A stretch of 57,820 nucleotides of DNA, from assembly GCA_905182385.1 (NCBI GenBank), contig CAJJBS010000016.1, positions 1-57,820 on the forward strand, written 5' to 3'. The number at the start of each line of letters is the position of its first letter. The first letter of the stretch is position 1. The notes beneath the pieces are model-generated. The model did no database searches and was not told the DNA's origin. It saw nothing but the letters and a program-made list of their open reading frames with translations. Of this stretch, positions 1 through 57,820 are shown one piece after another. This DNA is from Fidelibacterota bacterium TCS55 (GTDB taxonomy: Bacteria; Fidelibacterota; Marinisomatia; Marinisomatales; TCS55). The translations under genes and the position numbers were made by a program.

Positions 1-144
1 TAATTAGAGGTGTTCCAATTTGGTGTGTTCCAAATGACAATATATGGCATAGTATGAATCCATTTTGTCAGATTGCTAATACAAGTATTAACATCTTAAC
101 TTTGTATAACAAATTATACTTAACCGACAAAGGATTGAGGACAA

Positions 145-495
145 ATGGACGGATTTACAATCTATCATAACCCACGCTGAGGCAAGAGTAGGAAAGCACT
201 CCAACTATTGCGTGACAATGGTATTGAACCAAAAATAATTGAATATTTAAAGACTCCTCCTTCTTTCAATGAACTTGAGAAGATTTCTAAATTATTAGAT
301 AAACGGCCTTCAGATTTCACTAGAAAAGGAGAGTCAGAGTTTAAAGATAATCAATTAGTTGATTTGATAGATAAAGATCAAGAGATGATCAATGCGATGA
401 TAAAATATCCAAAAATAATTGAAAGGCCAATTGTTGTTAAAGGCCAGAAGGCAGTAATTGGAAGACCACCGGAAAACATAATGGAACTATTATAA
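145..495 (+). CDS. arsC: Glutaredoxin-type arsenate reductase (ArsC family) with an in-frame TGA (178-180) at the catalytic-Cys position; candidate selenoprotein
   Basis: ATG at 145 lies 4 nt after GAGG (137-140). The translation MDGFTIYHNPR-[TGA]-GKSRKALQLLRDNGIEPKIIEYLKTPP... is colinear with E. coli R773 ArsC (ITIYHNPACGTSRNTLEMIRNSGTEP...), so the TGA falls on Cys12. The Arg-triad contexts are kept (FTRKG, IERPIV, IGRPPE). The ORF track only reports the part from TTG 208, which is in the same frame. Confidence 0.7.
182..222 (+). promoter_or_regulatory. Candidate SECIS-like hairpin(s) just downstream of the in-frame TGA
   Basis: There are two mutually exclusive folds. (a) 204-210 ACTATTG pairs with 216-222 CAATGGT (7 bp including one G-U), with a 5-nt loop CGUGA about 33 nt after the UGA. 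(b) 182-189 pairs with 198-201 and 208-211, with an 8-nt loop AGGAAAGC. Both were hand-folded only. Confidence 0.35.
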
Positions 496-981
496 ATGTC
501 AGTAAAAATATTTATTACAGGTGGAACCTTTGATAAGGAATATGATGAAATTAATGGAAAATTATTTTTTAAAGATACTCATATGCGAGAGATGCTTGAT
601 TTAGGTCGAGCTAAAATTGATGTAAAGATTAGAACGTTAATGATGATCGATAGTTTAGAGATGTCAAAAGAAGACAGAAATCTGATTGTTGAAAATTGTA
701 GAAATTCAGAAGAAGAACAAATTATTATTACGCACGGTACTGACACCATGGCAGAAACAGGAAAGATAATCGCAAAATCAAAACTTAATAAAACAATAGT
801 ATTAACAGGCGCAATGATTCCTTATAAATTTGGGAGCTCTGATGGTTTATTTAATTTAGGAAGTGCGCTTGGGTTTGTTCAAAGTCTTCCACCTGGAGTC
901 TATATTGCAATGAATGGACGATGTTTTGATTATGATAAAGTTAGGAAGAATAAAGAAACTGGAATTTTTGAAATCCACTAA
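496..981 (+). CDS. Stand-alone asparaginase N-terminal-domain protein (asparaginase/glutaminase family)
   Basis: 161 aa. Motifs ITGGTFD (Thr nucleophile loop), THGTDTM and VLTGAMIPY are present. The ATG directly abuts the arsC stop (TAAATG). No asparaginase C-terminal domain is encoded. Confidence 0.75.
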   Translation: MSVKIFITGGTFDKEYDEINGKLFFKDTHMREMLDLGRAKIDVKIRTLMMIDSLEMSKEDRNLIVENCRNSEEEQIIITHGTDTMAETGKIIAKSKLNKTIVLTGAMIPYKFGSSDGLFNLGSALGFVQSLPPGVYIAMNGRCFDYDKVRKNKETGIFEIH

Positions 982-983
982 TT

Positions 984-2342
984 TTATTTATCTATTTCCC
1001 AATCAATGATTATCATTTCAGTTTGTCTTGGGTCAATGTATTCACAAGTTTGTCCATCAAAAAAAGCATCTTCTTCAAGCTGAATAGCAACTTCTTTCCC
1101 CCACGATTTAATAAAGACTTTTGCATTTAATTCAATAGAATAAGCTGTATTTGGGTATAAAGGATAATCTCCATTTACAGGGACACCTTCTTGTTTATCC
1201 CACATCCCAATAGTAGGCCCTGAGCCATGTCCATAGTAGCCTATTGGATGTGTATAAATTTGAGGATTAATACCTTCTGATTTTGCTTGCTCTAAAGCTG
1301 ATAAAAGCATTTGATTCCCTGTGCGACCAGTTTTGAATTGATTCGTTAGAATATCTTGAAGTCTATTTCCTGTTGCCAATGCTTGACTTAATTCATTTGG
1401 AACAGTATTCTCGCCTGGCATTAGTACATAAGAATGTTGTTGTGTGTCCGTATTTAAACTTAGGTAAGTTATCCCAAAATCAACGTGTAGTAGGTCTCCC
1501 GGGAGGACCGTATTATCTGGTTTAGCATTTGAAAAAGATTCTAAAAAATCAAAACTTTGTTTATCTCCACGCTGGATACTAACTGAAGGGTGAAACCATG
1601 TTACAAAATTTAGTTCTCTAATTCTATCGCGATACCACCATACAATATCATCTGTTGTAGTTACCCCTGGTTTAATAACCTTAGCTGAGAATCCTTCTTT
1701 AATTATGTCGTGCGCTATGCGACAAATTTCAGGATAAATTTCCATTTCTTTTTCACTGCGCGTTTCAAGCCATCCAACAGCTACGTTATTTGCACTTACT
1801 ATTCTCTTTTGGTATTTTCGAGGCAAGGCTTTATTTAACAAATCATACTCCATTGAAGTAAGGCCATCCGCTTGTGCAAAAAACTCACTTTTATTTATAC
1901 CAATCTTTTTAGGAGCTTTTTGTTTAATAAGATCTGCAAGAGCTTTGTATTGGTCAGGTTGAACTTCGGGGTCCCAAGATTTTTTAAAAACTTCACCTAC
2001 ATCATAACGAGCAACAGCATATGTTTCTAATGGTTTTTTATTGCCGGGATCAAATATAACCAATATTGTTCGTCGCCGGGCATTAAGCCATGTCGCAGGA
2101 AGCATGGTTTTAATAACTGGATCTTCATTGTATTCTCGTGCAATAATTAACCACATATCCATATTATTACGACGCATAATCTCAGGCAATACAGTTTCAA
2201 ATCTATCCTTTAGTAAGGCATCGCGAATTTTAGCTCGTTCTCGCATTGGAAGAATATCCTTTGCAAGCTCATCTCCAAATAGTTGCAAAGGGAGTATAAA
2301 AAAGGAAGCTAATAATAGTTTATTAAACTGTTTCATAATCAT
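984..2342 (-). CDS. Exported M24-family peptidase (Xaa-Pro aminopeptidase/creatinase-like)
   Basis: 452 aa with a hydrophobic N-terminal leader (LLLASFFILPLQLFG). The C-terminal region has pita-bread-fold-like motifs (VDFGITY, HPIGYYGHGSGPTIG, SIELNA). Confidence 0.75.
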   Translation of the reverse strand: MIMKQFNKLLLASFFILPLQLFGDELAKDILPMRERAKIRDALLKDRFETVLPEIMRRNNMDMWLIIAREYNEDPVIKTMLPATWLNARRRTILVIFDPGNKKPLETYAVARYDVGEVFKKSWDPEVQPDQYKALADLIKQKAPKKIGINKSEFFAQADGLTSMEYDLLNKALPRKYQKRIVSANNVAVGWLETRSEKEMEIYPEICRIAHDIIKEGFSAKVIKPGVTTTDDIVWWYRDRIRELNFVTWFHPSVSIQRGDKQSFDFLESFSNAKPDNTVLPGDLLHVDFGITYLSLNTDTQQHSYVLMPGENTVPNELSQALATGNRLQDILTNQFKTGRTGNQMLLSALEQAKSEGINPQIYTHPIGYYGHGSGPTIGMWDKQEGVPVNGDYPLYPNTAYSIELNAKVFIKSWGKEVAIQLEEDAFFDGQTCEYIDPRQTEMIIIDWEIDK

Positions 2343-2458
2343 TACCTCTAGGTAGTATTTTTCTTTAGAAATGAAGGAACGTAAGTTTGGACTAACAGAT
2401 AAGTAAGTGCAAATGAAAAACTACTTAATTATAACAAGTATATTTGAAGGAACGTTGA

Positions 2459-3553
2459 ATGAACTTTTCTTGTAGTGTTTGCAATAATATTTACGATTCT
2501 CCAAAAGTGCCTATTTGGCTTTGTGGCTGTGGTAAGCCCTTAGTTGTTAATTATAACTGGGAAAACAAAGTTAAATCAATTGATATAATAGAAGACGAAC
2601 TATCTCTTTGGCGATATAAAAGTGTTTTACCAGAAGTTGAAACAAAAATTTCTTTGGGAGAAGGCCATACGCCACTAATCCCAATTAGTAAAAATGTTTA
2701 TGTAAAAGATGAAACTGTAAACCCTACCGGATCTTTTAAAGATAGAGGGATGGCTTTAGCGGTTACAATGGCAAAAGCACAAGGGGTCAAAACTATTTGC
2801 CTTCCTTCTGCAGGAAATGCTGGAATATCAGCTGCCGCATACTGCGAAGCTGCAGAAATTGAATGTAATGTTTTTTTACCAGAAACCATTCCTGAAGCTT
2901 TTAAAAAAGAAACGGAGAAGTATAGTGCAAACCTAACTTTGAGTGGAAATACCATTTCTGACGCAGCTAAGTATATGCTTAATAATAAAGAAGATGAATG
3001 GTTTGATATCTCCACTTTAAAAGAACCTTTTAGAGTTGAAGGAAAAAAAACTTTAGGGTATGAAATTGCAGAGCAGCTAGGGTGGAAATTTCCTGATGTG
3101 GTTGTTTATGAAACTGGTGGAGGAACAGGTTTAATAGGCATGTGGAAAGCTTTCCAAGAAATGCAAGGAATGGGTTGGGTTAAAGGGACGTTGCCACGAA
3201 TGGTAGCAGCGCAATCTGATGGATGTGCTCCTGTGGTCAAGGCTTTTCAAGAAATGAAAAAAGATACAGAATTTTGGGAAAACAGCCATACCATAGCATT
3301 AGGCCTTAATGTACCAGGGCCATTAGGAGGAAAATGGATTTTGGATGTTTTATCGCAAAGCAATGGTATCGCGATCTCTATTCCTGAAGAAGATTTGCTA
3401 GCATCAACAAAAGACATGAATGACATCACGGGTATAAACTCAAGCGCTGAAGCTGGTGTAGTTTGGTCTGCATATAATACCTTATTAAAAATGGATTGGA
3501 TAAGCAATCAGGAGAGTGTTGTTTTATTTGCCACTGGTATAGAGCGTTGCTAA
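2459..3553 (+). CDS. thrC: Threonine synthase (short form, PLP fold type II)
   Basis: 364 aa with an N-terminal Cys ribbon (CSVCNN..CGCG), the PLP-lysine motif NPTGSFKDRG and the glycine loop ETGGGTG. Confidence 0.75.
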   Translation: MNFSCSVCNNIYDSPKVPIWLCGCGKPLVVNYNWENKVKSIDIIEDELSLWRYKSVLPEVETKISLGEGHTPLIPISKNVYVKDETVNPTGSFKDRGMALAVTMAKAQGVKTICLPSAGNAGISAAAYCEAAEIECNVFLPETIPEAFKKETEKYSANLTLSGNTISDAAKYMLNNKEDEWFDISTLKEPFRVEGKKTLGYEIAEQLGWKFPDVVVYETGGGTGLIGMWKAFQEMQGMGWVKGTLPRMVAAQSDGCAPVVKAFQEMKKDTEFWENSHTIALGLNVPGPLGGKWILDVLSQSNGIAISIPEEDLLASTKDMNDITGINSSAEAGVVWSAYNTLLKMDWISNQESVVLFATGIERC

Positions 3554-3580
3554 ATTAATGAACCTTTAAGAAATAAGATT

Positions 3581-4663
3581 ATGAAGAACCAGATTAAAAA
3601 TACTCATATTATATTCTTGAGCTTATTATTTTTTGCATGCGAACCAATTGCTACAGAATTTGACGATATTGAAGCTGCTGTTGAGTATGAATCAGGGAAC
3701 TTGAAGGAATTTGGTCCAAAAAAAACCATAAAAGTAATGACCTGGAATATTCGATTTGGTGTTGCTCGATTACGATTTTTTGGAGATGGTTGCGGAGACA
3801 AGGTTATTATGACAAAGTCAGAAGTGACAACAGGTCTCAAGGGCTTAGCAGCAAAGATAATAGCTGAAGACCCTGATATATTATTATTGCAAGAGGTTGA
3901 TGTTCAGTCTAAAAAAACTGCCTACATAGATCAAGCTCAATGGTTATTAGATAACACGGACATGAACTATGGAGCCTATGGCTCAATGTGGCAAGCGCAG
4001 GCAATCCTTGCTGATGGCCTTGGAAGAGTTAATACAGGCAACCTAATTCTTTCTAAATGGAAATTAGAAAATGCTGAGAGGATTCAGCTTCCATTAAGAG
4101 GTGATCAGGATGGACTTACAAAATATTTTTATCTTCGAAGAAACGTACTAAAAGCCTTAGTAGATATGCCTGGTAATAAATTTTATGCTGTGAATACTCA
4201 CCTTACTGCATTTGCTACAGATGATACAAAACAAAAACATATTACGGGTTTTAAAAGTGTTCTTGATAATATTGCTGCTGAAGGGAAACATTTTGTTGCT
4301 GGTGGCGATCTTAATGAGCTCCCACCGAATGCTTTAAAGACAGATTATTGTATTGAAGATCAGTGTAGTAATGAGTCCTATCATACTGGCGGAGACACTG
4401 AGCATAAAGAAGGAGCCTATTTTACTCCTGAGATTACATGGCTAAATCCATTTTATAATACATATTCTCCCGCAATAACTCTTTTAGATTATGAAGACAA
4501 CGAGTCCGATCATTTTACCCATAGTCCTGATAATAATTTAAAATTAGATCGAAAACTAGACTATCTCTGGACTAATACAGAATGGATAAGCTCAAAAACA
4601 CATAAGGAAGCGACCAAGCTTTCAGACCACATTCCCGTAAGTGCCGTCTGGGAGATTAAATGA
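3581..4663 (+). CDS. Endonuclease/exonuclease/phosphatase (EEP) family lipoprotein
   Basis: 360 aa with a lipobox-like LLFFAC. EEP motifs are present: MTWNIRFG, LLLQEV, NTHL, GGDLN, SDHIPV. Confidence 0.75.
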   Translation: MKNQIKNTHIIFLSLLFFACEPIATEFDDIEAAVEYESGNLKEFGPKKTIKVMTWNIRFGVARLRFFGDGCGDKVIMTKSEVTTGLKGLAAKIIAEDPDILLLQEVDVQSKKTAYIDQAQWLLDNTDMNYGAYGSMWQAQAILADGLGRVNTGNLILSKWKLENAERIQLPLRGDQDGLTKYFYLRRNVLKALVDMPGNKFYAVNTHLTAFATDDTKQKHITGFKSVLDNIAAEGKHFVAGGDLNELPPNALKTDYCIEDQCSNESYHTGGDTEHKEGAYFTPEITWLNPFYNTYSPAITLLDYEDNESDHFTHSPDNNLKLDRKLDYLWTNTEWISSKTHKEATKLSDHIPVSAVWEIK

Positions 4664-5415
4664 AATTTTTTACTATCCTTTTATTTTTAGGAAGCTTAAC
4701 AGCACAGTGGACGAGTGGCTCTGCAAACCTAATTAAGCCAGGGAGAAAAGAAATTGGTTTATTTTCACCTATTTATATTGGTTTAAGTAATGGAAAAGAA
4801 GTCAGTGTAAATAAATTTTTACTTATGCCAAACGTCTCTCTTAAGCAGGAGCGCTCGATGATTGGTGAATGGAAAATAGCACAAAAAGTTCAAGTTGAAT
4901 ATCCGACAATAGGACTTAAATGGCTTCAAAGTCCTCTAGGAATGGAATTAGGTGAGCCAAACATGTTTGCTTTAATTTCACCCCAATTTAATATTCCACA
5001 AATGATCGCAGTTTATGGAGAGTTAATTGGTAGTAGAGGAACAGAAAAAACAGGCAGGATTACTATTCGAGGTGGAGGGGCTTTATCACTTGGTAAAAAG
5101 ATGTCAGAAGATGCGACAATAGACCTCCCTATTATTTATCCTCGTCTTTCAGTTTATTATAATGGCTCAGCTCTAAAAGTCGGTGGTGAATATTACCGTC
5201 AAGCAAAAGACCACTGGTCTTATTTAATTGATTATGACATGTTCTTAATGCCTGGAGGAAGAGGTCGTTATTCTTTTGAACATAAAGGGCTGTTAATCTG
5301 GTCAAAAAGTGAAAAATTTCGAATATTAACCGGTTACAAGCTCATTGCGGGTGAATACCCATTTGGCTCACAAGCTCATTTATTACCAGCGCTCGATATT
5401 CAATTTGGCTGGTAG
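4660..5415 (+). CDS. Hypothetical exported protein, possible outer-membrane beta-barrel
   Basis: 251 aa. The start overlaps the upstream stop (ATGA). It has a signal peptide (MKFFTILLFLGSLTAQ) and a beta-rich sequence ending in an aromatic residue (..LDIQFGW). I recognise no family. Confidence 0.5.
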   Translation: MKFFTILLFLGSLTAQWTSGSANLIKPGRKEIGLFSPIYIGLSNGKEVSVNKFLLMPNVSLKQERSMIGEWKIAQKVQVEYPTIGLKWLQSPLGMELGEPNMFALISPQFNIPQMIAVYGELIGSRGTEKTGRITIRGGGALSLGKKMSEDATIDLPIIYPRLSVYYNGSALKVGGEYYRQAKDHWSYLIDYDMFLMPGGRGRYSFEHKGLLIWSKSEKFRILTGYKLIAGEYPFGSQAHLLPALDIQFGW

Positions 5416-5431
5416 TCTTTTCAGGTTTTTT

Positions 5432-6988
5432 ATGATTACTTTATTAATTACCATCACCTTGATGGGTCAATCAAACTTGCCAGAAAACAATTTAGTTAAT
5501 GAACTTGGCTGTGGAAATTGCCATAGCGGGGTTAAAAATTCGTCTCTTATTAAAAAGAAGGCCCCCGACTTAAGTTATTCAGGATTAAAATATAACGAAG
5601 CTTATGTTTATGATTATTTAAAATCACCTCAAACAGTTAGGCAGCACATTGGTAATTCAAGAATGCCAAATTTTAATTTTTCAGATGATGAAGCGTATGC
5701 CCTAACACTTTATCTTATGAGTAAAACTTCTTTGCCTAAAGGGCGCAAGCTAAAAAAACGAAAGTATCAAAGCACAGATAATACATTTGAACTTATAAAT
5801 ACAGAATATCAGTGCACTGCTTGTCATAGCTTAAATGGTTCCGGCGTAAATAGATCGATTGATCTTTCCATAGCAGGTAGGAGGTTAAATCCAGAGTGGT
5901 TATTTGATATTATTTTAAAACCATCTGCTTATGTCCCAAGAGCATCACCCATGCCAACTTTCTTTAATGAAAATGAAGAAGCCTATGAGAAGATTTCTGA
6001 AATAGTTGGTTATTTAAATAATTTAGATAAGCCAAACTTGAAGAAGCTTAATTCAAATTATAAAAAAGTTTCAAAGGTAAATGCAATAGTTACAGCTGAA
6101 ATGGGTCAAAATATATTTCTATCACAAAATTGTATTTCTTGTCACAAAATGGATAGCGAAGAGTCCTGGTTTATTAACCATAATGCCCCAGACCTTAGTG
6201 CTCAAAAAATGAAAACTAAAACTGAATGGTTACTTAGTTATCTTAATGAGCCTTCTCCTATTAGACCAAACGGTTATTTTCCAGGTACTGGGAGTCGGAT
6301 GCCAAATTTTAATTTGAGTCAAAATGAAATTGAAAAGATTATGAAATGGCTAGGGTCGGCATCTTTAAAAACAAAACTAGAGCCAATCTCGGCTTTTCAA
6401 TCGCGTAAAGTAGAGCGACTACTAAATGATTACTTACCTTGTTTAGGCTGTCATGAATTAAATGGTAAGGGTGGTCAAATAGGACCAAGTTTATCAAATT
6501 CAGGTAATCGATTATTTGATGGATATATTAAAATGGGTATTCAAGTACCGCACATGGTTATGCCTGAAAGTATTATGCCAAAAACAGCGATGGACCCAAA
6601 GCTCATGCCTCTTCTTCAATCTTACTTCTCCAATGCAATAAGTGAAGAAAAAAATGAATATTTAAATTTAATCGAATATAAACCGTACCCAATTTCAAAT
6701 CAATATTCTTCAACTTGCGCTCCTTGTCACGGTCTCAAAGGACGAGGGGATGGTTTTAATGCGGAATTCTTACGAGTCCCTCCGGGTAATTTAGCAGATG
6801 GTAAAATAATTGGACAAAGAGCAGATGATACTTTATTTGAAACAATATATGGTGGTGGTAGAATAATGAACAAAAGTCATTTTATGCCAGCCTGGGGAGA
6901 AAAGCTTAGTCGAGAAGAAATTGTAAATCAGGTATCACAAATAAGAAAATTTTGTGATTGTAGTCCGCCAGAATGGTCAAAAAATTAA
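5432..6988 (+). CDS. Five-domain (pentaheme) class-I-type c-type cytochrome, exported
   Basis: There are five CxxCH motifs (CGNCH, CTACH, CISCH, CLGCH, CAPCH). Each is followed by a Met-Pro motif (SRMPNF, SPMPTF, SRMPNF, SIMPKT, HFMPAW), consistent with His/Met ligation. I prefer ATG 5432 (MITLLITITLMGQ leader) over the track's TTG 5345, which would overlap the previous gene by 71 nt. Confidence 0.85.
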   Translation: MITLLITITLMGQSNLPENNLVNELGCGNCHSGVKNSSLIKKKAPDLSYSGLKYNEAYVYDYLKSPQTVRQHIGNSRMPNFNFSDDEAYALTLYLMSKTSLPKGRKLKKRKYQSTDNTFELINTEYQCTACHSLNGSGVNRSIDLSIAGRRLNPEWLFDIILKPSAYVPRASPMPTFFNENEEAYEKISEIVGYLNNLDKPNLKKLNSNYKKVSKVNAIVTAEMGQNIFLSQNCISCHKMDSEESWFINHNAPDLSAQKMKTKTEWLLSYLNEPSPIRPNGYFPGTGSRMPNFNLSQNEIEKIMKWLGSASLKTKLEPISAFQSRKVERLLNDYLPCLGCHELNGKGGQIGPSLSNSGNRLFDGYIKMGIQVPHMVMPESIMPKTAMDPKLMPLLQSYFSNAISEEKNEYLNLIEYKPYPISNQYSSTCAPCHGLKGRGDGFNAEFLRVPPGNLADGKIIGQRADDTLFETIYGGGRIMNKSHFMPAWGEKLSREEIVNQVSQIRKFCDCSPPEWSKN

Positions 6989-7211
6989 ACTAAGGTTTTG
7001 CTGAAAAGACTTTGGTTTATAACCGTAAAGCTCTCTTAGGAAAGAGGAAATGTATTTCTTGAATTGAAAAAAATGAACGAGCAGTTGACCATATATATAT
7101 TTTTTAAAAATCGTCAAAAAAGTTTTTTAACTGAAAAGGCCATTTTAAAATAAAAGTTTTGTATATTCGAGACCAATTTAAGTACACGATGAATTATAGG
7201 AGGTATTACAA

Positions 7212-9284
7212 ATGAACATTAAGAAATATTTAATTTTACCATTACTGTTGATTTCAATAATAATGGGACAAGATAACAAAAAATTCAATTTTGAATTTGA
7301 AGCGGACTCAATCGAATTGCGGGTTGGCGAATCAAAGGAAGTGACGATTAAGTTATTAGATGAGAGTGGGAACCTTGCTCAAAATCCATTTTATGTATTT
7401 GGTCAACGAAAAACTTTATCAGTCTCTCCTCGAATAAGTGATTCCACAGGCGTTGCAACTGTTACAGTTACAGCGCATAAGCCAGGGAGATTAAGTTTAA
7501 GCACTCAGTCTATTACAATAAAACGTGACGATCGAATTAGAGGAACTTTAGTTGTTAATGTGCCTTCACCTCCTGTAGATCGTATTATTTTTAATCAAAA
7601 ACCATCAAAGCTTTACGTCCAAACAGCAACAGCATTATCTGTTGAAGTATTTGATGAAGCAGATTTAAACAGATCAGAGTTAAACGTAAAATTGGAATCA
7701 AGCAATTCAGGTGTAGCTGATTTTGATGCGTTTGGAAACTTAGAAACAAAGAAAACGGGCAAGACAACAGTGTCTGCTACAGTTGAGGGCCTTACAGAGT
7801 CTTTTAATATTCGTGTAGTTAAAAACCCAACACGTAAAGTGACTCTTTCTATTGATAAAGAGGAAATTAGAACTGGGGATGTACTGGCTTTGAATGCAAA
7901 AGCTTTAAATAGAAGTGATAGAGCTATAAATGATGCACCAATAACCTATACTTATGTTGGCAAAGCAGATTACGGCATGTTCGGTTTACCGGCAGCAGGG
8001 TTAGTAACTGACGATGGTAGATTTGTAGCTGAAACTGCAGGTATGTATACTCTTATTGCTTCATCTGGTGGGTATTCAGCCCAGAAAACAATTAAAGTTG
8101 TCCCAAGAAATATTCAGAAAAAAGCAAAACTTATTGGACATGGGCTGATAACTGACGTCCTTACCAGTGACTTATGGGTTTGGGCTGGAGTAGATAAGCA
8201 CAAAGGAAAAGATTTTGCAGTTACTGGCACATGGGGATCTAATGGAGAAGCATACTTTTGGGATGTTACCAATCCTGATAGTATGATCGTTATTGATACG
8301 ATAACTGTAGATGCGCGAACTGTAAATGATGTGAAAATATCTGAAGATGGACGCGTAGGGGTTATGACAAGAGAAGGCGCCTCAGATAGAAAAAATGGCT
8401 TTGTGGTTTTAGATGTTACAGATCCATATAATGTTACAATAACAGCAGAGTACAATGATGACATGACAGGCGGAGTTCATAATGTATTTATATATGAAAA
8501 TCATATTTATGCTGTAAATAATGGCCGTAAATATGATATTATTAACATTGACGATCCTTCAAAACCAAGACGTGTTGGAGTCTATGAAATAGATACACCT
8601 GGTCACAGCCTTCATGATGTTTGGATTGAAGATGGTATAGCCTACTCTTCAAATTGGAGTGACGGAGTTGTTGCGGTAGACATTGGTGGAATGAAATTTG
8701 ATGAAGCTGATCGCTCTCAGTTGCAGTTTAACCCTTTGTTAGCAAAAGCGGGCAAGGGAAGTCCATCAAATCCAATTAAACTAGCTGAAATGGGTGATCC
8801 AAATGGCTTAAATCACGCGGCCTTTCCATTTTTAAGTAAGTCAACGGGCAACTTTTATATTATAGGGGGAGATGAGACTTTTCCTTGGGGTGTAATGGCT
8901 ACTAAAGGACAGCCTTCAAACCCAAGAGGAGGCTTTCATTTTTTAAATTTTACAGACCCGGATAACCCTAAAGAAGATGCGGTCTATCAGGTTCCAGAGG
9001 CAGGATCTCACAACATGTGGGTATATGATGATGTCTTGATGGCTGCTTTTTACCAAGGAGGATTGCGCTTTGTAGATATATCTGGTGAATTACTTGGCGA
9101 TATTTATAATCAAGGGCGCGAGATTGCTGTATACCTTTCTGCACATAAAGAAGGAAAAATCCCTAACTCAACAATGGTCTGGGGAGCTCAGCCTTATAAA
9201 GATTATATATTCATTGCAGATATGAATTCAGGGCTCTATTGTATTCAATTAGAGGATTTAGAAAAAGGATCAGGTGCACCATAA
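7212..9284 (+). CDS. Exported Ig-like (Big_2-type) repeats plus LVIVD-type beta-propeller protein, paralog 1
   Basis: 690 aa. A strong RBS (AGGAGG) lies upstream, and a signal peptide is present. The N-terminal half has Big_2-like motifs (LRVGESKEVTIKL.., SSNSGVADFDAFGNLETKKTGKTTVSA). The C-terminal half has about 7 repeats ending in LVIVD-like strands (GFVVLDVTDP, YDIINIDDPSKP, GVVAVDIGG, GLRFVDISG, GLYCIQLED). Confidence 0.8.
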   Translation: MNIKKYLILPLLLISIIMGQDNKKFNFEFEADSIELRVGESKEVTIKLLDESGNLAQNPFYVFGQRKTLSVSPRISDSTGVATVTVTAHKPGRLSLSTQSITIKRDDRIRGTLVVNVPSPPVDRIIFNQKPSKLYVQTATALSVEVFDEADLNRSELNVKLESSNSGVADFDAFGNLETKKTGKTTVSATVEGLTESFNIRVVKNPTRKVTLSIDKEEIRTGDVLALNAKALNRSDRAINDAPITYTYVGKADYGMFGLPAAGLVTDDGRFVAETAGMYTLIASSGGYSAQKTIKVVPRNIQKKAKLIGHGLITDVLTSDLWVWAGVDKHKGKDFAVTGTWGSNGEAYFWDVTNPDSMIVIDTITVDARTVNDVKISEDGRVGVMTREGASDRKNGFVVLDVTDPYNVTITAEYNDDMTGGVHNVFIYENHIYAVNNGRKYDIINIDDPSKPRRVGVYEIDTPGHSLHDVWIEDGIAYSSNWSDGVVAVDIGGMKFDEADRSQLQFNPLLAKAGKGSPSNPIKLAEMGDPNGLNHAAFPFLSKSTGNFYIIGGDETFPWGVMATKGQPSNPRGGFHFLNFTDPDNPKEDAVYQVPEAGSHNMWVYDDVLMAAFYQGGLRFVDISGELLGDIYNQGREIAVYLSAHKEGKIPNSTMVWGAQPYKDYIFIADMNSGLYCIQLEDLEKGSGAP

Positions 9285-9322
9285 AAAGAGGATTTAGAAA
9301 AAGAATCAAGTGCGTCATAAAA
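9251..9322 (+). repeat. 36-nt tandem direct duplication of the gene 3' end, including its stop codon
   Basis: 9251-9286 (agaggatttagaaaaaggatcaggtgcaccataaaa) and 9287-9322 (agaggatttagaaaaagaatcaagtgcgtcataaaa) match at 32 of 36 positions. The second copy is in frame behind TAA 9282-9284 and ends with its own TAA at 9318-9320. Confidence 0.9.
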
Positions 9323-9336
9323 AATTGGAGAAAACT

Positions 9337-11391
9337 ATGAAAAAACTATATATACTTATATTAATCACTTTTAGTCTTGCTTTGGGACAAGAGAATTCTG
9401 AAAAAAAAGAAGCGAAGCACAGCTTTGTTTTTGAACCAGACTCCATCTCATTAAACATTGGTGAAACCAGAACGGTTACTATTAAACTTGTTGATGCTGA
9501 TGGAAATTTAGCCAAGACTCCTTTCTACGTTTATGGTAGACCAAGGCGTGCATTAGAATCAAGTCCAAGAATAAGTGATTCTACAGGCGTTGCTACAGTT
9601 ACACTTAAAGCGTTTAAACCAGGGAAGTTAAGCTTAAGTGTTAGAAGCATAGCTCAGAAAAGAGAAGATAGAGTGATGGGAAGTATGCCGGTTGAGGTTC
9701 CTTTTCCACCATTGGATAGGATTGTCTTTAATGAACCGGTTTCTAAAGTATATGTCGGAACATCTGTAAATTATAAAACAGAAGTTTTTGATAAAGCAAA
9801 TTTAAAAAGGACAGAATCAAAGGTGCTACTTTCATCAAGTAATTCAGATGTTGCTGAATTTGATAGTTATGGAAATTTAATAGCAAAAAAATCTGGTAAG
9901 ATTACACTGATTGCTTCAGTTGATGATATTAAAGAGAGCTTAAAAATAAAAGTATCGAAAAACCCTGTTCGCAAAATTAGCTTGACGGCTGATGAATCTG
10001 AAATTAGAACTGGAGATGTCTTACAATTCAACGCGCGAGCAATGAATAGGTCTAATAAGGTTATAAAAGACATCCCTATAACTTATTCTTACACAGGTCG
10101 TGCAGAGTATGGCATTGGATTGCCAGCATCAGCTTTAATTAATAAAGATGGAAAATTTGTAGCAGAGACTCCAGGTATTTTTACTGTAATTGCGCAATCT
10201 GGAGGTTTTTCAGCAAGAAAAACAGTTGAAGTTGTCCAACGAAATGTTAAAAAAGAAGTTAAGGTTGTAGGCCATGGAACCGTTGATGGTGTGAATACTT
10301 CAGATTTATGGGTATGGCCTGGAGTAGGTAAGCATAAAGGGAAAGACTTTGCTGCTACAGGAACATGGGGTGCGAATGGAGAGGCTTATTTTTGGGATGT
10401 AACAGAACCTGAGAATATGTATATCATTGATACCGTTACAGTTGACGCGAGAACGGTAAACGATGTCAAAGTTTCAGAGAATGGTGAAGTAGCTGTCATT
10501 ACTAGAGAAGGCGCATCAAATAGAAAAAATGGATTTGTTGTTCTAGATATTAGAGATCCATTTAATGTAAAAATTACAGCAGAGTATAATGATGATATGA
10601 CAGGTGGAGTTCATAATGTATTTATATATGAAAATCATGTTTATGCTGTTAATAATGGTCGTAAATACGACGTAATTAATATTGAAGACCCCTCTAAACC
10701 ACGAAGAGTGGGTCGCTATGAACTAGATACTCCAGGTCATGGAGTTCATGATGTTTGGGTAATAGATGGTCTTGCATATTCATCTAATTGGGCAGATGGT
10801 GTTCACGTTGTAGATGTTGGTGCAAAAAAATTCAATGAAAAGGACCGCTCTAAGAACCAGTATAACCCTTTTCTTGCTATGGCTAATGGCGATGGAAGCC
10901 CGGGAAACCCGATTAAGTTAGGTGGGATGGCAGATCCAAATGGTCATAATCATGCAGCTTTTCCTTTTATAAGTCAATCATCAGATAAATTTTATCTTAT
11001 CACTGGCGATGAATATGGTGGCCCATTTGGTATGGCTGGAGGGTTTCATTTCCTTGACTTTACAGACCCAAGTGACCCAAAAGAAACAGCGGTTTATCAA
11101 GTTCCAGAGGCTGGCTCTCATAATCACTGGGTTCATGGAGATACTTTATTAGCTTCATATTACCAAGGAGGGCTACGAGTCGTAGATATATCAGGTGAAT
11201 TAATGGGAGATATATATGCTCAAGGAAGAGAGATTGCTTTTTTTATGTCAAGTGATCCTAAAGGGTTTGTAGCAAATCGCCCAAATGTTTGGGGAACAAT
11301 GCCGTACAAAGGCCTGATTTATTTTTCAGATATGAATAATGGCTTGTGGGCAATCAAATTAGAAGATCAAAAACAAATGGGAACTAACTAG
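9337..11391 (+). CDS. Exported Ig-like (Big_2-type) repeats plus LVIVD-type beta-propeller protein, paralog 2
   Basis: It is colinear with 7212-9284 and shares long identical runs (SPRISDSTGVATVT, TAEYNDDMTGGVHNVFIYENH, AVYQVPEAGSHN). I prefer ATG 9337 (GGAG RBS, MKKLYILILITFSLALGQ leader) over the track's GTG 9310. Confidence 0.8.
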   Translation: MKKLYILILITFSLALGQENSEKKEAKHSFVFEPDSISLNIGETRTVTIKLVDADGNLAKTPFYVYGRPRRALESSPRISDSTGVATVTLKAFKPGKLSLSVRSIAQKREDRVMGSMPVEVPFPPLDRIVFNEPVSKVYVGTSVNYKTEVFDKANLKRTESKVLLSSSNSDVAEFDSYGNLIAKKSGKITLIASVDDIKESLKIKVSKNPVRKISLTADESEIRTGDVLQFNARAMNRSNKVIKDIPITYSYTGRAEYGIGLPASALINKDGKFVAETPGIFTVIAQSGGFSARKTVEVVQRNVKKEVKVVGHGTVDGVNTSDLWVWPGVGKHKGKDFAATGTWGANGEAYFWDVTEPENMYIIDTVTVDARTVNDVKVSENGEVAVITREGASNRKNGFVVLDIRDPFNVKITAEYNDDMTGGVHNVFIYENHVYAVNNGRKYDVINIEDPSKPRRVGRYELDTPGHGVHDVWVIDGLAYSSNWADGVHVVDVGAKKFNEKDRSKNQYNPFLAMANGDGSPGNPIKLGGMADPNGHNHAAFPFISQSSDKFYLITGDEYGGPFGMAGGFHFLDFTDPSDPKETAVYQVPEAGSHNHWVHGDTLLASYYQGGLRVVDISGELMGDIYAQGREIAFFMSSDPKGFVANRPNVWGTMPYKGLIYFSDMNNGLWAIKLEDQKQMGTN

Positions 11392-11399
11392 GATTTAAA

Positions 11400-12572
11400 A
11401 TGAAACGATTTACTCAATTTATACTAATATCCTTGATTGCAACTTTTTCACTAAGTGCCAAAGATTATTATATCTATTGTGCAACAGAATCTGAAGATGA
11501 AGTTGCTCTTATTAGGTTTGATGGTAAAACAGCACATGTTGAAAAACGTATTCCAGTTGGTGTTTGGCCATTAGAAATTGAAGGTCCTCATGGAATAACT
11601 GTATCACCAGATGGTGATTATTGGTATCTATCAATGGCTCACGGTCTTCCTTATGGTCATTTGTATAAATATAAAACAGGCTCAGATGAAATGGTTGATC
11701 GTGTAGAGCTAGGATTATTTCCAGCAACAATGGGAATTTCTAATGCCACTGGTTTAATATATATTGTTAATTTTAATTTACATGGAGGTCATACGGAGCC
11801 AAGCACTGTATCGATTGTCGATCCAGATGAAATGATTGAAATTGACCGAGTTGAAACAGGTATTATGCCGCACGGATCTAGATTGTTAAATAATGGACTA
11901 AAACATTATTCAGTTGCTATGATGTCAGGCATTTTATATGAAATTGATGCAATGACAATGCAAGTTACGCGGACCATGTCTACATCCCCCCCTCAAAAGA
12001 AAATGAATGCTCATAGTGGTCATAATATGAAAAAAATGGATCATGGGAGCATGAAAATGAGTAAAAATAAAGGGACGTCTAATAAAGATAAAAATGAAAT
12101 AGCAGCCATGGGAGAAATGAACCATGAGATGCCACCAGAGAAACCTACATGGGTATCCCCCCACCCAAATGATGATTTACTCTATGTAGTAAATAATGGT
12201 ACGGACAATGTGGTAGAAATCAATGTAAAAAGCTGGAAAGTAATACGCACTTTCAAAACAGATAAAGCGCCTTATAATTGTGAAGTGACTCAGGATGGAA
12301 GACACCTTGTTGTTACTTATAAAGGTGCTGCTAAAACGGGAGTTTGGGATTTAAAAACTGGTAAAGAAATAGCAAAGTTTAATAATACACGTAAAGTTAC
12401 GCACGGCGTTGTTATCTCTCCTGATAGTCGTTATGCTTTTGTTTCAGTTGAGGGAATAGGAAAAGAACCTGGTTCAGTGGAAATTTTTGACTTAAAAGAA
12501 TTAAAGGCCGTTGCTGTTGCTGAAATAGGTAAGCAAGCTGGTGGTATTGCTTTCTGGAAAATGGAAAATTAG
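11400..12572 (+). CDS. Exported YVTN-type beta-propeller protein with a Met/His-rich insert
   Basis: 390 aa with a signal peptide. It has YVTN-like repeats (PHGITVSPDGDYWYLS, LYVVNNGTDNVVEI, VTHGVVISPDSRYAFVS). Residues 193-249 form a low-complexity insert with 9 Met and 4 His (MNAHSGHNM, MDHGSMKM, MGEMNHEM). Confidence 0.75.
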   Translation: MKRFTQFILISLIATFSLSAKDYYIYCATESEDEVALIRFDGKTAHVEKRIPVGVWPLEIEGPHGITVSPDGDYWYLSMAHGLPYGHLYKYKTGSDEMVDRVELGLFPATMGISNATGLIYIVNFNLHGGHTEPSTVSIVDPDEMIEIDRVETGIMPHGSRLLNNGLKHYSVAMMSGILYEIDAMTMQVTRTMSTSPPQKKMNAHSGHNMKKMDHGSMKMSKNKGTSNKDKNEIAAMGEMNHEMPPEKPTWVSPHPNDDLLYVVNNGTDNVVEINVKSWKVIRTFKTDKAPYNCEVTQDGRHLVVTYKGAAKTGVWDLKTGKEIAKFNNTRKVTHGVVISPDSRYAFVSVEGIGKEPGSVEIFDLKELKAVAVAEIGKQAGGIAFWKMEN

Positions 12573-12579
12573 TTTCTAA

Positions 12580-13077
12580 CTACTTTACTTCTCTCGAAGT
12601 TCCAGTCATAGCTAGGACGATTTCAGTGCTCTCTTTGAATGAAGTGTGCTGAATAGTGGTAGCTTTATAAAAATAATATATCGTCAATAAATAAAGCACA
12701 TGAAACCACCATTCAGATATACTTCCACTTGTATTTAGCTTTATAAAAAAAACTCCATCTACAATTACCATTGCAATAAAAAGCATAGTTAGCATCATTG
12801 TTGGAGGGTAAAGTTTTCTCTTTATAGCAAACATTTGTTTATAAAGGCTGTCCCCCAGTTCAAGGTGAGACTCAAGATATTCTCTTACATTAACACCTGT
12901 ACCAACAAAAAAGAACATAACTAATGTTTGACCAGCGATAAAAATAATGCTGACTATTAAATCTAATGTTATATGGTTTTGAGCCCAAATATCAAAATAA
13001 TGATTTATGCCAATTAAGGTAAGCCCAAAACCTGAAAGGACAATCAACACATATGAAAAAGTCATGAAAAACCACAT
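12580..13077 (-). CDS. Hypothetical integral membrane protein (about 4 TM segments)
   Basis: 165 aa with four long hydrophobic segments and no recognisable motif. It is convergent with the propeller gene, with a 7-nt gap. Confidence 0.55.
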   Translation of the reverse strand: MWFFMTFSYVLIVLSGFGLTLIGINHYFDIWAQNHITLDLIVSIIFIAGQTLVMFFFVGTGVNVREYLESHLELGDSLYKQMFAIKRKLYPPTMMLTMLFIAMVIVDGVFFIKLNTSGSISEWWFHVLYLLTIYYFYKATTIQHTSFKESTEIVLAMTGTSREVK

Positions 13078-13085
13078 TTTAGATC

Positions 13086-14183
13086 CTAAACATTAAAATG
13101 GAAAAAAATACAATCACCATCACGCACAATATAATCTTTTCCTTCTAGTTGAGCCAAGCCTGCATCTTTAACTTTTTTTTCTGAACCATGCGTAAGTAGG
13201 TCTTCATATTTAATTACTTCTGCTTTAATAAAGCCCCTCTGAAAGTCAGTATGAATCTCTCCTGCAGCTTCTGGAGCTGTTGCCCCTTTTTTAATTGTCC
13301 AGGCCCTGACCTCAGTTGGTCCACCAGTAAAATAAGTTTCTAAACCTAATAATTTAAAGCTGGTATGAATTAATTTATTAAGTCCGGGCTCATTTAAATT
13401 ATATTCTTCCATAAACATATCTTTCTCATCTTCATCCAATGTGGCAATCTCTTGTTCTATCTTTCCACAGAGCCTTATGGCTTTATTATTTTCTCTTTTG
13501 GCAAGATCATAAAGAGCTTTAACATGTAAGTTTGTATTACTTTTTAAAATTTCGTTTTCATCAACATTAGCAACATATAGAATTGGTTTTCTAGTAAGGA
13601 GAAAAAGACTTTTTATTATTTCGAACTCTTCTTCTTCTGCATTAAAGGTCCTTGCCATTTTACCTTCATCGCAGTGCGCTTTTAATTTTAGAACTATGTT
13701 AAGTTCTTTTTGAGCTTTCTTCTCTTTTTTTGCTAGCTTATTTAATCTATACACGCTCTTTTCTAAAGTTTCTAGATCTGCTAGCAAAAGCTCAGTTTCA
13801 ATAAGCTCAGCATCTCGTAGAGGATCTATATTCCCTTCAACATGGGTAATATTTTCATCTTCAAAACACCTTACTACATGGATAATTGCAGATACTTGTC
13901 GAATTTGACTTAAAAATTGATTTCCTAGTCCCTCTCCTTTGCTTGCCCCTTTAACTAGCCCTGCGATATCAGTGAATTCAACTGATGCTGGTGTTATTTT
14001 TTCTGGATTAAAAATACTTTTAAGTTTAGGGAGTCTTGAGTCAGGTAGAGAAACAATTCCCATGTGTGGTTCAATTGTACAAAAGGGGTAATTTTCTGCA
14101 GGTACAGAAGATTTAGTAAGAGCATTAAAAATAGTAGATTTACCAACATTTGGTAACCCGACAATACCACAACGTAACGCCAT
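13086..14183 (-). CDS. ychF: Ribosome-binding ATPase YchF
   Basis: 365 aa with the P-loop GLPNVGKST, the DIAGLVKGAS G3 region and a C-terminal TGS-like end (..DGDCIFFHFNV). Confidence 0.95.
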   Translation of the reverse strand: MALRCGIVGLPNVGKSTIFNALTKSSVPAENYPFCTIEPHMGIVSLPDSRLPKLKSIFNPEKITPASVEFTDIAGLVKGASKGEGLGNQFLSQIRQVSAIIHVVRCFEDENITHVEGNIDPLRDAELIETELLLADLETLEKSVYRLNKLAKKEKKAQKELNIVLKLKAHCDEGKMARTFNAEEEEFEIIKSLFLLTRKPILYVANVDENEILKSNTNLHVKALYDLAKRENNKAIRLCGKIEQEIATLDEDEKDMFMEEYNLNEPGLNKLIHTSFKLLGLETYFTGGPTEVRAWTIKKGATAPEAAGEIHTDFQRGFIKAEVIKYEDLLTHGSEKKVKDAGLAQLEGKDYIVRDGDCIFFHFNV

Positions 14184-14223
14184 AAGAAATCCTAGTCTTA
14201 ATAAGTTATATTTTTAGAAAGAA

Positions 14224-14769
14224 TTAAAAAGGGTCTGTTGCTGGATCTTTACCATAGTCCCAAGTTAAAGTTTCAAATAAACCAACTTGAAGATCTTTAG
14301 CAAAATAAATAGCTTTATCTTTAACCTTTAAAACAGCGTCGCCCCAAACCATATGAGTTGGGCGGGTAATATATTTTTTTATATCAATTTGATAAGTAAT
14401 TTTTTCATGAAAAGGTCTAACCTGTCCTTTAAATTTTAATTCCTTAACGCCTAGAGCGCGACCTTTTCCTTCTCCACCGATCCAAGTAAGAAAAAACCCA
14501 ATTAACTGCCAAAAGCCATCTAGCCCTAAGCAACCGGGCATAACGGGATCTCCTTTAAAATGGCAGTCAAAGAACCACTGTGCTTGATTAATATCAAGTT
14601 CAGCCTTTATTTCGCCCTTACCGTATTTTCCACCTTCATCAGAGATATGTAGAATGCGATCCATCATTAGCATTGGTGGAGCTGGAAGCTTACCTCTCTC
14701 TGCGCCAAACAACTTTCCTAGTCCACTGTTAATTAGATCTTCTTTTGAATAACTTTCTCTACGCGACAT
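14224..14769 (-). CDS. fabA: 3-hydroxydecanoyl-ACP dehydratase/isomerase
   Basis: 181 aa with the FabA-type hotdog motif FFDCHFKGDPVMPGCLGLDGFWQL and a typical N-terminus (SYSKEDLI..). Confidence 0.9.
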   Translation of the reverse strand: MSRRESYSKEDLINSGLGKLFGAERGKLPAPPMLMMDRILHISDEGGKYGKGEIKAELDINQAQWFFDCHFKGDPVMPGCLGLDGFWQLIGFFLTWIGGEGKGRALGVKELKFKGQVRPFHEKITYQIDIKKYITRPTHMVWGDAVLKVKDKAIYFAKDLQVGLFETLTWDYGKDPATDPF

Positions 14770-14892
14770 AATTTTCTCCTAAATAATATCTTAATTTAGG
14801 TAATTTATATAATTAATTTGAGAATCATTTCTATATCATTTTTTTGATGAAATTGTATGCATAAATTAAATCTTTAAATTTGGAGAAATAAA

Positions 14893-15675
14893 ATGTCTGA
14901 ATGGGTATTATTATTAGGAGGCTCTACGGGACACGGAGCCGCAACTGCAAAAAAGTTAGCTAAGGATGGATATGGTATTATTGCCTTTCATTTTGATAGA
15001 GGTGAAGCAAAAAAGTTAGCTCAAGAAACAATTGATCAAGTAAATGAACTTACAAATGGACGATGTCATTATTTCAACACTAATGCGGCATCGGAAGAAA
15101 CGATTGATAAATATTTGCCAGAAATTGAAAAAATTACAAATGGTAAGCCATTAAAGCTTTTACTTCATTCTATTGCATTTGGAACAACAACAAATTTTTT
15201 TGGTGAAAAGCCCGTTACCCAGCGTCAGATGGATATGACAATACATGTTATGGGTAATTCATTACTTTACTGGACGCAAAAACTTTTTGGCAAAGGCTTA
15301 CTTGGGAAGGGCTCTCGTATAATGGGCTTAACCAGTGAAGGAAATTATTTAGCAATGGAAGGATATGGACCTGTTAGTGTAGCTAAAGTTGCAATGGAAG
15401 CAATAATTCGTCAAATTGGTTGGGAGTTGGGGCAATATGGAATAACAGCAAATGCTATTCAGGCAGGAATAACACCAACCAGAGCTCTTACTAAAATTAC
15501 GGATCGTTGGGAAGAGTGGATTGAAAGCACAAAAAAAAGAAACCCCATGCGAAGAACAACAATGCCAGAAGATATAGCGGGAACTATTTCTTTGTTGTTA
15601 AAGCCCGAAGCTGACTTTATTAACTGTTCAACAATATATTGTGATGGTGGAGAACACCGCTCAGGGACTATTTAG
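14893..15675 (+). CDS. SDR-family reductase with the enoyl-ACP-reductase-type Y-x6-K signature (FabI/FabL-like)
   Basis: 260 aa with the glycine-rich loop LLGGSTGHGAA, HSIAFG, and YGPVSVAK (Y-x6-K rather than the classical YxxxK). It is divergent from fabA. Confidence 0.6.
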   Translation: MSEWVLLLGGSTGHGAATAKKLAKDGYGIIAFHFDRGEAKKLAQETIDQVNELTNGRCHYFNTNAASEETIDKYLPEIEKITNGKPLKLLLHSIAFGTTTNFFGEKPVTQRQMDMTIHVMGNSLLYWTQKLFGKGLLGKGSRIMGLTSEGNYLAMEGYGPVSVAKVAMEAIIRQIGWELGQYGITANAIQAGITPTRALTKITDRWEEWIESTKKRNPMRRTTMPEDIAGTISLLLKPEADFINCSTIYCDGGEHRSGTI

Positions 15676-15684
15676 TTTCTTAAA

Positions 15685-16059
15685 TTAAGAACCTGTCTTT
15701 TCTAAACGAGCTCTTTGCTTAATTAGCGTAACCAATTCATAATTGCTTTTAGTGGGTTGCATTTGAAAACAAGTTTCTGCTTCTTTTAAAGCATAATCCC
15801 ACCAGCCTTTTTTAGTATACATTAACGAGAGGTTGTAGTGTGCTTGGCTAAGCGCTTGAAAATCATCTCTATCTAAACCTTGATGGATTTCTGGATATAA
15901 TCGAGTTACTTCTTTAAACTCTAGAATGGCTTCTTCAACGAGACCTTTTTGAGCATACCATTTACCTAGTTCTAAGTGTTGTTGCGGATCTTCTTTGCAG
16001 CCACTAAGAATAAGTGTTATAAATAAAAATATGAGACCTTTTGTAATACTATTCTTCAT
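15685..16059 (-). CDS. Small TPR-like lipoprotein
   Basis: 124 aa with a lipobox (ILSGC) and TPR-like helices (LGKWYAQKGLVEEAILEFKE.., YNLSLMYTKKGWWDYALKE). Confidence 0.6.
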   Translation of the reverse strand: MKNSITKGLIFLFITLILSGCKEDPQQHLELGKWYAQKGLVEEAILEFKEVTRLYPEIHQGLDRDDFQALSQAHYNLSLMYTKKGWWDYALKEAETCFQMQPTKSNYELVTLIKQRARLEKTGS

Positions 16060-16110
16060 TTTTAGTAAACAAAATTGCAGTTTGTATTGTCAAACTTCCA
16101 AGAGAAACAT

Positions 16111-17016
16111 TTACTTATTTGATTCTATTTTATTTTTAGATGAAAGCAAAAAAATTGCTACAAGAAGAATTATTGCTCCCAACCATTGAATAATAGACAT
16201 TACTCTACCATATATATACCAATCCATTGTTACTGCAGATAAAGGCCAAAATAGTTCATAAAGAGTCACATGAGAGGCCGGTAAATGATTTAGTCCATAA
16301 TAATAAATAAAGAGAGCTAGGGAGCCAGTGCTTAAAACAATAATAAATATATATTTCCAATTTTCTAAATTAAGCTGAAAGATTGTTTCTGCTTCACCCG
16401 TTGAAATAAGTATAAAGAACATTATTGTGCTAGTAACAGTTAAGCGTAAAGAAGTCACGGTTTTGAAGGATAGTTTATTTAATGCATGCTTCCCAAGTAC
16501 TGTCGAGCTTCCCCAGCTAAAAGCAGCGAGTAAAGATAGAAGAGCTGCAATAATTGTTTTGTCACTCCACTCATTTAAGGGTTGATTGCCAAAAGTAACA
16601 AAGTATCCTCCTATAATAGCTGCAACAGCTAAAACAAAAAAGCGTGTTGTTATTTTTTCTTTAAGAATTATTGCGGCCAAAGCTATAGCAAAAATAGGTT
16701 GGAATTTTTGCAAAAGAACTACAACGGAAAGATCAATATAATTTATATAGCTTAGAGCCTTTGTATAAAAAAAAGTACCTAATATTCCACCACAAACACT
16801 TATCCATAAGATAGAGATCCAACCGCGCTGATTGAGGGCTAAAATTTCTTTCCACCCTTTTAATAAAAGAGGAAAAAAGATTATAGCTCCAATTAAATGT
16901 TCTATCGCAACAATATGAAATGAGGGTAGCGCGTAAAGGTTTTGTCTTAGAACTCCATCGAAGCTCCAGAGTATAGCCGCGGAAATAACGGCTAATGCAG
17001 GTAAGTACTTTTTCAT
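16111..17016 (-). CDS. EamA/DMT-superfamily transporter
   Basis: 301 aa with about 10 TM segments arranged as two EamA-like halves. Confidence 0.8.
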   Translation of the reverse strand: MKKYLPALAVISAAILWSFDGVLRQNLYALPSFHIVAIEHLIGAIIFFPLLLKGWKEILALNQRGWISILWISVCGGILGTFFYTKALSYINYIDLSVVVLLQKFQPIFAIALAAIILKEKITTRFFVLAVAAIIGGYFVTFGNQPLNEWSDKTIIAALLSLLAAFSWGSSTVLGKHALNKLSFKTVTSLRLTVTSTIMFFILISTGEAETIFQLNLENWKYIFIIVLSTGSLALFIYYYGLNHLPASHVTLYELFWPLSAVTMDWYIYGRVMSIIQWLGAIILLVAIFLLSSKNKIESNK

Positions 17017-17027
17017 ATTTTAACTAG

Positions 17028-17585
17028 CTAAGCTCCCTCGTTAAAAGACGTGGTGCCAGAAGAATCGACTCCAAGAGACTGAAGGGAGAGGTTCCACATC
17101 TGTTTAACTGGAATATTGAAAATAAAAGCAGGAGAGGTCTCTTGAATAAGCCAGTCACCTTTTTGAATTTCGCTTTCTAGTTGACCAGCGCTCCAACCGG
17201 AATGACCTAAAAACAAACGTTTTTTTGTTGATTTCTTATTTCTGACCATTTCTGACAATATTTCTTTATCGCTAGATATAAAAAAATCATCTGAAATTTT
17301 AATTGATTTCTCTGAATATGCTTTTTCACTATGAAGTAAAATACCTCTCTCAACTAAAACAGGTCCACCCAAATAGACCTCGGAAATAGAATTTAAAATT
17401 TCAGATGATTTGTGATTAATATTATCATATAATTCTTTTAAATCATTTTTATTAAAGCACTTATTAATTATTAGCCCCATAGCTCCTTTTTTATCATGTT
17501 CGCACATGAAAATAACAGAGTTCCCAAACAGTTTATCGTTCATATGTGGCATAGAAATTAGGATATGATTAATAATAGAATTCAT
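17028..17585 (-). CDS. YqgE/AlgH family protein (UPF0301)
   Basis: 185 aa with a family-typical N-terminus (..MNDKLFGNSVIFMCEHDKKGAMGLIINK) and GHSGWSAGQLE. Confidence 0.85.
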   Translation of the reverse strand: MNSIINHILISMPHMNDKLFGNSVIFMCEHDKKGAMGLIINKCFNKNDLKELYDNINHKSSEILNSISEVYLGGPVLVERGILLHSEKAYSEKSIKISDDFFISSDKEILSEMVRNKKSTKKRLFLGHSGWSAGQLESEIQKGDWLIQETSPAFIFNIPVKQMWNLSLQSLGVDSSGTTSFNEGA

Positions 17586-17717
17586 ATCTAATGTTATGTA
17601 TTTGTGAGACTTAATACTATAAAAATTTATTAAAGATTCTGTAAATGGGTTTTTGAAAATGTATTAATTAAGTTGTAATTTTCCGGCTTGCCAAATTATC
17701 AATAAAAAACAATAATA

Positions 17718-20558
17718 ATGATGAAAAAATTAGATAAAATAATTATAAAAGGTGCTCGTCAACATAATCTGAAGAATATTGATGTTGAAATTATTAGAAA
17801 TAAGCTAGTAGTTATAACAGGCCTATCAGGTTCTGGGAAATCTTCACTCGCTTTTGATACTTTGTATGCTGAAGGTCAACGCAGATATGTTGAGTCACTT
17901 TCCTCCTATGCAAGGCAATTCTTAGGTCTAATGGAAAAACCTGACATGGATTATATTGAAGGGCTTTCACCGGCAATATCTATTGAACAAAAATCAGCAG
18001 CTAGAAACCCTAGATCGACCGTAGGCACGGTTACAGAAATACATGATTATTTAAGGTTATTATATGCACATGTTGGGAAACCGCATTGTTGGAAATGCGA
18101 TAAGCCCATTCAAAAGCAAACAGTTCAGCAAATTGTTGATACGATTCTAAAATTTGAGAAAGGATCCAAGATTTATGTTTTAGCTCCTTTAGTTCGAGGA
18201 CGAAAAGGCCAACATAAAGGTGTATTTGAAGAGGTAAGAAAAGAAGGTTTCCTTAGAGTTAGAGTTGATGGTTCAATTCAGCCACTTGATCAAAAGCTAA
18301 ATTTAGAAAAAAACAAAAAACATTCAATCGAAGTTGTAATTGATCGTCTAGTGTTAGATGGAGATTATTTAGAAAGGTTAACGGAGTCTGTTGAGTTGTC
18401 ATTAAAAATTGGTTCCGGCTTAACTATTATACATGAATTACCAAAAAACGATCATTTATTCAGTGAACATTTTGCCTGTCCTCATTGTGAAGTATCAATG
18501 GAGGAGATATCTCCAAGAATGTTTTCTTTTAACTCACCATACGGAGCTTGCCCTCATTGTGATGGGCTTGGTTCCCATATGGATATTGATCCAGATTTAG
18601 TTGTGCCGGATAAATCTAAATCCTTAATTCAAGGTGCAATTGCACCATTAGGAGAGCAACCAAGAGGAAATTGGTACGGAAGCATGCTTAAAAGTCTATC
18701 AAAATATTATAATTTTAAATTCACAACGCCTTGGTATAAGCTAGATACTGATATTAGAACTATTCTTCTAAAAGGAACTGGAAGCACAAAAGTAAAAATG
18801 GAATATTCATCGGAAAGGTGGAGTGGAACATATACGGGTGGATGGGAAGGTGCTATCCCAAATTTGATGAAACGATATAAACAAACTAAATCAAATCACA
18901 TTAGAAACTGGATAGAGCAATTTATGAGGATGAGAGCTTGTCCGAAATGTAATGGTTCTAGGTTAAAACCAGAGTCAAGAGCTGTGACTCTAAATAGTAA
19001 AAGTCTTGGTGAGATATCATCTTATTCAATAAAAAATATAAAAATATTTTTTAGTAATTTAAGTTTGGGTGTTAATGAAACTGCAATTGCAGAACAAATT
19101 TTAAAAGAAGTGCAAAAAAGATTGGCTTTTCTTGTTGATGTAGGACTTGATTACTTAACCTTAGACCGATCTGCAACTACTCTTTCTGGAGGTGAAGCTC
19201 AAAGAATTCGACTCGCAACTCAAATTGGAAGTCAATTAGTGGGAGTTCTTTACATTCTTGATGAGCCATCGATCGGTCTTCACCCTAGAGATAATAGTCG
19301 ACTATTAAATTCTTTAAAAAAATTAAGAGATCTTGGGAACTCAATAATTGTTGTTGAGCATGATCAAGAAACAATGGAATCTGCAGATCAACTAATTGAT
19401 ATAGGCCCAGGTGCCGGGGAACATGGGGGAAAAATTATTTTTTCTGGCCCTCCTCATAAAATTTTAGAATCTAAAGAATCAATCACGGGTCAATATTTAT
19501 CAGGTATTCGATCTATTCCAATCCCAGAAGAACGAAGACAGGGCAATGGTAAATTGCTATCTATTTCTGGTGCCTGTGGAAATAATTTGAAAGAAATTGA
19601 TGTAGACTTTCCTTTGGGTAAAATGATTGCTGTTACAGGAGTAAGTGGGTCAGGCAAAAGTACATTAGTAAATGAAACTATATTTCCAATTTTATCTAAA
19701 GAATTAAATAATGCTAGGGCTTATCCTCTCTCTTTTGATTCTGTTGAAGGGTTGAAGTATTTAGATAAAGTGATTGAAATTGATCAAAAACCAATTGGGC
19801 GAACACCTAGGTCAAATCCCGCTACCTATACAGGTGTCTTTACATTTATTAGAGATTTATTTTCTCAACTACCAGACTCAAAGATACGAGGCTATAAACC
19901 AGGTCGATTCTCATTTAATGTGAAGGGTGGTAGATGTGAGTCTTGCGAAGGCGATGGTATTATTAAAATTGAAATGAATTTTTTACCGGATGTTTATGTT
20001 ACTTGTGAAGTATGTAAAGGAAATAGATATAATAGAGACACATTAGAAATAAAATATAAAGGTAAAAATATTGCAGATATATTAAATATGTCAGTGGAAG
20101 AAGCGAGTGTATTTTTTAAAAATATTCCTCAGGTAATGAAAAAGCTAATTACATTGAATGATGTAGGCTTAGGTTATATTCGCCTTGGTCAGCAAGCGAC
20201 CACACTTTCTGGCGGAGAGGCACAAAGAATTAAGTTGGGGTCTGAATTATCTCGCGTTTCTAAAGATAGAACCTTTTATATTCTAGATGAACCAACAACT
20301 GGATTACACTTTGAAGATGTAAAGCTTCTTTTAGGAGTTCTTCAAAGATTAGTGGATAGAGGGCATACTGTAGTTGTAATTGAACATAATTTAGATGTCA
20401 TTAAAAGTTCTGATTGGGTAATAGATTTAGGGCCAGAAGGTGGTGAAGAGGGAGGAAAACTACTTTTTTCTGGAACTCCTGAAAATCTATTAAATTATAA
20501 AAGTTCTTACACGGGATCTTTTTTAAAAACATCAATGAATAATAAGCAGAGAAAATAA
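17718..20558 (+). CDS. uvrA: Excinuclease ABC subunit A
   Basis: 946 aa with two ABC modules (GLSGSGKSS and GVSGSGKST; LSGGEAQR twice) and zinc-module Cys pairs (CPHC..CPHC, CPKC, CESC..CEVC). Confidence 0.97.
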
Positions 20559-22879
20559 TGGAATCGCCAAAAAATTTAAAACAATATTATCCTTATTGGG
20601 AAATCATAAAAGATATTATAGACCAATCGATTGATATAATGTTAAACCTTCGTCAATCAGGACATCCTGGAGGATCTAGGTCAAAAGTTCATGGAATGGT
20701 TACTACCTTGCTATCTGGTGCAATGCGATGGGATATCCGTGATGCAGGAAAAAGATTTTCAGACAGGTATGTTCTTGTTGCGGGCCATGCAAACCCAGTT
20801 GTTTATGCTACTTTAGCTGTTTTTAATGAAGCTTTAAGAATAAAGTATAAACAGACTAAGGACCCTAAATATCTTCATTTTAAAGGAAAAGATTTTCAAT
20901 TAACTTGGGAAGACCTCCTTACTCTTCGTAACAAGGGTGGACTTCCAGGCCATGCAGAAATGGAAGGAAAAACATTATTTTTCAAATTTAATACAGGACC
21001 AAGTGGGCATGGTTCTCCTCCAGCAGCAGGAGAAGCTTTAGCCTTAAAATTGGCAAAGGCATCTGAGGTGAAAGTGTTTGCTTTTGAAGGTGAAGGTGGC
21101 TTTACAACTGGGGCATCCCACGAAACTATGAATTCAGCTTGGGGGCTTGGCCTTGGAAACCTAGTCTACTTTATGGACTGGAATGATTTTGGCATAGATG
21201 CAAGACCATTTAGCTCTATTGTTTATGGAACACCGCAAGATTGGTTTGGCTCACATGGTTGGCATGTTGAGGGCACTATGAATGGGGAAAACTGGAGTGA
21301 TTTAACTGACGCTTATTATAGACTGCTTATAGAGAAAACTGACCCTAACATACCTAAGATTATTTATTCCAAAACCACAAAGGGAAGAGGTTACCATAAA
21401 ATTGATTATGCCAGTCATGGAGCAGCGCATAAAAGAAATTCGGAATTATTTTGGCAAACAAAAAAAGATTTTTCAGAAAAATACAATATTGATTTTAATA
21501 AATTTGGAGAGGAGCAAGCAAAATCAAAAGAAGGCCAGATAGACCAAGCTATATCATATTTTGATTCAGTTTTCTCAATAATGAACTCCAACCAAGGTTT
21601 AGTAGACTATCTGGCCGACACGCTTATTTCTTTGGGAGACTCAGTGCCAACCAAAATTGACGATTGTAAAATAACAGTTAAAAATCCATCAAAAGATAAA
21701 AAAATATTTGATGTTAGTAGCTTACCTGATGATTTATTTGTTTCGCCTGGAGAAAAAGCACCAAATAGAGTTGGTTTTTCAAAGTACGCTAGTTATATCA
21801 ATACAATATCAATTAAGAAGTATGGTAGACCTTTGGTGATAGCAATGAGCGCAGATCTTGCAGATTCAACTAATATATCTGGTTTTGCTAAAGAGTATGG
21901 TGGGTCTGAAGATATGGGTTTATATGATAAAACTAAGAACCTCAATAGCCCTCTAATGCCACAAGGGATTACGGAGTTTACAAATTCGGGTATGTTAGCG
22001 GGGTTGGCTACAGTCAATTTTAACGAGGATCCTTATGAAGAATTTAATGGCTTCTATGGTGCAATGAGCACATATGGGTCCTTTTCTTATTTAAAATATG
22101 GCCCAATTCGCTTATTTAGTCAAATTGCTCAAGATTCAGATTTAAAAGTTGGAAAATTAATTTGGGTTGCTGGTCATTCTGGACCAGAAACTGCTGAAGA
22201 TAGTCGAACTCATTTTGGCATATTTGCTCCAGGAGTTACTCAATTGTTTCCCGATGGACATATTATTAATTTACATCCATGGGAGCACAATGAAGTTGCA
22301 CCATCTCTTGCTGCAGCAATGTCAACAGACGTTCCTATAGTTGCATTGCATTTAACACGCCCTCCTGTTATTATACCAGACCGAAAAACTCTAGGAATGG
22401 CTTCTTATAAAGAAGCCGCTAAAGGCGCATATATTATTAAGGACTATGATGAAAATAGGCCATTAGAAGGAGTGGTTATTATTAGAGGGACAAGCTCAAC
22501 AAACTCTTTAGTCTCCATTTTACCAAAGATAATAAATAAAGGACCAAATATAAAAATAGTTGCAGCTATTTCATGGGGCTTATTTATGGCGCAAAGTAAA
22601 AAATATCGTGAGTCTGTCGTATCTGAAAATGAGTGGATGGATGCTATGATTATAACAAATGGAGCTATTAGATTAATGCATAAATGGATAGCGAATCGAA
22701 TTGTTGAAGAATATAGCATGAGTCCTGATTTTGATAATCAATGGAGAACAGGAGGATCTCTTGATGAAATTATTGCTGAATCTAAATTAGATGCAGAAAG
22801 CATTTGGAATGGTATTTTAAAATTTACGACTGAGCGTTCAAAAAGATTAGAAGCTCTTCGTATCTCTATTCCACAATAA
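20558..22879 (+). CDS. Long, divergent transketolase-family ThDP enzyme
   Basis: 773 aa. Motifs: SGHPGGSRS, VAGHANP, LPGHAE, a ThDP motif variant GEGG..(N)DFGID, GITEF in the Pyr domain, and AGHSGPETAEDSRTHF. A segment of about 100 aa sits between the PP and Pyr domains. The start overlaps the uvrA stop by 1 nt. Confidence 0.7.
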   Translation: MESPKNLKQYYPYWEIIKDIIDQSIDIMLNLRQSGHPGGSRSKVHGMVTTLLSGAMRWDIRDAGKRFSDRYVLVAGHANPVVYATLAVFNEALRIKYKQTKDPKYLHFKGKDFQLTWEDLLTLRNKGGLPGHAEMEGKTLFFKFNTGPSGHGSPPAAGEALALKLAKASEVKVFAFEGEGGFTTGASHETMNSAWGLGLGNLVYFMDWNDFGIDARPFSSIVYGTPQDWFGSHGWHVEGTMNGENWSDLTDAYYRLLIEKTDPNIPKIIYSKTTKGRGYHKIDYASHGAAHKRNSELFWQTKKDFSEKYNIDFNKFGEEQAKSKEGQIDQAISYFDSVFSIMNSNQGLVDYLADTLISLGDSVPTKIDDCKITVKNPSKDKKIFDVSSLPDDLFVSPGEKAPNRVGFSKYASYINTISIKKYGRPLVIAMSADLADSTNISGFAKEYGGSEDMGLYDKTKNLNSPLMPQGITEFTNSGMLAGLATVNFNEDPYEEFNGFYGAMSTYGSFSYLKYGPIRLFSQIAQDSDLKVGKLIWVAGHSGPETAEDSRTHFGIFAPGVTQLFPDGHIINLHPWEHNEVAPSLAAAMSTDVPIVALHLTRPPVIIPDRKTLGMASYKEAAKGAYIIKDYDENRPLEGVVIIRGTSSTNSLVSILPKIINKGPNIKIVAAISWGLFMAQSKKYRESVVSENEWMDAMIITNGAIRLMHKWIANRIVEEYSMSPDFDNQWRTGGSLDEIIAESKLDAESIWNGILKFTTERSKRLEALRISIPQ

Positions 22880-22965
22880 ATAGTCCAAAATTTGACGACC
22901 CCCCATTCATTTTTGTATCTTCCAACCTCAATAATGATCTATTTATTTTATTTTAAGTTAAACAT

Positions 22966-23988
22966 ATGACAGAAATACATATAAATGACCCGCAACCTTT
23001 CGATGATGATTTAGTTGTTGAAAAATCATTGCGGCCAAATCAAATGGATGAATTCATTGGGCAGAAAGAAGTTGTGGATAGTCTAAAATTATATATTGAA
23101 GCAGCCAATAATCGAAATGAAGCATTGGACCATGTTCTTTTATTTGGTCCTCCAGGCTTAGGCAAAACAACCCTTTCTCATATTATTGCAAAAGAATTAG
23201 GCGTTAGTTTAAAACAAACATCGGGACCAGTGCTTGATAGAGCGGGTGATTTAGCAGGGCTTTTAACAAACCTCCAAGGTAAAGATGTCTTCTTTGTTGA
23301 TGAGATTCATAGGCTTAATTCTGTAGTGGAGGAATATCTTTATTCAGCAATGGAAGATTATCGAATTGAAATAATGATTGACAAAGGCCCAAGTGCTAGA
23401 ACAGTACAGTTAAATATAGAACCCTTTACATTAGTTGGCGCAACAACACGGCTTGGGAACCTAACTTCCCCTCTAAGAGATAGATTTGGTGTTATTTTGC
23501 GTGTAGATTACTATGACCCAAAAGACCTTTTTCATATTTTAGTGAGGTCTGCAAAAATATTAGAAGTTGAAATAGATGATTCCGGAGCTATGGAACTTGC
23601 AAAACGATCTCGAGGCACACCAAGAATTGCAAATAGAATTTTGAGAAGAACGCGAGATTTTGCACAAGTTAAAGCGGATGGAAAAATTGATGAAACTGTT
23701 GCTAAGGCATCACTTAAATCATTAGGAATTGATTTATTTGGGCTTGATGATATGGATCGAGCTATTTTAACAGCAATAATTGATAAATTCAATGGAGGCC
23801 CTGTTGGTGTGAATTCACTATCTGTTGCGGTAAGCGAAGATTCTGCAACCATTGAAGATGTCTATGAACCATATTTAATTAAAGAAGGCTTTATCCAGCG
23901 AACCAATCGAGGCCGAATTGCTCAGAAGCTAGCCTATAAATTGCTGGGTAGAACAATTACTGAAAAACAACAAAGGTTATTTGAATGA
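22966..23988 (+). CDS. ruvB: Holliday junction branch-migration helicase RuvB
   Basis: 340 aa with Walker [10 protein letters not shown], Walker B VDEIHRL and RGTPRIANR. Confidence 0.97.
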
Positions 23989-25037
23989 TTGAAAAGAAAA
24001 AAAAATGGAAACTCGCAGATTTTGATTATCCGCTTCCTGAAAAGTATATTGCACAATATCCGGCAAAAAGACGTGATTTATCTAAACTCATGGTTATTCA
24101 TAAAGAGACAGGAGAGATTGAACATAAAATATTTTCTAACTTACCTGAATATTTAAAAAAGAATGATCTTGTAATAACAAATAATACGAAAGTATTTCCA
24201 GCAAGACTTTATGCTAGCAAAGATCGTACGGAAGCAAAAGTTGAGGTCTTTTTACTTCGAGAATTAGAAAATGACCTTTGGGAAGTTATGGTTCGCCCAG
24301 CAAGAAAAGTTCGAATTGGTAATAAGCTAATGTTTACTAAAGATGTGTATTGTGATGTTATTGACAATACTATTTCTGGTGGGCGCGTAGTAAGGTTTGA
24401 GTATGAAGGGCAAAATATTTATGATGTTATAGATAAAGTTGGTATATCACCTCTCCCACCTTATATAAAAAGAGAATCTGAACCAAAAGATAAAATTAGA
24501 TATCAAACTGTTTTTGCTGAAAGAAGAGGTGCGGTTGCAGCTCCTACTGCAGGACTTCATTTTACTGAAAACCTAATTAATAGACTTCATGAAAAAGGAG
24601 TAAAAACTGCACATACTACCTTACATATTGGCCTTGGTACTTTTCGTCCAGTTCAAGTTGAAGACCTAAATCGGCATCAAATGGATTCTGAATATTTTGA
24701 GATAGATCCAAAAACAGCTATTGCCATTAATGAAACAAAGAAAAAACGTAAAAAGGTAATTGCCGTAGGGACTTCAAGTGTAAGGTCTTTAGAAACAGTA
24801 GCTGTGTCTGGCTTTCAGGTCTCGCCAAAAAGAGGTTGGACTGATAAATTTATTTATCCACCATATGATTTTAAAATGGTTGATGGGTTGATCACAAATT
24901 TTCATCAGCCAAAGAGCACACTTTTGATGATGGTTTCGGCGTTTGCAGATCCAGACTTAATAAAAAAAGCTTACAGAGAAGCAAAGAAAAATAAATATCG
25001 TTTTTTGAGTTATGGCGATGCTATGCTAATTATTTAA
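23985..25037 (+). CDS. queA: S-adenosylmethionine:tRNA ribosyltransferase-isomerase
   Basis: 350 aa with [22 protein letters not shown] and LSYGDAMLI. It overlaps ruvB through an ATGA junction. Confidence 0.95.
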
Positions 25038-25059
25038 TAACTTAAAGTAAAATTATTAA

Positions 25060-25740
25060 ATGAAAATAACTGCTATTATCCCTGCAGCTGGAGCTGGTGA
25101 GAGATTTGGAGAAAAAAAGCAGCTTAAACTACTTAATGGTCGACCATTAATATTTCATACTATTCAGCCTTTTATTAATTCTGAGCTAATAAATGAAATT
25201 ATAGTTGTTGTTCCAAAAGAGAATGTCAATCAAGTAGGCCGCGAATTTAAATCTACACTTACATCAAAAAAAATTGAAGTTATCTCTGGAGGTAAAACAA
25301 GACAACAATCTGTTAATAATGGATTAAAAATGTCTAACAAAGAATCGGAGCTAATTTGTATTCATGATGGAGTAAGGCCATTTTTAACAGTAACGTTAAT
25401 TGAAAAAGTAATAAAAGCAGCTATTGGGCATGATGGTGCAATTTTAGCTACCCCATCATCAGACACAATTAAAAGAGTACTGGGAAATCAAATCCTAGAA
25501 ACACTTCCAAGGGAAGAAATTTGGAGAGCTCAAACACCTCAAGTCTTTTTAAAGTCTGCACTTGAAGAAGCAATTGAAATTGCTATTGATGAAAACTTAG
25601 AAGGTACAGATGAAGCCTCAATCTTAGAGAAAATTGGCTATCAGATTGGATTTATTGAGGGCTCATCTTTAAATATAAAAATTACTACAAAAGAAGATTG
25701 GATTTTTGCGAAAGCAATCTATAACGAATTAAATGATTAA
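25060..25740 (+). CDS. ispD: 2-C-methyl-D-erythritol 4-phosphate cytidylyltransferase
   Basis: 226 aa with IIPAAGAGERFG, IHDGVRPF and a RAQTPQ-type motif. Confidence 0.9.
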   Translation: MKITAIIPAAGAGERFGEKKQLKLLNGRPLIFHTIQPFINSELINEIIVVVPKENVNQVGREFKSTLTSKKIEVISGGKTRQQSVNNGLKMSNKESELICIHDGVRPFLTVTLIEKVIKAAIGHDGAILATPSSDTIKRVLGNQILETLPREEIWRAQTPQVFLKSALEEAIEIAIDENLEGTDEASILEKIGYQIGFIEGSSLNIKITTKEDWIFAKAIYNELND

Positions 25741-26209
25741 AGTTGGAATAGGTTATGATGCACATCAGCTTGCAAAAGGAGAGACCTTTATAATTGGAGG
25801 AATTGAAATTCCATATGAATATGGATCTGTTGGTCATTCAGATGGCGATGTATTAATTCATGCAATAATAGACTCCCTTTTAGGGGCCGCAAACCTTGGC
25901 GATATTGGACAGCTTTTTCCAAGCAGTGAAAAAAAATGGAAAGATTTTAACAGTTTAAGTCTTCTAGATATTTCTAACAGTAGATTAATATCTAAAGGCT
26001 ATGAAATTGTACATATTGATTCAATAGTTATTCTCCAAGAGCCCATGATATCAGAGTTTATACCTAAAATGAAAAATAAAATTTCTAAAATATTAGCTCT
26101 AGAATTATCTCAAATATCAATTAAAGCTACAACCACTGATCACCTTGGATACATAGGTGAATCAAAAGGGTTAGCTGCACAAAGTATATCAACAATTCAA
26201 AATAAATAA
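25733..26209 (+). CDS. ispF: 2-C-methyl-D-erythritol 2,4-cyclodiphosphate synthase
   Basis: 158 aa with GIGYDAHQL and GHSDGDVLIHA. It overlaps ispD by 8 nt. Confidence 0.95.
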   Translation: MIKVGIGYDAHQLAKGETFIIGGIEIPYEYGSVGHSDGDVLIHAIIDSLLGAANLGDIGQLFPSSEKKWKDFNSLSLLDISNSRLISKGYEIVHIDSIVILQEPMISEFIPKMKNKISKILALELSQISIKATTTDHLGYIGESKGLAAQSISTIQNK

Positions 26210-26211
26210 AG

Positions 26212-27063
26212 ATGGAGCTTATTTGTCCATCATACAGCAAAGTTAATATTGGATTAAAAGTACTAAACCGAAGACATGATGGTTATCATAATATATATAC
26301 CATCTTTCAAGAATTAAACTTTGGTGATTCAATCTATATTAAAAAAAGAGACTACGGTTGTAAAATTATTTCTAATGTTGATTGGATACCTACGGATAAG
26401 TCAAACCTTTGTTTCAAAGCTTATAATGAAATAAAAAAAGAGTTTTCTAGAGTAGAAGGAATTCAAATTCAAATTAATAAAAAAATTCCTATTGGAAGCG
26501 GTTTAGGCGGTGGCTCAGCAAATGCGGCGGCAGTATTGAAAGGAATTAAAAATATATATAAACTTAACGCAAATGAAAGTAAACTTGAAGAAATTGGTGG
26601 CAAGATAGGCGCAGATGTACCTTTTTTTATTAGAGGAAAAACCCAACTAGGAGAAGGGGTTGGAGATAAGTTAACACAGCTGCCAAAAGCCTTGATTGGA
26701 ACATATTTATTAGTAATTCCTAAAATTTTTATAAGTACAAAATGGGCATATTCCGTAATTAAAAATAAATTGAATGATCAAAATAAAAAAGCTAAGTTCT
26801 CAAGCTTTTTAAATGAAGATTATTCTTCATTACAGATTTTTGAGAATGATTTTGAACAAATTGTGATTCCAGCATATCCTGAGATTGGTGCTATTAAGAT
26901 TAAGTTGCTTAAGTTAGGTGCCCGGTTTTCCAGTCTGTCGGGCAGTGGCTCGACTGTGTATGGAGTTTTTGACGATGAAGCTTCCGCTAAAGAAGCTGAG
27001 TTATTATTCAACTCTTCACATCAAACTTTTCTGGCAAAACCCACTCAACAGTTAAATACTTGA
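26212..27063 (+). CDS. ispE: 4-diphosphocytidyl-2-C-methyl-D-erythritol kinase
   Basis: 283 aa with the GHMP kinase loop PIGSGLGGGSANAAA and KVNIGLKV near the N-terminus. Confidence 0.9.
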   Translation: MELICPSYSKVNIGLKVLNRRHDGYHNIYTIFQELNFGDSIYIKKRDYGCKIISNVDWIPTDKSNLCFKAYNEIKKEFSRVEGIQIQINKKIPIGSGLGGGSANAAAVLKGIKNIYKLNANESKLEEIGGKIGADVPFFIRGKTQLGEGVGDKLTQLPKALIGTYLLVIPKIFISTKWAYSVIKNKLNDQNKKAKFSSFLNEDYSSLQIFENDFEQIVIPAYPEIGAIKIKLLKLGARFSSLSGSGSTVYGVFDDEASAKEAELLFNSSHQTFLAKPTQQLNT

Positions 27064-27083
27064 ATCATATTTAAAATTATTTT

Positions 27084-27154
27084 TGGGGCGTCGTCTAATG
27101 GTAGGACACCTGGTTTTGGTCCAGGCAGTAGGGGTTCGACTCCCTTCGCCCCAG
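27084..27154 (+). tRNA. tRNA-Gln (anticodon UUG)
   Basis: Hand-folded cloverleaf: acceptor TGGGGCG/CGCCCCA, D stem GTCT/GGAC, anticodon stem CCTGG/CCAGG with loop TTTTGGT, and T arm AGGGG-TTCGACT-CCCTT. No CCA is encoded. Confidence 0.9.
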
Positions 27155-27165
27155 CAAAAAAGACT

Positions 27166-28110
27166 ATGAAAGAAAAATTAAAAATATTCAGTGGCCGCAG
27201 CAACCCCTTGCTTGCTGAAAAGATTGCAAAATCTTTAGGTAAAAACCTAGGTAAGCTAGCCATTAAAACTTTTTCAGATGGTGAGTTATGGATAAAGTTT
27301 GAAGAAAATATACGAGGGTGTGATGTTTTTATAATTCAACCAACAAATAGCCCCGCTGAAAATATAATGGAGTTAATACTTACTATTGATGCAGCAGTAA
27401 GAGCATCAGCGAAGACCGTTACAGCGGTTGTGCCTTATTTTGGTTACGGTCGGCAAGATAGAAAAGACAACCCGCGAGTTCCTATATCTTCTAGGGTCAT
27501 GGTTGATTTAATTACAGCTACGGGAGCAGATAGGATGATAACAATGGATCTTCATTCAACTCAAATTCAAGGTTTTGCTGCAATACCATTTGATCATCTA
27601 TATAGTCGGATGGTTTTATTAGATGCTATAAAAGCTCTAAACTTTACGCCTGAGAACGCAGCAGTTTTATCTCCAGATGTTGGATCTGCGCGAATGAGTC
27701 AAGCTTATGCAAAATATTTAGGAATGCATTTTGCTTTAATAGATAAAAGAAGATACGCTCCAAACAAAGCAGAGGTAGTACACCTTATTGGTGATTTAAA
27801 GGGTAAAGATGTCTTAATAATTGATGATATGATAGACACAGCTGGGACAACCGTAAATGCTGCAGAAGCAGCTATAAGTAATGGAGCAAATAGTGTAACG
27901 GCTGTAGCTACTCATGCGGTACTTTCTGGATCCGCTATAGAGAGAATTAAAAATTCGGTGATTAAAAAATTAATTGTCACGGATACAGTATTAATTCCAA
28001 ATGATAAAAAATTAGATAATATGGAAATTGTAACAGTTTCAAAAGTATTTGGAGAAGCAATTCAACGTATTTACGATGGTGAATCAGTAAGTGCATTGTT
28101 TGAATTTTAA
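27166..28110 (+). CDS. prs: Ribose-phosphate pyrophosphokinase
   Basis: 314 aa with YFGYGRQDRK, DLHS..IQGF and the PRPP loop VLIIDDMIDTAGT. Confidence 0.95.
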   Translation: MKEKLKIFSGRSNPLLAEKIAKSLGKNLGKLAIKTFSDGELWIKFEENIRGCDVFIIQPTNSPAENIMELILTIDAAVRASAKTVTAVVPYFGYGRQDRKDNPRVPISSRVMVDLITATGADRMITMDLHSTQIQGFAAIPFDHLYSRMVLLDAIKALNFTPENAAVLSPDVGSARMSQAYAKYLGMHFALIDKRRYAPNKAEVVHLIGDLKGKDVLIIDDMIDTAGTTVNAAEAAISNGANSVTAVATHAVLSGSAIERIKNSVIKKLIVTDTVLIPNDKKLDNMEIVTVSKVFGEAIQRIYDGESVSALFEF

Positions 28111-28125
28111 TTAAAGGTAAATAAA

Positions 28126-28791
28126 ATGGCATCTTATTATAAACTAACCATAGAAGAACGCTCAGAGCTTGGTACGAGCACTGCGCGCTCAATGAGAAGA
28201 AATGGCAAAATACCAGCTAATTACTATTATCATGGTGAGTCTAATAAAAATATTACTATAGATAAAAAGGTTTTTAATCAAGCAGTTCAATCCGGACAAA
28301 GAGTCTTTGAAGTTGAAATGAACGGAGAGACGCTATATGTAAGGATTAAAGCTGTTCAGTATCACCCGGTGACTGAAAATGTAATGCATGTAGATTTAAT
28401 GCGAGTGAGAAGAACAGAAAAAATGACTGTAACTATTCCAGTTATTTTAGAAGGTGAAGCGACTGGCGCCATAGAAGGGGGTCTTGTTGCTCAAGTGGCT
28501 TCTTCTATTGATATAGAATGTTTTCCTACGGATATCCCGGAAAATATTATTTTAGACATATCAAGCTTAGAGCTTAATGGTGTAATGACAGCAAGTGAAT
28601 TAACTTTATTAGAAGATGTTGTTTTAATATCGCCTCAAGATACGACTATTGCTACTTGTAATGCTCCAAGAGCTGAAGTAGAGCCAGAAGTAGAAGCGTT
28701 AGAAGAAGGTGAAACAGATGAAACCAGTGAAGGCTCAAGTGATGGTGATGACAAAGAAAAAGATGATCCTGAAAAAGAAAAAGCTTCCTAG
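28126..28791 (+). CDS. rplY: 50S ribosomal protein L25/general stress protein Ctc, with an acidic tail
   Basis: 221 aa. The N-terminus is L25-like (RSELGTSTARSMRRNGKIPANYY), there is a Ctc-type second domain, and the C-terminus is rich in Glu/Asp. Confidence 0.88.
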   Translation: MASYYKLTIEERSELGTSTARSMRRNGKIPANYYYHGESNKNITIDKKVFNQAVQSGQRVFEVEMNGETLYVRIKAVQYHPVTENVMHVDLMRVRRTEKMTVTIPVILEGEATGAIEGGLVAQVASSIDIECFPTDIPENIILDISSLELNGVMTASELTLLEDVVLISPQDTTIATCNAPRAEVEPEVEALEEGETDETSEGSSDGDDKEKDDPEKEKAS

Positions 28792-28796
28792 TAATC

Positions 28797-29351
28797 ATGC
28801 TTGCCTTTATTGGGCTAGGAAATCCTGGTGATAAATATGCAAATACTAAACATAATGCAGGCTATTGGGTGTTAAACGAATTAGCTAATAGGCAAAAACT
28901 GGAATTTAAGCCTGGCAAGGGTGATTATATTTTTGCTCAAAATCAAAAGAAAGAATTGTTGTTGGTTAAGCCAACAACAGGAATGAACCTTAGTGGTGTT
29001 GCTGTAAAAGATGTGACTAATCGTTGGAATCTTTTACCTTCTGAAACATTTATTATACTAGATGATGTCGACCTACCATTAGGATCAATTAGGATTAAGC
29101 CTAAAGGTGGCGATGGTTGCCATAGAGGAATGCAAAATATTATTTATCAACTAAGAACAAATGATTTCCCAAGGCTTAGATTGGGAGTTGCGACAGATGA
29201 AAGTTTGCGCCCTGCTGAAAAGTTTGTTTTGAAACCTTTTCGTAAAGATGATGAAGTTGAAGCTCAATCAATGGTAAAGCATGGAGCTGATGCATTAGAA
29301 AACATTTTATTTCAAGGTTTGAATCATACCATGAATCATTTTAATTCTTAA
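28797..29351 (+). CDS. pth: Peptidyl-tRNA hydrolase
   Basis: 184 aa with GLGNPGDKYANTKHNAGY and a GHRGMQ-type motif (GCHRGMQNI). Confidence 0.92.
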   Translation: MLAFIGLGNPGDKYANTKHNAGYWVLNELANRQKLEFKPGKGDYIFAQNQKKELLLVKPTTGMNLSGVAVKDVTNRWNLLPSETFIILDDVDLPLGSIRIKPKGGDGCHRGMQNIIYQLRTNDFPRLRLGVATDESLRPAEKFVLKPFRKDDEVEAQSMVKHGADALENILFQGLNHTMNHFNS

Positions 29352-29369
29352 ATAAGGAGTAATTAACAG

Positions 29370-31514
29370 ATGAATCCTAATTTTATTTTTATAATTGGAG
29401 CTGCTGTTTTAGCCATGTTTTATTCATTCTGGAAAACAGGTTGGATTAATAAGCAAGACGAAGGAACAGAGAGAATGAAGTTAATTGGGTCAAAGATTGC
29501 AGATGGTGCAATGGCATTCCTGAAAGCTGAGTATCGTGTTCTCTCTATTTTTGTTATTGCTGTTGCTATACTTTTAGGCTTTGCAAATGCAGGCAGAGCC
29601 GACTCTAGCGCATTGATATCATTATCCTTTATTGTTGGAGCAATAGCTTCTGCTTTAGCTGGTTTTTTAGGGATGAAAGTAGCTACTAAAGCTAATAATA
29701 GAACAACAAATGCAGCCAGGTCAAGTCTCTCATCTGCTTTAAATGTTGCTTTTACGGGTGGCTCTGTAATGGGAATGAGCGTAGTTGGATTAGGGATTTT
29801 AGGATTTGGTGGCCTATTTATATTTTATACAGAGCTTTATGGGACTGATGGCATCGCTATTAAAACGGTCTTAAATGTAATATCAGGGTTTTCATTAGGC
29901 GCCTCTTCAATAGCACTTTTTGCTCGAGTAGGCGGAGGAATATATACTAAAGCTGCTGATGTTGGAGCTGATCTAGTTGGTAAAGTTGAAGCTGGAATTC
30001 CAGAAGATCATCCTTTAAACCCTGCAACGATTGCTGATAATGTAGGTGATAACGTAGGTGATGTGGCTGGTATGGGGGCAGATTTATTTGAATCATATGT
30101 TGGCTCAATACTTGGCTCTATGGTGCTTGGCGCTAGTGTAGTTGTAATGGGGGGCTTTGATTTTAATTTTGTTCTTCTTCCTCTATTAATTGCATCAGCT
30201 GGAATTATTGTATCTATAATTGGGACTTTTATGGTAAGGGTTAAAGAAGGTGGAGATCCTCAAAAAGCGCTTAATCGAGGTGAGTTTGGTAGTTCTTTTG
30301 TTATGGTTGGTGTTATTTACTTTTTAATTCAAGAATTTTTACCAGCGGAGTTTGTTCAAGGAGGTGTAGTATTTAATAGTATGGGAGTATTCTATGCGAC
30401 AATAATTGGATTAGCGGCTGGTCTTGGGATTGGCATGATTACGGAGCACTACACTGGTACAGGGGGGTCTCCTGTTAAATCAATAACTGATCAATCTGTT
30501 ACAGGAGCCGCAACTAATATTATTGCTGGATTAGGCGTTGGAATGCAATCTACTGCAATTCCAATTTTGATTTTAGCTTCTGGTATTATGGGTGCTCATT
30601 ATTTTGCAGGTCTTTATGGTATAGCCATGGCTGCTTTAGGAATGCTTGCTAATACTGGTATTCAGTTAGCCGTGGATGCTTATGGCCCAATTTCCGATAA
30701 TGCAGGAGGAATCGCTGAAATGGCTGAGCTTCCAGCTGAGGTTCGAGAAAGAACTGACAAGTTAGATGCTGTTGGTAACACAACGGCAGCTATTGGCAAA
30801 GGCTTTGCTATTGGTTCTGCAGCTTTAACGGCTCTTGCCCTTTTTGCTGCATTTATGGTTCAAAGTGGTATTAAAAGTATTGATATTTCTAACCCAAATG
30901 TTATGGCAGGTTTATTTGTTGGAGGTATGTTGCCCTTTCTATTTTCATCAATGGCTCTGGGAGCAGTTGGAAGAGCCGCAATGTCAATGATTGAAGAAGT
31001 GCGACGTCAGTTTAGAGAGATTCCTGAACTGAAAGCAGCTTTAGCTATATTGAATAAAGGCGATGAATCTTCTTGGTCAGAAGAAGATAGGTCTATTTAT
31101 GAATTAGGGCTTGATAAAGCTGAACATGGTAGATGTGTGGAAATTTCTACCCAAGCAGCTATAAAAGAAATGATTTTGCCTGGAATTTTAGCAATAACCT
31201 CTCCTGTAATTGTTGGTTTTATTTTTGGTCCTGAAACATTAGGTGGTCTTTTAGCTGGAGTTACAGTCTGTGGTGTGCTGATGGCTATTTTTCAATCAAA
31301 TTCGGGTGGTGCTTGGGATAATGCAAAGAAAATGATTGAAGAAGGAATTGAAGTAAATGGTAAATCGTATGGTAAAGGTTCTGAGACACATAAAGCAGCT
31401 GTAGTTGGCGATACAGTTGGAGACCCATTCAAAGATACTTCGGGTCCGTCACTAAATATTTTAATTAAACTTATGTCTGTGGTGTCATTAGTAATTGCAC
31501 CGCTGATTGCTTGA
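29370..31514 (+). CDS. hppA: Membrane-bound cation-translocating pyrophosphatase (K+-dependent-type signature)
   Basis: 714 aa with about 16 TM segments. Motifs: [38 protein letters not shown] (Ala, not Lys, at the K+-dependence position) and [16 protein letters not shown]. Confidence 0.95.
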
Positions 31515-31529
31515 AAATTGGAGATTTAA

Positions 31530-32150
31530 ATGAGATACTATGAAAGTTTATATATTGTAAATCCGAATTATGAACAAGAACGCCTTGATGATGTTATGAA
31601 ATCGGTCGCTGATAAATCAATTGAGTGTGGTTTCTCAATTATTAATCATAGAATATGGGGTAAAAAAAGATTAGCATATTCAATTGAAAAAAATAAGTAC
31701 GGTTCATATATTTTGTTTCATTTTGAAACAGAATCAACTAAAAATTTAGATGATTTTGAGCGCTTTATGGTTTTACAAAAAACTATATTAAGAAATCAAA
31801 CTATAAGTTTAGCGAATAAACCAGAAGCTCATGTTGAAGATGAACCTGCTAAAAATGAAGAACAAAAAGAAACCACGGAAGGTTCATCGGTGGCTACCAA
31901 AACAAAAGAAAAATTAAATATTGAACCTGCTAAAAATGAAGAACAAAAAGAAACTACTGAAGGTTCATCAGTGGCTACAAAAACAAAAGAAAAATCAAAT
32001 GTTGAATCTGAACAAAACTCTGAAAAAGAACCCTTAATAGAAGAAGAGAAAGCGGTTGAAATTGAAGAGACGTTAGCTCAGAATGAAGAAATAGAAGAAA
32101 AAGTAGAGCTGGCTATTGAAGAAGAAACAACAGAAGAAGTTCAGGAGTAA
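31530..32150 (+). CDS. rpsF: 30S ribosomal protein S6 with a long acidic repeat-containing C-terminal extension
   Basis: 206 aa. The first ~95 aa are S6-like (MRYYESLYIVNP.., KRLAYSIEKNKYGSY). The rest is a Glu/Lys-rich tail containing a 27-aa tandem repeat. Confidence 0.9.
   Translation: MRYYESLYIVNPNYEQERLDDVMKSVADKSIECGFSIINHRIWGKKRLAYSIEKNKYGSYILFHFETESTKNLDDFERFMVLQKTILRNQTISLANKPEAHVEDEPAKNEEQKETTEGSSVATKTKEKLNIEPAKNEEQKETTEGSSVATKTKEKSNVESEQNSEKEPLIEEEKAVEIEETLAQNEEIEEKVELAIEEETTEEVQE
31842..32003 (+). repeat. Two tandem 81-nt (27-codon) repeats inside the rpsF tail
   Basis: 31842-31922 and 31923-32003 differ at about 6 positions. Each encodes EPAKNEEQKETTEGSSVATKTKEK(L/S)N(I/V). Confidence 0.9.
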
Positions 32151-32153
32151 ATC

Positions 32154-32384
32154 ATGGCTTTTCAAAGTAGAAAAAAATTCTGTTTTTTTAAAGAAAATAG
32201 TATAACTGAAGTTGATTATAAAGATGTCAAACTATTAAAACGCTTTGTTACAGATCAAGGTAAGATTATGCCTCGTAGAATTACGGGAACGAGCGCTAAA
32301 ATGCATCGAAAATTAGTTAGAGCAATTAAGCAAGCTCGTAATATTGCACTAATGCCTTATACGAACATAAGCACTGAGGGTTAA
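32154..32384 (+). CDS. rpsR: 30S ribosomal protein S18
   Basis: 76 aa with [26 protein letters not shown] and [11 protein letters not shown]. Confidence 0.95.
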
Positions 32385-32386
32385 AA

Positions 32387-32830
32387 ATGGATATTATTTT
32401 ATTACAAGATGTTGAAACACTAGGAACTTCTGGCGATATTATAAAAGTTAAACCGGGATATGCTAGAAATTTCTTATTTCCCCGAGGACTAGCAGTTCGA
32501 TCTTCTAAGAGAAATAGAGCTTTGGCAGATGAGAAAAAGAATTCTGCAAAGGCAAAAGAATTAAGACAGGCTCACGTATATGAAGAAATGGTTGATAATT
32601 TAAAAAAGACTGAAGTGACAATTGAAGTACAGGTAGGAGAAGAAGATCGCCTTTTTGGATCAGTAACAAGTCAAGATATTCACAAGGCGTTAATTGAGAA
32701 AGGTGTAGAAATTGAGAGATCCTCAATTGAGCTTGAAGAACCAATAAAAGCATTAGGTGTTTATGCTGTTAATATAAAAGTTGCAAAGGGCTTGCTTCAA
32801 GAAATAAAGGTCTTTGTCATTCAAGCGTAA
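32387..32830 (+). CDS. rplI: 50S ribosomal protein L9
   Basis: 147 aa with MDIILLQDVETLGTSGDIIKVKPGYARNFLFPRGLA. Confidence 0.95.
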   Translation: MDIILLQDVETLGTSGDIIKVKPGYARNFLFPRGLAVRSSKRNRALADEKKNSAKAKELRQAHVYEEMVDNLKKTEVTIEVQVGEEDRLFGSVTSQDIHKALIEKGVEIERSSIELEEPIKALGVYAVNIKVAKGLLQEIKVFVIQA

Positions 32831-32850
32831 AGCTTTTTTATATAATTTAG

Positions 32851-32890
32851 AACCCTCTCTGGATATTTTTTCAGCGAGGGTTTTTTATTT
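32851..32890 (+). terminator. Rho-independent terminator after rplI
   Basis: Stem CCCTCTCTG (32853-32861) pairs with CAGCGAGGG (32872-32880), giving 9 bp with 1 mismatch. The loop is 10 nt and is followed by TTTTTTATTT. Confidence 0.75.
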
Positions 32891-32908
32891 AAGTTAGATT
32901 CTATTAAT

Positions 32909-34762
32909 ATGATTAAGCAATCTATAAAGTATTTCAGTCATTTATTGCTTTTCTGGATGACTCTTTTTACTCTCGATCGTATTTTATTTATACTATATAA
33001 TGTAAATGAACTAGAAATTTCTATTATTAAAAAAATAGAACCAATTTGGCAAGGCTTGCGACTTGATCTAGCTACAGCTTGTTATCTTTCATTACCAATA
33101 TTTATAATATGGGTAATTAGCTTGTTTTTTTATTTAATAAACTCACAAAAAATAATTAAAACATATTTTATTCTAATTATTCCAATGTTAGTGTTTGGAA
33201 TAATTCTGAACTTAGAAATTTATGATAAATGGGGACATCAAATTAATAGCGATACGATTTCGTATTTAAAATACCCTCGAGAAGCCTGGGCTTCGTCACT
33301 GAACTCCCCCCTTATATTATTACTATCTCTGTTTACAGTAGTTACCTTTTTATTTTTAAAATGGAGTAAGTATATTTCAGAATTAAATTGGCAGACGAAA
33401 GAAAAAAAAGCAAGTTTTAATATAAAAAAAATATCAATTAAGACACTTAAAGGGTTGATAGCATTTATAATTTATGGTTTATGTATGCGAGGAGGCGTTC
33501 AGCTTTCACCAATTAATCAGAGTTTTGCTTATTATTCAAAAGAATCAGCTTTAAATGCAGCGGCAGTAAATACAATCTATAATTATATATATAGCGCTAC
33601 ACAAAAAAATCATATAAATCCATATAAGTACTTTTCAGAAAATGAAATTGACAGTTTTCTTTTTAAGGAAGATAGTAAAGTAAATAAAAATATAAAAATA
33701 ATATCAACTGAAAAGCCTAATATCGTCCTTATTATAATGGAAGGCTTAGCTGCTGAAATTTTATTTAGTGAAGAAAAATTAACACCTAATATGAATAGGT
33801 TAATTAAAAGAAGTTTATATTTTGAAAATATTTATGCAACTTCTACGAGAACGGATCGAGGACTTGTTTCGATTTTAAGTGGCTATCCTTCATTGCCAAA
33901 TATATCTGTAGTAAAAGAGCCTGAAAAAGCAGCTCAACTTTCTTTTTTATCAAAAGAGTTTAAAAGAAATGGATATTCAACCAGTTTTATTTATGGTGGT
34001 GAATCTGAATTTGCGAACATTAAATCATATCTTTTAAATTCAAAATTTGATAAGATAATCGATAAAAATAATTTTCAAAAAAAAGATATGAATTCCAAAT
34101 GGGGTGCTCATGATCATATAGTTTTTAATGAAAGTTTTATACAATTAAAAAATATAGAAGAACCATTTTTCACAACTATCTTAACTCTATCTAGTCATGA
34201 GCCATTTGAAGTACCCATGGAAACGATCATTAAAGGTAATGATCGTCAATCTTTATATAAAAACTCAGTAATGTATTTGGATAGATCCATTGGCAGTTTT
34301 ATGGATAAAGTATCAACTCAAAAATATTATGATAATACAGTCTTTATATTTATTTCAGATCATGGATTTCGAGTTGGAGATACAATGAATCGAGATAAAA
34401 AGAGGTATCATATTCCTTTTTTTATTTATGGTTCTCCACTTAATAATAAATGGATAGGGAAGAAAATAGCTAAGGTTGGAAGTCAATCTGACTTACCTAA
34501 AACAATATTAAATCAATTAAATTTTAATTCAGATCAATTTAATTTTTCTAATGATATATTTATAAAGAAAGCTCTTTTTGCTCAATACACTTTTAGTCAT
34601 GGATTTGGAGTAGTTTCAGATAAGCAAAGCCTAATATATGATTATGATACAAAAGATATTCAATATTCTAATAAAAAATTAAATGCAAATAATGAGTTTC
34701 TTTTTAATTTTGGTAAAGCTTATTTGCAAAAAGCTTACCAAGATTTTATTGATAAAAAATAA
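32909..34762 (+). CDS. LTA-synthase/phosphoglycerol-transferase family membrane sulfatase-fold protein
   Basis: 617 aa with about 5 N-terminal TM segments followed by an alkaline-phosphatase/sulfatase domain (VLIIMEGL, ATSTRTDRG, FISDHG). Confidence 0.8.
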   Translation: MIKQSIKYFSHLLLFWMTLFTLDRILFILYNVNELEISIIKKIEPIWQGLRLDLATACYLSLPIFIIWVISLFFYLINSQKIIKTYFILIIPMLVFGIILNLEIYDKWGHQINSDTISYLKYPREAWASSLNSPLILLLSLFTVVTFLFLKWSKYISELNWQTKEKKASFNIKKISIKTLKGLIAFIIYGLCMRGGVQLSPINQSFAYYSKESALNAAAVNTIYNYIYSATQKNHINPYKYFSENEIDSFLFKEDSKVNKNIKIISTEKPNIVLIIMEGLAAEILFSEEKLTPNMNRLIKRSLYFENIYATSTRTDRGLVSILSGYPSLPNISVVKEPEKAAQLSFLSKEFKRNGYSTSFIYGGESEFANIKSYLLNSKFDKIIDKNNFQKKDMNSKWGAHDHIVFNESFIQLKNIEEPFFTTILTLSSHEPFEVPMETIIKGNDRQSLYKNSVMYLDRSIGSFMDKVSTQKYYDNTVFIFISDHGFRVGDTMNRDKKRYHIPFFIYGSPLNNKWIGKKIAKVGSQSDLPKTILNQLNFNSDQFNFSNDIFIKKALFAQYTFSHGFGVVSDKQSLIYDYDTKDIQYSNKKLNANNEFLFNFGKAYLQKAYQDFIDKK

Positions 34763-34764
34763 TT

Positions 34765-36987
34765 ATGTTTGCTGAAGTTTCATTCCCAATTTCGAGCTAT
34801 CAGACTTTTTCATATAAAGTCCCAGATCATTTAGCGCCAAAAATTATAGTTGGAATTCGAGTAATAGTTCCTTTGGGGAATCGTAAGGTTAAGGGTATTA
34901 TTGTTGGAATAAATAAGGTTTCTTCATTTAAAGGTAAAATAAGAACAATTTATGATCTAGTAGATGACCAGCAAGTCTTAAACGATAATTTATGGTCTCT
35001 TATTAAATGGTTGTCTAAATATTATAATTCACCTTTAGGCCTGGCGGCCAAAGCTGTACTTCCATCAAATCTATCTACAAAGTATAAGCCGAAAGTAGAA
35101 TTTTTAGTCGAAGCTTTACCAGTAAAAGAGATTAATAATTCTTTAGGTAGCGCCCAAAAAACTGTTTATAGCCACCTTAAAAGCTTAGAAGGCAGAGTAC
35201 ATGTAAAATCTTTATCAAGTCTTTGTTCTAACCCAAAAGACATTTGCAAGAAATTAGCTGAAAAAGGATTAGTCTCATTATTAGATAGGCCAATAATTCC
35301 TGATCTAAGTGAATTTGCTTTTAAATCTAAAAATAAAGAGATTATTTTAACTTCAGCGCAAAATGTTGCACTAGAAAAAATGGTTAGTTCTATGGATAAA
35401 GATAAATTTAATTCTATTTTGCTTCATGGCGTAACTGGAAGTGGTAAAACTGAAATTTATATTGAAGCAGCTCGACATGCTATAAAAATAAATAAGACAG
35501 TTATTATGTTACTTCCCGAAATTTCTTTAACTCCGCAGATCGCTGGTAGGTTTAGATCAGCATTTGGAGATGATGTGGCTTTATGGCATTCTAAGTTGAG
35601 CCAGGGGGCAAGAGCTTGGACGTGGAAGCAAATTTGTGGAGGAAAATTTAAAGTAGTTATTGGAGCCCGTTCAGCAATTTTTTCACCATTAAAAAATGTG
35701 GGCTTAATTGTAGTTGATGAAGAACAAGAATCATCTTATAAACAAGAATCTCCAAATCCAAGATATCATGCAAGAGATGTTGCGCTCATGCGAGGAAAAC
35801 TAGACAATGCTTCTGTTATATTAGCGAGTGCTACTCCAAGTATGGAGTCTTATTATAATCACCTTAATGGTAAATATGAATATATACATTTAAAAGAAAG
35901 GTTTGGTGGTGCAAAATATCCAAAGGTGCATGTCGTGGATATGATTAAGGAGTCAGAAGAAACAGAATTATATGGAAATATTTTTTCAAGATTACTTTTA
36001 GAAAAAATTGAAGATAGATTATCCAAAAAAGAGCAAGTCATCTTATTTCACAATCGTAGAGGTTTTGCGCCTATTTTAAGATGCGAGGACTGCGGAGAGA
36101 TTTCTATGTGTCCTCATTGTAATATTGCTTTAACCTATCATAGCAGCGGTAAATATTTACAATGTCACTTCTGCAATCATACTAAAAAGACGATACCCTC
36201 TAAGTGTGATTCTTGCCAAAGTTTTAAGATAAAGCTGTCTGGAACTGGAACGCAAAAAGTTGAAGATGAATTATTAAATAAATTTCCTGAAGCAGTAATT
36301 AAAAGATTAGATGCAGACTCTGTGAGATCAGGGATTAATCTGACGAGAATCCTCCAACAATTTTATGATAATAAAATAGACATATTGCTAGGGACTCAAA
36401 TGATAGCAAAAGGTTTAGACTTTGCAAATGCTACCTTAGTAGGTATTATAAATGGAGATACAGGATTATTTTTACCAGACTTTCGCTCCAGTGAAAAAGT
36501 TTTTCAATTAATTTATCAAGCCGCAGGACGATCTGGAAGAGGCGAAATTCCAGGCGAGGTTATCATTCAAACTTATAGTCCTGAAAACCCTGTAATTAAA
36601 TGTGCGACAGAGCTTAATGTGGAGAAATATTATAATATTTGCTTAGAAGAGAGAAAAGCTCTTTTATATCCACCTTTTAGCTGGATGGTAAAACTTGAAA
36701 TACGAGGAAAAAATATAAGTGAAGTTGAAAAATCTATTAATAAAATAAAAGATAGAATGACTTATCCGCCAAAAGGGATTTCTATTCTTGGCCCGGCATT
36801 ATGTTATCGAGAAAAACTCAGAGATTATTATCGAATGCAATTAATATTAAAATCAAATAAGGAATTAGATATTAATGGCTCTAAGCTTCACAAATATTAT
36901 AAATCAATTATGTCTAAAGGTGTTAGTAATGAGATTCCTTCAAAACAAAGATTGATAATTGATATTAATCCTGTATCATTGTTATGA
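34765..36987 (+). CDS. priA: Primosomal replication-restart helicase PriA
   Basis: 740 aa with Walker A GVTGSGKTE, VVDEEQES and a Cys-rich zinc module (CEDCGEISMCPHCNIALTYH..CHFCNH..CDSC). Confidence 0.92.
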   Translation: MFAEVSFPISSYQTFSYKVPDHLAPKIIVGIRVIVPLGNRKVKGIIVGINKVSSFKGKIRTIYDLVDDQQVLNDNLWSLIKWLSKYYNSPLGLAAKAVLPSNLSTKYKPKVEFLVEALPVKEINNSLGSAQKTVYSHLKSLEGRVHVKSLSSLCSNPKDICKKLAEKGLVSLLDRPIIPDLSEFAFKSKNKEIILTSAQNVALEKMVSSMDKDKFNSILLHGVTGSGKTEIYIEAARHAIKINKTVIMLLPEISLTPQIAGRFRSAFGDDVALWHSKLSQGARAWTWKQICGGKFKVVIGARSAIFSPLKNVGLIVVDEEQESSYKQESPNPRYHARDVALMRGKLDNASVILASATPSMESYYNHLNGKYEYIHLKERFGGAKYPKVHVVDMIKESEETELYGNIFSRLLLEKIEDRLSKKEQVILFHNRRGFAPILRCEDCGEISMCPHCNIALTYHSSGKYLQCHFCNHTKKTIPSKCDSCQSFKIKLSGTGTQKVEDELLNKFPEAVIKRLDADSVRSGINLTRILQQFYDNKIDILLGTQMIAKGLDFANATLVGIINGDTGLFLPDFRSSEKVFQLIYQAAGRSGRGEIPGEVIIQTYSPENPVIKCATELNVEKYYNICLEERKALLYPPFSWMVKLEIRGKNISEVEKSINKIKDRMTYPPKGISILGPALCYREKLRDYYRMQLILKSNKELDINGSKLHKYYKSIMSKGVSNEIPSKQRLIIDINPVSLL

Positions 36988-37877
36988 AAATTGTATTATA
37001 TATATTTTTTAGTATTAGCATTTGTTTTGGGCAGTTTTCTTTTCATGGACTAAATACTTGGACGCAAAGCAGTGTAATAAGTTTAGCTGGCGGAGGTCTT
37101 CTACTAGACTTTGAAAATGATTTTAAAAACCCTGCTACTCTAAAAATCTCAAAACGTAAGGTAAGATTTTCTTCAATAAGTTATCCTGTTGATATTACGG
37201 CTCAGTCAATGATTGCAAATGGTAATTTTGTAGGTCATAGTCTTGGATTTAAAGCGAGTCGGGTTAACTATGGTGTTTTTGAAGGAAGGAATACTGATAA
37301 TGAATTAACGGAAAATTACTCTGCAGGAGATATTACTTTTGAGTTTGCATATGCAAACTCAAAATTTTCAAAACAAATTCATTGGGGTATAACTGGCGGA
37401 GTATTTCTAAGTAGGCTAGAGGAATTTAAAGCAAGCGCAATAATGCTATCTCCAGGAATTATTATTAACACTAAAATACTCACATTAGGTATGATGTTAA
37501 AAAACTTTAGTAAAGTTGTTAAGCAGTATGGTGCAGTTAAAGAGAAAACACCATCGTACTTTATTGGGTCAATATCCCGAGATCTTTCTTTTATCCCTTT
37601 AAAAGTTGAAATTGATCATTTTTATTTAATTAATGGTAACCATAGATATTCAGTTTTTTCTGGTATTTACGAGTTTGATAAGAATTTATTTTTTAAAGTA
37701 GGAACATCAACTAACAGATTAGATCAAACAATAAACTCTTCATTTTTTAGAAATATTTTTTCTGATTTTGGAATTGGTCTGATATATAAGATTGAAGATA
37801 TAGTTATTGATGTTAATTCTTACTCATATGGTACAGGAGGATTAGTTTTTGCAATTGGTATGTCAGTATACTATTAA
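36984..37877 (+). CDS. Hypothetical exported protein, possible outer-membrane beta-barrel
   Basis: 297 aa. It overlaps the priA stop (ATGA), has a signal peptide ending ..CFGQ, is beta-rich and ends ..GMSVYY. Confidence 0.5.
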   Translation: MKIVLYIFFSISICFGQFSFHGLNTWTQSSVISLAGGGLLLDFENDFKNPATLKISKRKVRFSSISYPVDITAQSMIANGNFVGHSLGFKASRVNYGVFEGRNTDNELTENYSAGDITFEFAYANSKFSKQIHWGITGGVFLSRLEEFKASAIMLSPGIIINTKILTLGMMLKNFSKVVKQYGAVKEKTPSYFIGSISRDLSFIPLKVEIDHFYLINGNHRYSVFSGIYEFDKNLFFKVGTSTNRLDQTINSSFFRNIFSDFGIGLIYKIEDIVIDVNSYSYGTGGLVFAIGMSVYY

Positions 37878-37988
37878 TAAATAGTTAAGTATTTAACTAG
37901 AATAATGTATTTATTGATTAAATTTTAAGGTAATAAAGAATATTAATTAAAATATTTAAGTAACGTTATTGCTTAATAGAAAGTAAAT

Positions 37989-38465
37989 ATGATTGATAAT
38001 AGAGATATTCAAATCCTTGAGCTTTTGCAAAATGATGGAAGATCTACGGTAAGTGATATTGCAAAAGAAGTTGACCTCTCTGTTCCTGCTGCTGGTGAAA
38101 GAATAAAAAAATTAAGTGAAAAAGGTATAATTGATAAATTTGTAGCAGTGCTTAACCACAAGAAGACTGGCCTTGATTTAACAGCTTTTGTTTTTATTGT
38201 AAGTGAGCATTCAGATCATTATGATGAATTTATAAAAAAAACTAATGAGTGTAAGTCAGTTATGGAATGTCATTCGATAACTGGCGGTGGATCTCATATG
38301 TTAAAAATTCGTGCTAAAAACTCTCAAGGGCTTGAAGATTTATTGTATGAAATTCAAAATTGGCCAGGTGTTTCTAGAACTCAGTCTAATGTAGTTTTAT
38401 CTTCTTATAAAGAGACTACAAATATTGACCTTATATCTTTTATGCAGCAAAACAATATATCTTAA
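37989..38465 (+). CDS. Lrp/AsnC-family transcriptional regulator
   Basis: 158 aa with an N-terminal HTH (ILELLQNDGRSTVSDIAKEVDLSVPAAGERIKKL) and a C-terminal RAM-type ligand domain. Confidence 0.9.
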   Translation: MIDNRDIQILELLQNDGRSTVSDIAKEVDLSVPAAGERIKKLSEKGIIDKFVAVLNHKKTGLDLTAFVFIVSEHSDHYDEFIKKTNECKSVMECHSITGGGSHMLKIRAKNSQGLEDLLYEIQNWPGVSRTQSNVVLSSYKETTNIDLISFMQQNNIS

Positions 38466-38593
38466 TTATTTAGGATACTTGTAGACTATAATTTTTAGAT
38501 ATATGACTTTATAGTTTGTATTTAACTAAGCATACTAATTATTTCTATTTAATTCTTTTGCCTGATCTTCTTAAATAGTTATATATTTACAGC

Positions 38594-38610
38594 AGTTATA
38601 TAATATAACT
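38594..38610. promoter_or_regulatory. Perfect 8-1-8 palindrome upstream of glnII (candidate operator)
   Basis: AGTTATAT-A-ATATAACT lies 61 nt upstream of ATG 38671. An extra half-site, AGTTATATA, is at 38577-38585. Confidence 0.3.
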
Positions 38611-38670
38611 TTAATCTTTTAAGTAAAAATTAAATTTTGCCTAAATAAATAAATAAAAAGGTTGGTTGAT

Positions 38671-39660
38671 ATGCTTGGAATGAAAAGTATAAAAAGATTA
38701 GAATATATATGGTTGGATGGCTACCAGCCTGAACCATCATTGCGGAGTAAAATCAAAGTAACTAAAGATGAAACTCCGCCGGATTGGTCTTTTGATGGTT
38801 CTTCCACTCAGCAGGCAAAAGGTGGTAGCTCAGATTGTTTGTTATTACCAGTACAAACTTATGATGGCCCTTTGTACGCTGATCAGCTAGTTATGTGTGA
38901 AGTCCAAACTGGTGAACGTAAAACTCATGTTACTAATACTAGGGCAGCAGCAGCGGCAGTAGTAACTGATGAATGGTGGTTTGGGTTTGAACAAGAATAT
39001 TTTTTTACTAATAGAAATGGTGAACCTCTTGGATGGGAAGAAGGAACTCCTAGACCTCAAGGTGATTATTACTGTGGGGTCGGAAGTTTAAATGTTGAAG
39101 GAAGAGAAATTTCAGAAGTTCATCTTGAAGCTTGTTTAGAAGCTGGAATTGAAATAACGGGGACAAATGCCGAGGTTGCTTTAGGCCAGTGGGAATATCA
39201 ATGTTTTGGTAAAGGTATAAAAGCGGCAGACGATCTTTGGGTTAGTAGATATCTTCTATATAAAATTGCTGAAGAGTATGATGTTTGCATTAATATTCAT
39301 CCAAAGCCTAAAACCGGTGATTGGAATGGATCGGGAATGCATGCAAATTTTTCTAATGATGAGATGAGGTCAAAAGGTTCAGAAGCATTATACACATCTA
39401 TTTGTGAAAAATTAGGTAAAGTTCATAAGGACGGTATCAAAGCTTATGGCTCAGATAATGATATGAGACTTACCGGTCTCCATGAAACGCAAAGCATAGA
39501 TCAATTTTCGTATGGCGTAAGCGATAGAGGTGCGAGTCTTCGAATTCCAATATATACGGTTGAGCACGATTGGAATGGATACCTTGAAGATAGGCGTCCC
39601 GCTTCAAATGCAGATCCATATAAAATTTTAGCTCATATTGTTGGAACTCTTAGAAAGTAG
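38671..39660 (+). CDS. glnII: Glutamine synthetase type II (eukaryote-like GSII)
   Basis: About 330 aa with GSII motifs: YIWLDG, WFGFEQEYF, GTNAEVALGQWEYQ, PKPKTGDWNGSGMHANFS, RLTGLHETQ, SDRGASLRIP, YLEDRRPASNADPY. The track's TTG 38662 is an alternative start. Confidence 0.9.
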   Translation: MLGMKSIKRLEYIWLDGYQPEPSLRSKIKVTKDETPPDWSFDGSSTQQAKGGSSDCLLLPVQTYDGPLYADQLVMCEVQTGERKTHVTNTRAAAAAVVTDEWWFGFEQEYFFTNRNGEPLGWEEGTPRPQGDYYCGVGSLNVEGREISEVHLEACLEAGIEITGTNAEVALGQWEYQCFGKGIKAADDLWVSRYLLYKIAEEYDVCINIHPKPKTGDWNGSGMHANFSNDEMRSKGSEALYTSICEKLGKVHKDGIKAYGSDNDMRLTGLHETQSIDQFSYGVSDRGASLRIPIYTVEHDWNGYLEDRRPASNADPYKILAHIVGTLRK

Positions 39661-39674
39661 TATGAAATATAATT

Positions 39675-39712
39675 AGATCGTTTAATTGATTTAAAAATCA
39701 ATTAAACGATCT
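39675..39712. terminator. Long perfect hairpin after glnII (possible bidirectional terminator or protein-binding palindrome)
   Basis: AGATCGTTTAATTGATTT (39675-39692) is the exact reverse complement of 39695-39712. No clear T-tract follows. Confidence 0.45.
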
Positions 39713-39796
39713 ATAATTAAAAATTGCTTTTATAAAGAGCAGTCTATTTTATTAGGTTATATTCTTTTAATTTCTGATATTAATTAAAGAATAATA

Positions 39797-41137
39797 ATGA
39801 ACCGTATTTTATATATTATAATCATATTTTTTATTTTTTCTGGCTGTGAAGAAGTTGAAAAGTCAGAAAAGTCAACTTGGAGCATTATTCAAGAGGAAAT
39901 TATTGTGTCTAGTTGTCTTAATTGCCATGCAAGCGAGTCAACTATTACTAAACAATCAGGTTTAGATTTGTCAAATAATGAGGCTTACAGTGAAATGGTT
40001 GGCGTTACCCCTAAAAATATTGCTGCAAAAAATGATGGTTTGGTTATTATTAGTAATGAAGGAGGTATGAAAGGTTTATCCAAAAGTTTTTTATGGGAAA
40101 AAGTGAATGCATATGACCGCGAACACTATCTTAGTGACCATCCAGAATATGGTCAAATGATGCCTCCGGGTGAAAACTTTTTATCTGATGGTCAATTACA
40201 ATTTGTTAGATCGTGGATCGAAGCTGGGGCTCCAGAATCGGGAACTGTTGTAGATGAAAAATTATTATTGGATTCGAATAGATATTCACCCCCTGAATTC
40301 TCTCCTTTAAAACCTCCAGAAAAAGGCATTCAGTTACACATTAAGCCTTTTGAAGTACAGTCTAATTTTGAAAGAGAATTTTTTCAATATACAGATCTAA
40401 ATATAGAAGGAGATATATATGCAAATCGAATTGAAATTGAAATGAGACCAGGAAGTCACCATTTTATTTTATATTCATTTGATGAAAATATAAACAATTC
40501 AAATATACCTGAATTTGATATTAAAAGAGATTTGAGGTTTGAAGATGGATCTATGAATATTCGAACTCTAAGAACTATGCAGGATCATGAATTTTTCACT
40601 GGAACCCAATGGCCAAGAATGGATTATAAATTACCTTCAGGTGTAGCTTTTAAATTAAATTCAAAATTTGGGATAGATCAAAATTCTCATTATGTGAATA
40701 GATCAGATTCTATTATGATTGGAGAGGTCTTTACAAACATTCATACTATTGAGGAGTCAGAGGTTGTAAAAGTTGCAAATATGTTAAATTGGTCAAACCA
40801 GCAAATTTTATTACCGCCTCAAAAGGTAACTACATTAAATAAGACTTTCATTGCAGATACTCCAATCTCCATTGGTCAGCTTTTTTCACACGCACATGAG
40901 AAAATGACAGAGTTTGTAGTAAAAATTAAAGGTGGGGAACGCAATGGTGAATTAGTCTATTGGACAGATGATTGGAAGCACCCACCTATAATTAACTATG
41001 ATCCTCCTATTAAATTAAATAGTGGTGAAGGGCTTGAGCTTATTACTACATATGATAATCCAAGCAATAAATTTGTTACTTTCGGTTTTTTATCTACAGA
41101 TGAAATGATGATTTTATTTGGTTGGTATTTTAAATAG
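39797..41137 (+). CDS. Lipoprotein fusing a planctomycete-type cytochrome c domain to a PHM/DBH-like copper monooxygenase core
   Basis: 446 aa with a lipobox (FSGC). The N-terminal domain has CLNCH (39914-39928), ..SGLDLS.., ..MPPGENFLSDGQLQFVRSWIEAGAP, as in PSCyt1-like domains. The C-terminal part has the ordered motifs SHHFILY, NSHYVN, SHAHEKM and STDEMMILFGWYF. These parallel rat PHM VHHMLLF (CuH), QVHYG (CuH), VHTHHLG (CuM) and SSDEMCNLYIMYY (CuM Met). Confidence 0.65.
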   Translation: MNRILYIIIIFFIFSGCEEVEKSEKSTWSIIQEEIIVSSCLNCHASESTITKQSGLDLSNNEAYSEMVGVTPKNIAAKNDGLVIISNEGGMKGLSKSFLWEKVNAYDREHYLSDHPEYGQMMPPGENFLSDGQLQFVRSWIEAGAPESGTVVDEKLLLDSNRYSPPEFSPLKPPEKGIQLHIKPFEVQSNFEREFFQYTDLNIEGDIYANRIEIEMRPGSHHFILYSFDENINNSNIPEFDIKRDLRFEDGSMNIRTLRTMQDHEFFTGTQWPRMDYKLPSGVAFKLNSKFGIDQNSHYVNRSDSIMIGEVFTNIHTIEESEVVKVANMLNWSNQQILLPPQKVTTLNKTFIADTPISIGQLFSHAHEKMTEFVVKIKGGERNGELVYWTDDWKHPPIINYDPPIKLNSGEGLELITTYDNPSNKFVTFGFLSTDEMMILFGWYFK

Positions 41138-41148
41138 ACTTTATTTGA

Positions 41149-42360
41149 ATGATATATAGATTTTATCTTTGTTATATTATTTTTTTTATAGCTTTAAGTG
41201 CAAACCTTTATTCCCAAAATAAGTACCCTGTAATATTAGTCCATGGATTTATGGGCTGGGGTCCAGATGAAATGGGCTCATACAAATATTGGGGTGGTAA
41301 ATATGACATTGAAGAATCATTAAGAGAAAGTGGCTTTGAAGTATATACTGCTAATGTTGGACCAGTCTCATCTAATTGGGATCGTGCGGTTGAATTATAC
41401 TACCAAATTAAAGGAGGTCAAGTTGATTATGGAAATACCCAAGTAGAAAAATATGGGATTATTCAGAAGCCAATTAATAAAGAATATATGGGGATATATC
41501 CTGAATGGAGCGATGAAAACCCAATCCACCTTGTTGGACATAGTATGGGCGGTCAGACAATAAGAATGCTAGATTACTTACTCAGAACAGCAATTGTGGA
41601 TTCTTCTTTAAAATATGAAGAAAGTAATTTTTTAGGTAAAATAAATGAAGGTTGGATTAAATCAATTACTTCAATTTCAACACCTCACAACGGTACGACA
41701 CTTTCAGATATCCTCACTTCTGGAATTCCATTTTTACAAGACTTTATTGCCCTCGCAGCAGTAGTCGGAAATTCTTTTTATGATTTTGATCTTGAACATT
41801 GGGGTTTTAGACGAGAGAACAAAGAAGCTTGGGGTAGTTATTTTTCTAGAATGAGAAAACATCCAGCTTGGGGAACAAAAAATATTGTAGCGTGGGATGT
41901 TAGTGTAGAAGGTGCACGTGAGATGAATAGTATATGCACTGCAAACTCTAATATTTATTATTTTTCATATGTTACTAGTAATACTTTATTAGATTCAACG
42001 TCAAATAGGCATGTACCTGAAAAAAGTATGTCATATATAATTAGAGCAAATGCTAGACTGATGGGTATGAGAAAAGCATATTATGCTGATGGCTCAGAAA
42101 CAGATTCAACATGGTTTGAAAATGATGGAATTGTAAATAAGAAATCAATGCTAGGCCCAACAACTGGAAATAATGGTTCTGATCCAATCGGAAATTATAG
42201 ACAAAATGACATATTAATTCCTGGTCAATGGTATGTGATGGGTGAATATAATTCAGATCATAGAAAATTCATTGGACATAAGATTAGTAAAAAAGAGTTC
42301 GATGAGCTCATTAAAGTATATATAAAACATGTGACATTACTGAGTACATTGCCAAAATAG
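41149..42360 (+). CDS. Secreted triacylglycerol lipase of the Staphylococcus/Geobacillus type (family I.5/I.6-like)
   Basis: 403 aa with a signal peptide. Motifs: YPVILVHGFMGWGPDEMGSYKYWGG, VGPVSSNWDRAVELYYQIKGGQVDYG and the nucleophile elbow LVGHSMGGQTIRML. Confidence 0.85.
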   Translation: MIYRFYLCYIIFFIALSANLYSQNKYPVILVHGFMGWGPDEMGSYKYWGGKYDIEESLRESGFEVYTANVGPVSSNWDRAVELYYQIKGGQVDYGNTQVEKYGIIQKPINKEYMGIYPEWSDENPIHLVGHSMGGQTIRMLDYLLRTAIVDSSLKYEESNFLGKINEGWIKSITSISTPHNGTTLSDILTSGIPFLQDFIALAAVVGNSFYDFDLEHWGFRRENKEAWGSYFSRMRKHPAWGTKNIVAWDVSVEGAREMNSICTANSNIYYFSYVTSNTLLDSTSNRHVPEKSMSYIIRANARLMGMRKAYYADGSETDSTWFENDGIVNKKSMLGPTTGNNGSDPIGNYRQNDILIPGQWYVMGEYNSDHRKFIGHKISKKEFDELIKVYIKHVTLLSTLPK

Positions 42361-42369
42361 AAAGTTTAA

Positions 42370-42699
42370 ATGATTGATATTAATAAATTTAATGAATTAG
42401 AATTACGTGTCGGAGAAATCTTAAAAGCTGAATTACTTTCTGAGGCAAAAATACCCGCATATAAATTAAAAATTGATTTTGGCGATTATGGAATTAAATG
42501 GTCCAGCGCGCAAATTACTAATAATTACTTACCTAAAGACTTAAAGGGAAGACAAGTTATTGCAGTAATGAACTATAATAGCAAAAAAATAGGAGAATTT
42601 ATTTCTGAAGTTTTAGTAATGGGTGTTGATGATCATAATGGATTTGTAAGGTTATTAGCTGTTAATAAAAAAATTCATAATGGAGCAAAAGTTAATTAA
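42370..42699 (+). CDS. tRNA-binding OB-fold protein (CsaA/YgjH/EMAP-type)
   Basis: 109 aa with LELRVGEILKAE..AYKLKIDFG..SSAQIT. Confidence 0.8.
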   Translation: MIDINKFNELELRVGEILKAELLSEAKIPAYKLKIDFGDYGIKWSSAQITNNYLPKDLKGRQVIAVMNYNSKKIGEFISEVLVMGVDDHNGFVRLLAVNKKIHNGAKVN

Positions 42700-42702
42700 T
42701 GC

Positions 42703-42736
42703 TATATTGCAAATAATTATATTTAGTTGTAATATA
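42703..42736. promoter_or_regulatory. Inverted repeat directly upstream of the MarR-family gene (candidate autoregulatory operator)
   Basis: TATATTGCAA (42703-42712) and TTGTAATATA (42727-42736) give 9 of 10 complementary positions with a 14-nt spacer. The repeat ends 5 nt before ATG 42742. Confidence 0.3.
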
Positions 42737-42741
42737 CAAAT

Positions 42742-43164
42742 ATGGAATTTGGTGAATTATTAAAACAGTTTTTAATTGATTTACAATCGCTTTTTAGAAC
42801 TAGCACAAAAAAATTAAATGTAACTCTCCCTCAAATTATACTTATCACATCAATTCCAATCGATGGTATTGATATGTCAACACTTTCTTATCGAATTGGC
42901 GTTGATAATAGTACGCTCACAAGATTAATAGATATTTTAATGAGAAATAAGGTTGTGCGAAAAATTAAAAACCCCAAAGATGGAAGATCTTATATCATTT
43001 TATTAACCAATATTGGTGAAAAATTGCAATTTAAAATTGATCAGCAAATTGATCAGTTTGGATCTAAGCTTTACAGTAGAATACCAATTGAGGATCAAGA
43101 CGAAGTAAAAGAAACGTTATCATCATTGCATTGGCTTATTTCAAAATATCGTTTAGATTCATAA
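42742..43164 (+). CDS. MarR-family transcriptional regulator
   Basis: 140 aa with a winged-helix core (TLPQIILITSI..MSTLSYRIGVDNSTLTRLIDILMRNKVVRKIKNPKDGRSYIILLT). Confidence 0.8.
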   Translation: MEFGELLKQFLIDLQSLFRTSTKKLNVTLPQIILITSIPIDGIDMSTLSYRIGVDNSTLTRLIDILMRNKVVRKIKNPKDGRSYIILLTNIGEKLQFKIDQQIDQFGSKLYSRIPIEDQDEVKETLSSLHWLISKYRLDS

Positions 43165-43167
43165 TAA

Positions 43168-44229
43168 TTGTATAATACAAATATAAATAATTCATTATTG
43201 TTGTGGTACGATAAACATAAACGTCAACTACCTTGGCGTGACATTAATGATCCTTATAAAATATGGTTATCGGAAGTGATGTTACAACAAACTCAAGTAA
43301 ATACTGTAGTGCCTTATTATAAAAAATGGATTAAAAATTATCCTACTTTATTAAGTGTTGCAGAATCTAATATGGATGATCTTCTAAAACTCTGGGAAGG
43401 TTTAGGTTATTATTCTAGATGTAGAAATTTTTTTAAGGCCTGTCAAATTATTAAAAATGATTATTGCGGTATAATTCCATCTAATATTAATGAATTTAAT
43501 TCATTGCCTGGTGTTGGTCCTTATATTTCTGGTGCAGTAATGTCAATTGCCTTTAATAAATCAGTCCCTGCTATAGATGGAAATATTAGTAGAATTATGT
43601 TTCGTTACTTGGGATTAAGAAATAAAACAAAACATAACAAAAAAAGAATTATTTCTAAATTAATTACATTTATTAAGCTTCGTCCTGGTGATATCATTCA
43701 ATCTTTAATGGATTTAGGTAGTTCAATATGTAAATCTTATTCAGTAAAGTGTGGAGAATGTCCTCTTTCTCATTCTTGCAAAGCATTTTTACATGGATTT
43801 CCTCTCAAATATCCTATCCAAAAAAATAAAAAATCTCTACCCAAAAAAAATATTATTGCAGGTTTCGTTCAAAAAAATGATAAGATGTTAATAGTAAAAC
43901 GTAAAGATGGTGGTGCATTAGGAGGACTTTGGGAATTACCAATGATTATAGTTAGTGATAACAGTAATACTTCTTTATTTAAAACGTCTTTAAAAAATAA
44001 ATATAATTTGAATTTGAAAATAAATAATAAAATTGGAGATATTATTCACTCTTTTTCACATTACAGAATGAACATAGCAATATTTAATTGTGAAAATGTG
44101 AGTACAAGAATTGATTACAGCTCAAATAACAATATTATCAAATGGATCAATCGAAAAGAAATTGATAATTATGCATTTCATAAAGCCAATCATAAGCTAT
44201 TTGAGTTGCTAGAAAAAAATAATGTTTAA
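43168..44229 (+). CDS. mutY: A/G-specific adenine DNA glycosylase
   Basis: 353 aa with LLWYDKHKRQLPWR, WLSEVMLQQTQV, the HhH-GPD motif LPGVGPY, the Fe-S loop CKSYSVKCGECPLSHSC and a NUDIX-like C-terminal domain. The start codon is uncertain (TTG). Confidence 0.88.
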   Translation: MYNTNINNSLLLWYDKHKRQLPWRDINDPYKIWLSEVMLQQTQVNTVVPYYKKWIKNYPTLLSVAESNMDDLLKLWEGLGYYSRCRNFFKACQIIKNDYCGIIPSNINEFNSLPGVGPYISGAVMSIAFNKSVPAIDGNISRIMFRYLGLRNKTKHNKKRIISKLITFIKLRPGDIIQSLMDLGSSICKSYSVKCGECPLSHSCKAFLHGFPLKYPIQKNKKSLPKKNIIAGFVQKNDKMLIVKRKDGGALGGLWELPMIIVSDNSNTSLFKTSLKNKYNLNLKINNKIGDIIHSFSHYRMNIAIFNCENVSTRIDYSSNNNIIKWINRKEIDNYAFHKANHKLFELLEKNNV

Positions 44230-44932
44230 AACAATTATTTCAATCATTATTTGGCCAATATGGTCAATTGCTTTTCTTTTTGGTACTATAATATATTCGT
44301 TATCTATTACTTTATTTCCTTCACATAAAGTTCATAAGCTTGCACAGATAATAGCGCGAACCTGTATGCTCTTTGGAGGTCAATGGTTCAAAGTTGAAGG
44401 TTTAAAACCAGATAAAAATAAAGGTCCTTACTTATATTTAATAAACCACCAATCTTTATTTGATGCTTTTATGATTGTAGGGGGTATACCACATTATTTT
44501 ACAGGCGTTGGTGCCATTGAACAGTTTTCTTATCCAGTTTGGGGCTATTTAGTAAAAAAATATGGAGTAATTCCACTAATAAGGCAAGAATTAGGTTCAG
44601 CAATTACAAGTTTGGAGAAATTAGAAAATGTTATTAAAAATGGTACATCAGCAATGATTGCACCTGAAGGTACAAGAAGCTTAGATGGTAAATTAGGTAA
44701 TTTTAAAAAAGGACCTTTTCATGTTGCAAAAAATACAGGTGTTACAATTATACCAGTGGGCTTAAAGGGTGCATACCAAGCAAAAAATAAAAAAGATTGG
44801 CGAATTAAGCCTAGCCTTTTAACAACAGTTTTTGGTAAACCGATAACTAAAGCTGAATACGAAAATATGAGTATAGAGGCTCTTAGTAATAAGGTTAAGG
44901 TTGAAATTGAAAAGATGGTAAATCAAAAATGA
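44222..44932 (+). CDS. plsC: 1-acyl-sn-glycerol-3-phosphate acyltransferase
   Basis: 236 aa with an N-terminal TM segment, the HX4D motif NHQSLFD and APEGTRS. Confidence 0.85.
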   Translation: MFKTIISIIIWPIWSIAFLFGTIIYSLSITLFPSHKVHKLAQIIARTCMLFGGQWFKVEGLKPDKNKGPYLYLINHQSLFDAFMIVGGIPHYFTGVGAIEQFSYPVWGYLVKKYGVIPLIRQELGSAITSLEKLENVIKNGTSAMIAPEGTRSLDGKLGNFKKGPFHVAKNTGVTIIPVGLKGAYQAKNKKDWRIKPSLLTTVFGKPITKAEYENMSIEALSNKVKVEIEKMVNQK

Positions 44933-45339
44933 ATTATGAAAATATATCATATTACAATTTAGTAAAGTTTTTACACTTAATAGGAATGGCCGCTTGGTTT
45001 GGCACAGCATTAACAGTATCTATTATATGGTCAAGAAAAAACATAAATGATAAATCTCTTATTTTAGATTTAATAACAAAAGTTGAAATGCCGGCATCAT
45101 TTTTTATTCCACTTACTGGTGTATTAATGACAATTGATAAAATGCATTGGCTTAGCAGCGGTTGGATGCAAATTAAAATTTGTATAGGATTATTAACTGT
45201 AGTTTTCACTCATCTTTCAAGGGCTAAATTAATCCATTGTGATATGGAAGATGATTATATTAGACAAAAATTTACCATGAATAGAAACCTTGGACTATTA
45301 GGCTTATCTATAATATTAGTAATTGTTGGATTTAATTAA
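44929..45339 (+). CDS. Hypothetical integral membrane protein (4 TM segments)
   Basis: 136 aa with four hydrophobic segments. It overlaps the plsC stop (ATGA). Confidence 0.55.
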   Translation: MNYENISYYNLVKFLHLIGMAAWFGTALTVSIIWSRKNINDKSLILDLITKVEMPASFFIPLTGVLMTIDKMHWLSSGWMQIKICIGLLTVVFTHLSRAKLIHCDMEDDYIRQKFTMNRNLGLLGLSIILVIVGFN

Positions 45340-45826
45340 TTTGGATAGCAATAATAAATATGCTTCAATAGAATGGGTTGATCTAAAGAATAAAAAATCT
45401 TTCTTAACTTTACTTAAGCCATTAAAAAAAATACGTTCTAAAATTCAAATATTATCATATTTATCAGAGTGGTGCCCCGATTGTACTAATCAAATAACGT
45501 CTCTAAATAAGCTCCACGATGATTATAAAAAATATGATATAAAAATGATGATTGTGATGGATTATTCTAAAAAAAAGAAATCAGAAGAATTTATAAAAAA
45601 GAATGAGGTCTCTATTCCTTTTTCATATGGAGAATTATTTAAAAAAGATGAATTATTACGTTTAGATACAACCTTTTATAAATTTAGAAAAACTATAAAT
45701 GATAATAGAAAATGGGGAGTCCCTTTTCATTTTTTACTTTGTGATAGTCAAATATCAAAAATTGGAACTATTAAAGGAAAATTTAAAGAGAAAGAGATAA
45801 AAAATTATATTTTAAAAAATTTATAG
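45323..45826 (+). CDS. Thioredoxin-fold protein (TlpA/redoxin-like, CPDC motif)
   Basis: 167 aa with LSEWCPDC in a thioredoxin-like context. The start is non-ATG (TTG) and uncertain. Confidence 0.55.
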   Translation: MLDLINLDSNNKYASIEWVDLKNKKSFLTLLKPLKKIRSKIQILSYLSEWCPDCTNQITSLNKLHDDYKKYDIKMMIVMDYSKKKKSEEFIKKNEVSIPFSYGELFKKDELLRLDTTFYKFRKTINDNRKWGVPFHFLLCDSQISKIGTIKGKFKEKEIKNYILKNL

Positions 45827-45837
45827 TTTAGTCTAGA

Positions 45838-46173
45838 TCAGCCTGATAACGGCATATCATATATTTCTTCAAATTCTTCAGTCTTTATCATTCTGATAGC
45901 ATCCCAAGTGAGTTTTGTACAAGCTTTTGCACATATTTGACAACCTATACATTCATCATGACGAACTTGAACGGGAGGTATTGGTATTCCATATTTTTCT
46001 TTAGGGACGGGCTCAATACAATCAACTGGACAAAAAGGAATACAAACTTGACAGCCAGTGCAATTATCTTCGTCAACAACTGCAATAAGCTTAGGTTTTT
46101 TCTTTTTATAATTAACTTTTTGTGCAGGTTCAGGTACAGATTTATAATGATCGTAATTTGTGTTGTTTGCCAT
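45838..46173 (-). CDS. 2x[4Fe-4S] ferredoxin-domain protein
   Basis: 111 aa with CTGCQVCIPFCP and CIGCQICAKAC cluster motifs. Confidence 0.85.
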   Translation of the reverse strand: MANNTNYDHYKSVPEPAQKVNYKKKKPKLIAVVDEDNCTGCQVCIPFCPVDCIEPVPKEKYGIPIPPVQVRHDECIGCQICAKACTKLTWDAIRMIKTEEFEEIYDMPLSG

Positions 46174-46312
46174 TTTTCTTTAATTTGTTAGTTGCGAATT
46201 TAATAGATATTTAGAACTAAAAATATTTTTTTTTATGATAAAAGCCTTTTTGTCAATTCATAAAAGTAGTTTAATTTTAGCAACGCTTTGAAAACATTAT
46301 TAGGAGAAAACA

Positions 46313-46615
46313 ATGACATACATTATAGCTGAACCTTGCGTTGGAACTTGTGATACAGCTTGTGTAGAGGTTTGTCCAGTGGATTGTATCCATGGACCAG
46401 AGGATAAAACAGGTGCCGGTGCCGAAGCAAAAGTTGATGGGTTTGATCCGGAAGGAAAACAACTTTATATTGACCCTGAAGAATGTATTGACTGTGGCGC
46501 ATGTGAACCAGAATGTCCAGTTGAAGCAATCTTTGAAGAAAGTGAAGTCCCAGAAGAGTGGAATAAATATAATAAAATTAATTATGATTATTTCGGTCGC
46601 GAATACTCAGGTTAA
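46313..46615 (+). CDS. fdxA: FdxA-type (7Fe-like) ferredoxin
   Basis: 100 aa. [26 protein letters not shown] and [26 protein letters not shown] are colinear with Azotobacter FdI-type ferredoxins. Confidence 0.88.
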
Positions 46616-46643
46616 TTTTATTAACTAAAAATCTATAAGGACC

Positions 46644-46671
46644 GCTGTTGTTAATATAACAGCCGTTTTTT
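46644..46671 (+). terminator. Rho-independent terminator after fdxA
   Basis: Stem GCTGTT (46644-46649) pairs with AACAGC (46658-46663). The loop is 8 nt and is followed by CG plus TTTTTT (46666-46671). Confidence 0.6.
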
Positions 46672-46680
46672 CGTACAATT

Positions 46681-47799
46681 ATGAATGAAGAAAAAATACT
46701 CGATTTATTAAAAACTATAAACTATCCTGGTTTTAGCAGAGATATTGTATCCTTTGGTATGGTAGATAAAGTTAAAGTTGAAGAAGATTCTGTTAGGGTA
46801 GATTTAAAAATAACAACTCAGCAAGAAGATAAAAAAAATACTGTAATTAATGAAGTAGAAAGTCTTCTTAAAAGCACATCTAAATTTAAAAATATTAGTG
46901 TGCGTGTTACTGAAGCTTCAACAGAATCGTCACCAGGATCAGCGCCCCAAGCACCTCAGAAACAACCTATTAGTCCATTAGAAGGCATAAAGCATATTGT
47001 TGCGGTGGCAAGTGGTAAAGGAGGTGTTGGAAAATCAACTGTAGCAGCAAATCTAGCTTTATCATTAAAGCAACTAGGATTCAAGGTTGGTCTTTTAGAT
47101 TTAGATATTTATGGTCCATCATTACCAATAATTTTGGGAATAAACGAACAACCAAATCTTACTCAAGACAAGAAACTAATACCATTAGATCATATGGGAA
47201 TGAAAATTATGAGCTTTGGTTTTATTAGTGGGAATAAGACCCCAGTTATTTGGAGAGGACCATTAGTTGCGCGAATGACAGAACAATTTTTTAATGATGT
47301 ATTATGGGGTGAATTAGATTATTTAATTTTAGACCTTCCTCCTGGCACAGGCGATGTTCAATTAACACTAACGCAAAAATTAAAAATTGACGGTGCTCTT
47401 ATTATAACAACTCCTCAAGATATTGCTTTAGCAGATGTTAGGAAAGGTGCTGACATGTTTAGAAAAGTTCATACTCCTGTTCTTGGTGTTGTTGAAAATA
47501 TGTCAGGCTTGTTTTTAGAAGGGGAAGTTAAGAATGGAGAGAATCTTTTAATTCAAGGTCAACCTGTAGATATTAGAGATGATGGAAAATTTGCAATAAG
47601 AATTGACTTATTTAAACGCGGTGGAGGTAAGTCTGAGAGTGAACGTTTAAATGTACCATTGTTAGGAGAAATCCCTATATCTCAAGATATTATGGAGGCA
47701 ACTGATAGAGGTAAGCCAATTGTAGCTCAGAATCCTGAAGCTCACGTTTCAAAGATTTTTCTTAATATTGCTGAAAAGGTTAAAGATGTCTTGAACTGA
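46681..47799 (+). CDS. apbC: Fe-S cluster carrier ATPase Mrp/ApbC/NBP35 family
   Basis: 372 aa with an N-terminal DUF59-like domain (INYPGFSRDIVSFGMV), a deviant Walker A (SGKGGVGKST) and DLPPGTGD. Confidence 0.92.
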   Translation: MNEEKILDLLKTINYPGFSRDIVSFGMVDKVKVEEDSVRVDLKITTQQEDKKNTVINEVESLLKSTSKFKNISVRVTEASTESSPGSAPQAPQKQPISPLEGIKHIVAVASGKGGVGKSTVAANLALSLKQLGFKVGLLDLDIYGPSLPIILGINEQPNLTQDKKLIPLDHMGMKIMSFGFISGNKTPVIWRGPLVARMTEQFFNDVLWGELDYLILDLPPGTGDVQLTLTQKLKIDGALIITTPQDIALADVRKGADMFRKVHTPVLGVVENMSGLFLEGEVKNGENLLIQGQPVDIRDDGKFAIRIDLFKRGGGKSESERLNVPLLGEIPISQDIMEATDRGKPIVAQNPEAHVSKIFLNIAEKVKDVLN

Positions 47800-48590
47800 T
47801 GTATAGTTTTTTTATAGACACTATCGTCATTGTTTTCTTAGGCTACGCTATTACTTATCCATTTCTCTTATGGCTTACACCAATAAAAGAAATTGATGCA
47901 AGTTTTTATAGATTTAATCTGGGTTTGTGCTGCATAATTGGAGCCCTTGGCGTAATAGGGTTCATTGGATTAGAATCAAACTTTATTTCAAAAATCTATA
48001 TATGGATTTGGCTTGGTTTAATATTAATTATTACTTCATATTATTGGAATGCTAAGACAAAAAATAACTTTATAATCTCACTTGTTTCAATTTTAGGTTG
48101 TTTTGCTTTTTTCCATATTATTATTCAGATTTCGCCAAAATCAGATTATTTGATTCTATTTTTGATTACTTTATTAGGCTCCTTAATTACGGCAACAGTT
48201 TTTTTTTCAATGATATTAGGACATTGGTATTTAAACGTAATTAATCTTCCTATTAAATTACTTAAAAGATCGATTTTAGTTTTTTCATTACTTATTATTA
48301 TTAGAACATTCTGGGACATTATTTTTATGAGTTTAGAAACGGTAGTTGATCCATATGGCATAAGTTATAGTATGTGGGCTTTTACATTCGAATTTGAAGG
48401 TTTTTTATTAGCGATTGCAATATTTATGGGCAATATTATTCCTCTCATCCTAAATTTATTTATTTGGAAGACATTAAAATTGCAAGCAACACAAAGTGCC
48501 ACAGGATTAATATATGTTTCAGTAATATCTATTCTTTTTGGCGACCTTTTATTTAAATACTATTTACTTAAGTTTGGGTTTTTACTTTGA
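47799..48590 (+). CDS. Hypothetical polytopic membrane protein
   Basis: 263 aa with about 7-8 TM segments. It overlaps the apbC stop by 1 nt (TGATG). Confidence 0.55.
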   Translation: MYSFFIDTIVIVFLGYAITYPFLLWLTPIKEIDASFYRFNLGLCCIIGALGVIGFIGLESNFISKIYIWIWLGLILIITSYYWNAKTKNNFIISLVSILGCFAFFHIIIQISPKSDYLILFLITLLGSLITATVFFSMILGHWYLNVINLPIKLLKRSILVFSLLIIIRTFWDIIFMSLETVVDPYGISYSMWAFTFEFEGFLLAIAIFMGNIIPLILNLFIWKTLKLQATQSATGLIYVSVISILFGDLLFKYYLLKFGFLL

Positions 48591-48967
48591 GTTCTTTTGA
48601 ATGTGTAAAATGTAACAAAACAATATCCTTTGAAAAGGTTGATGAGTGTCCTCATTGTAAACGCCCAGAGCTATTTAATTCATTTTTAGATTTTTCTTTA
48701 TGCCCAATTTGTGAATGTAAACATCTACACAAAAAAAAAGATTTTAACCAAGCATTGGGATGTCTAATTATTTTAATTGGGGCTTTATTTGTTCCATGGA
48801 CATATGGTTTAAGTCTGTTAGTATTATCTATTCTAGATTATTTCTTATATAGTAGAATTAAAGATTCAATCGAATGCTATAAATGTAAAACAGAATTCAA
48901 AAACATTGAAGTACCAAGTAGCTTCCTTCCTTTTGATCATCACATAGCAGAATTATATGAGAAATAA
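48587..48967 (+). CDS. Hypothetical zinc-ribbon membrane protein
   Basis: 126 aa with Cys pairs CVKC..CPHC, CPICEC and CYKC flanking two TM segments. A TTG start overlaps the upstream stop. Confidence 0.45.
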   Translation: MSSFECVKCNKTISFEKVDECPHCKRPELFNSFLDFSLCPICECKHLHKKKDFNQALGCLIILIGALFVPWTYGLSLLVLSILDYFLYSRIKDSIECYKCKTEFKNIEVPSSFLPFDHHIAELYEK

Positions 48968-49000
48968 GATAGTTGATTATTTATTGATTGAATCTGCCTC

Positions 49001-49027
49001 AGAGGGTAACTTTGCCCTCTATTTTTT
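49001..49027 (+). terminator. Rho-independent terminator
   Basis: AGAGGG (49001-49006) pairs with CCCTCT (49015-49020). The loop is 8 nt and is followed by A plus TTTTTT (49022-49027). Confidence 0.65.
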
Positions 49028-49055
49028 ATATAACAATCATATAATAAAATAAATT

Positions 49056-49808
49056 ATGTCTAAGTTGCTTTTAGAACAAATATTAGAAGAAGGTGATATC
49101 CCTAAACACATTGCAATCATTATGGATGGCAATGGTCGATGGGCAAAGTCAAGAAACCTCTCAAGGATATCTGGCCACAGAGAAGGAATCAATTCTGTCC
49201 GTGATATTGTTCGAATCTGTGGTGAATTAAAAATTTCATATTTAACTCTTTATACTTTTTCAAGTGAGAATTGGAATAGGCCTAAGATTGAAGTAGGTGC
49301 AATTATGAGATTATTATTAGGGACAATAAATAAAGAAATAGATAGTCTTAATAAAAATAATGTAAAATTGTCAACAATTGGAAATTTAAATGATTTACCA
49401 AAAGAATCATTTAAAGGAATAGCAAATGGAGTTAAAAAAACAAAAAATAATACGGGCCTTAATCTTATATTAGCACTGAGCTATGGAAGTCGACAGGAAC
49501 TAATAAGGGCATTTAAGCGTATTGTAAATAAAATTGAAAAAGGTGAAATGAAATTAGAAGATATTTCACAAGAAAATATAGCAAGTGAACTTTATACTAG
49601 TGAGACTCCTGACCCAGACTTATTAATTCGAACGGGAGGGGAGCATCGAATTAGCAATTTTTTATTATGGCAATCAGCATATACAGAATTATATATGACA
49701 GATAAATTCTGGCCTGATTTTAGAGAAGATCAACTGTTAGATTCAATTCTTGATTATCAAAATAGACAAAGACGTTTTGGTCAAACAAGTGAACAGGTTT
49801 CAGAATGA
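49056..49808 (+). CDS. uppS: Undecaprenyl diphosphate synthase
   Basis: 250 aa with HIAIIMDGNGRWA, LTLYTFSSENWNRP and RTGGEHRISNFLLWQSAY. Confidence 0.95.
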   Translation: MSKLLLEQILEEGDIPKHIAIIMDGNGRWAKSRNLSRISGHREGINSVRDIVRICGELKISYLTLYTFSSENWNRPKIEVGAIMRLLLGTINKEIDSLNKNNVKLSTIGNLNDLPKESFKGIANGVKKTKNNTGLNLILALSYGSRQELIRAFKRIVNKIEKGEMKLEDISQENIASELYTSETPDPDLLIRTGGEHRISNFLLWQSAYTELYMTDKFWPDFREDQLLDSILDYQNRQRRFGQTSEQVSE

Positions 49809-52234
49809 GAAATTTATTATTTTTATTTATAGCAACATTGCTTATTGCTCAAGCACCACCATCATTTAAGTTAAAAGAAATAAATATTGATGGAAACCTT
49901 TCAACTAGTGAAAATATGGTTTTATATACTGCGGGACTTCAAATAGGACAAGAAGTTTCAAGTGAAGATTTTCGTCGAGCAGTTAAGCGTCTTTGGGAAT
50001 TAGGAGTCTTTAATGATATTCAAATTCATTTTGATGGTGAAACACCCGATGGAATATTAATAACAATTGAGGTTAAAGAGGCTCCTGTGCTTGGCCAAGT
50101 GATTTTTAGTGGAAATAAAAAAATAAAAGATAAAAAGTTTAAAGAAATATTAACATTTCAGCGCGGTATGCGTTTAAAACCAAATTTTGCCAACAAGTCA
50201 ATCAATAAGATGGAACAGCTTTACATGGAAGATGGATACTTCTTAGCAAAGATTGTAGCAAAGATGGATACTATTGGTTCCGGAAAAGACCAAAAGCAGG
50301 ATATAACTTTTTCAATAAATGAAGGTAAAAAACTAAAGATTAAAGATATAAAAATTGAGGGTCGTAAAAATAGTTTTGGTTGGATTGCAACTAAACCTTG
50401 GATTCCATTACCTAACTTCATCAGAAATAAACTTTCATTATATAAGTTAAGATGGCAATTAAAAGAAACCAAAGTAAGAGCCTGGTGGCGTATTTGGGCT
50501 CCGGCTTATGACGAAAAGAAGTTTGACGAAGATCTTAATGTCTTGACTGATTTTTATCGTAATGAAGGCTATAGAGATTTCAGTATTATTTCAGATTCAG
50601 TTTTCTACGAGCCTAAGAAGAAAGGTCTTATAGTCCTTATTAATATTGATGAAGGAAGTAAATATAAATTTCGGAATTTTAGCTGGGAAGGTAATGAGCT
50701 TTACAAAACAGAAAATCTAGATGCAGCTTTGAATCTTAAGCAAGGAGACTCCTATAGTCAGGCAGGTTTTGAAAAAGCAGTATTCCAAGATGTTCAAAGT
50801 CTTTATATGGATCGTGGTTATTTATATAGTAGTATTGAACCATACTTTACACCTATTGGTAAAGACTCTTTGGATGTACATTTTTCAGTTACTGAAAACA
50901 ATGAAGTTTACATTCGAAATATCAATATTTACGGTAATGATAAAACACGTGAAAATGTAGTACGTAGAGAGTTAGATGTTTTCCCAGGGGATTTATTTCG
51001 TAGAACTCTATTACAAAGGAGTATGCGAAAACTAAGTGTATTAAATTATTTTGACCCTACCTCTTTAAGTCCAAATGTAATTCCAGTAGATGAAGATGAA
51101 ATAGATTTAGATATTTCACTAGAAGAAAAATCTTCTGATAAAGCTAGTGCGAATGTAGGCTTTACAGGAATTTATGGAATGACAGGTGGCGGAAACCTTG
51201 AGTTTAATAATTTTTTGGGCAAAGGTCAGGTTTTATCTTTCGGCTTTAGCATTGGAACACAAGTATCTGTAATGAATAATTATGGGACACCTGGTAAATA
51301 TGAAAGCTTTAACGTTAGATTTATGGATCCAATGTTTAGAGACACTCCCAATAGAATTGGTTTTTCTCTTTTTTATACATTCAGAGGACAAGGAAATTCA
51401 TATTATTTTTATCCGTTTGATCAATTATCAAAAGGTGGTTCAGTTGAGTGGGGACGAAGGCTAAAGTGGCCAGATGATTATTTTAAAGCTTATTGGTCTT
51501 TAACTTTGCGAAGAGCAGAATATATGGGAGACCAGGAAGTATTAGATGAATATCTAGGAAGTTTTAGAAAATCTACAGGTATTAACTTATCTCAAACTAT
51601 TGTAAGAGACAGTCGTGATCAAGCTGAATTTCCAACGCAGGGTTCTAGCGCTACGCTCGTATCAACTTTTTCTGGAGGATCACTTGGTGGTGATGAGCAT
51701 TACCATAAACATGTTCTAAGTTTAGATTGGTATACCCCTACATTTTGGAAGTTTGTTTTAACAAGTTCTTTAAAAATGGGAACAATTCGCCAGCTAAATG
51801 TTGGTGGTGGATCTACTTATATTCCACCATATGAAAGATTTATTATGGGTGGGAATGGAATTCCTTATGGAACTATGCTCAGAGGTTATCCTGATAACTC
51901 TATTGGTCCATTAACAGCTCAAGGTAGAGGTGTTGGAGGAAATACCATTATGAAGTATTCCTCAGAATTCAGGTTTCCTTTTTCTGAAAATCCTGTAGTT
52001 TACGGAATGTTATTTGCTGAAGCTGGCGGAGTTTGGAATGATACTAGGCTTACAAAGTCACTTGGTTTTCCAAGAAGAGAGCCACTTGAACTAAAAAGAT
52101 CAGCGGGTATCGGAATCAGGTTTTTTATGCCTATGATTGGACAATTAGGCTTTGACATGGGTTATGGTTTTGATGATATCATTGGTGATGGAAATCCGCA
52201 AGGTTGGGAATACACAATTATTTTTGGAAGATAA
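49805..52234 (+). CDS. bamA: Outer membrane protein assembly factor BamA
   Basis: 809 aa with a signal peptide, POTRA-like repeats (I..I.I.GN) and a C-terminal Omp85 barrel (RGY..NSIGP, GIGIRF). It overlaps uppS through an ATGA junction. Confidence 0.92.
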   Translation: MRNLLFLFIATLLIAQAPPSFKLKEINIDGNLSTSENMVLYTAGLQIGQEVSSEDFRRAVKRLWELGVFNDIQIHFDGETPDGILITIEVKEAPVLGQVIFSGNKKIKDKKFKEILTFQRGMRLKPNFANKSINKMEQLYMEDGYFLAKIVAKMDTIGSGKDQKQDITFSINEGKKLKIKDIKIEGRKNSFGWIATKPWIPLPNFIRNKLSLYKLRWQLKETKVRAWWRIWAPAYDEKKFDEDLNVLTDFYRNEGYRDFSIISDSVFYEPKKKGLIVLINIDEGSKYKFRNFSWEGNELYKTENLDAALNLKQGDSYSQAGFEKAVFQDVQSLYMDRGYLYSSIEPYFTPIGKDSLDVHFSVTENNEVYIRNINIYGNDKTRENVVRRELDVFPGDLFRRTLLQRSMRKLSVLNYFDPTSLSPNVIPVDEDEIDLDISLEEKSSDKASANVGFTGIYGMTGGGNLEFNNFLGKGQVLSFGFSIGTQVSVMNNYGTPGKYESFNVRFMDPMFRDTPNRIGFSLFYTFRGQGNSYYFYPFDQLSKGGSVEWGRRLKWPDDYFKAYWSLTLRRAEYMGDQEVLDEYLGSFRKSTGINLSQTIVRDSRDQAEFPTQGSSATLVSTFSGGSLGGDEHYHKHVLSLDWYTPTFWKFVLTSSLKMGTIRQLNVGGGSTYIPPYERFIMGGNGIPYGTMLRGYPDNSIGPLTAQGRGVGGNTIMKYSSEFRFPFSENPVVYGMLFAEAGGVWNDTRLTKSLGFPRREPLELKRSAGIGIRFFMPMIGQLGFDMGYGFDDIIGDGNPQGWEYTIIFGR

Positions 52235-52255
52235 AATTAAATCAAGGAGGTCAAT

Positions 52256-52807
52256 GTGACACGCAAAATCATTAAAAAAATGAGTGTTTTGTTAATAGTT
52301 TTACCAGTAATCCTGATTGCACAAAATAAAATTGGTTTTGTTCAATCAGATCGTATTCGTGCTGAGTATGAAGAATTTAAAGATGCAGAAGCCCAGCTTC
52401 AGCTTGAATATAGACAAGTAAATACACGGTATAACATGATGGTTATGGAATTGGACAGTATTAAGCAAGCATTTGAAACTCAACGTCTTATGAGTAGTCC
52501 TGAATGGCGTAAAGAAAAAGAGACTGAAATAGTATCTCGTGAAGCAACAATCCAAAAATTCCAAGTGACAATGGTTGGTCCAGAAGGTGAGTTGTATAGG
52601 AGACAAGCACAGTTAGAGTTTGATATCCTATCTAAAGTAAAGCGCGCGGTTGATAAAGTAGCTGCTACAAAGAGTATAGATTTTATTTTAGATGGCTCTA
52701 CATCGCTTTTATATGGTAATCCAACATTCGATTTAACGGATGATGTTTTATTTGAGTTAAGAAAGTATAAGGTTTCAGATACAAAACAAGTTGAGACTAA
52801 AAATTAA
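52256..52807 (+). CDS. skp: Periplasmic chaperone Skp/OmpH
   Basis: 183 aa. The GTG start lies 5 nt after AGGAGG (52245-52250). It has a signal peptide and a coiled-coil OmpH-like sequence, and sits in the conserved position between bamA and lpxD. Confidence 0.85.
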
Positions 52808-52818
52808 GTAGAGACCTT

Positions 52819-53826
52819 GTGGCCACCTTAGAAGAATTAGCTAAACTAGTTCAGGGAACTATAGTTGGGAATCCTGAGTTATTAATAAATGGAACTTCAG
52901 CCATTGAAGATGGAAAAGCTGATACAATTAGTTTCATTGGTTATAAAAAATATAATCATTATGCCCCTTTATGTAAAGCCTCAGCAATAATTGTTGAGGA
53001 TAAAGATTTACTTAATAATCTAAACGGTATAGTAGTAATTAGCGCACAAGAAGCAATTGTTAAAATACTAGAGTATTTTGCACCGAAGTATAAACAAGAA
53101 GTGGGGATTCACAAAACGGCACAGGTGGATCCAAGAGCAGAAATTGGCAAAAATGTTTCTATCGGACCAAATTCCCATATTGGTAAAGATGTTTTAATTG
53201 GCGATAAAGTAGAAATTGGGGCAAATAATATTATTGAATCGGGTACCGTTATTGGTAGAAACTCTATTTTAAATCATAATATTCACTTATATCATAAAAC
53301 AGAGATTGGCGAAATGTGTATTATTCATTCTGGATCAGTAATAGGAGCTGATGGATTTGGATTTTTTACTATTAAAGATAAACATATTAAAATACCACAG
53401 AACGGCAAAGTAGTTATTGGAAAAAGTGTGGAAATTGGTGCAAACTGTACTTTTGATAGAGGAACGATAGGTAATACAATAATTAAAGATTTCTGCAAGT
53501 TTGATAATGGTGTTCAAATTGGTCATAATGCAGTAATTGGCGAAGGTTGTTTAATGGCAGGACATGTAACTATTGGAGGAAGTACTAAAATTGGTGATTA
53601 TTGTGTCTTTGGTGGTCAAGCAGGAGCAATAGATCATATTAAAATTGGAGATAAAGCAATGTTCGCTTGTTACACTGCAGCTATGAAAGATCTTCCTGGA
53701 GAAAAAATTTATTCCGGTGCGCCAGCGCGCGAAATTAAAGAAAAAAATCGTAGAGATGCTGTTTATGTTGAAGTAAAACAACTAAAAAAACGTTTAAAAA
53801 TATTCGAAGATAAATACTTAAATTAA
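52819..53826 (+). CDS. lpxD: UDP-3-O-acylglucosamine N-acyltransferase
   Basis: 335 aa with an N-terminal LpxD domain, hexapeptide repeats and IGADGFGF. The start is GTG. Confidence 0.92.
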
Positions 53827-53832
53827 TACACC

Positions 53833-55242
53833 ATGAGTCTTATAAAATTTCAACGAACAATTGGCGATAAAACATCCTGTGTAGGCATAGGTCTACATAC
53901 GGGTGTTGAATCAAAAATCACTTTTAAACCAGCTCCTGATAATTTTGGCATTAGGTTTAAAAGGATGGATGTTGAAGGTTGCCCCGAGATTAGAGCAGAT
54001 ATTGACCATGTTGTTGATATTTCTAGAGGGACGACTATTGAGGAAAATGGAGTTAGAATTCATACGGTCGAGCATGCTTTAGCAGCGTGTGTTGGCTTAG
54101 GTTTAGATAATATATTAATTGAATTGACTGAAAAAGAGCCGCCAGTAATGGATGGAAGTTCAAAAGACTTTGTTGAAGCATTATTAAAAGCCGGAATTGT
54201 TAAACAAAATTCTCCAAGGGTTTATCTACATATTGATGAAGCTGTAGGCTACACTGATGCTGAAAGAGGTGTTGATATTCATATTATGCCATCTGATCAG
54301 TTTAGAATTACGTATATGATAGATTATGAATTTCAAACTTTAGGAACTCAATTTACAACATTAGACCAAGTTGAGAAAAAATTTGCAAAAGAAATAGCTC
54401 CAGCTAGAACTTTTTGCTTTTTAAGTGAAGTGGAGACATTAAAAGAAGAAGGGTTAATTAAAGGTGGAAACCTTGATAATGCTGTAGTAATTGTTGATAA
54501 AGATATTGATCAAGAGGAAGCGGACACTTTAAAAAGTTTATTTGGAATTAAGAAAGAAATTAGCTTAGGTGCGAATGGAACTTTAAATGGTAAAGAGCTT
54601 AGATTTGAAAATGAGCCAGTACGGCATAAAGCTCTAGATTTAATCGGAGACCTTGCCCTTTTAGGTATGCCAATTCAAGGACATATTATTGCTTCGAAAA
54701 GTGGACATGCTGCAAATGTGGAGTTAGTTAGACGAATAAAAAAAGTTTATGAAAAGAAAATTCTACAACAGAGATATCAAAAGAATCCATCCAAAGATTT
54801 CATGTTTGATATAAATGCTATTTTAGCTCTTTTACCTCATCGTTATCCATTTGTTCTGGTTGATAGAATAATCGATATTACACCTGGTGAAAAATTAACA
54901 GCTATTAAAAATGTAACTATTAATGAACCTTTTTTTAATGGTCACTTCCCAAATCAACCAGTAATGCCTGGCGTTTTAGTTTTAGAAGCTATGGCTCAAG
55001 CTGGTGCCTTATTATGTTTAAATAGTATAGATGATCCAATGAAAAAGAATATGTTCTTTTCAGCATTGTCAGATTCAAAATTTCGTCATCCTATAATCCC
55101 TGGAGATCAGTTACGTCTTGAAATGATACTTGCAAAGTTTAGACTTGGAACGGCATTACTTATTGGAAAAGCCTATGTTGGTGACAAACTTGTTGCTGAA
55201 GCCAATTTAAAAGCAACTGTTGTGGATCGGGCAGGAGCCTGA
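53833..55242 (+). CDS. lpxC/fabZ: Bifunctional UDP-3-O-acyl-GlcNAc deacetylase / 3-hydroxyacyl-ACP dehydratase (LpxC-FabZ fusion)
   Basis: 469 aa. The N-terminal LpxC part has GIGLHTG, HTVEHALAA, HKALDLIGDL and SGHAAN. The C-terminal FabZ hotdog has LPHRYPFVLVDRI and FFNGHFPNQPVMPGVL. Confidence 0.95.
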   Translation: MSLIKFQRTIGDKTSCVGIGLHTGVESKITFKPAPDNFGIRFKRMDVEGCPEIRADIDHVVDISRGTTIEENGVRIHTVEHALAACVGLGLDNILIELTEKEPPVMDGSSKDFVEALLKAGIVKQNSPRVYLHIDEAVGYTDAERGVDIHIMPSDQFRITYMIDYEFQTLGTQFTTLDQVEKKFAKEIAPARTFCFLSEVETLKEEGLIKGGNLDNAVVIVDKDIDQEEADTLKSLFGIKKEISLGANGTLNGKELRFENEPVRHKALDLIGDLALLGMPIQGHIIASKSGHAANVELVRRIKKVYEKKILQQRYQKNPSKDFMFDINAILALLPHRYPFVLVDRIIDITPGEKLTAIKNVTINEPFFNGHFPNQPVMPGVLVLEAMAQAGALLCLNSIDDPMKKNMFFSALSDSKFRHPIIPGDQLRLEMILAKFRLGTALLIGKAYVGDKLVAEANLKATVVDRAGA

Positions 55243-56014
55243 ACCCATTTCCATACATCCTACAGCTATAATTTCCTCAAAGGTTGAACTTGGCCAAGAT
55301 ATACACATTGGTCCATACACAATTATTGAAGATGATGTTAAAATTGGAAATGGCACAAGTATTGGGAATCATAATACAATTTGTTCCGGGACTACAATAG
55401 GAAAAGATTGCCTAATTTCTCATAATACTTCTATTGGAGAAGCTCCTCAAGACCTTAAATATGAAGGTGAAAAAACATTAACATTCATTGGAGATAATGT
55501 ATTAATTAGAGAATCAGTTACAATTAATAGAGGTACAAGTGCTTTTGGAAAAACTATTATAGGTAACAATGTTTTGTTAATGGCCTCTGTGCATATTGGG
55601 CATGATTGTATTGTTGGAGAGAATACAATCATGGCTAATTTAACTACGCTTGGTGGTCATGTTGAAATTGGTGATTGGGTAAATTTAGGAGGAGGAGTTC
55701 TGGTTCATCAATTTGTCAAAATTGGCACACAATCTATGATTGGTGGTGGTTTTAGAGCTGTTCAAGATGTCCCTCCGTTTATTATTGCTGGAGGAGAGCC
55801 ACTTAGATTTGTTGGAATAAATAAAATTGGTTTAAAAAGAAGAGGCTTTTCAAAAGAAGTTAGAAGTCTTATTAAGAAAGCTTATAGGACATATTTTATA
55901 TCAAAGTTGAATCGCGGTGAAGCGATAATAAAGATAAAGTCAGAACTATCTAACACTAAAGAAATACAAAAAATAATTGAGTTTATCGAAAATAGTGATA
56001 GAGGAATTATCTAG
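55220..56014 (+). CDS. lpxA: Acyl-ACP--UDP-GlcNAc O-acyltransferase
   Basis: 264 aa, colinear with E. coli LpxA (IHPTAI.., QDLKY.GE, IGHDC, VHQF, DVPPF, GLKRRGFS). The start is uncertain: TTG 55220 overlaps lpxC/fabZ by 23 nt, and there is no in-frame ATG before the conserved IHPTAI. Confidence 0.9.
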   Translation: MWIGQEPEPISIHPTAIISSKVELGQDIHIGPYTIIEDDVKIGNGTSIGNHNTICSGTTIGKDCLISHNTSIGEAPQDLKYEGEKTLTFIGDNVLIRESVTINRGTSAFGKTIIGNNVLLMASVHIGHDCIVGENTIMANLTTLGGHVEIGDWVNLGGGVLVHQFVKIGTQSMIGGGFRAVQDVPPFIIAGGEPLRFVGINKIGLKRRGFSKEVRSLIKKAYRTYFISKLNRGEAIIKIKSELSNTKEIQKIIEFIENSDRGII

Positions 56015-56038
56015 TTCTATTTTATTTGTGTGTATTTA

Positions 56039-56710
56039 ATGAAATATTTTTCTTTTATTCTTTTTATTTCTTTATCTTATGGCCAATGGTCTTCTTTTAA
56101 TTTATCAGAATCAGGAAATTTTAATAAAAAAACAAAGTTACTATTTAGATATTCTGGTTTAGTCTCAACTAATCAACCTTCCACTTCAATAAATGGATTA
56201 AAAAGGATATCTTTAGGATTGTCATTAAATAAAGGGCTGTCAAATTCAGGTTTATTACCTATGCTTAGCGGTCAAGTGAAAGTATCATGGAACTTATCAC
56301 TAAGAGGAAGAATGGTGAATTATTCTACTAAACATGGAACTATTCAATCATATGGTTGGGGTACAGTGCTTAAACCGGGTAATATAAATATGCCATCAAA
56401 ATGGAAATTATTATATGATTCAGGAACTTTTACTTCTTTTAATCAGTTTAAATCAGTTACGATACAATTTTCAACTATGAGGTCATTTACATTAAATAAA
56501 TATAATTTTGATATTGGTATAGGTGCTAATATTGTAAAAACTACTCAAAATATTATAAGTGAACTTCAACTACCTCTTAAATCTAATCTTCAATCAAACT
56601 TTATTAGTATAGCAACTACATTAAATTTATTTAGTTTTAAAATAGAGCCTCAAATATTGCTTAGCATGGATTACAATTTATTTTCAATTAGTTTTATTGA
56701 GACTTTTTAA
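56039..56710 (+). CDS. Hypothetical exported protein, possible outer-membrane beta-barrel
   Basis: About 223 aa from ATG 56039, with a signal peptide (MKYFSFILFISLSYGQ). It is beta-rich and ends in ..SFIETF, an OMP-like C-terminal Phe. Confidence 0.5.
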   Translation: MKYFSFILFISLSYGQWSSFNLSESGNFNKKTKLLFRYSGLVSTNQPSTSINGLKRISLGLSLNKGLSNSGLLPMLSGQVKVSWNLSLRGRMVNYSTKHGTIQSYGWGTVLKPGNINMPSKWKLLYDSGTFTSFNQFKSVTIQFSTMRSFTLNKYNFDIGIGANIVKTTQNIISELQLPLKSNLQSNFISIATTLNLFSFKIEPQILLSMDYNLFSISFIETF

Positions 56711-56712
56711 TA

Positions 56713-57820
56713 ATGAAAAGAATTTCAATACTTGGGTCTACTGGTTCTATTGGGATTAACACTTTAAGTGTCATTGATAAACTTAAAAATGAATTTAAGA
56801 TTGTTGCTTTAAGTGCGTATAAAAATGGAGAATTATTAGTTAAGCAAGCTAAAAAATATAAACCTGAAGTTGTTTCAATTATTGATTCAAAAGCTGCAGA
56901 GTTTGTAAAAAAAGAACTCTCTAATTCAAGCTCGAAAGTATTAGTGGGTAGAGAAGGCTTATTAGAAATATCTAAACGTGAGGATATTGACTTAATGTTA
57001 AATGGTTTAGTTGGCGCCTCTGGAATGGCTCCCACATTAAATTCTGTAGGGCAAGGCGTTGATGTTGCACTTAGCAATAAAGAAAGTTTAGTAATGGCAG
57101 GAGACCTTATCACAAGAACTTGTCAAGAAAAAAAAGCAAAAATATTTCCAATTGATAGTGAACATTCAGCTATATGGCAATGTCTTGTAGGCGAAGCTCT
57201 GGATGATGTTAAAAGATTAATTTTAACTGGAAGTGGTGGGCCCTTTAGAAGTAGAAATATTGATAGTTTTAAATCGATAACCCCTGAAGAAGCTTTGAAA
57301 CATCCCAATTGGGATATGGGTAGAAAAATAACTATTGACTCTGCAACTATGATGAATAAAGGTTTAGAAGTTATTGAGGCTTTATGGCTTTTTAAATTAG
57401 AGGCTAATCAAATAGATATTATTGTTCATCCTCAATCTATTATTCATTCCATGGTTGAATTCAAGGATGAATCTGTTAAAGCTCAATTAGGAATCCCAGA
57501 TATGAAAATCCCAATTCAATATGCTTTAACTTATCCGAGGCATTTAACTTCAAATTGGGAGGCCCTTGATTTAGTTAAAATTGGATCATTGACATTTGAA
57601 GACCCAAATTTAGAACGGTTCCCATGCATTGAGCTAGCATATGAAGCCTTACGTCAAGAAGGATCTACATGTGCAGTTTTAAATATCGCAAATGAACAAG
57701 CAGTTTACCGTTTTTTAAATCATCAAATTGGATTTATGGAAATACCTCGAATTATTGAAGAAGCTTGTAAAAAGCATGAATGGATTAAATCTCCAAATTT
57801 AGAGGATTTAAATCAAATTG
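56713..57820 (+). CDS. dxr: 1-deoxy-D-xylulose 5-phosphate reductoisomerase (3' end outside the window)
   Basis: This gene is not in the ORF track because there is no stop within the window. The translation MKRISILGSTGSIGINTLSVI..., LVGASGMAPTL, IDSEHSAIWQCL, LTGSGGPFR, NWDMGRKITIDSATMMNKGLEVIEA and HPQSIIHSMVEF is unmistakably Dxr. Confidence 0.95.
   Translation, partial: MKRISILGSTGSIGINTLSVIDKLKNEFKIVALSAYKNGELLVKQAKKYKPEVVSIIDSKAAEFVKKELSNSSSKVLVGREGLLEISKREDIDLMLNGLVGASGMAPTLNSVGQGVDVALSNKESLVMAGDLITRTCQEKKAKIFPIDSEHSAIWQCLVGEALDDVKRLILTGSGGPFRSRNIDSFKSITPEEALKHPNWDMGRKITIDSATMMNKGLEVIEALWLFKLEANQIDIIVHPQSIIHSMVEFKDESVKAQLGIPDMKIPIQYALTYPRHLTSNWEALDLVKIGSLTFEDPNLERFPCIELAYEALRQEGSTCAVLNIANEQAVYRFLNHQIGFMEIPRIIEEACKKHEWIKSPNLEDLNQI

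Follow-up and report, generated by a model that had tools for sequence, protein, structure and literature searches.

A UGA-containing arsC gene of SAR406/Marinimicrobia is a probable selenoprotein member of the glutaredoxin-type arsenate reductases

Introduction

Arsenate reductases containing selenocysteine (Sec) were first reported from the Sargasso Sea as a new selenoprotein family, with 14 sequences assigned to COG1393 and a UxxS motif (Zhang, Fomenko & Gladyshev, 2005, Genome Biol 6:R37). The Global Ocean Sampling (GOS) data added 77 sequences, named “ArsC 1” (pfam03960, again UxxS; Zhang & Gladyshev, 2008, PLoS Genet 4:e1000095), and a 2026 AEM review of prokaryotic selenoproteins includes the entry “Arsenate reductase, TIGR00014, UxxS” (PMC13188914). 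The gene described here, found near one end of a 57,820-nt stretch of DNA (“the window”), is therefore a member of a known family. It shares with the published sequences the COG1393/PF03960/TIGR00014 assignment, the position of the predicted Sec (the Cys12 column), the UxxS motif (here U-G-K-S) and an origin in marine plankton, and differs from them in nothing essential.

Two other kinds of protein invite comparison. The E. coli R773 ArsC has its nucleophile at the same position (12), the same arginine triad (Arg60, Arg94 and Arg107) and the same TIYHNP-x-C/U loop; unlike it, the window enzyme has a predicted Sec in place of Cys12, is 116 rather than 141 residues long, without the C-terminal tail of about 25 residues, and is encoded outside any ars operon. 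“Arsenate reductase 2,” or arsenate reductase-like selenoprotein (cd03032/NF041106), is likewise a marine selenoprotein of the ArsC/Spx superfamily, but it has a UxxC motif and belongs to an Spx/ArsC-related branch, whereas the window protein is UxxS and scores as TIGR00014.

For the RNA signal that directs Sec insertion, the natural reference is the fdhF-type SECIS element of E. coli, known from the work of Huttenhofer and Bock: a hairpin directly 3′ of the UGA, bound by SelB, with G and U in a small apical loop.

An earlier note on this DNA, made from its letters and a list of open reading frames, proposed that an in-frame UGA at 178-180 is a Sec codon. The analysis reported here supports that reading, with a probability that we put at roughly 0.88: the gene is an intact glutaredoxin-type (R773-class) arsenate reductase gene of SAR406/Marinimicrobia, in which Sec replaces the nucleophile Cys12. 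The Cys/Sec pairs found at this column, the selection acting on both sides of the UGA, and the standard genetic code of the window are among the grounds for it.

Results and discussion

Anatomy of the gene and family membership

Read from ATG 145, the frame gives MDGFTIYHNPR, the TGA at 178-180, and then GKSRKALQLLRDNGIEP..., continuing to TAA 493-495 with the TGA as its sole interruption (Table 1). As the earlier note had it, this frame is in phase with the ORF at 208-495, for a total of 116 codons, and a GAGG ribosome-binding site does lie 4 nt upstream of the ATG. The 5′ leader around the GAGG, AAAGGATTGAGGACAA-ATG, is conserved among Sec-form relatives. Mechanical ORF calling yields only the segment from TTG 208 to 495 (95 aa), and we agree with the objection already raised to this start, that it deletes the active-site loop: neither strand 1 nor the nucleophile would be present in such a protein.

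Table 1. Features of the arsC gene and candidate RNA structures within it. Positions are those of the window; p numbers count from the U of the UGA (p1), so that window coordinate = 177 + p.
Feature	Position	Strand	Remarks
GAGG, Shine-Dalgarno-like	137-140	+	4 nt before ATG 145
Complete arsC gene, predicted selenoprotein	145-495	+	116 codons; predicted UGA-Sec is codon 12; stop TAA 493-495
In-frame UGA, predicted selenocysteine codon	178-180	+	Column of catalytic Cys12; motif U-G-K-S (UxxS)
SECIS candidate fold A, long imperfect hairpin from the A of the UGA	180-213 (p3-36)	+	Pairs 182-185/208-211, 187-189/204-206 and 191-193/200-202; apical loop 194-199; from MFE and RNAalifold
SECIS candidate fold B, 7-bp stem ACUAUUG/CAAUGGU	204-222 (p27-45)	+	Loop CGUGA 211-215
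TTG, Leu22 codon of the full protein	208-210	+	Taken by gene callers as start of a 95-aa ORF
Arg60 codon AGA, ArsC arginine triad	322-324	+	Alignment with 1I9D
Arg94 codon AGG, ArsC arginine triad	424-426	+	Alignment with 1I9D
Arg107 codon AGA, ArsC arginine triad	463-465	+	Alignment with 1I9D

For profile scoring and structure alignment, U12 was modelled as Cys. The product then matches the NCBIfam equivalog TIGR00014, “arsenate reductase (glutaredoxin),” over residues 5-116 with 132 bits (cut-off 106.05), and Pfam ArsC (PF03960) with 59.6 bits (E = 3.9e-16; cut-off 24 bits). The Spx/MgsR model gives just 46 bits, under its own cut-off. Against E. coli R773 ArsC (PDB 1I9D) the alignment is gap-free, residues 1-116 on 1-116, with the UGA falling on Cys12 and with R60, R94 and R107 all kept; the colinearity, the exact placement of the TGA and the retention of the three catalytic arginines, each proposed at first from the letters, are thus borne out. 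The whole-protein equivalog score, the nucleophile at position 12 and the arginine triad together place the protein in the R773 class.

Conservation of the UGA and Cys/Sec pairs

The DNA of 160 related loci was taken from genome and metagenome collections. With the window counted, the codon in the Cys12 column is TGA in 52 loci, a recurrence far beyond chance, and TGC or TGT in 98, which supplies the Cys/Sec pairs that the earlier note had suggested looking for. The 52 TGA loci represent 32 distinct sequences (the window counted), with 45-91% protein identity to the window enzyme; the 51 others come from independent metagenomes and from Marinimicrobia metagenome-assembled genomes (MAGs), and in them the reading frame stays open before and after the TGA. 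Homologues without TGA have Cys at this column in every case. All six of the closest genome loci (L001-L006) have TGA; they belong to Marinimicrobia-like MAGs, and the titles of four name Marinimicrobia or Neomarinimicrobiota.

At the protein level the same column looks different, owing to how these genes have been called. Among the best 120 database homologues, 62 have Cys, mainly in the form NPRCSKSR; 53 have Trp (NPRWGKSR, with one NRRWGKSR), where metagenome gene callers, using code 4, have translated the TGA as W; and five (P0010-12, P0014 and P0054, in a public protein collection) are 95-aa truncations starting at the Leu22 codon. Public gene calls for Sec-form arsC are therefore systematically wrong in 58 of these 120 entries, either by truncation to 95 aa from Leu22 or, on short contigs, as a 116-aa code-4 product with Trp in the active site.

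Upstream and downstream of the UGA alike, nucleotide variation follows the pattern of a translated sequence. Across 39 distinct genes of the Sec form, diversity in codons 1-11 is 0.08, 0.05 and 0.24 at codon positions 1, 2 and 3; the Arg11 codon, next to the UGA, varies among CGC, AGA and CGG. Downstream of the UGA the corresponding values are 0.29, 0.18 and 0.54. Because codons 1-11 vary mostly at third positions, this stretch is evidently translated and shares its frame with the remainder of the gene.

These observations bear on two of the alternatives to Sec insertion. Under the first, the TGA would be an artefact of sequencing or assembly, or else a mutation that inactivated the gene only very recently and made it a pseudogene. 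One window by itself would be compatible with this, as would the fact that automatic calling gives just the 95-aa ORF. The same TGA is nevertheless found in 51 other loci of independent assemblies, among 32 distinct sequences at 45-91% identity, in a frame open on both sides where third codon positions dominate the variation. Since the TGA has been kept so widely, with purifying selection to either side of it, error and recent pseudogene can be set aside, and the chance that we would still allow them is next to negligible. Of the three options originally listed for this locus (Sec insertion, sequencing error and very recent pseudogene), Sec insertion alone survives.

The second is that the UGA does terminate translation, the product being a 95-aa protein from TTG 208 without the catalytic loop and the first 11 codons an untranslated leader or tiny upstream ORF. 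Public calls of exactly this form exist, namely the five truncations mentioned above, and no Sec machinery is seen among the window proteins and tRNAs scanned. Against it, the pattern of change in the 11 upstream codons is that of coding sequence read in this same frame, and these codons encode TIYHNPR, the conserved ArsC active-site loop; a conserved Shine-Dalgarno sequence and ATG are found at 137-147, with nothing of the kind before TTG 208; and the protein would be left without strand 1 and its nucleophile. Relatives thus do have conserved, coding-like sequence upstream of the TTG, and termination at the UGA seems to us highly improbable.

Some of the Sec forms are quite divergent from the main clade (L062:1070, L146:4159, L127:2009, L122:2660 and L140:527); three of these (L062, L146 and L122) have USKSR in place of UGKSR.

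The genetic code of the window

Of the 53 ORFs in the window that reach 110 aa or more, 11 have TGA as their stop; together the 53, called under code 11, span 93% of the sequence. The examples first pointed out as ordinary stops (4661-4663, 23986-23988 and 55240-55242) hold up, and the genes for RuvB and for an LpxC/FabZ fusion end at a TGA right where their family models end. As TGA is a frequent genuine stop here, a reassigned code is excluded, and the UGA at 178-180 is the single one predicted to be recoded. A search of TGA-bridged ORFs in all frames, and of intergenic gaps, gave no other credible selenoprotein gene in the window, a minus-strand case at 57125 being left outside this verdict. 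One TGA-bridged candidate, at 32375, was rejected: it lies just 5′ of a 147-aa ORF (32387-32830) which, judging by eye, we take to be that of ribosomal protein L9.

A third alternative to Sec insertion is that the UGA is read through without Sec, whether by near-cognate suppression with tRNA-Trp or tRNA-Cys, aided by RNA structure, or through a lineage-specific reassignment of UGA. Downstream structures can stimulate read-through generally, and the presence of Sec machinery in the window's own genome is presumed. The use of TGA as genuine stop of 11 of 53 window ORFs argues against this alternative, however, as does the nature of the column: it holds a redox nucleophile, which is Cys in every homologue without TGA (the classic Sec/Cys pattern), and Trp at position 12 would abolish catalysis. 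The family is moreover already catalogued as a selenoprotein. Read-through of this kind is accordingly judged very unlikely, and selenocysteine is taken in what follows as the residue most probably encoded by the UGA.

RNA structure downstream of the UGA

Synonymous variation is halved in the codons that follow the UGA, a sign of constraint at the RNA level: third-position diversity is 0.27 in codons 13-27, vs. 0.54 in codons 28-105. It falls to zero in codons 22-24 (UUG-CGU-GAC) and in codon 28; the UUG-CGU-GAC run is invariant in 29 of 29 Sec forms and variable in Cys forms. Two mutually exclusive folds, here called A and B (Table 1), are both conserved and are candidates for the SECIS.

Fold A, a long hairpin beginning in the UGA itself, has the lowest free energy of the structures predicted for the window RNA (-13.2 kcal/mol, z = -2.4), and it is also the RNAalifold consensus of 29 sequences. 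Its p12:p27 pair is UA in 17 sequences, CG in 11 and UG in one, and is never broken. At least seven of its eight core pairs can form in 29 of 32 Sec forms, vs. one of 90 Cys forms. It also offers an explanation for the Sec-specific Gly codon GGC that follows the UGA, through the pairs G5-C34 and C6-G33.

Fold B is the hairpin at 204-222 that was singled out as a SECIS candidate from the sequence of the window. In an alignment of 29 sequences 99.5% of its cells are paired, its CGUGA loop is invariant, and its p30:p42 pair is GC in 20, AU in six and GU in three; double changes that keep the pairing are thus seen both here and at p12:p27. That U36 and C39 never vary is accounted for by this fold but not by fold A. 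As a control, however, at least six of its seven pairs can also form in 37 of 90 Cys homologues: those coding for LLRDNG mostly form it, which makes the hairpin largely a by-product of coding. The p30:p42 covariation was likewise downgraded as proof of fold B, since Cys homologues show the same GC/AU/GU spectrum (with only two AC) and the spectrum can thus arise by codon and GC bias.

Folding energies do not separate the two sharply. Under constrained folding, fold A averages -11.9 kcal/mol and fold B -11.3 kcal/mol, A being the better in 11 of 19 sequences and B in 8 of 19. For the window sequence (represented by locus L081, identical over 50 nt) the values are -10.5 and -8.3 kcal/mol, and ViennaRNA applied to the window's own sequence likewise prefers 180-213 over 204-222. 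A pairing of 173-177 with 210-214, which appeared in one minimum free energy fold, was rejected, the upstream bases being variable in relatives (CGC vs. AGA). With Rfam at the gathering threshold, the whole window gave a tRNA-Gln only, and a permissive scan of 120-320 gave only chance-level matches and no SECIS family.

Comparison with the fdhF element is similarly divided. Both candidates resemble it as stem-loops inside the coding sequence right after the UGA; fold A starts at the UGA, and the small loop of fold B, CGUGA, contains a G-U that never varies. On the other hand, 33 nt separate the loop of fold B from the UGA, where fdhF has about 22 nt; in fold A the apical loop varies in sequence; no Rfam model matches; and SelB binding here is a prediction. 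Of the original SECIS proposal, then, the existence of the 204-222 hairpin and the invariance of its loop stand, while its standing as a signal in its own right is weakened by the coding explanation and by competition with fold A. Judged from sequence comparison, a structured element specific to Sec forms is predicted to cover 180-222, and its assignment as SECIS to either fold is partly supported.

A speculative way to accommodate both folds is a two-state RNA, with both states under selection across SAR406: in one the 180-213 hairpin would form, in the other a small hairpin together with that at 204-222. We regard this as doubtful. If it were true, RNA conformation would regulate how the SECIS is presented to SelB and, with that, whether Sec is inserted or translation terminates.

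In three of the divergent Sec forms (L062, L146 and L127) the main-clade folds A and B are both absent. In L127 there is a 5-bp hairpin, loop AGUUA, at p16-30, and L062 and L146 have, by eye, a GAAAAUC/GAUUUU(A) stem whose loop, CGUUGA, lies at p21-26, a spacing closer to that of E. coli fdhF. This hints at independent SECIS solutions, or at independent Cys-to-Sec events.

Some Cys forms approach the same structures from the other direction. In L051, L060, L067 and L159, LLRDNG written in common codons (CUG UUG CGN GAC AAC GGN) forms a 7-bp hairpin at p27-45 of its own accord, which may be a pre-adaptation of ArsC genes for the gain of a SECIS.

An apparent mosaic allele and a relic second copy

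One Cys-form gene (L161:101-451, protein P0009) looks like a mosaic. Over the last 264 nt it shares 97.3% identity with a Sec form (L083:1495-1845), whereas the first 90 nt of the coding sequence are 66.7% identical and the 46 alignment columns 5′ of the ATG 50%. The Cys/Sec difference between the two is therefore carried by a 5′ module that has been replaced and extends to some 55 nt past the Cys/Sec codon, which suggests that a 5′ module with UGA and SECIS was exchanged by recombination with a Cys allele. A more general form of this idea, joined to the two-state RNA above, would have the UGA-SECIS module moving between Sec and Cys alleles by recombination; as a combined proposal we consider it unlikely.

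The window and L083 show a contrast of the opposite sense: their first 90 nt (145-234 in the window) are 98.9% identical, and the remaining 264 nt 79.5%. Either very strong constraint at the RNA level or spread of the 5′ module via gene conversion would produce this.

A relic second copy is present in L001 (6943-7005), about 3 kb 5′ of the main arsC gene (L001:9965-10315). It retains a partly similar leader, ATG, 11 codons, TGA and some 16 nt, followed by divergence and stop codons, and may be what is left of a duplication, or else an artefact of assembly.

Genomic context and host lineage

The arsC gene is followed in the window by an asparaginase-like gene (496-981), an unassigned 452-aa ORF on the minus strand (984-2342) and a threonine synthase gene (2459-3553). 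Its TAA (493-495) directly abuts the ATG (496) of the asparaginase-like gene, which encodes 161 aa, and this pairing is kept in four other loci (L161, L162, L084 and L092); the conserved adjacency suggests that the two probably form one operon. No arsB, acr3 or arsR was found near the window gene, nor 5′ of the gene in three relatives, whose upstream genes encode pentapeptide-repeat, MORN-repeat and unassigned proteins, none of them arsenic-related. In view of this lack of an ars operon context, arsenate is proposed as the substrate from homology alone.

Within the 57.8-kb window, NCBIfam models applied to the proteins of 20 of the 53 long ORFs, together with a tRNA scan, revealed no selA, selB, selD or tRNA-Sec. 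ARAGORN found no tRNA of any kind in 48 Sec-form loci. SelD has been reported in the literature from three SAR406 single-cell genomes.

The window is assigned to this lineage from the closest genome loci and from its RuvB, which shares 95-99% identity with proteins bearing the name “Candidatus Marinimicrobia bacterium”; the window has a GC content of 33.5%. Further along, at 5345-12572, are genes for a 547-aa multi-haem c-type cytochrome, in which one module is SoxX-like and another cbb3-subunit-III-like, and, after it, for two “choice-of-anchor B” proteins of about 690 aa and a beta-propeller protein. This may be a redox or cell-surface gene cluster.

Proposed mechanism

By the standard bacterial mechanism, translation of the gene would start at ATG 145. 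At the UGA, a complex of SelB, GTP and Sec-tRNA(Sec), tethered to a stem-loop in the next 45 nt or so (180-222), would outcompete release factor 2; Sec would be inserted and translation would go on to the TAA at 493. Sec insertion itself is what we infer from the comparisons above, and which fold SelB would bind depends on the structural predictions already discussed. By homology with R773 ArsC, the selenolate of Sec12 would then attack arsenate held by Arg60, Arg94 and Arg107, and the resulting Se-As adduct would be resolved through glutathione and glutaredoxin, releasing arsenite.

Significance

The value of these results lies in the correction of annotations and in lineage assignment; they propose no new mechanism and settle no open question. 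To the published family they add a SAR406/Marinimicrobia home for most copies, a pair of conserved folds that compete in the region after the UGA, and the Cys-form mosaic. The long-known marine Sec-ArsC is thereby placed mainly in an abundant uncultured ocean lineage, with the implication that SAR406 spends selenium on a putative arsenate-detoxifying enzyme.

Follow-up and report, generated by a model that had tools for sequence, protein, structure and literature searches.

To our knowledge, the Sphingobium phosphotriesterase (Sb-PTE) is the only characterized relative of the LVIVD-repeat proteins, and it has so far been known from flame-retardant-degrading bacteria. The six ligands of its binuclear metal center were reportedly identified by Mabanglo et al. 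in 2016; we take these Mn/Zn ligands to be E201, H258, H317, H389, E407 and H475. None of the sources that we consulted assigns a function to LVIVD-repeat proteins (PF08309). The first description of the repeats came from cell-surface proteins (PMC2447325), and a Tenderiales preprint names an LVIVD protein only in passing, as a putative factor for attachment. AztD, a zinc metallochaperone of Paracoccus and Citrobacter, is encoded with aztABC, beside a metal importer, and has a cognate ABC transporter with a solute-binding protein; it is a periplasmic eight-bladed beta-propeller with three pore histidines, disordered His-rich tracts and a second transfer site (PMC6689063). Clusters of L-NosZ, in turn, were reported to have cytochrome and transporter neighbors (PMC13477213). 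Our literature search found no paper on LVIVD proteins combined with cytochromes in Marinimicrobia.

The window analyzed here is a stretch of 57,820 nucleotides from a marine bacterium of the Marinimicrobia/SAR406 lineage (Fidelibacterota). Six open reading frames for exported proteins lie on its plus strand at 3581–4663, 4660–5415, 5432–6988, 7212–9284, 9337–11391 and 11400–12572. A first-pass annotation had read the last five as one tightly joined same-strand block forming an undescribed extracytoplasmic redox/copper module, to which the first might also belong. Its description of the layout was accurate: the first two frames do overlap by ATGA at 4660, the intervals of 16, 52 and 8 nt hold with ATG starts, and the single real gap (6989–7211, 223 nt) carries an RBS-like AGGAGG ahead of ATG 7212. 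HMM searches against Pfam and NCBIfam likewise bore out the EEP, cytochrome, LVIVD and YVTN identities.

The region 3581–12572 nevertheless consists of three evolutionary modules lying side by side, and not of one system. As delimited by comparative loci, the first is an EEP lipoprotein with a small orphan protein (3581–5415) and the third, the core, comprises LVIVD-A, LVIVD-B and a YVTN propeller (7212–12572); between them lies the remnant of a second, a pentaheme cytochrome c (5405–6988) whose usual partner is an octaheme/TPR cytochrome. Only the LVIVD/YVTN module recurs across phyla. Tested as a single operon, the parts are all co-localized in one Marinimicrobia clade only, which also shares the flanking genes thrC, ychF and fabA; elsewhere they are separate. 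A scan of 3400–13200 for promoters and terminators gave counts equal to chance (36 found vs. 35.5 expected, and 4 vs. 6.1, respectively) and is therefore uninformative. We hypothesize, with about an even chance of being right, that the secreted LVIVD proteins hydrolyze their substrates with a binuclear metal center and have YVTN as a dedicated metal-binding partner, the cytochrome and the EEP/orphan pair being separate from them.

The EEP-family (endonuclease/exonuclease/phosphatase) lipoprotein (3581–4663, plus strand) is recognized by PF03372 (51.5 bits, E = 1.4e-13) and has the lipobox LFFAC. In the cytochrome-bearing Marinimicrobia clade its gene is found directly 5′ of the small orphan gene in the loci that reach that far, and the orphan gene is always paired with an EEP gene in the loci compared. 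The pair also occurs in a locus free of the cytochrome (L012). It adjoins the other modules as a separate unit. The orphan gene (4660–5415, plus strand), which overlaps the EEP gene at the ATGA, encodes an exported protein of 251 aa that gave no match in Pfam, NCBIfam or PDB searches; its signal peptide and the FGW of its C-terminal ...QFGW are the sole features pointing to the OMP-like label it had received.

The cytochrome gene (plus strand) ends at 6988 and may start at TTG 5405 or ATG 5432. The former (MAGSLFRFF...) is probably the true start, as it resembles the MAGKIKFR... of the L060 orthologue and yields a charged n-region; the gene would then overlap the preceding one by 11 nt in place of the 16-nt gap. 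The product is a pentaheme class-I c-type cytochrome matching Pfam Cytochrom_C and Cytochrome_CBB3 (97 bits against PF00034), with the attributes of a multidomain class I c-type protein. Six orthologues confirm the five domains with His/Met signatures noted before: all five CXXCH motifs are invariant, and a conserved Met-Pro motif lies downstream of each. Directly 3′ of the pentaheme gene, 27 of 37 relatives have an octaheme+TPR cytochrome gene. This pair occurs without the propellers in L095 and L096, as well as in L094, there within a shorter downstream flank, and the pentaheme gene stands alone in L101. A search of the 57.8-kb window returned no octaheme/ABC module. From these comparisons, the cytochrome of the window appears to be what is left of the second module after loss of its octaheme/TPR partner.

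Could the cytochrome and the propellers instead form one periplasmic redox/copper enzyme system? Electrons from the pentaheme cytochrome would then reach a His-ligated copper center in a propeller, comparable to the CuZ of NosZ or to thiocyanate dehydrogenase. The genes are same-strand neighbors here and in many Marinimicrobia relatives, their adjacency outlasts a module swap between L001 and L008, and an LVIVD gene is present in 12 of the 18 cytochrome-seeded loci with enough downstream sequence. However, the cytochrome is missing from 13 of the 18 LVIVD-seeded loci with enough upstream sequence, including all six from Balneolaceae, and a minus-strand gene intervenes between cytochromes and propellers in L013, where the sequence was read, and in L054–L056, where tblastn places the same gene; L014 has the same 2.2-kb gap as L013. 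The conserved partner of the cytochrome is the octaheme/TPR protein, which is gone from this locus at a recombination junction. A single redox module of five or six genes is thus not borne out, and the cytochrome seems to be independent of the propeller unit. In one Marinimicrobia clade, the cytochrome adjoins the propellers across 49–100% identity and through rearrangements, so a functional link specific to that clade may exist.

The AT-rich intergenic stretch between the cytochrome and propeller modules (6989–7211) ends in TAGGAGGT, 8 nt 5′ of ATG 7212. Identity between the window and L040 is 87.1% left of 7028 and 96.3% right of 7118; at the junction position, L040 has a 2.2-kb octaheme cytochrome gene. 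At the same place, other relatives have extra genes, as many as six, or a gene on the minus strand. These comparisons mark the junction as a point of indels and recombination; it is also where the promoter of the propeller operon probably lies.

The propellers, by contrast with the whole block, do form a recurrent unit. The YVTN gene is found directly 3′ of an LVIVD gene in 25 of 28 LVIVD-seeded loci from Marinimicrobia and Balneolaceae, with one to four LVIVD copies per related locus. Of the arrangement that the first-pass annotation had proposed to look for in other genomes, the LVIVD–YVTN pairing therefore recurs, whereas the cytochrome accompanies the propellers in 5 of 18 LVIVD-seeded loci. 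The idea of an undescribed extracytoplasmic unit holds for the two LVIVD proteins plus YVTN, but not for the block as a whole. The LVIVD family is large, with 5,521 cluster representatives in the representative library at E values up to 0.001 and more than 5,000 clusters (90% identity) in each word-index search, and it is widespread in SAR406/Marinimicrobia, Balneolaceae and Gemmatimonadota.

In Balneolaceae, LVIVD, YVTN and Zip genes follow one another on one strand in five loci; in the sixth, Zip is 3.5 kb off, and the genes 3′ of Zip vary. No 8-mer was common to four or more of the regions upstream of these operons. A looser CGTTACAAT-like motif was seen upstream of Balneolaceae operons. 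In one Marinimicrobia locus (L021), a lipoprotein gene with an HMA domain comes after YVTN. Such neighbors would suit metal acquisition or homeostasis, with both kinds of propeller acting as non-catalytic binders that feed a membrane importer (ZIP in Balneolaceae), and with YVTN resembling AztD in its His-lined pore and flexible His-rich tract. We regard this explanation as unlikely. The LVIVD proteins appear to keep the complete candidate ligand set of an enzyme active site, no ZIP gene was found in the 57.8-kb window or in the Marinimicrobia loci examined, and up to four tandem LVIVD copies fit substrate-diversifying enzymes better than chaperones. AztD, moreover, has eight blades, and it gave no sequence match among the best 60 of 178 PDB profile matches of YVTN (E up to 10).

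LVIVD-A (7212–9284, plus strand), a predicted binuclear-metal hydrolase, has a signal peptide, followed by three Ig-like domains and a seven-bladed propeller of LVIVD repeats. The propeller occupies residues 303–682 (nt 8118–9257) and shows seven four-stranded blades in an AlphaFold model with a pLDDT of 88.9 that also contains the three Ig-like domains. Its paralogue LVIVD-B (9337–11391, plus strand; 64% identity) has the same architecture. Both had been described as Ig-like plus LVIVD propellers, and PF08309 agrees (22.8 and 24.7 bits against a gathering cut-off of 20.2). TIGR04312 (choice-of-anchor B) scores 57.3 and 77.2 bits, over the C-terminal part only, which is below its 100-bit requirement.

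Databases usually read LVIVD and Ig-like sequences as surface proteins with a structural or adhesive role, which would leave the proteins described here without any part in catalysis or metal handling. This reading agrees with the Ig-like domains, with the S-layer and adhesin structures that lead the Foldseek list for the N-terminal part of LVIVD-A, and with the cell-surface origin of the first described repeats. We nevertheless judge it extremely unlikely, given the homology of the LVIVD propellers to an enzyme and their near-invariant His, Asp and Glu residues at pore-facing blade ends, which are kept across three phyla and would be unexpected in a purely structural propeller.

The enzyme in question is Sb-PTE. 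The best propeller match of LVIVD-A in Foldseek is 5hrm_A (E = 3.9e-11, target-normalized TM 0.53), and a profile of 49 divergent family members retrieved 5hrm_A (E = 1.1e-11) and 5ioj_A (2.3e-11) from PDB sequences as its sole propeller match. PDB searches with a single LVIVD sequence or a close-homologue profile returned no propeller match. Although identity to Sb-PTE is only about 15–23%, Sb-PTE has the LVIVD-type repeat motif in successive blades, and the LVIVD propellers are its homologues by profile and fold. In a 583-aa Sb-PTE orthologue encoded on a Sphingobium plasmid, positions 201, 258, 317, 389, 407 and 475 are E, H, H, H, E and H, respectively. These ligands were matched to LVIVD-A with HMMER for blades 1–3 and by blade counting for the rest. 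HMMER aligned H258 with H423, and MAFFT aligned H389, E407 and H475 with H535, E555 and H600. Blade-by-blade collinearity is the one basis for pairing H317 with H468, the MAFFT global alignment being one blade off in the N-terminal half, and E201 falls 2–3 residues away from D373. A sub-profile of blades 4–6 picked up only the repeat motif of the individual Sb-PTE blades and did not bring the ligands into register. In LVIVD-A, the six residues D373, H423, H468, H535, E555 and H600 are 88–98% conserved among 48 divergent sequences (30–60% identity), and they are identical in LVIVD-B.

Because these six residues probably correspond to the Sb-PTE ligands, we predict that the LVIVD proteins are binuclear-metal hydrolases. 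After export by a Sec signal peptide, the three Ig-like domains would serve as a stalk for the propeller, at the top of whose central tunnel the six candidate ligands would hold two metal ions. A metal-bridged hydroxide would attack an ester, most likely a phosphoester.

The YVTN/YncE-type protein (11400–12572, plus strand) is a seven-bladed propeller recognized by PF21783 (39.5 bits vs. a cut-off of 27.1) and TIGR02276 (34.9 vs. 27.85). Its fold matches are generic. Marinimicrobia and Balneolaceae share six invariant histidines (H64, H81, H128, H158, H255 and H335); in the predicted model they sit on the top face, at A-strand starts or in B–C loops. The Met/His insert noted in the first-pass annotation is indeed there: residues 197–246 (nt 11988–12137), part of the loop that links blades 3 and 4, include 8 Met and 4 His among 50 positions and are predicted to be disordered (pLDDT ~30). 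In homologues the insert measures 9 to 55 residues and retains its Met/His-rich composition; it is missing in L030. This flexible loop would overlie the face with the six histidines. Judging from conservation and gene neighbors, YVTN may bind metal ions as a periplasmic chaperone or buffer for the LVIVD enzymes. A metal connection of the propeller unit is plausible, based on the His-lined pore, the Met/His loop, the Balneolaceae ZIP and the HMA lipoprotein gene of L021.

Central metals are common in six- and seven-bladed propeller hydrolases, and YVTN could itself be a metal-dependent hydrolase or lyase acting before or after the LVIVD enzymes in a two-step pathway. Its invariant H335 (strand A) and E351 (end of strand B) mimic H535/E555 in an hhalign alignment of the YVTN and LVIVD profiles, which is non-significant (probability 0.6%), and there are weak matches to lactonase-type propellers. 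YVTN has, however, no significant similarity to any characterized enzyme, and a disordered Met/His loop is more typical of metal capture. We find such a pathway quite unlikely, and keep YVTN as a putative metal-binding partner.

Met/His-rich composition is typical of periplasmic Cu(I) sites, and the YVTN loop thus bears on the redox/copper system as well, as do the six invariant pore histidines, the HMA-domain gene in L021 and the NosZ structures among the YVTN fold matches (query-normalized TM 0.64–0.68). Against it, the closest characterized LVIVD relative is a hydrolase, and searches with Pfam and NCBIfam found no cupredoxin domain. Weighing these points with the loci above, we consider a joint cytochrome–propeller enzyme highly unlikely: of the redox/copper reading, the metal link is plausible, while the cytochrome-driven redox part is without support. 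A narrower version, in which YVTN would house a His-ligated multinuclear copper center of a new kind, wired to c-type cytochromes in the cytochrome-bearing SAR406 clade, seems to us a very remote prospect; comparables would be CuZ of NosZ and the tricopper site of thiocyanate dehydrogenase. If true, the locus would be a small-molecule oxidoreductase not known before, in a bacterial group that ranks among the most abundant in the sea.

The earlier statement that the propellers are not NosZ is correct: none of the three belongs to a NosZ or cupredoxin family in Pfam or NCBIfam, none has a CuA motif, and all are cysteine-poor, as had been noted (1, 0 and 2 Cys). PDB sequence and profile searches with the propellers returned no NosZ, for the YVTN profile among the best 60 of 178 matches. 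The L-NosZ model (clade III, NF052460) gives 41.1 bits against a cut-off of 700, with residues 262–370 matching positions 102–208 of 480, which is not collinear. These model scores and the missing cupredoxin domain rule out NosZ or L-NosZ identity for either propeller type. NosZ and L-NosZ resemble YVTN in having a propeller of seven blades in which several histidines face the center, but the fold similarity of YVTN to NosZ is no better than to generic YVTN/WD40 propellers. The best sequence and fold matches of YVTN are YncE and archaeal S-layer YVTN propellers (3VGZ, 1L0Q), and what is matched is the generic YVTN repeat; the invariant His set and the Met/His insert appear to be specific to the family of the window's protein.

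AztD resembles YVTN in its pore histidines and His-rich disordered tract, and its importer neighbor recalls the YVTN–ZIP arrangement of Balneolaceae. It differs in that the YVTN tract is rich in Met too and no importer gene adjoins the module of the window, neither an ABC zinc importer nor any other. Identity with AztD is ruled out by the seven blades of the model and the PDB profile result; we retain a functional analogy, qualified as such. If YVTN is the metal partner of LVIVD, with ZIP in Balneolaceae, it would add a new case to the metal partners that serve one system in the periplasm. The module is experimentally tractable, since cultured Balneolaceae (Fodinibius, Gracilimonas, Rhodohalobacter) have it.

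The closest comparison remains that with Sb-PTE, the haloalkylphosphorus hydrolase of Sphingobium sp. TCM1 (5HRM, 5IOJ). It gives the LVIVD family a testable function and hints at the natural reservoir that may have given rise to this xenobiotic enzyme. Were the LVIVD proteins to act on phosphoesters, the module would matter for how dissolved organic phosphorus is turned over in the ocean. The Sb-PTE gene lies on conjugative Sphingomonad plasmids beside IS6100, and its neighborhood has no YVTN and no ZIP gene. Both are seven-bladed LVIVD-repeat propellers, and five of the six ligands would be identical at matching blade positions, the sixth (E201) being replaced by a nearby Asp. The LVIVD proteins described here differ from Sb-PTE in having three N-terminal Ig-like domains and a YVTN propeller as partner; their genes are chromosomal, and marine heterotrophs have them in abundance.

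The block at 3581-12572 is composed of three adjacent modules, a conclusion we draw from comparisons of loci seeded on an LVIVD protein and on the cytochrome: an EEP lipoprotein with an exported orphan, a cytochrome, and two LVIVD propellers followed by a YVTN propeller. Re-reading of the sequence bore out the open reading frames and junctions of the first-pass annotation, and its family calls were upheld for the EEP protein, the cytochrome and the LVIVD and YVTN propellers. All genes lie on the plus strand. The EEP lipoprotein gene (3581-4663) shares an ATGA overlap with the gene of a 251-aa exported orphan, a putative OMP (4660-5415), for which searches of Pfam, NCBIfam and the PDB returned no match. 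The pentaheme cytochrome c gene ends at 6988; the CXXCH motifs of its product, five in all, are invariant, and a conserved Met-Pro motif accompanies each. An AT-rich gap of 223 nt with an AGGAGG motif at its end separates the cytochrome gene from LVIVD-A (7212-9284); LVIVD-B (9337-11391; 64% identity to LVIVD-A) and the YVTN gene (11400-12572) follow. The junctions are in general as tight as first described, except for the 16-nt gap before the cytochrome, since the in-frame TTG at 5405 is probably its start codon and would instead produce an 11-nt overlap with the stop codon of the preceding gene. From there the protein would begin MAGSLFRFF..., with a charged n-region, resembling the MAGKIKFR... 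start of the orthologue in L060, a Marinimicrobia-like contig.

Elsewhere the window carries housekeeping genes, e.g., uvrA, ruvB, queA, H+-pyrophosphatase, priA, bamA and lpxC/D, and the DNA is chromosomal, from Marinimicrobia/SAR406 (Fidelibacterota), the name borne by close homologues. Amid these otherwise housekeeping genes sit ORFs of 297 aa (36984-37877) and 446 aa (39797-41137), neither with a Pfam match at E up to 1e-5. On the minus strand at 12580-13077, convergent to the YVTN gene, lies the gene for a predicted membrane protein of 165 aa without a family match; most Marinimicrobia loci keep it in this place, ahead of ychF and fabA.

The LVIVD-seeded loci came from GTDB species representatives and Balneolaceae genomes, and the cytochrome-seeded ones from metagenome contigs. 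The LVIVD-YVTN pairing is conserved: in 25 of 28 LVIVD-seeded loci the gene immediately after the last LVIVD copy is YVTN, in Marinimicrobia and Balneolaceae alike. The cytochrome occurs in only 5 of the 18 LVIVD-seeded loci whose upstream sequence spans 4 kb or more. CXXCH proteins were looked for and not found in the flanks of five loci (L012, L017, L021, L023 and L029), and the six Balneolaceae loci (L030 and L034-L038) have no cytochrome gene, annotated or detected, in their flanks. At L013, a minus-strand FG-GAP lipoprotein gene separates the cytochromes from LVIVD-A; tblastn located the same gene in L054-L056. The EEP/orphan pair was never split among the loci compared, and at L012 it directly precedes LVIVD-A, the cytochrome being absent.

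The cytochrome is independent of the propellers and has a partner of its own. An octaheme/TPR cytochrome directly follows it in 27 of 37 loci, often succeeded by an orphan gene, an ABC ATPase, two FtsX permeases and a LolA-like protein. The cytochrome pair stands without LVIVD or YVTN in higher-GC organisms (L095, L096 and, in a shorter flank, L094), and without propellers in the Marinimicrobia-like contigs L060, L062 and L065; one locus (L101) has the pentaheme gene alone. Between L001 and L008, the cytochrome pair and the ABC set exchange order, each remaining intact. As an observation in its own right, a set of pentaheme cytochrome, octaheme cytochrome (with a TPR domain and MtrC-like similarity), 361-aa orphan, ABC ATPase, two FtsX permeases and LolA-like protein recurs, its function unassigned, at L001 970-9921, L008 750-9873 and L096 9977-18985, and is also present in organisms of GC content 0.47-0.53 that have no propeller genes.

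The octaheme gene is absent from the window. In L040, a close relative, a 2.2-kb octaheme/TPR cytochrome gene lies exactly where the window has its 223-nt gap. When window 7028-7118 is set against L040 6923-9117, the nucleotide sequences are 87.1% identical on the left side of the gap and 96.3% identical on its right side; this jump, with the octaheme gene of L040 at that spot, points to 7028-7118 as a putative recombination or deletion breakpoint.

All three modules come together only in one Marinimicrobia clade, which also has flanking thrC, ychF and fabA in common; their joint occurrence is therefore clade-level synteny and no evidence of coupling. The first-pass annotation had tentatively joined the genes into one redox/copper module; the scarcity of the cytochrome among LVIVD loci and the cytochrome pairs that exist without propellers speak against this. 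A redox/copper system could appeal to the cytochrome-propeller adjacency, kept within that clade, and to a Met/His loop in YVTN suitable for Cu(I), and we consider it quite improbable.

The AlphaFold model of LVIVD-A (mean pLDDT 88.9) comprises a signal peptide, a set of three Ig-like domains and, at residues 303-682, a propeller of seven blades. Its best propeller match in the PDB is 5hrm_A (E = 3.9e-11, target-normalised TM 0.53), the Sphingobium sp. TCM1 phosphotriesterase/haloalkylphosphorus hydrolase (Sb-PTE). PDB sequence searches with a single LVIVD sequence and with a close-homologue profile found nothing; a profile of 49 divergent representatives, drawn from an exhaustive search, matched 5hrm and 5ioj at E = 1e-11 as the sole propellers. 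In Sb-PTE the ligands of the binuclear Mn centre are reportedly E201, H258, H317, H389, E407 and H475 (Mabanglo and colleagues, in Biochemistry, 2016). Exactly those positions are occupied by E, H, H, H, E and H in a 583-aa orthologue encoded on a plasmid of Sphingobium xenophagum.

That orthologue (L110, plasmid p3, 5572-7323) is found on five plasmids of Sphingobium and Sphingopyxis at 96-99% identity, three of them typed as conjugative, and on these it bears no annotation beyond hypothetical protein; on the one plasmid inspected, an IS6100 transposase gene lies about 0.6 kb away. A 1.8-Mb Novosphingobium replicon carries a copy with 46% identity.

In LVIVD-A, H258 corresponds to H423 by HMMER alignment, and H389, E407 and H475 to H535, E555 and H600 by MAFFT alignment; by blade counting, H317 would correspond to H468, and E201 falls 2-3 residues or less from D373. 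These six residues, the same in LVIVD-B, are among the most conserved polar residues in 48 family sequences at 30-60% identity (D373 98%, H423 92%, H468 88%, H535 92%, E555 92%, H600 90%). H431, H465 and H576 look invariant among close relatives and are not kept across the family. The candidate ligands would be positioned at the N-termini of the innermost strands in blades 2-6 and, in blade 5, where strand B ends; every one of these sites is on the propeller top face, a placement read from the secondary-structure map of the model and not from coordinates. Profile and alignments together argue firmly that the LVIVD propellers are homologous to a binuclear-metal hydrolase, and the candidate matches to its metal ligands are conserved. 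Given such residues, a purely structural or adhesive role seems to us very improbable.

The family extends to Gemmatimonadota, with one to four copies per locus. Three or four LVIVD genes stand in tandem before a YVTN gene in the Marinimicrobia loci L013 (10001-18502), L049 (6771-14491) and L055 (10534-16109), which suggests repeated duplication of the predicted enzyme gene. Solo LVIVD genes without an adjacent YVTN occur at L019 (9989-12049), L020 (3468-5513) and L026 (9953-12067); the first two encode proteins with 83-84% identity to LVIVD-B. The L019 gene adjoins an ABC transporter and that of L026 lies near a DJ-1/PfpI protein with a heavy-metal-binding domain.

YVTN is annotated as a YncE family protein, and its fold matches are generic seven-bladed propellers. 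Six histidines (H64, H81, H128, H158, H255 and H335) are invariant from Marinimicrobia to Balneolaceae and, because they occupy A-strand starts or B-C loops of the model, they map to the top face. Between blades 3 and 4 is a disordered insert of 9 to 55 residues across homologues, Met/His-rich in every homologue except one. Of the six Balneolaceae loci, five have a ZIP transporter gene directly after YVTN and one has it at a distance of 3.5 kb; at L021 an HMA-domain lipoprotein gene follows YVTN. These neighbours point to a link with metals. A system for metal handling alone is a reading that we hold to be unlikely. That YVTN is instead the second enzyme of a pathway is a reading we find decidedly unlikely.

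Upstream of the Balneolaceae LVIVD-YVTN-Zip operons, CGTTACAAT-like elements were seen by eye in the intergenic regions L030 7435-7776, L038 7686-8000, L036 7609-8000 and L037 7698-8000. A tandem pair at L030 forms an imperfect palindrome, GTTACAAT-TT-ATTGAAAC, a possible operator that a Fur/Zur-like regulator might recognise. A formal test upstream of these operons found no 8-mer common to at least four loci.

We hypothesize that the LVIVD proteins are secreted hydrolases with a binuclear metal centre, possibly phosphoesterases, and that YVTN would be their metal-binding partner. Remote homology is the basis of the predicted LVIVD function. The neighbouring EEP lipoprotein is likewise a member of a phosphoesterase superfamily, a weak fit to the phosphoester theme.

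Literature searches turned up no description of the LVIVD-YVTN module. The LVIVD family is highly abundant in the ocean; cultured Balneolaceae now offer a test ground for it. Judged by the sequence comparisons, its members are distant, newly recognised relatives of Sb-PTE, which itself has the LVIVD-type repeat motif in successive blades. New relative to Sb-PTE is the pairing, which we call obligate, with a histidine-lined propeller and, in Balneolaceae, with a ZIP transporter.

Follow-up and report, generated by a model that had tools for sequence, protein, structure and literature searches.

The gene at positions 39797..41137 of the window, the whole 57,820-nt stretch of DNA analysed here, encodes a 446-aa protein that we consider, with moderate confidence, to be an exported, lipid-anchored redox enzyme composed of two modules: a haem c module and a dicopper monooxygenase of the type known from peptidylglycine alpha-hydroxylating monooxygenase (PHM) and DBH, with the haem acting as electron donor. 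The gene and its predicted export signal are located as follows.

39797..41137, + strand: the whole gene, an open reading frame with an ATG start, encoding a 446-aa predicted lipoprotein with a haem c domain and a dicopper core of PHM/DBH fold
39797..39847, + strand: predicted signal peptide with lipobox F-S-G-C and lipidated Cys17, read from the translation; the lipobox Cys is kept in tail-less relatives

The translated N-terminus, MNRILYIIIIFFIFSGC, contains the lipobox FSGC with C17 that a previous sequence-only reading had recognized. The hydrophobic signal peptide MNRILYIIIIFFIFSG-C17 is a feature of bacterial lipoproteins and is followed by the acidic stretch EEVEKSEK. In the translation of exactly these coordinates, the entire protein contains just three cysteines: C17 of the lipobox and C40 and C43 of the motif CLNCH. 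This Marinimicrobia gene is transcribed in the sea, as near-identical contigs cover most of it in four independent marine metatranscriptomes.

Searched alone, the 446-aa protein returned nothing significant from Pfam and NCBIfam, no significant match in a single-sequence search of the PDB and no match at E ≤ 1 to the two families PF01082 and PF03712. A full-length profile of 20 sequences (A1) also found no match in the PDB. The relationship to PHM and DBH is carried by the predicted structure of the core and by a profile of the core (A2) that was built with stand-alone relatives among its sequences. The AlphaFold model of the core (residues ~175–446, pLDDT ~90) was compared with the PDB using Foldseek, and the top 31 matches are all PHM or DBH, with E values from 1e-12 to 8e-10, TM scores of 0.62–0.65 (normalized to the target) over ~300 aligned columns and a sequence identity to PHM of 13–14%. 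Next in rank, at E > 5e-6, come jelly-roll capsids, which are unrelated. Comparison of the A2 profile with the PDB yields PHM (E 1e-6) and DBH (E 1e-3) only, and all six copper ligands are aligned. The core and its putative ligands map to the following positions, where the counts refer to representative clusters of the family.

40319..40762, + strand: first beta-sandwich, the CuH domain, residues ~175–322; model pLDDT ~90, Foldseek matches to PHM/DBH, and a PHM profile alignment that spans both domains
40457..40462, + strand: His221-His222, counterparts of the PHM CuH ligands H107/H108, aligned to VHHMLLF; each 130/130 clusters
40688..40690, + strand: His298, counterpart of the PHM CuH ligand H172, aligned to QVHY; 128/128 clusters
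40763..41134, + strand: second beta-sandwich, the CuM domain, residues ~323–446; matched by Foldseek and, in relatives, by Pfam Cu2_monoox_C
40889..40897, + strand: His365-Ala-His367, counterparts of the PHM CuM ligands H242/H244, aligned to VHTHH; 123/125 and 124/125 clusters, respectively
41105..41107, + strand: Met437 in STDEMM, counterpart of the PHM CuM ligand M314, aligned to SSDEMC; 119/121 clusters

In the translation, the pair H221/H222 lies within SHHFILY, H298 within NSHYVN, H365-A-H367 within SHAHEKM and M437 within STDEMMILFGWYF. The motif-by-motif pairing with PHM had previously been proposed from the sequence, in this order. An HMMER profile alignment, which is unbiased, arrives at the same result and pairs (family/PHM) gsHHlil with VHHMLLF, nsHY with QVHY, sHtHkrg with VHTHHLG and SeDEMn with SSDEMCN. 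Conservation was counted over 150 representative clusters that are mutually ≤50% identical, with denominators that vary by column, and amounts to 98–100% for the six ligand residues; H367 is replaced by Gln in two Poribacteria-like members. Asn296, located two residues before His298, aligns with PHM Q170 and is Asn in 124/129 clusters. The match of the ligand set exceeds chance, because the Foldseek comparison reaches E 1e-12, the profile comparison reaches E 1e-6 and the residues are nearly invariant over the 150 clusters. We further considered H264, H110, H115 and H395 as additional ligands and rejected them, as they are not conserved throughout the family.

The Pfam models for these enzymes respond to relatives of the protein to different extents. 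PF03712 (Cu2_monoox_C) is matched weakly and below cut-off by 15 of the 20 close relatives, and its cut-off of 23 is passed by more distant relatives only (P0160 with 35.4 bits and P0138 with 25.4 bits). PF01082 is matched by no family member tested. The earlier reading is supported on both points at which it could have failed: similarity to the PHM fold is significant by profile and by structure, and the six putative copper ligands are conserved among homologs. The A2 profile reaches PHM and distant members pass PF03712; the 446-aa protein itself stays below the cut-offs. Because only its more distant members pass the Pfam cut-off, we assign the family to the PHM/DBH superfamily (copper type II ascorbate-dependent monooxygenases), in which it forms a bacterial clade of its own.

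A retained fold could in principle also serve a lipoprotein that binds copper or haem non-catalytically, for instance in metal storage or delivery. The gene of an MbnP copper-binding protein, found two genes away from one stand-alone relative, would fit such a role. Both copper sites and the haem site are, however, kept almost perfectly over deep divergence, as expected under purifying selection on redox catalysis, and storage has no need of a Met-His2 CuM site opposite a His3 site. We regard such a non-catalytic role as highly improbable.

Comparison with PHM, the catalytic core of PAM (PDB 1PHM, 1OPM, 1SDW, 3MIC), shows a shared fold of two beta-sandwiches (Foldseek E 1e-12, TM ~0.63), the same six copper ligands in the order HH..H / HxH..M, an SxDEM sequence around the CuM methionine and Asn296 in the position of Q170. 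PHM is thus the best match in both structure and sequence, and peptidase genes are located near some loci of the family (M1 at L004, S9 at six Gemmatimonadota loci and M16 at L128). Both observations would be in line with a true bacterial PHM ortholog that amidates peptides. The differences make such an enzyme very unlikely. In PHM, R240, N316 and Y318 bind the carboxylate and backbone of the peptide; they align with F363, I439 and F441 of the 446-aa protein, and the R240 column across the bacterial family contains T, S, F or V. Identity is limited to 13–14%, the bacterial core is free of cysteine and hence has none of the disulfides of PHM, no PAL partner is present, and a conserved lyase partner was not found in the neighbourhoods examined. 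Moreover, the bacterial protein is lipid-anchored and has a haem c domain at its N-terminus, and haem rather than ascorbate is presumably its reductant. Since the peptide-binding residues are absent, we infer a substrate other than a glycine-extended peptide, and the exchange of R240, N316 and Y318 for F, I and F makes the pocket look more hydrophobic than that of PHM.

DBH (PDB 4ZEL), tyramine beta-monooxygenase and MOXD1 share the catalytic core fold and the ligand set. DBH also resembles the 446-aa protein in having an accessory N-terminal domain, DOMON, ahead of the dicopper core. DOMON is a beta-sandwich, whereas the bacterial haem c domain is predicted to be all-helical and is unrelated to it. 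Disulfide bonds link DBH into a tetramer, and its C-terminal dimerization domain is missing from the bacterial protein.

The region preceding the core contains the following features.

39866..40291, + strand: predicted N-terminal all-helical haem c-binding domain, residues 24–165; delimited in alignment A3, model pLDDT 86.8 with 10 short helices
39914..39928, + strand: haem attachment motif CLNCH with C40, C43 and proximal His44; invariant in A1 and A3
40160..40162, + strand: Met122 in YGQMMPPG, predicted distal haem ligand; invariant in A1 and A3 and Met in 110/119 clusters

CLNCH at residues 40–44 is the sole CxxCH of the protein, in agreement with the single haem motif noted previously. Of 112 clusters, 109 retain the pattern C-x2-4-CH; the spacing is x2 in 56, x3 in 10 and x4 in 43 of them. 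Met122 belongs to a YGxxMP motif, this Met is also kept in the split stand-alone cytochrome genes described below, and from its position it would be the second haem ligand. The same genome encodes CcmF-like (130.9 bits) and CcmC-like (82.8 bits) components of haem lyase. The putative haem domain is assigned by these motifs and not by its fold: compared with the PDB by Foldseek, the model of residues 24–165 gave no match at E ≤ 0.001, cytochrome c included, and the N-domain profile reached FoxE and cytochrome c6 at E ~1, which is not significant (top match FoxE, E 0.67). The matches of the N-domain in Pfam are all below threshold and comprise CTI in 24 of 26 members, Cytochrome_CBB3 in 13/26, Cytochrom_C in 7 and PSCyt1 in 7. 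The planctomycete-type PSCyt1 pattern named in the sequence-only reading is the one weak element of that reading, as the 446-aa protein itself matches PSCyt1 below threshold at E 0.075–1.2.

The nearest relatives of the N-domain in sequence are the N-terminal haem c region of CTI (PF06934) and PSCyt1 (PF07635), at the level of sub-threshold matches. Both share with it the pattern CxxCH ... G..MP ... W(I)..GAP, neither family has a matching solved structure, and outside this region CTI bears no relationship to the PHM core. The best signal stems from the haem region of CTI, profile positions 75–115 (best E 4.2e-5). For the haem of CTI, a fatty acid cis/trans isomerase, a catalytic role has been proposed instead of that of a relay. 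By analogy, the bacterial haem domain could be a catalytic or ligand-binding site or a sensor, with the two modules then acting in sequence on a common substrate. This reading gains from the CTI signal, from the missing fold match to canonical electron-transfer cytochromes and from the size of the domain, which at ~140 aa exceeds that of class I cytochrome c. The CTI matches are, however, below the Pfam cut-off and cover only ~40 residues, and, from the invariant His/Met pair, the haem is predicted to be six-coordinate and low-spin and to lack a free coordination site, as is characteristic of electron carriers. This module also exists as a free-standing small lipoprotein beside stand-alone cores, as is typical of redox partners. 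We consider a catalytic or sensory haem unlikely.

The fusion of the haem module to the PHM-like core is real and widespread, and the split form represents the best new evidence of a haem–copper partnership. Stand-alone cores have a homologous haem lipoprotein gene directly upstream in 6/9 loci; the remaining 3/9 have no adjoining cytochrome gene. The encoded lipoproteins comprise 142–183 aa, their genes are located 9–48 bp upstream of the core gene on the same strand, and they match the N-domain with 27–87 bits while keeping both C-x2/4-CH and the methionine. The occurrence of the two modules as adjacent separate genes supports a functional partnership, e.g. electron donation.

To our knowledge, PHM, DBH and their relatives have been characterized in eukaryotes only, with ascorbate as the sole reductant. 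The bacterial family probably takes electrons from haem rather than from ascorbate (vitamin C). In the mechanism that we propose, module 1 (residues ~24–165) would contain one covalent haem c bound via C40/C43, with His44 and Met122 as predicted axial ligands, and module 2 (residues ~175–446) would be a non-coupled dicopper monooxygenase with H221/H222/H298 at CuH and H365/H367/M437 at CuM. An external one-electron donor would reduce the haem, the haem would deliver single electrons in succession to CuH, and CuH would transfer them to CuM. Cu(I)M would then bind O2 and attack a substrate lodged in the cleft that separates the two sandwiches, hydroxylating one of its C–H bonds, with haem in the place that ascorbate has in the animal enzymes.

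Electron flow could also run in the opposite direction, or the enzyme could be an oxidase that does not insert oxygen. In such a case, electrons from a reductant such as Fe(II), a reduced organic compound or a periplasmic cytochrome would pass to O2 at copper, or electrons from the substrate would pass via the haem to the respiratory chain. FoxE, the top PDB match of the N-domain, is a c-type iron oxidase, and the gene context points to no substrate. The FoxE match is not significant, however, and the core contains the complete PHM-type CuH/CuM set including the CuM methionine, which in all characterized members that we know of performs coupled C–H hydroxylation. An oxidase or a reversed electron flow therefore appears quite improbable, and we retain haem-driven hydroxylation as the preferred reading.

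Cytochrome c-tethered copper enzymes are known: Ralstonia pickettii and Pseudoalteromonas haloplanktis have copper nitrite reductases of three domains, and in Wolinella NosZ carries a cytochrome c extension. These exported enzymes resemble the proposed system in using a fused mono-haem cytochrome c as a built-in one-electron donor to copper. They differ in being cupredoxin or beta-propeller enzymes that reduce nitrogen oxides, whereas the PHM-type dicopper core would activate O2, and there is no homology. Another parallel is provided by partners that are separate proteins: the cytochrome domain of cellobiose dehydrogenase (CDH) donates electrons to lytic polysaccharide monooxygenases (LPMOs). 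In both cases an extracellular haem domain feeds, or in the bacterial family would feed, an extracellular copper monooxygenase, and the bacterial family includes secretion tails and dockerin, Ig and FG-GAP modules. LPMOs, in contrast, contain a mono-copper histidine brace, CDH has haem b in a DOMON-like fold, its electrons come from a flavin source, and neither is homologous to the bacterial modules.

In the relatives, a lipobox and a T9SS tail are alternatives, and dockerin, Ig or FG-GAP modules occur in addition. A lipobox is present in at least 17 of 23 tail-less fused relatives and in 0/36 relatives with a C-terminal tail of ~100 aa. Sorting by lipobox or T9SS suggests a location at the cell surface, so that the enzyme probably resides there or in the outer periplasm. 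The description of the haem domain as a built-in periplasmic electron donor is supported with reservations: the fusion is real and the split form supports the partnership, the haem is the probable electron donor, and the detail "periplasmic" is doubtful.

A full-text literature search retrieved no paper on a bacterial cytochrome c–PHM fusion or on bacterial PHM-like enzymes. We tentatively suggest, as a possibility that we hold to be rather doubtful, that the family constitutes a large class, unstudied until now, of haem c–dicopper monooxygenases that act at the cell surface or outside the cell in the FCB group and allied bacteria. In this class, a dedicated cytochrome, fused or adjacent, would replace ascorbate, and C–H oxidation of extracellular organic matter would extend beyond the reach of hydrolases, as a PHM-fold counterpart of CDH–LPMO. 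The class might be the sister group of animal PHM/DBH among prokaryotes, or perhaps even their source. Animals use oxygenases of this type to amidate hormones and to make noradrenaline, and the bacterial family would help to trace where these hormone-processing enzymes came from in evolution. The transfer of electrons from CuH to CuM across ~11 Å has long been debated. Protein-mediated reduction of CuH would bear on this debate, and the bacterial clade would offer a naturally occurring system for triggering the transfer of electrons to CuH and tracking it optically. SAR406/Marinimicrobia and Bacteroidota, which are abundant marine heterotrophs, would in addition have a new type of oxygenase that may contribute to the turnover of dissolved organic matter.

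The gene is flanked by two features of the window.

39674..39713, strand not assigned: perfect 18-bp inverted repeat directly 3' of the stop codon of the upstream glutamine synthetase gene
41149..42360, + strand: secreted Lip_C lipase (Pfam E 1.7e-62), starting 11 nt past the stop codon of the target gene

The inverted repeat is probably a terminator that separates glutamine synthetase from the target gene. The adjacent secreted lipase had been identified correctly from the sequence, and it is probably co-transcribed with the target gene, as RNA contigs span the junction between the two. We rejected the lipase as a functional partner, since the arrangement is lineage-specific synteny with an adjacency limited to the target's own family in the phylum. 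Among 201 genomes of the phylum, the lipase occurs in 57 and the target gene in 22. In other Marinimicrobia families the lipase is unlinked or absent, and in genomes of the same family that lack the target gene, glutamine synthetase directly precedes the lipase, or else the slot is occupied by a sulfotransferase-like gene. The context of glutamine synthetase, Amt, PII and GOGAT was likewise rejected as a hint at ammonia release, as it is phylum-specific synteny and is absent from all non-Marinimicrobia loci. De novo clustering of the neighbours of the fused form in 43 loci outside this synteny block, mostly from non-Marinimicrobia, revealed no recurrent partner; the largest groups consisted of the S9 peptidase (six loci in Gemmatimonadota) and of NifS (Poribacteria).

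Homologs of the 446-aa protein comprise 1019 close sequences and at least 3148 representative clusters at 50% identity. Carriers were found in Marinimicrobia, Bacteroidota, Rhodothermia, Gemmatimonadota, Poribacteria, KSB1 and Calditrichia. One carrier, Ekhidna lutea DSM 19307, whose ortholog has the accessions SNS42869.1 / WP_144017279.1, is available in culture, which makes the proposed reading testable.

The open reading frame at 39797..41137 (+) encodes 446 aa, and the lipobox, haem motif and copper motifs that a sequence-only reading had placed in it were all found upon translation of these exact coordinates:

Signal peptide MNRILYIIIIFFIFSG-C17, with the lipobox
Residues 40-44, haem motif CLNCH
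Residues 221-222, HH in SHHFILY
H298, in NSHYVN
H365-A-H367, in SHAHEKM
M437, in STDEMMILFGWYF

The protein contains only three cysteines, one in the lipobox and two in the haem motif. As a single query it matched nothing significantly in Pfam, NCBIfam or the PDB sequences, and its homology to PHM and DBH is therefore remote; three independent lines show that its C-terminal two-thirds are a PHM/DBH-type core. We built an AlphaFold2 model on 20 homologs (mean pLDDT 81, about 90 across residues 175-446), whose best 31 PDB matches in Foldseek were all PHM or human DBH (E 1.3e-12 to 8e-10; TM 0.62-0.65 normalised to PHM over about 300 columns), followed by unrelated double-jelly-roll capsids at E > 5e-6. 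A core HMM derived from residues 165-446 and 15 relatives, mostly stand-alone cores, matched PHM (E 1e-6) and DBH (E 1e-3) only among 177,635 PDB sequences. The HMM alignment pairs gsHHlil with VHHMLLF, nsHY with QVHY, sHtHkrg with VHTHHLG and SeDEMn with SSDEMCN, the same motif-by-motif pairing that had been proposed by eye, and covers all six PHM copper ligands (H107, H108 and H172 at the CuH site; H242, H244 and M314 at the CuM site). The Pfam model Cu2_monoox_C matched 15 of 20 close relatives weakly, and two members of the family lie above its cut-off of 23, P0160 with 35.4 bits and P0138 with 25.4 bits. The resemblance to the PHM fold is significant for both profile and structure.

Searched with a profile, 1.84 billion representative proteins yielded a family of 3148 clusters at E <= 1e-3, of which 1332 reach E <= 1e-10. 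We aligned the 150 best clusters (<= 50% mutual identity) and counted retention among the sequences covering each column; the putative copper ligands are near-invariant.

Predicted copper ligands of the target and their retention in the family
H221, CuH ligand, 130/130 clusters
H222, CuH ligand, 130/130 clusters
H298, CuH ligand, 128/128 clusters
H365, CuM ligand, 123/125 clusters
H367, CuM ligand, 124/125 clusters
M437, CuM ligand, 119/121 clusters

H110, H115, H264 and H395 are invariant in close relatives, yet they are not kept family-wide, and retention of precisely the PHM ligand set while other histidines vary is as expected of a functional dicopper site. Asn296, the counterpart of PHM Q170, is retained in 124/129 clusters. 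The peptide-binding residues R240, N316 and Y318 of PHM, by contrast, align with F363, I439 and F441, the R240 position holds T, S, F or V throughout the family, and the disulfide cysteines of PHM are missing. The target would thus operate like PHM/DBH at its predicted metal sites, whereas the absence of the peptide-binding residues and disulfides argues that it is not a peptide-amidating ortholog and that its substrate would not be peptidylglycine.

Modelled alone, residues 24-165 form an all-helical domain (pLDDT 86.8, pTM 0.84). C40, C43 and H44 are invariant across close and medium-distance relatives, and in 112 clusters covering the site the motif is spaced C-x2-CH (56), C-x3-CH (10) or C-x4-CH (43, for example CATSGCH); of the three clusters in which it is missing, P0177 is a search-window artefact and P0230 a fragment. 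Haem attachment sites typically vary in spacing in this way while always retaining Cys...Cys-His. Met122, within a YGxxMP motif, is invariant in the same relatives and conserved in 110/119 clusters, from which His/Met ligation of the kind found in electron-transfer cytochromes is predicted. The target is exported by Sec, and CcmF- and CcmC-like maturation proteins are encoded in the same genome; the CcmC-like match (G000:C4:27351-27896) carries one in-frame TAA, which may be a genuine break in the gene or lie in an overhang of the alignment.

Among 26 N-domains, sub-threshold Pfam matches were obtained to Cytochrome_CBB3 (13), Cytochrom_C (7), PSCyt1 (7) and Cytochrom_C550 (5), and in 24 of the 26 to the N-terminal haem region of CTI, the fatty acid cis/trans isomerase (best E 4.2e-5). 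Against the PDB, the N-domain profile matched only FoxE and cytochrome c6, at E about 1, and Foldseek returned no PDB fold match to the confident N-domain model. Judged by its motif, the domain is a putative haem c-binding module whose fold is divergent or unsolved. The label 'planctomycete-type' given to it earlier is weakly supported for the target, the PSCyt1 matches being sub-threshold; a true PSCyt1 domain (39 bits) is an additional module in the relative P0197.

Family members adopt the following architectures:

Haem domain and core, about 446 aa, as in the target
Haem domain and core extended C-terminally by about 100 aa, in every tail scanned a T9SS sorting domain (Por_Secre_tail)
Haem domain and core with N-terminal dockerin, Ig-like, DUF5648, DUF4214, FG-GAP or PSCyt1
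Stand-alone core, about 310-330 aa

Nine stand-alone cores had readable upstream DNA (L128, cut at a contig end, was unscored). A separate haem-domain gene lies directly upstream in six of these loci (L088, L097, L116, L117, L126 and L127) and is absent from that position in L087, L089 and L129. In all six, the upstream gene is on the same strand at a gap of 9-48 bp and encodes a lipoprotein of 142-183 aa that scores 27-87 bits with the N-domain profile and retains a C-x2/4-CH motif and the G..MP methionine. Of the evidence available, this occurrence of the modules in both fused and split form argues most strongly for the haem module as the dedicated partner of the copper core. As predicted from sequence and model, the target joins a dicopper oxygenase core of PHM/DBH fold to a haem c module, and very probably carries haem c and two coppers, the latter bound at PHM-like sites. 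The most economical role of the module would be one-electron delivery from the His/Met haem c to CuH, replacing ascorbate; we lean towards this full mechanism, haem c feeding a PHM-type dicopper oxygenase, with some reserve.

In L088 (1542-2138), L097 (2433-3089) and L126 (3985-4575), the core is followed by a third gene for a protein of about 200 aa. These proteins are alike (mutual blastp E 1e-17 to 1e-21) and have the look of small outer-membrane beta-barrels, which suggests a three-gene unit of cytochrome, core and barrel in split relatives; a Pfam scan of the L097 protein, the sole one scanned, gave no match. A single copper-related neighbour was seen, a gene for the copper-binding protein MbnP (PF20243) two genes past the stand-alone core of L088, downstream of it (2205-2813). 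FG-GAP / ASPIC-UnbV beta-propellers, some with a T9SS tail, recur beside family members or fused to them (L004 4727-5914; L116 2834-3820 (-); L117 2816-3844 (-); protein P0143). This combination of a PHM-like core and a propeller is reminiscent of animal PHM-PAL, but the propeller family differs.

Among representative clusters, a lipobox is present in at least 17/23 tail-less fused proteins, the rest being mostly missed by the regular expression, and absent from 36/36 fused proteins with the roughly 100-aa tail. That lipid anchors and T9SS tails exclude each other, and that dockerin, Ig and FG-GAP modules occur in the family, points to a cell surface or extracellular location. The acidic stretch after Cys17 (C-EEVEKSEK) has the look of a lipoprotein export signal of the type described in Bacteroidota. 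The sequence-only reading is thus confirmed in its observation and supported in its interpretation of a built-in donor, to which the split-gene partners add; the periplasmic location is uncertain, and that wording needs revision if the surface location is right.

Full-length fused orthologs were found at at least 337 places in GTDB species-representative genomes, a lower bound given that the scan used two peptide patterns only. The carriers are Marinimicrobia, Bacteroidota (including Cyclobacteriaceae, Flammeovirgaceae, Winogradskyella and the cultured Ekhidna lutea DSM 19307), Rhodothermia, Gemmatimonadota, Poribacteria, KSB1, Calditrichia and Limisphaerales, and 42/401 sampled Bacteroidota genomes hold a family member. 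Public databases list close Marinimicrobia homologs as 'hypothetical protein' and the Ekhidna ortholog as 'Copper type II ascorbate-dependent monooxygenase, C-terminal domain' or 'monooxygenase', labels by which automated pipelines caught the C-terminal half and missed the haem module and complete ligand set. A full-text literature search found no study on bacterial PHM-like enzymes or the cytochrome c fusion. Names attached to near-identical proteins and loci assign the organism to Marinimicrobia (SAR406, Neomarinimicrobiota). Its DNA is present in many seawater metagenomes, and four independent marine metatranscriptomes contain near-identical contigs (0-2 differences) that span most of the target at a depth similar to its neighbours, some DNA carry-over being possible.

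The target is flanked by:

38662-39660, short glutamine synthetase (GS, about 330 aa)
39674-39713, perfect 18-bp inverted repeat with 4-nt loop (TAGATCGTTTAATTGATTT aaaa AAATCAATTAAACGATCTA), 14 nt past the GS stop, between GS and target
41149..42360, Lip_C lipase (Pfam E 1.7e-62) of Staphylococcus/Geobacillus type (NCBIfam lipase_YSIRK_Sa domain, E 5.7e-80)

The hairpin is probably a bidirectional terminator, implying a promoter of the target's own. Target and lipase are probably co-transcribed, as judged from the 11-nt gap, the lack of a terminator and RNA contigs across the junction (X26, 41016-41194; X31, 41073-41278). Both lie in a conserved Marinimicrobia housekeeping block that runs PriA, a 297-aa protein, AsnC, GS, target, lipase, tRNA-binding protein, MarR, MutY and acyltransferase. 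Outside this block, every other phylum sampled included, neither an adjacent GS or lipase nor any other recurrent neighbour was found.

In the phylum sample, the target occurs in 22/201 genomes (15/78 genera) and the lipase in 57/201, so that the lipase, widespread in the class, is an old resident and not a recent import. Their adjacency is limited to the window's own family (11/11), in which ten further genomes have the lipase and lack the target. Three of these ten were inspected: in L094 and L095 GS is directly followed by the lipase, and in L093 the slot holds a sulfotransferase-like gene of 259 aa on the opposite strand (3758-4537 (-)). In its behaviour the slot is a small accessory-gene hotspot, and the target is a single-gene accessory insertion in it. 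The lipase noted earlier is indeed adjacent, but distribution and slot variability make it irrelevant to the target's function and rule it out as a clue to the substrate.

GS itself shows bimodal identity to the window copy across loci L007-L051: one set of Marinimicrobia has 80-94%, another about 50-53%, whereas flanking genes vary smoothly (in L017, AsnC 84% and GS 50%). The pattern suggests that a different GS lineage has replaced the gene in place. Directly upstream of the Ekhidna lutea ortholog (L054 3714-5879), a 721-aa protein has motifs such as SNGFAISG that suggest an Ntn hydrolase, either a penicillin acylase or an acyl-homoserine-lactone acylase.
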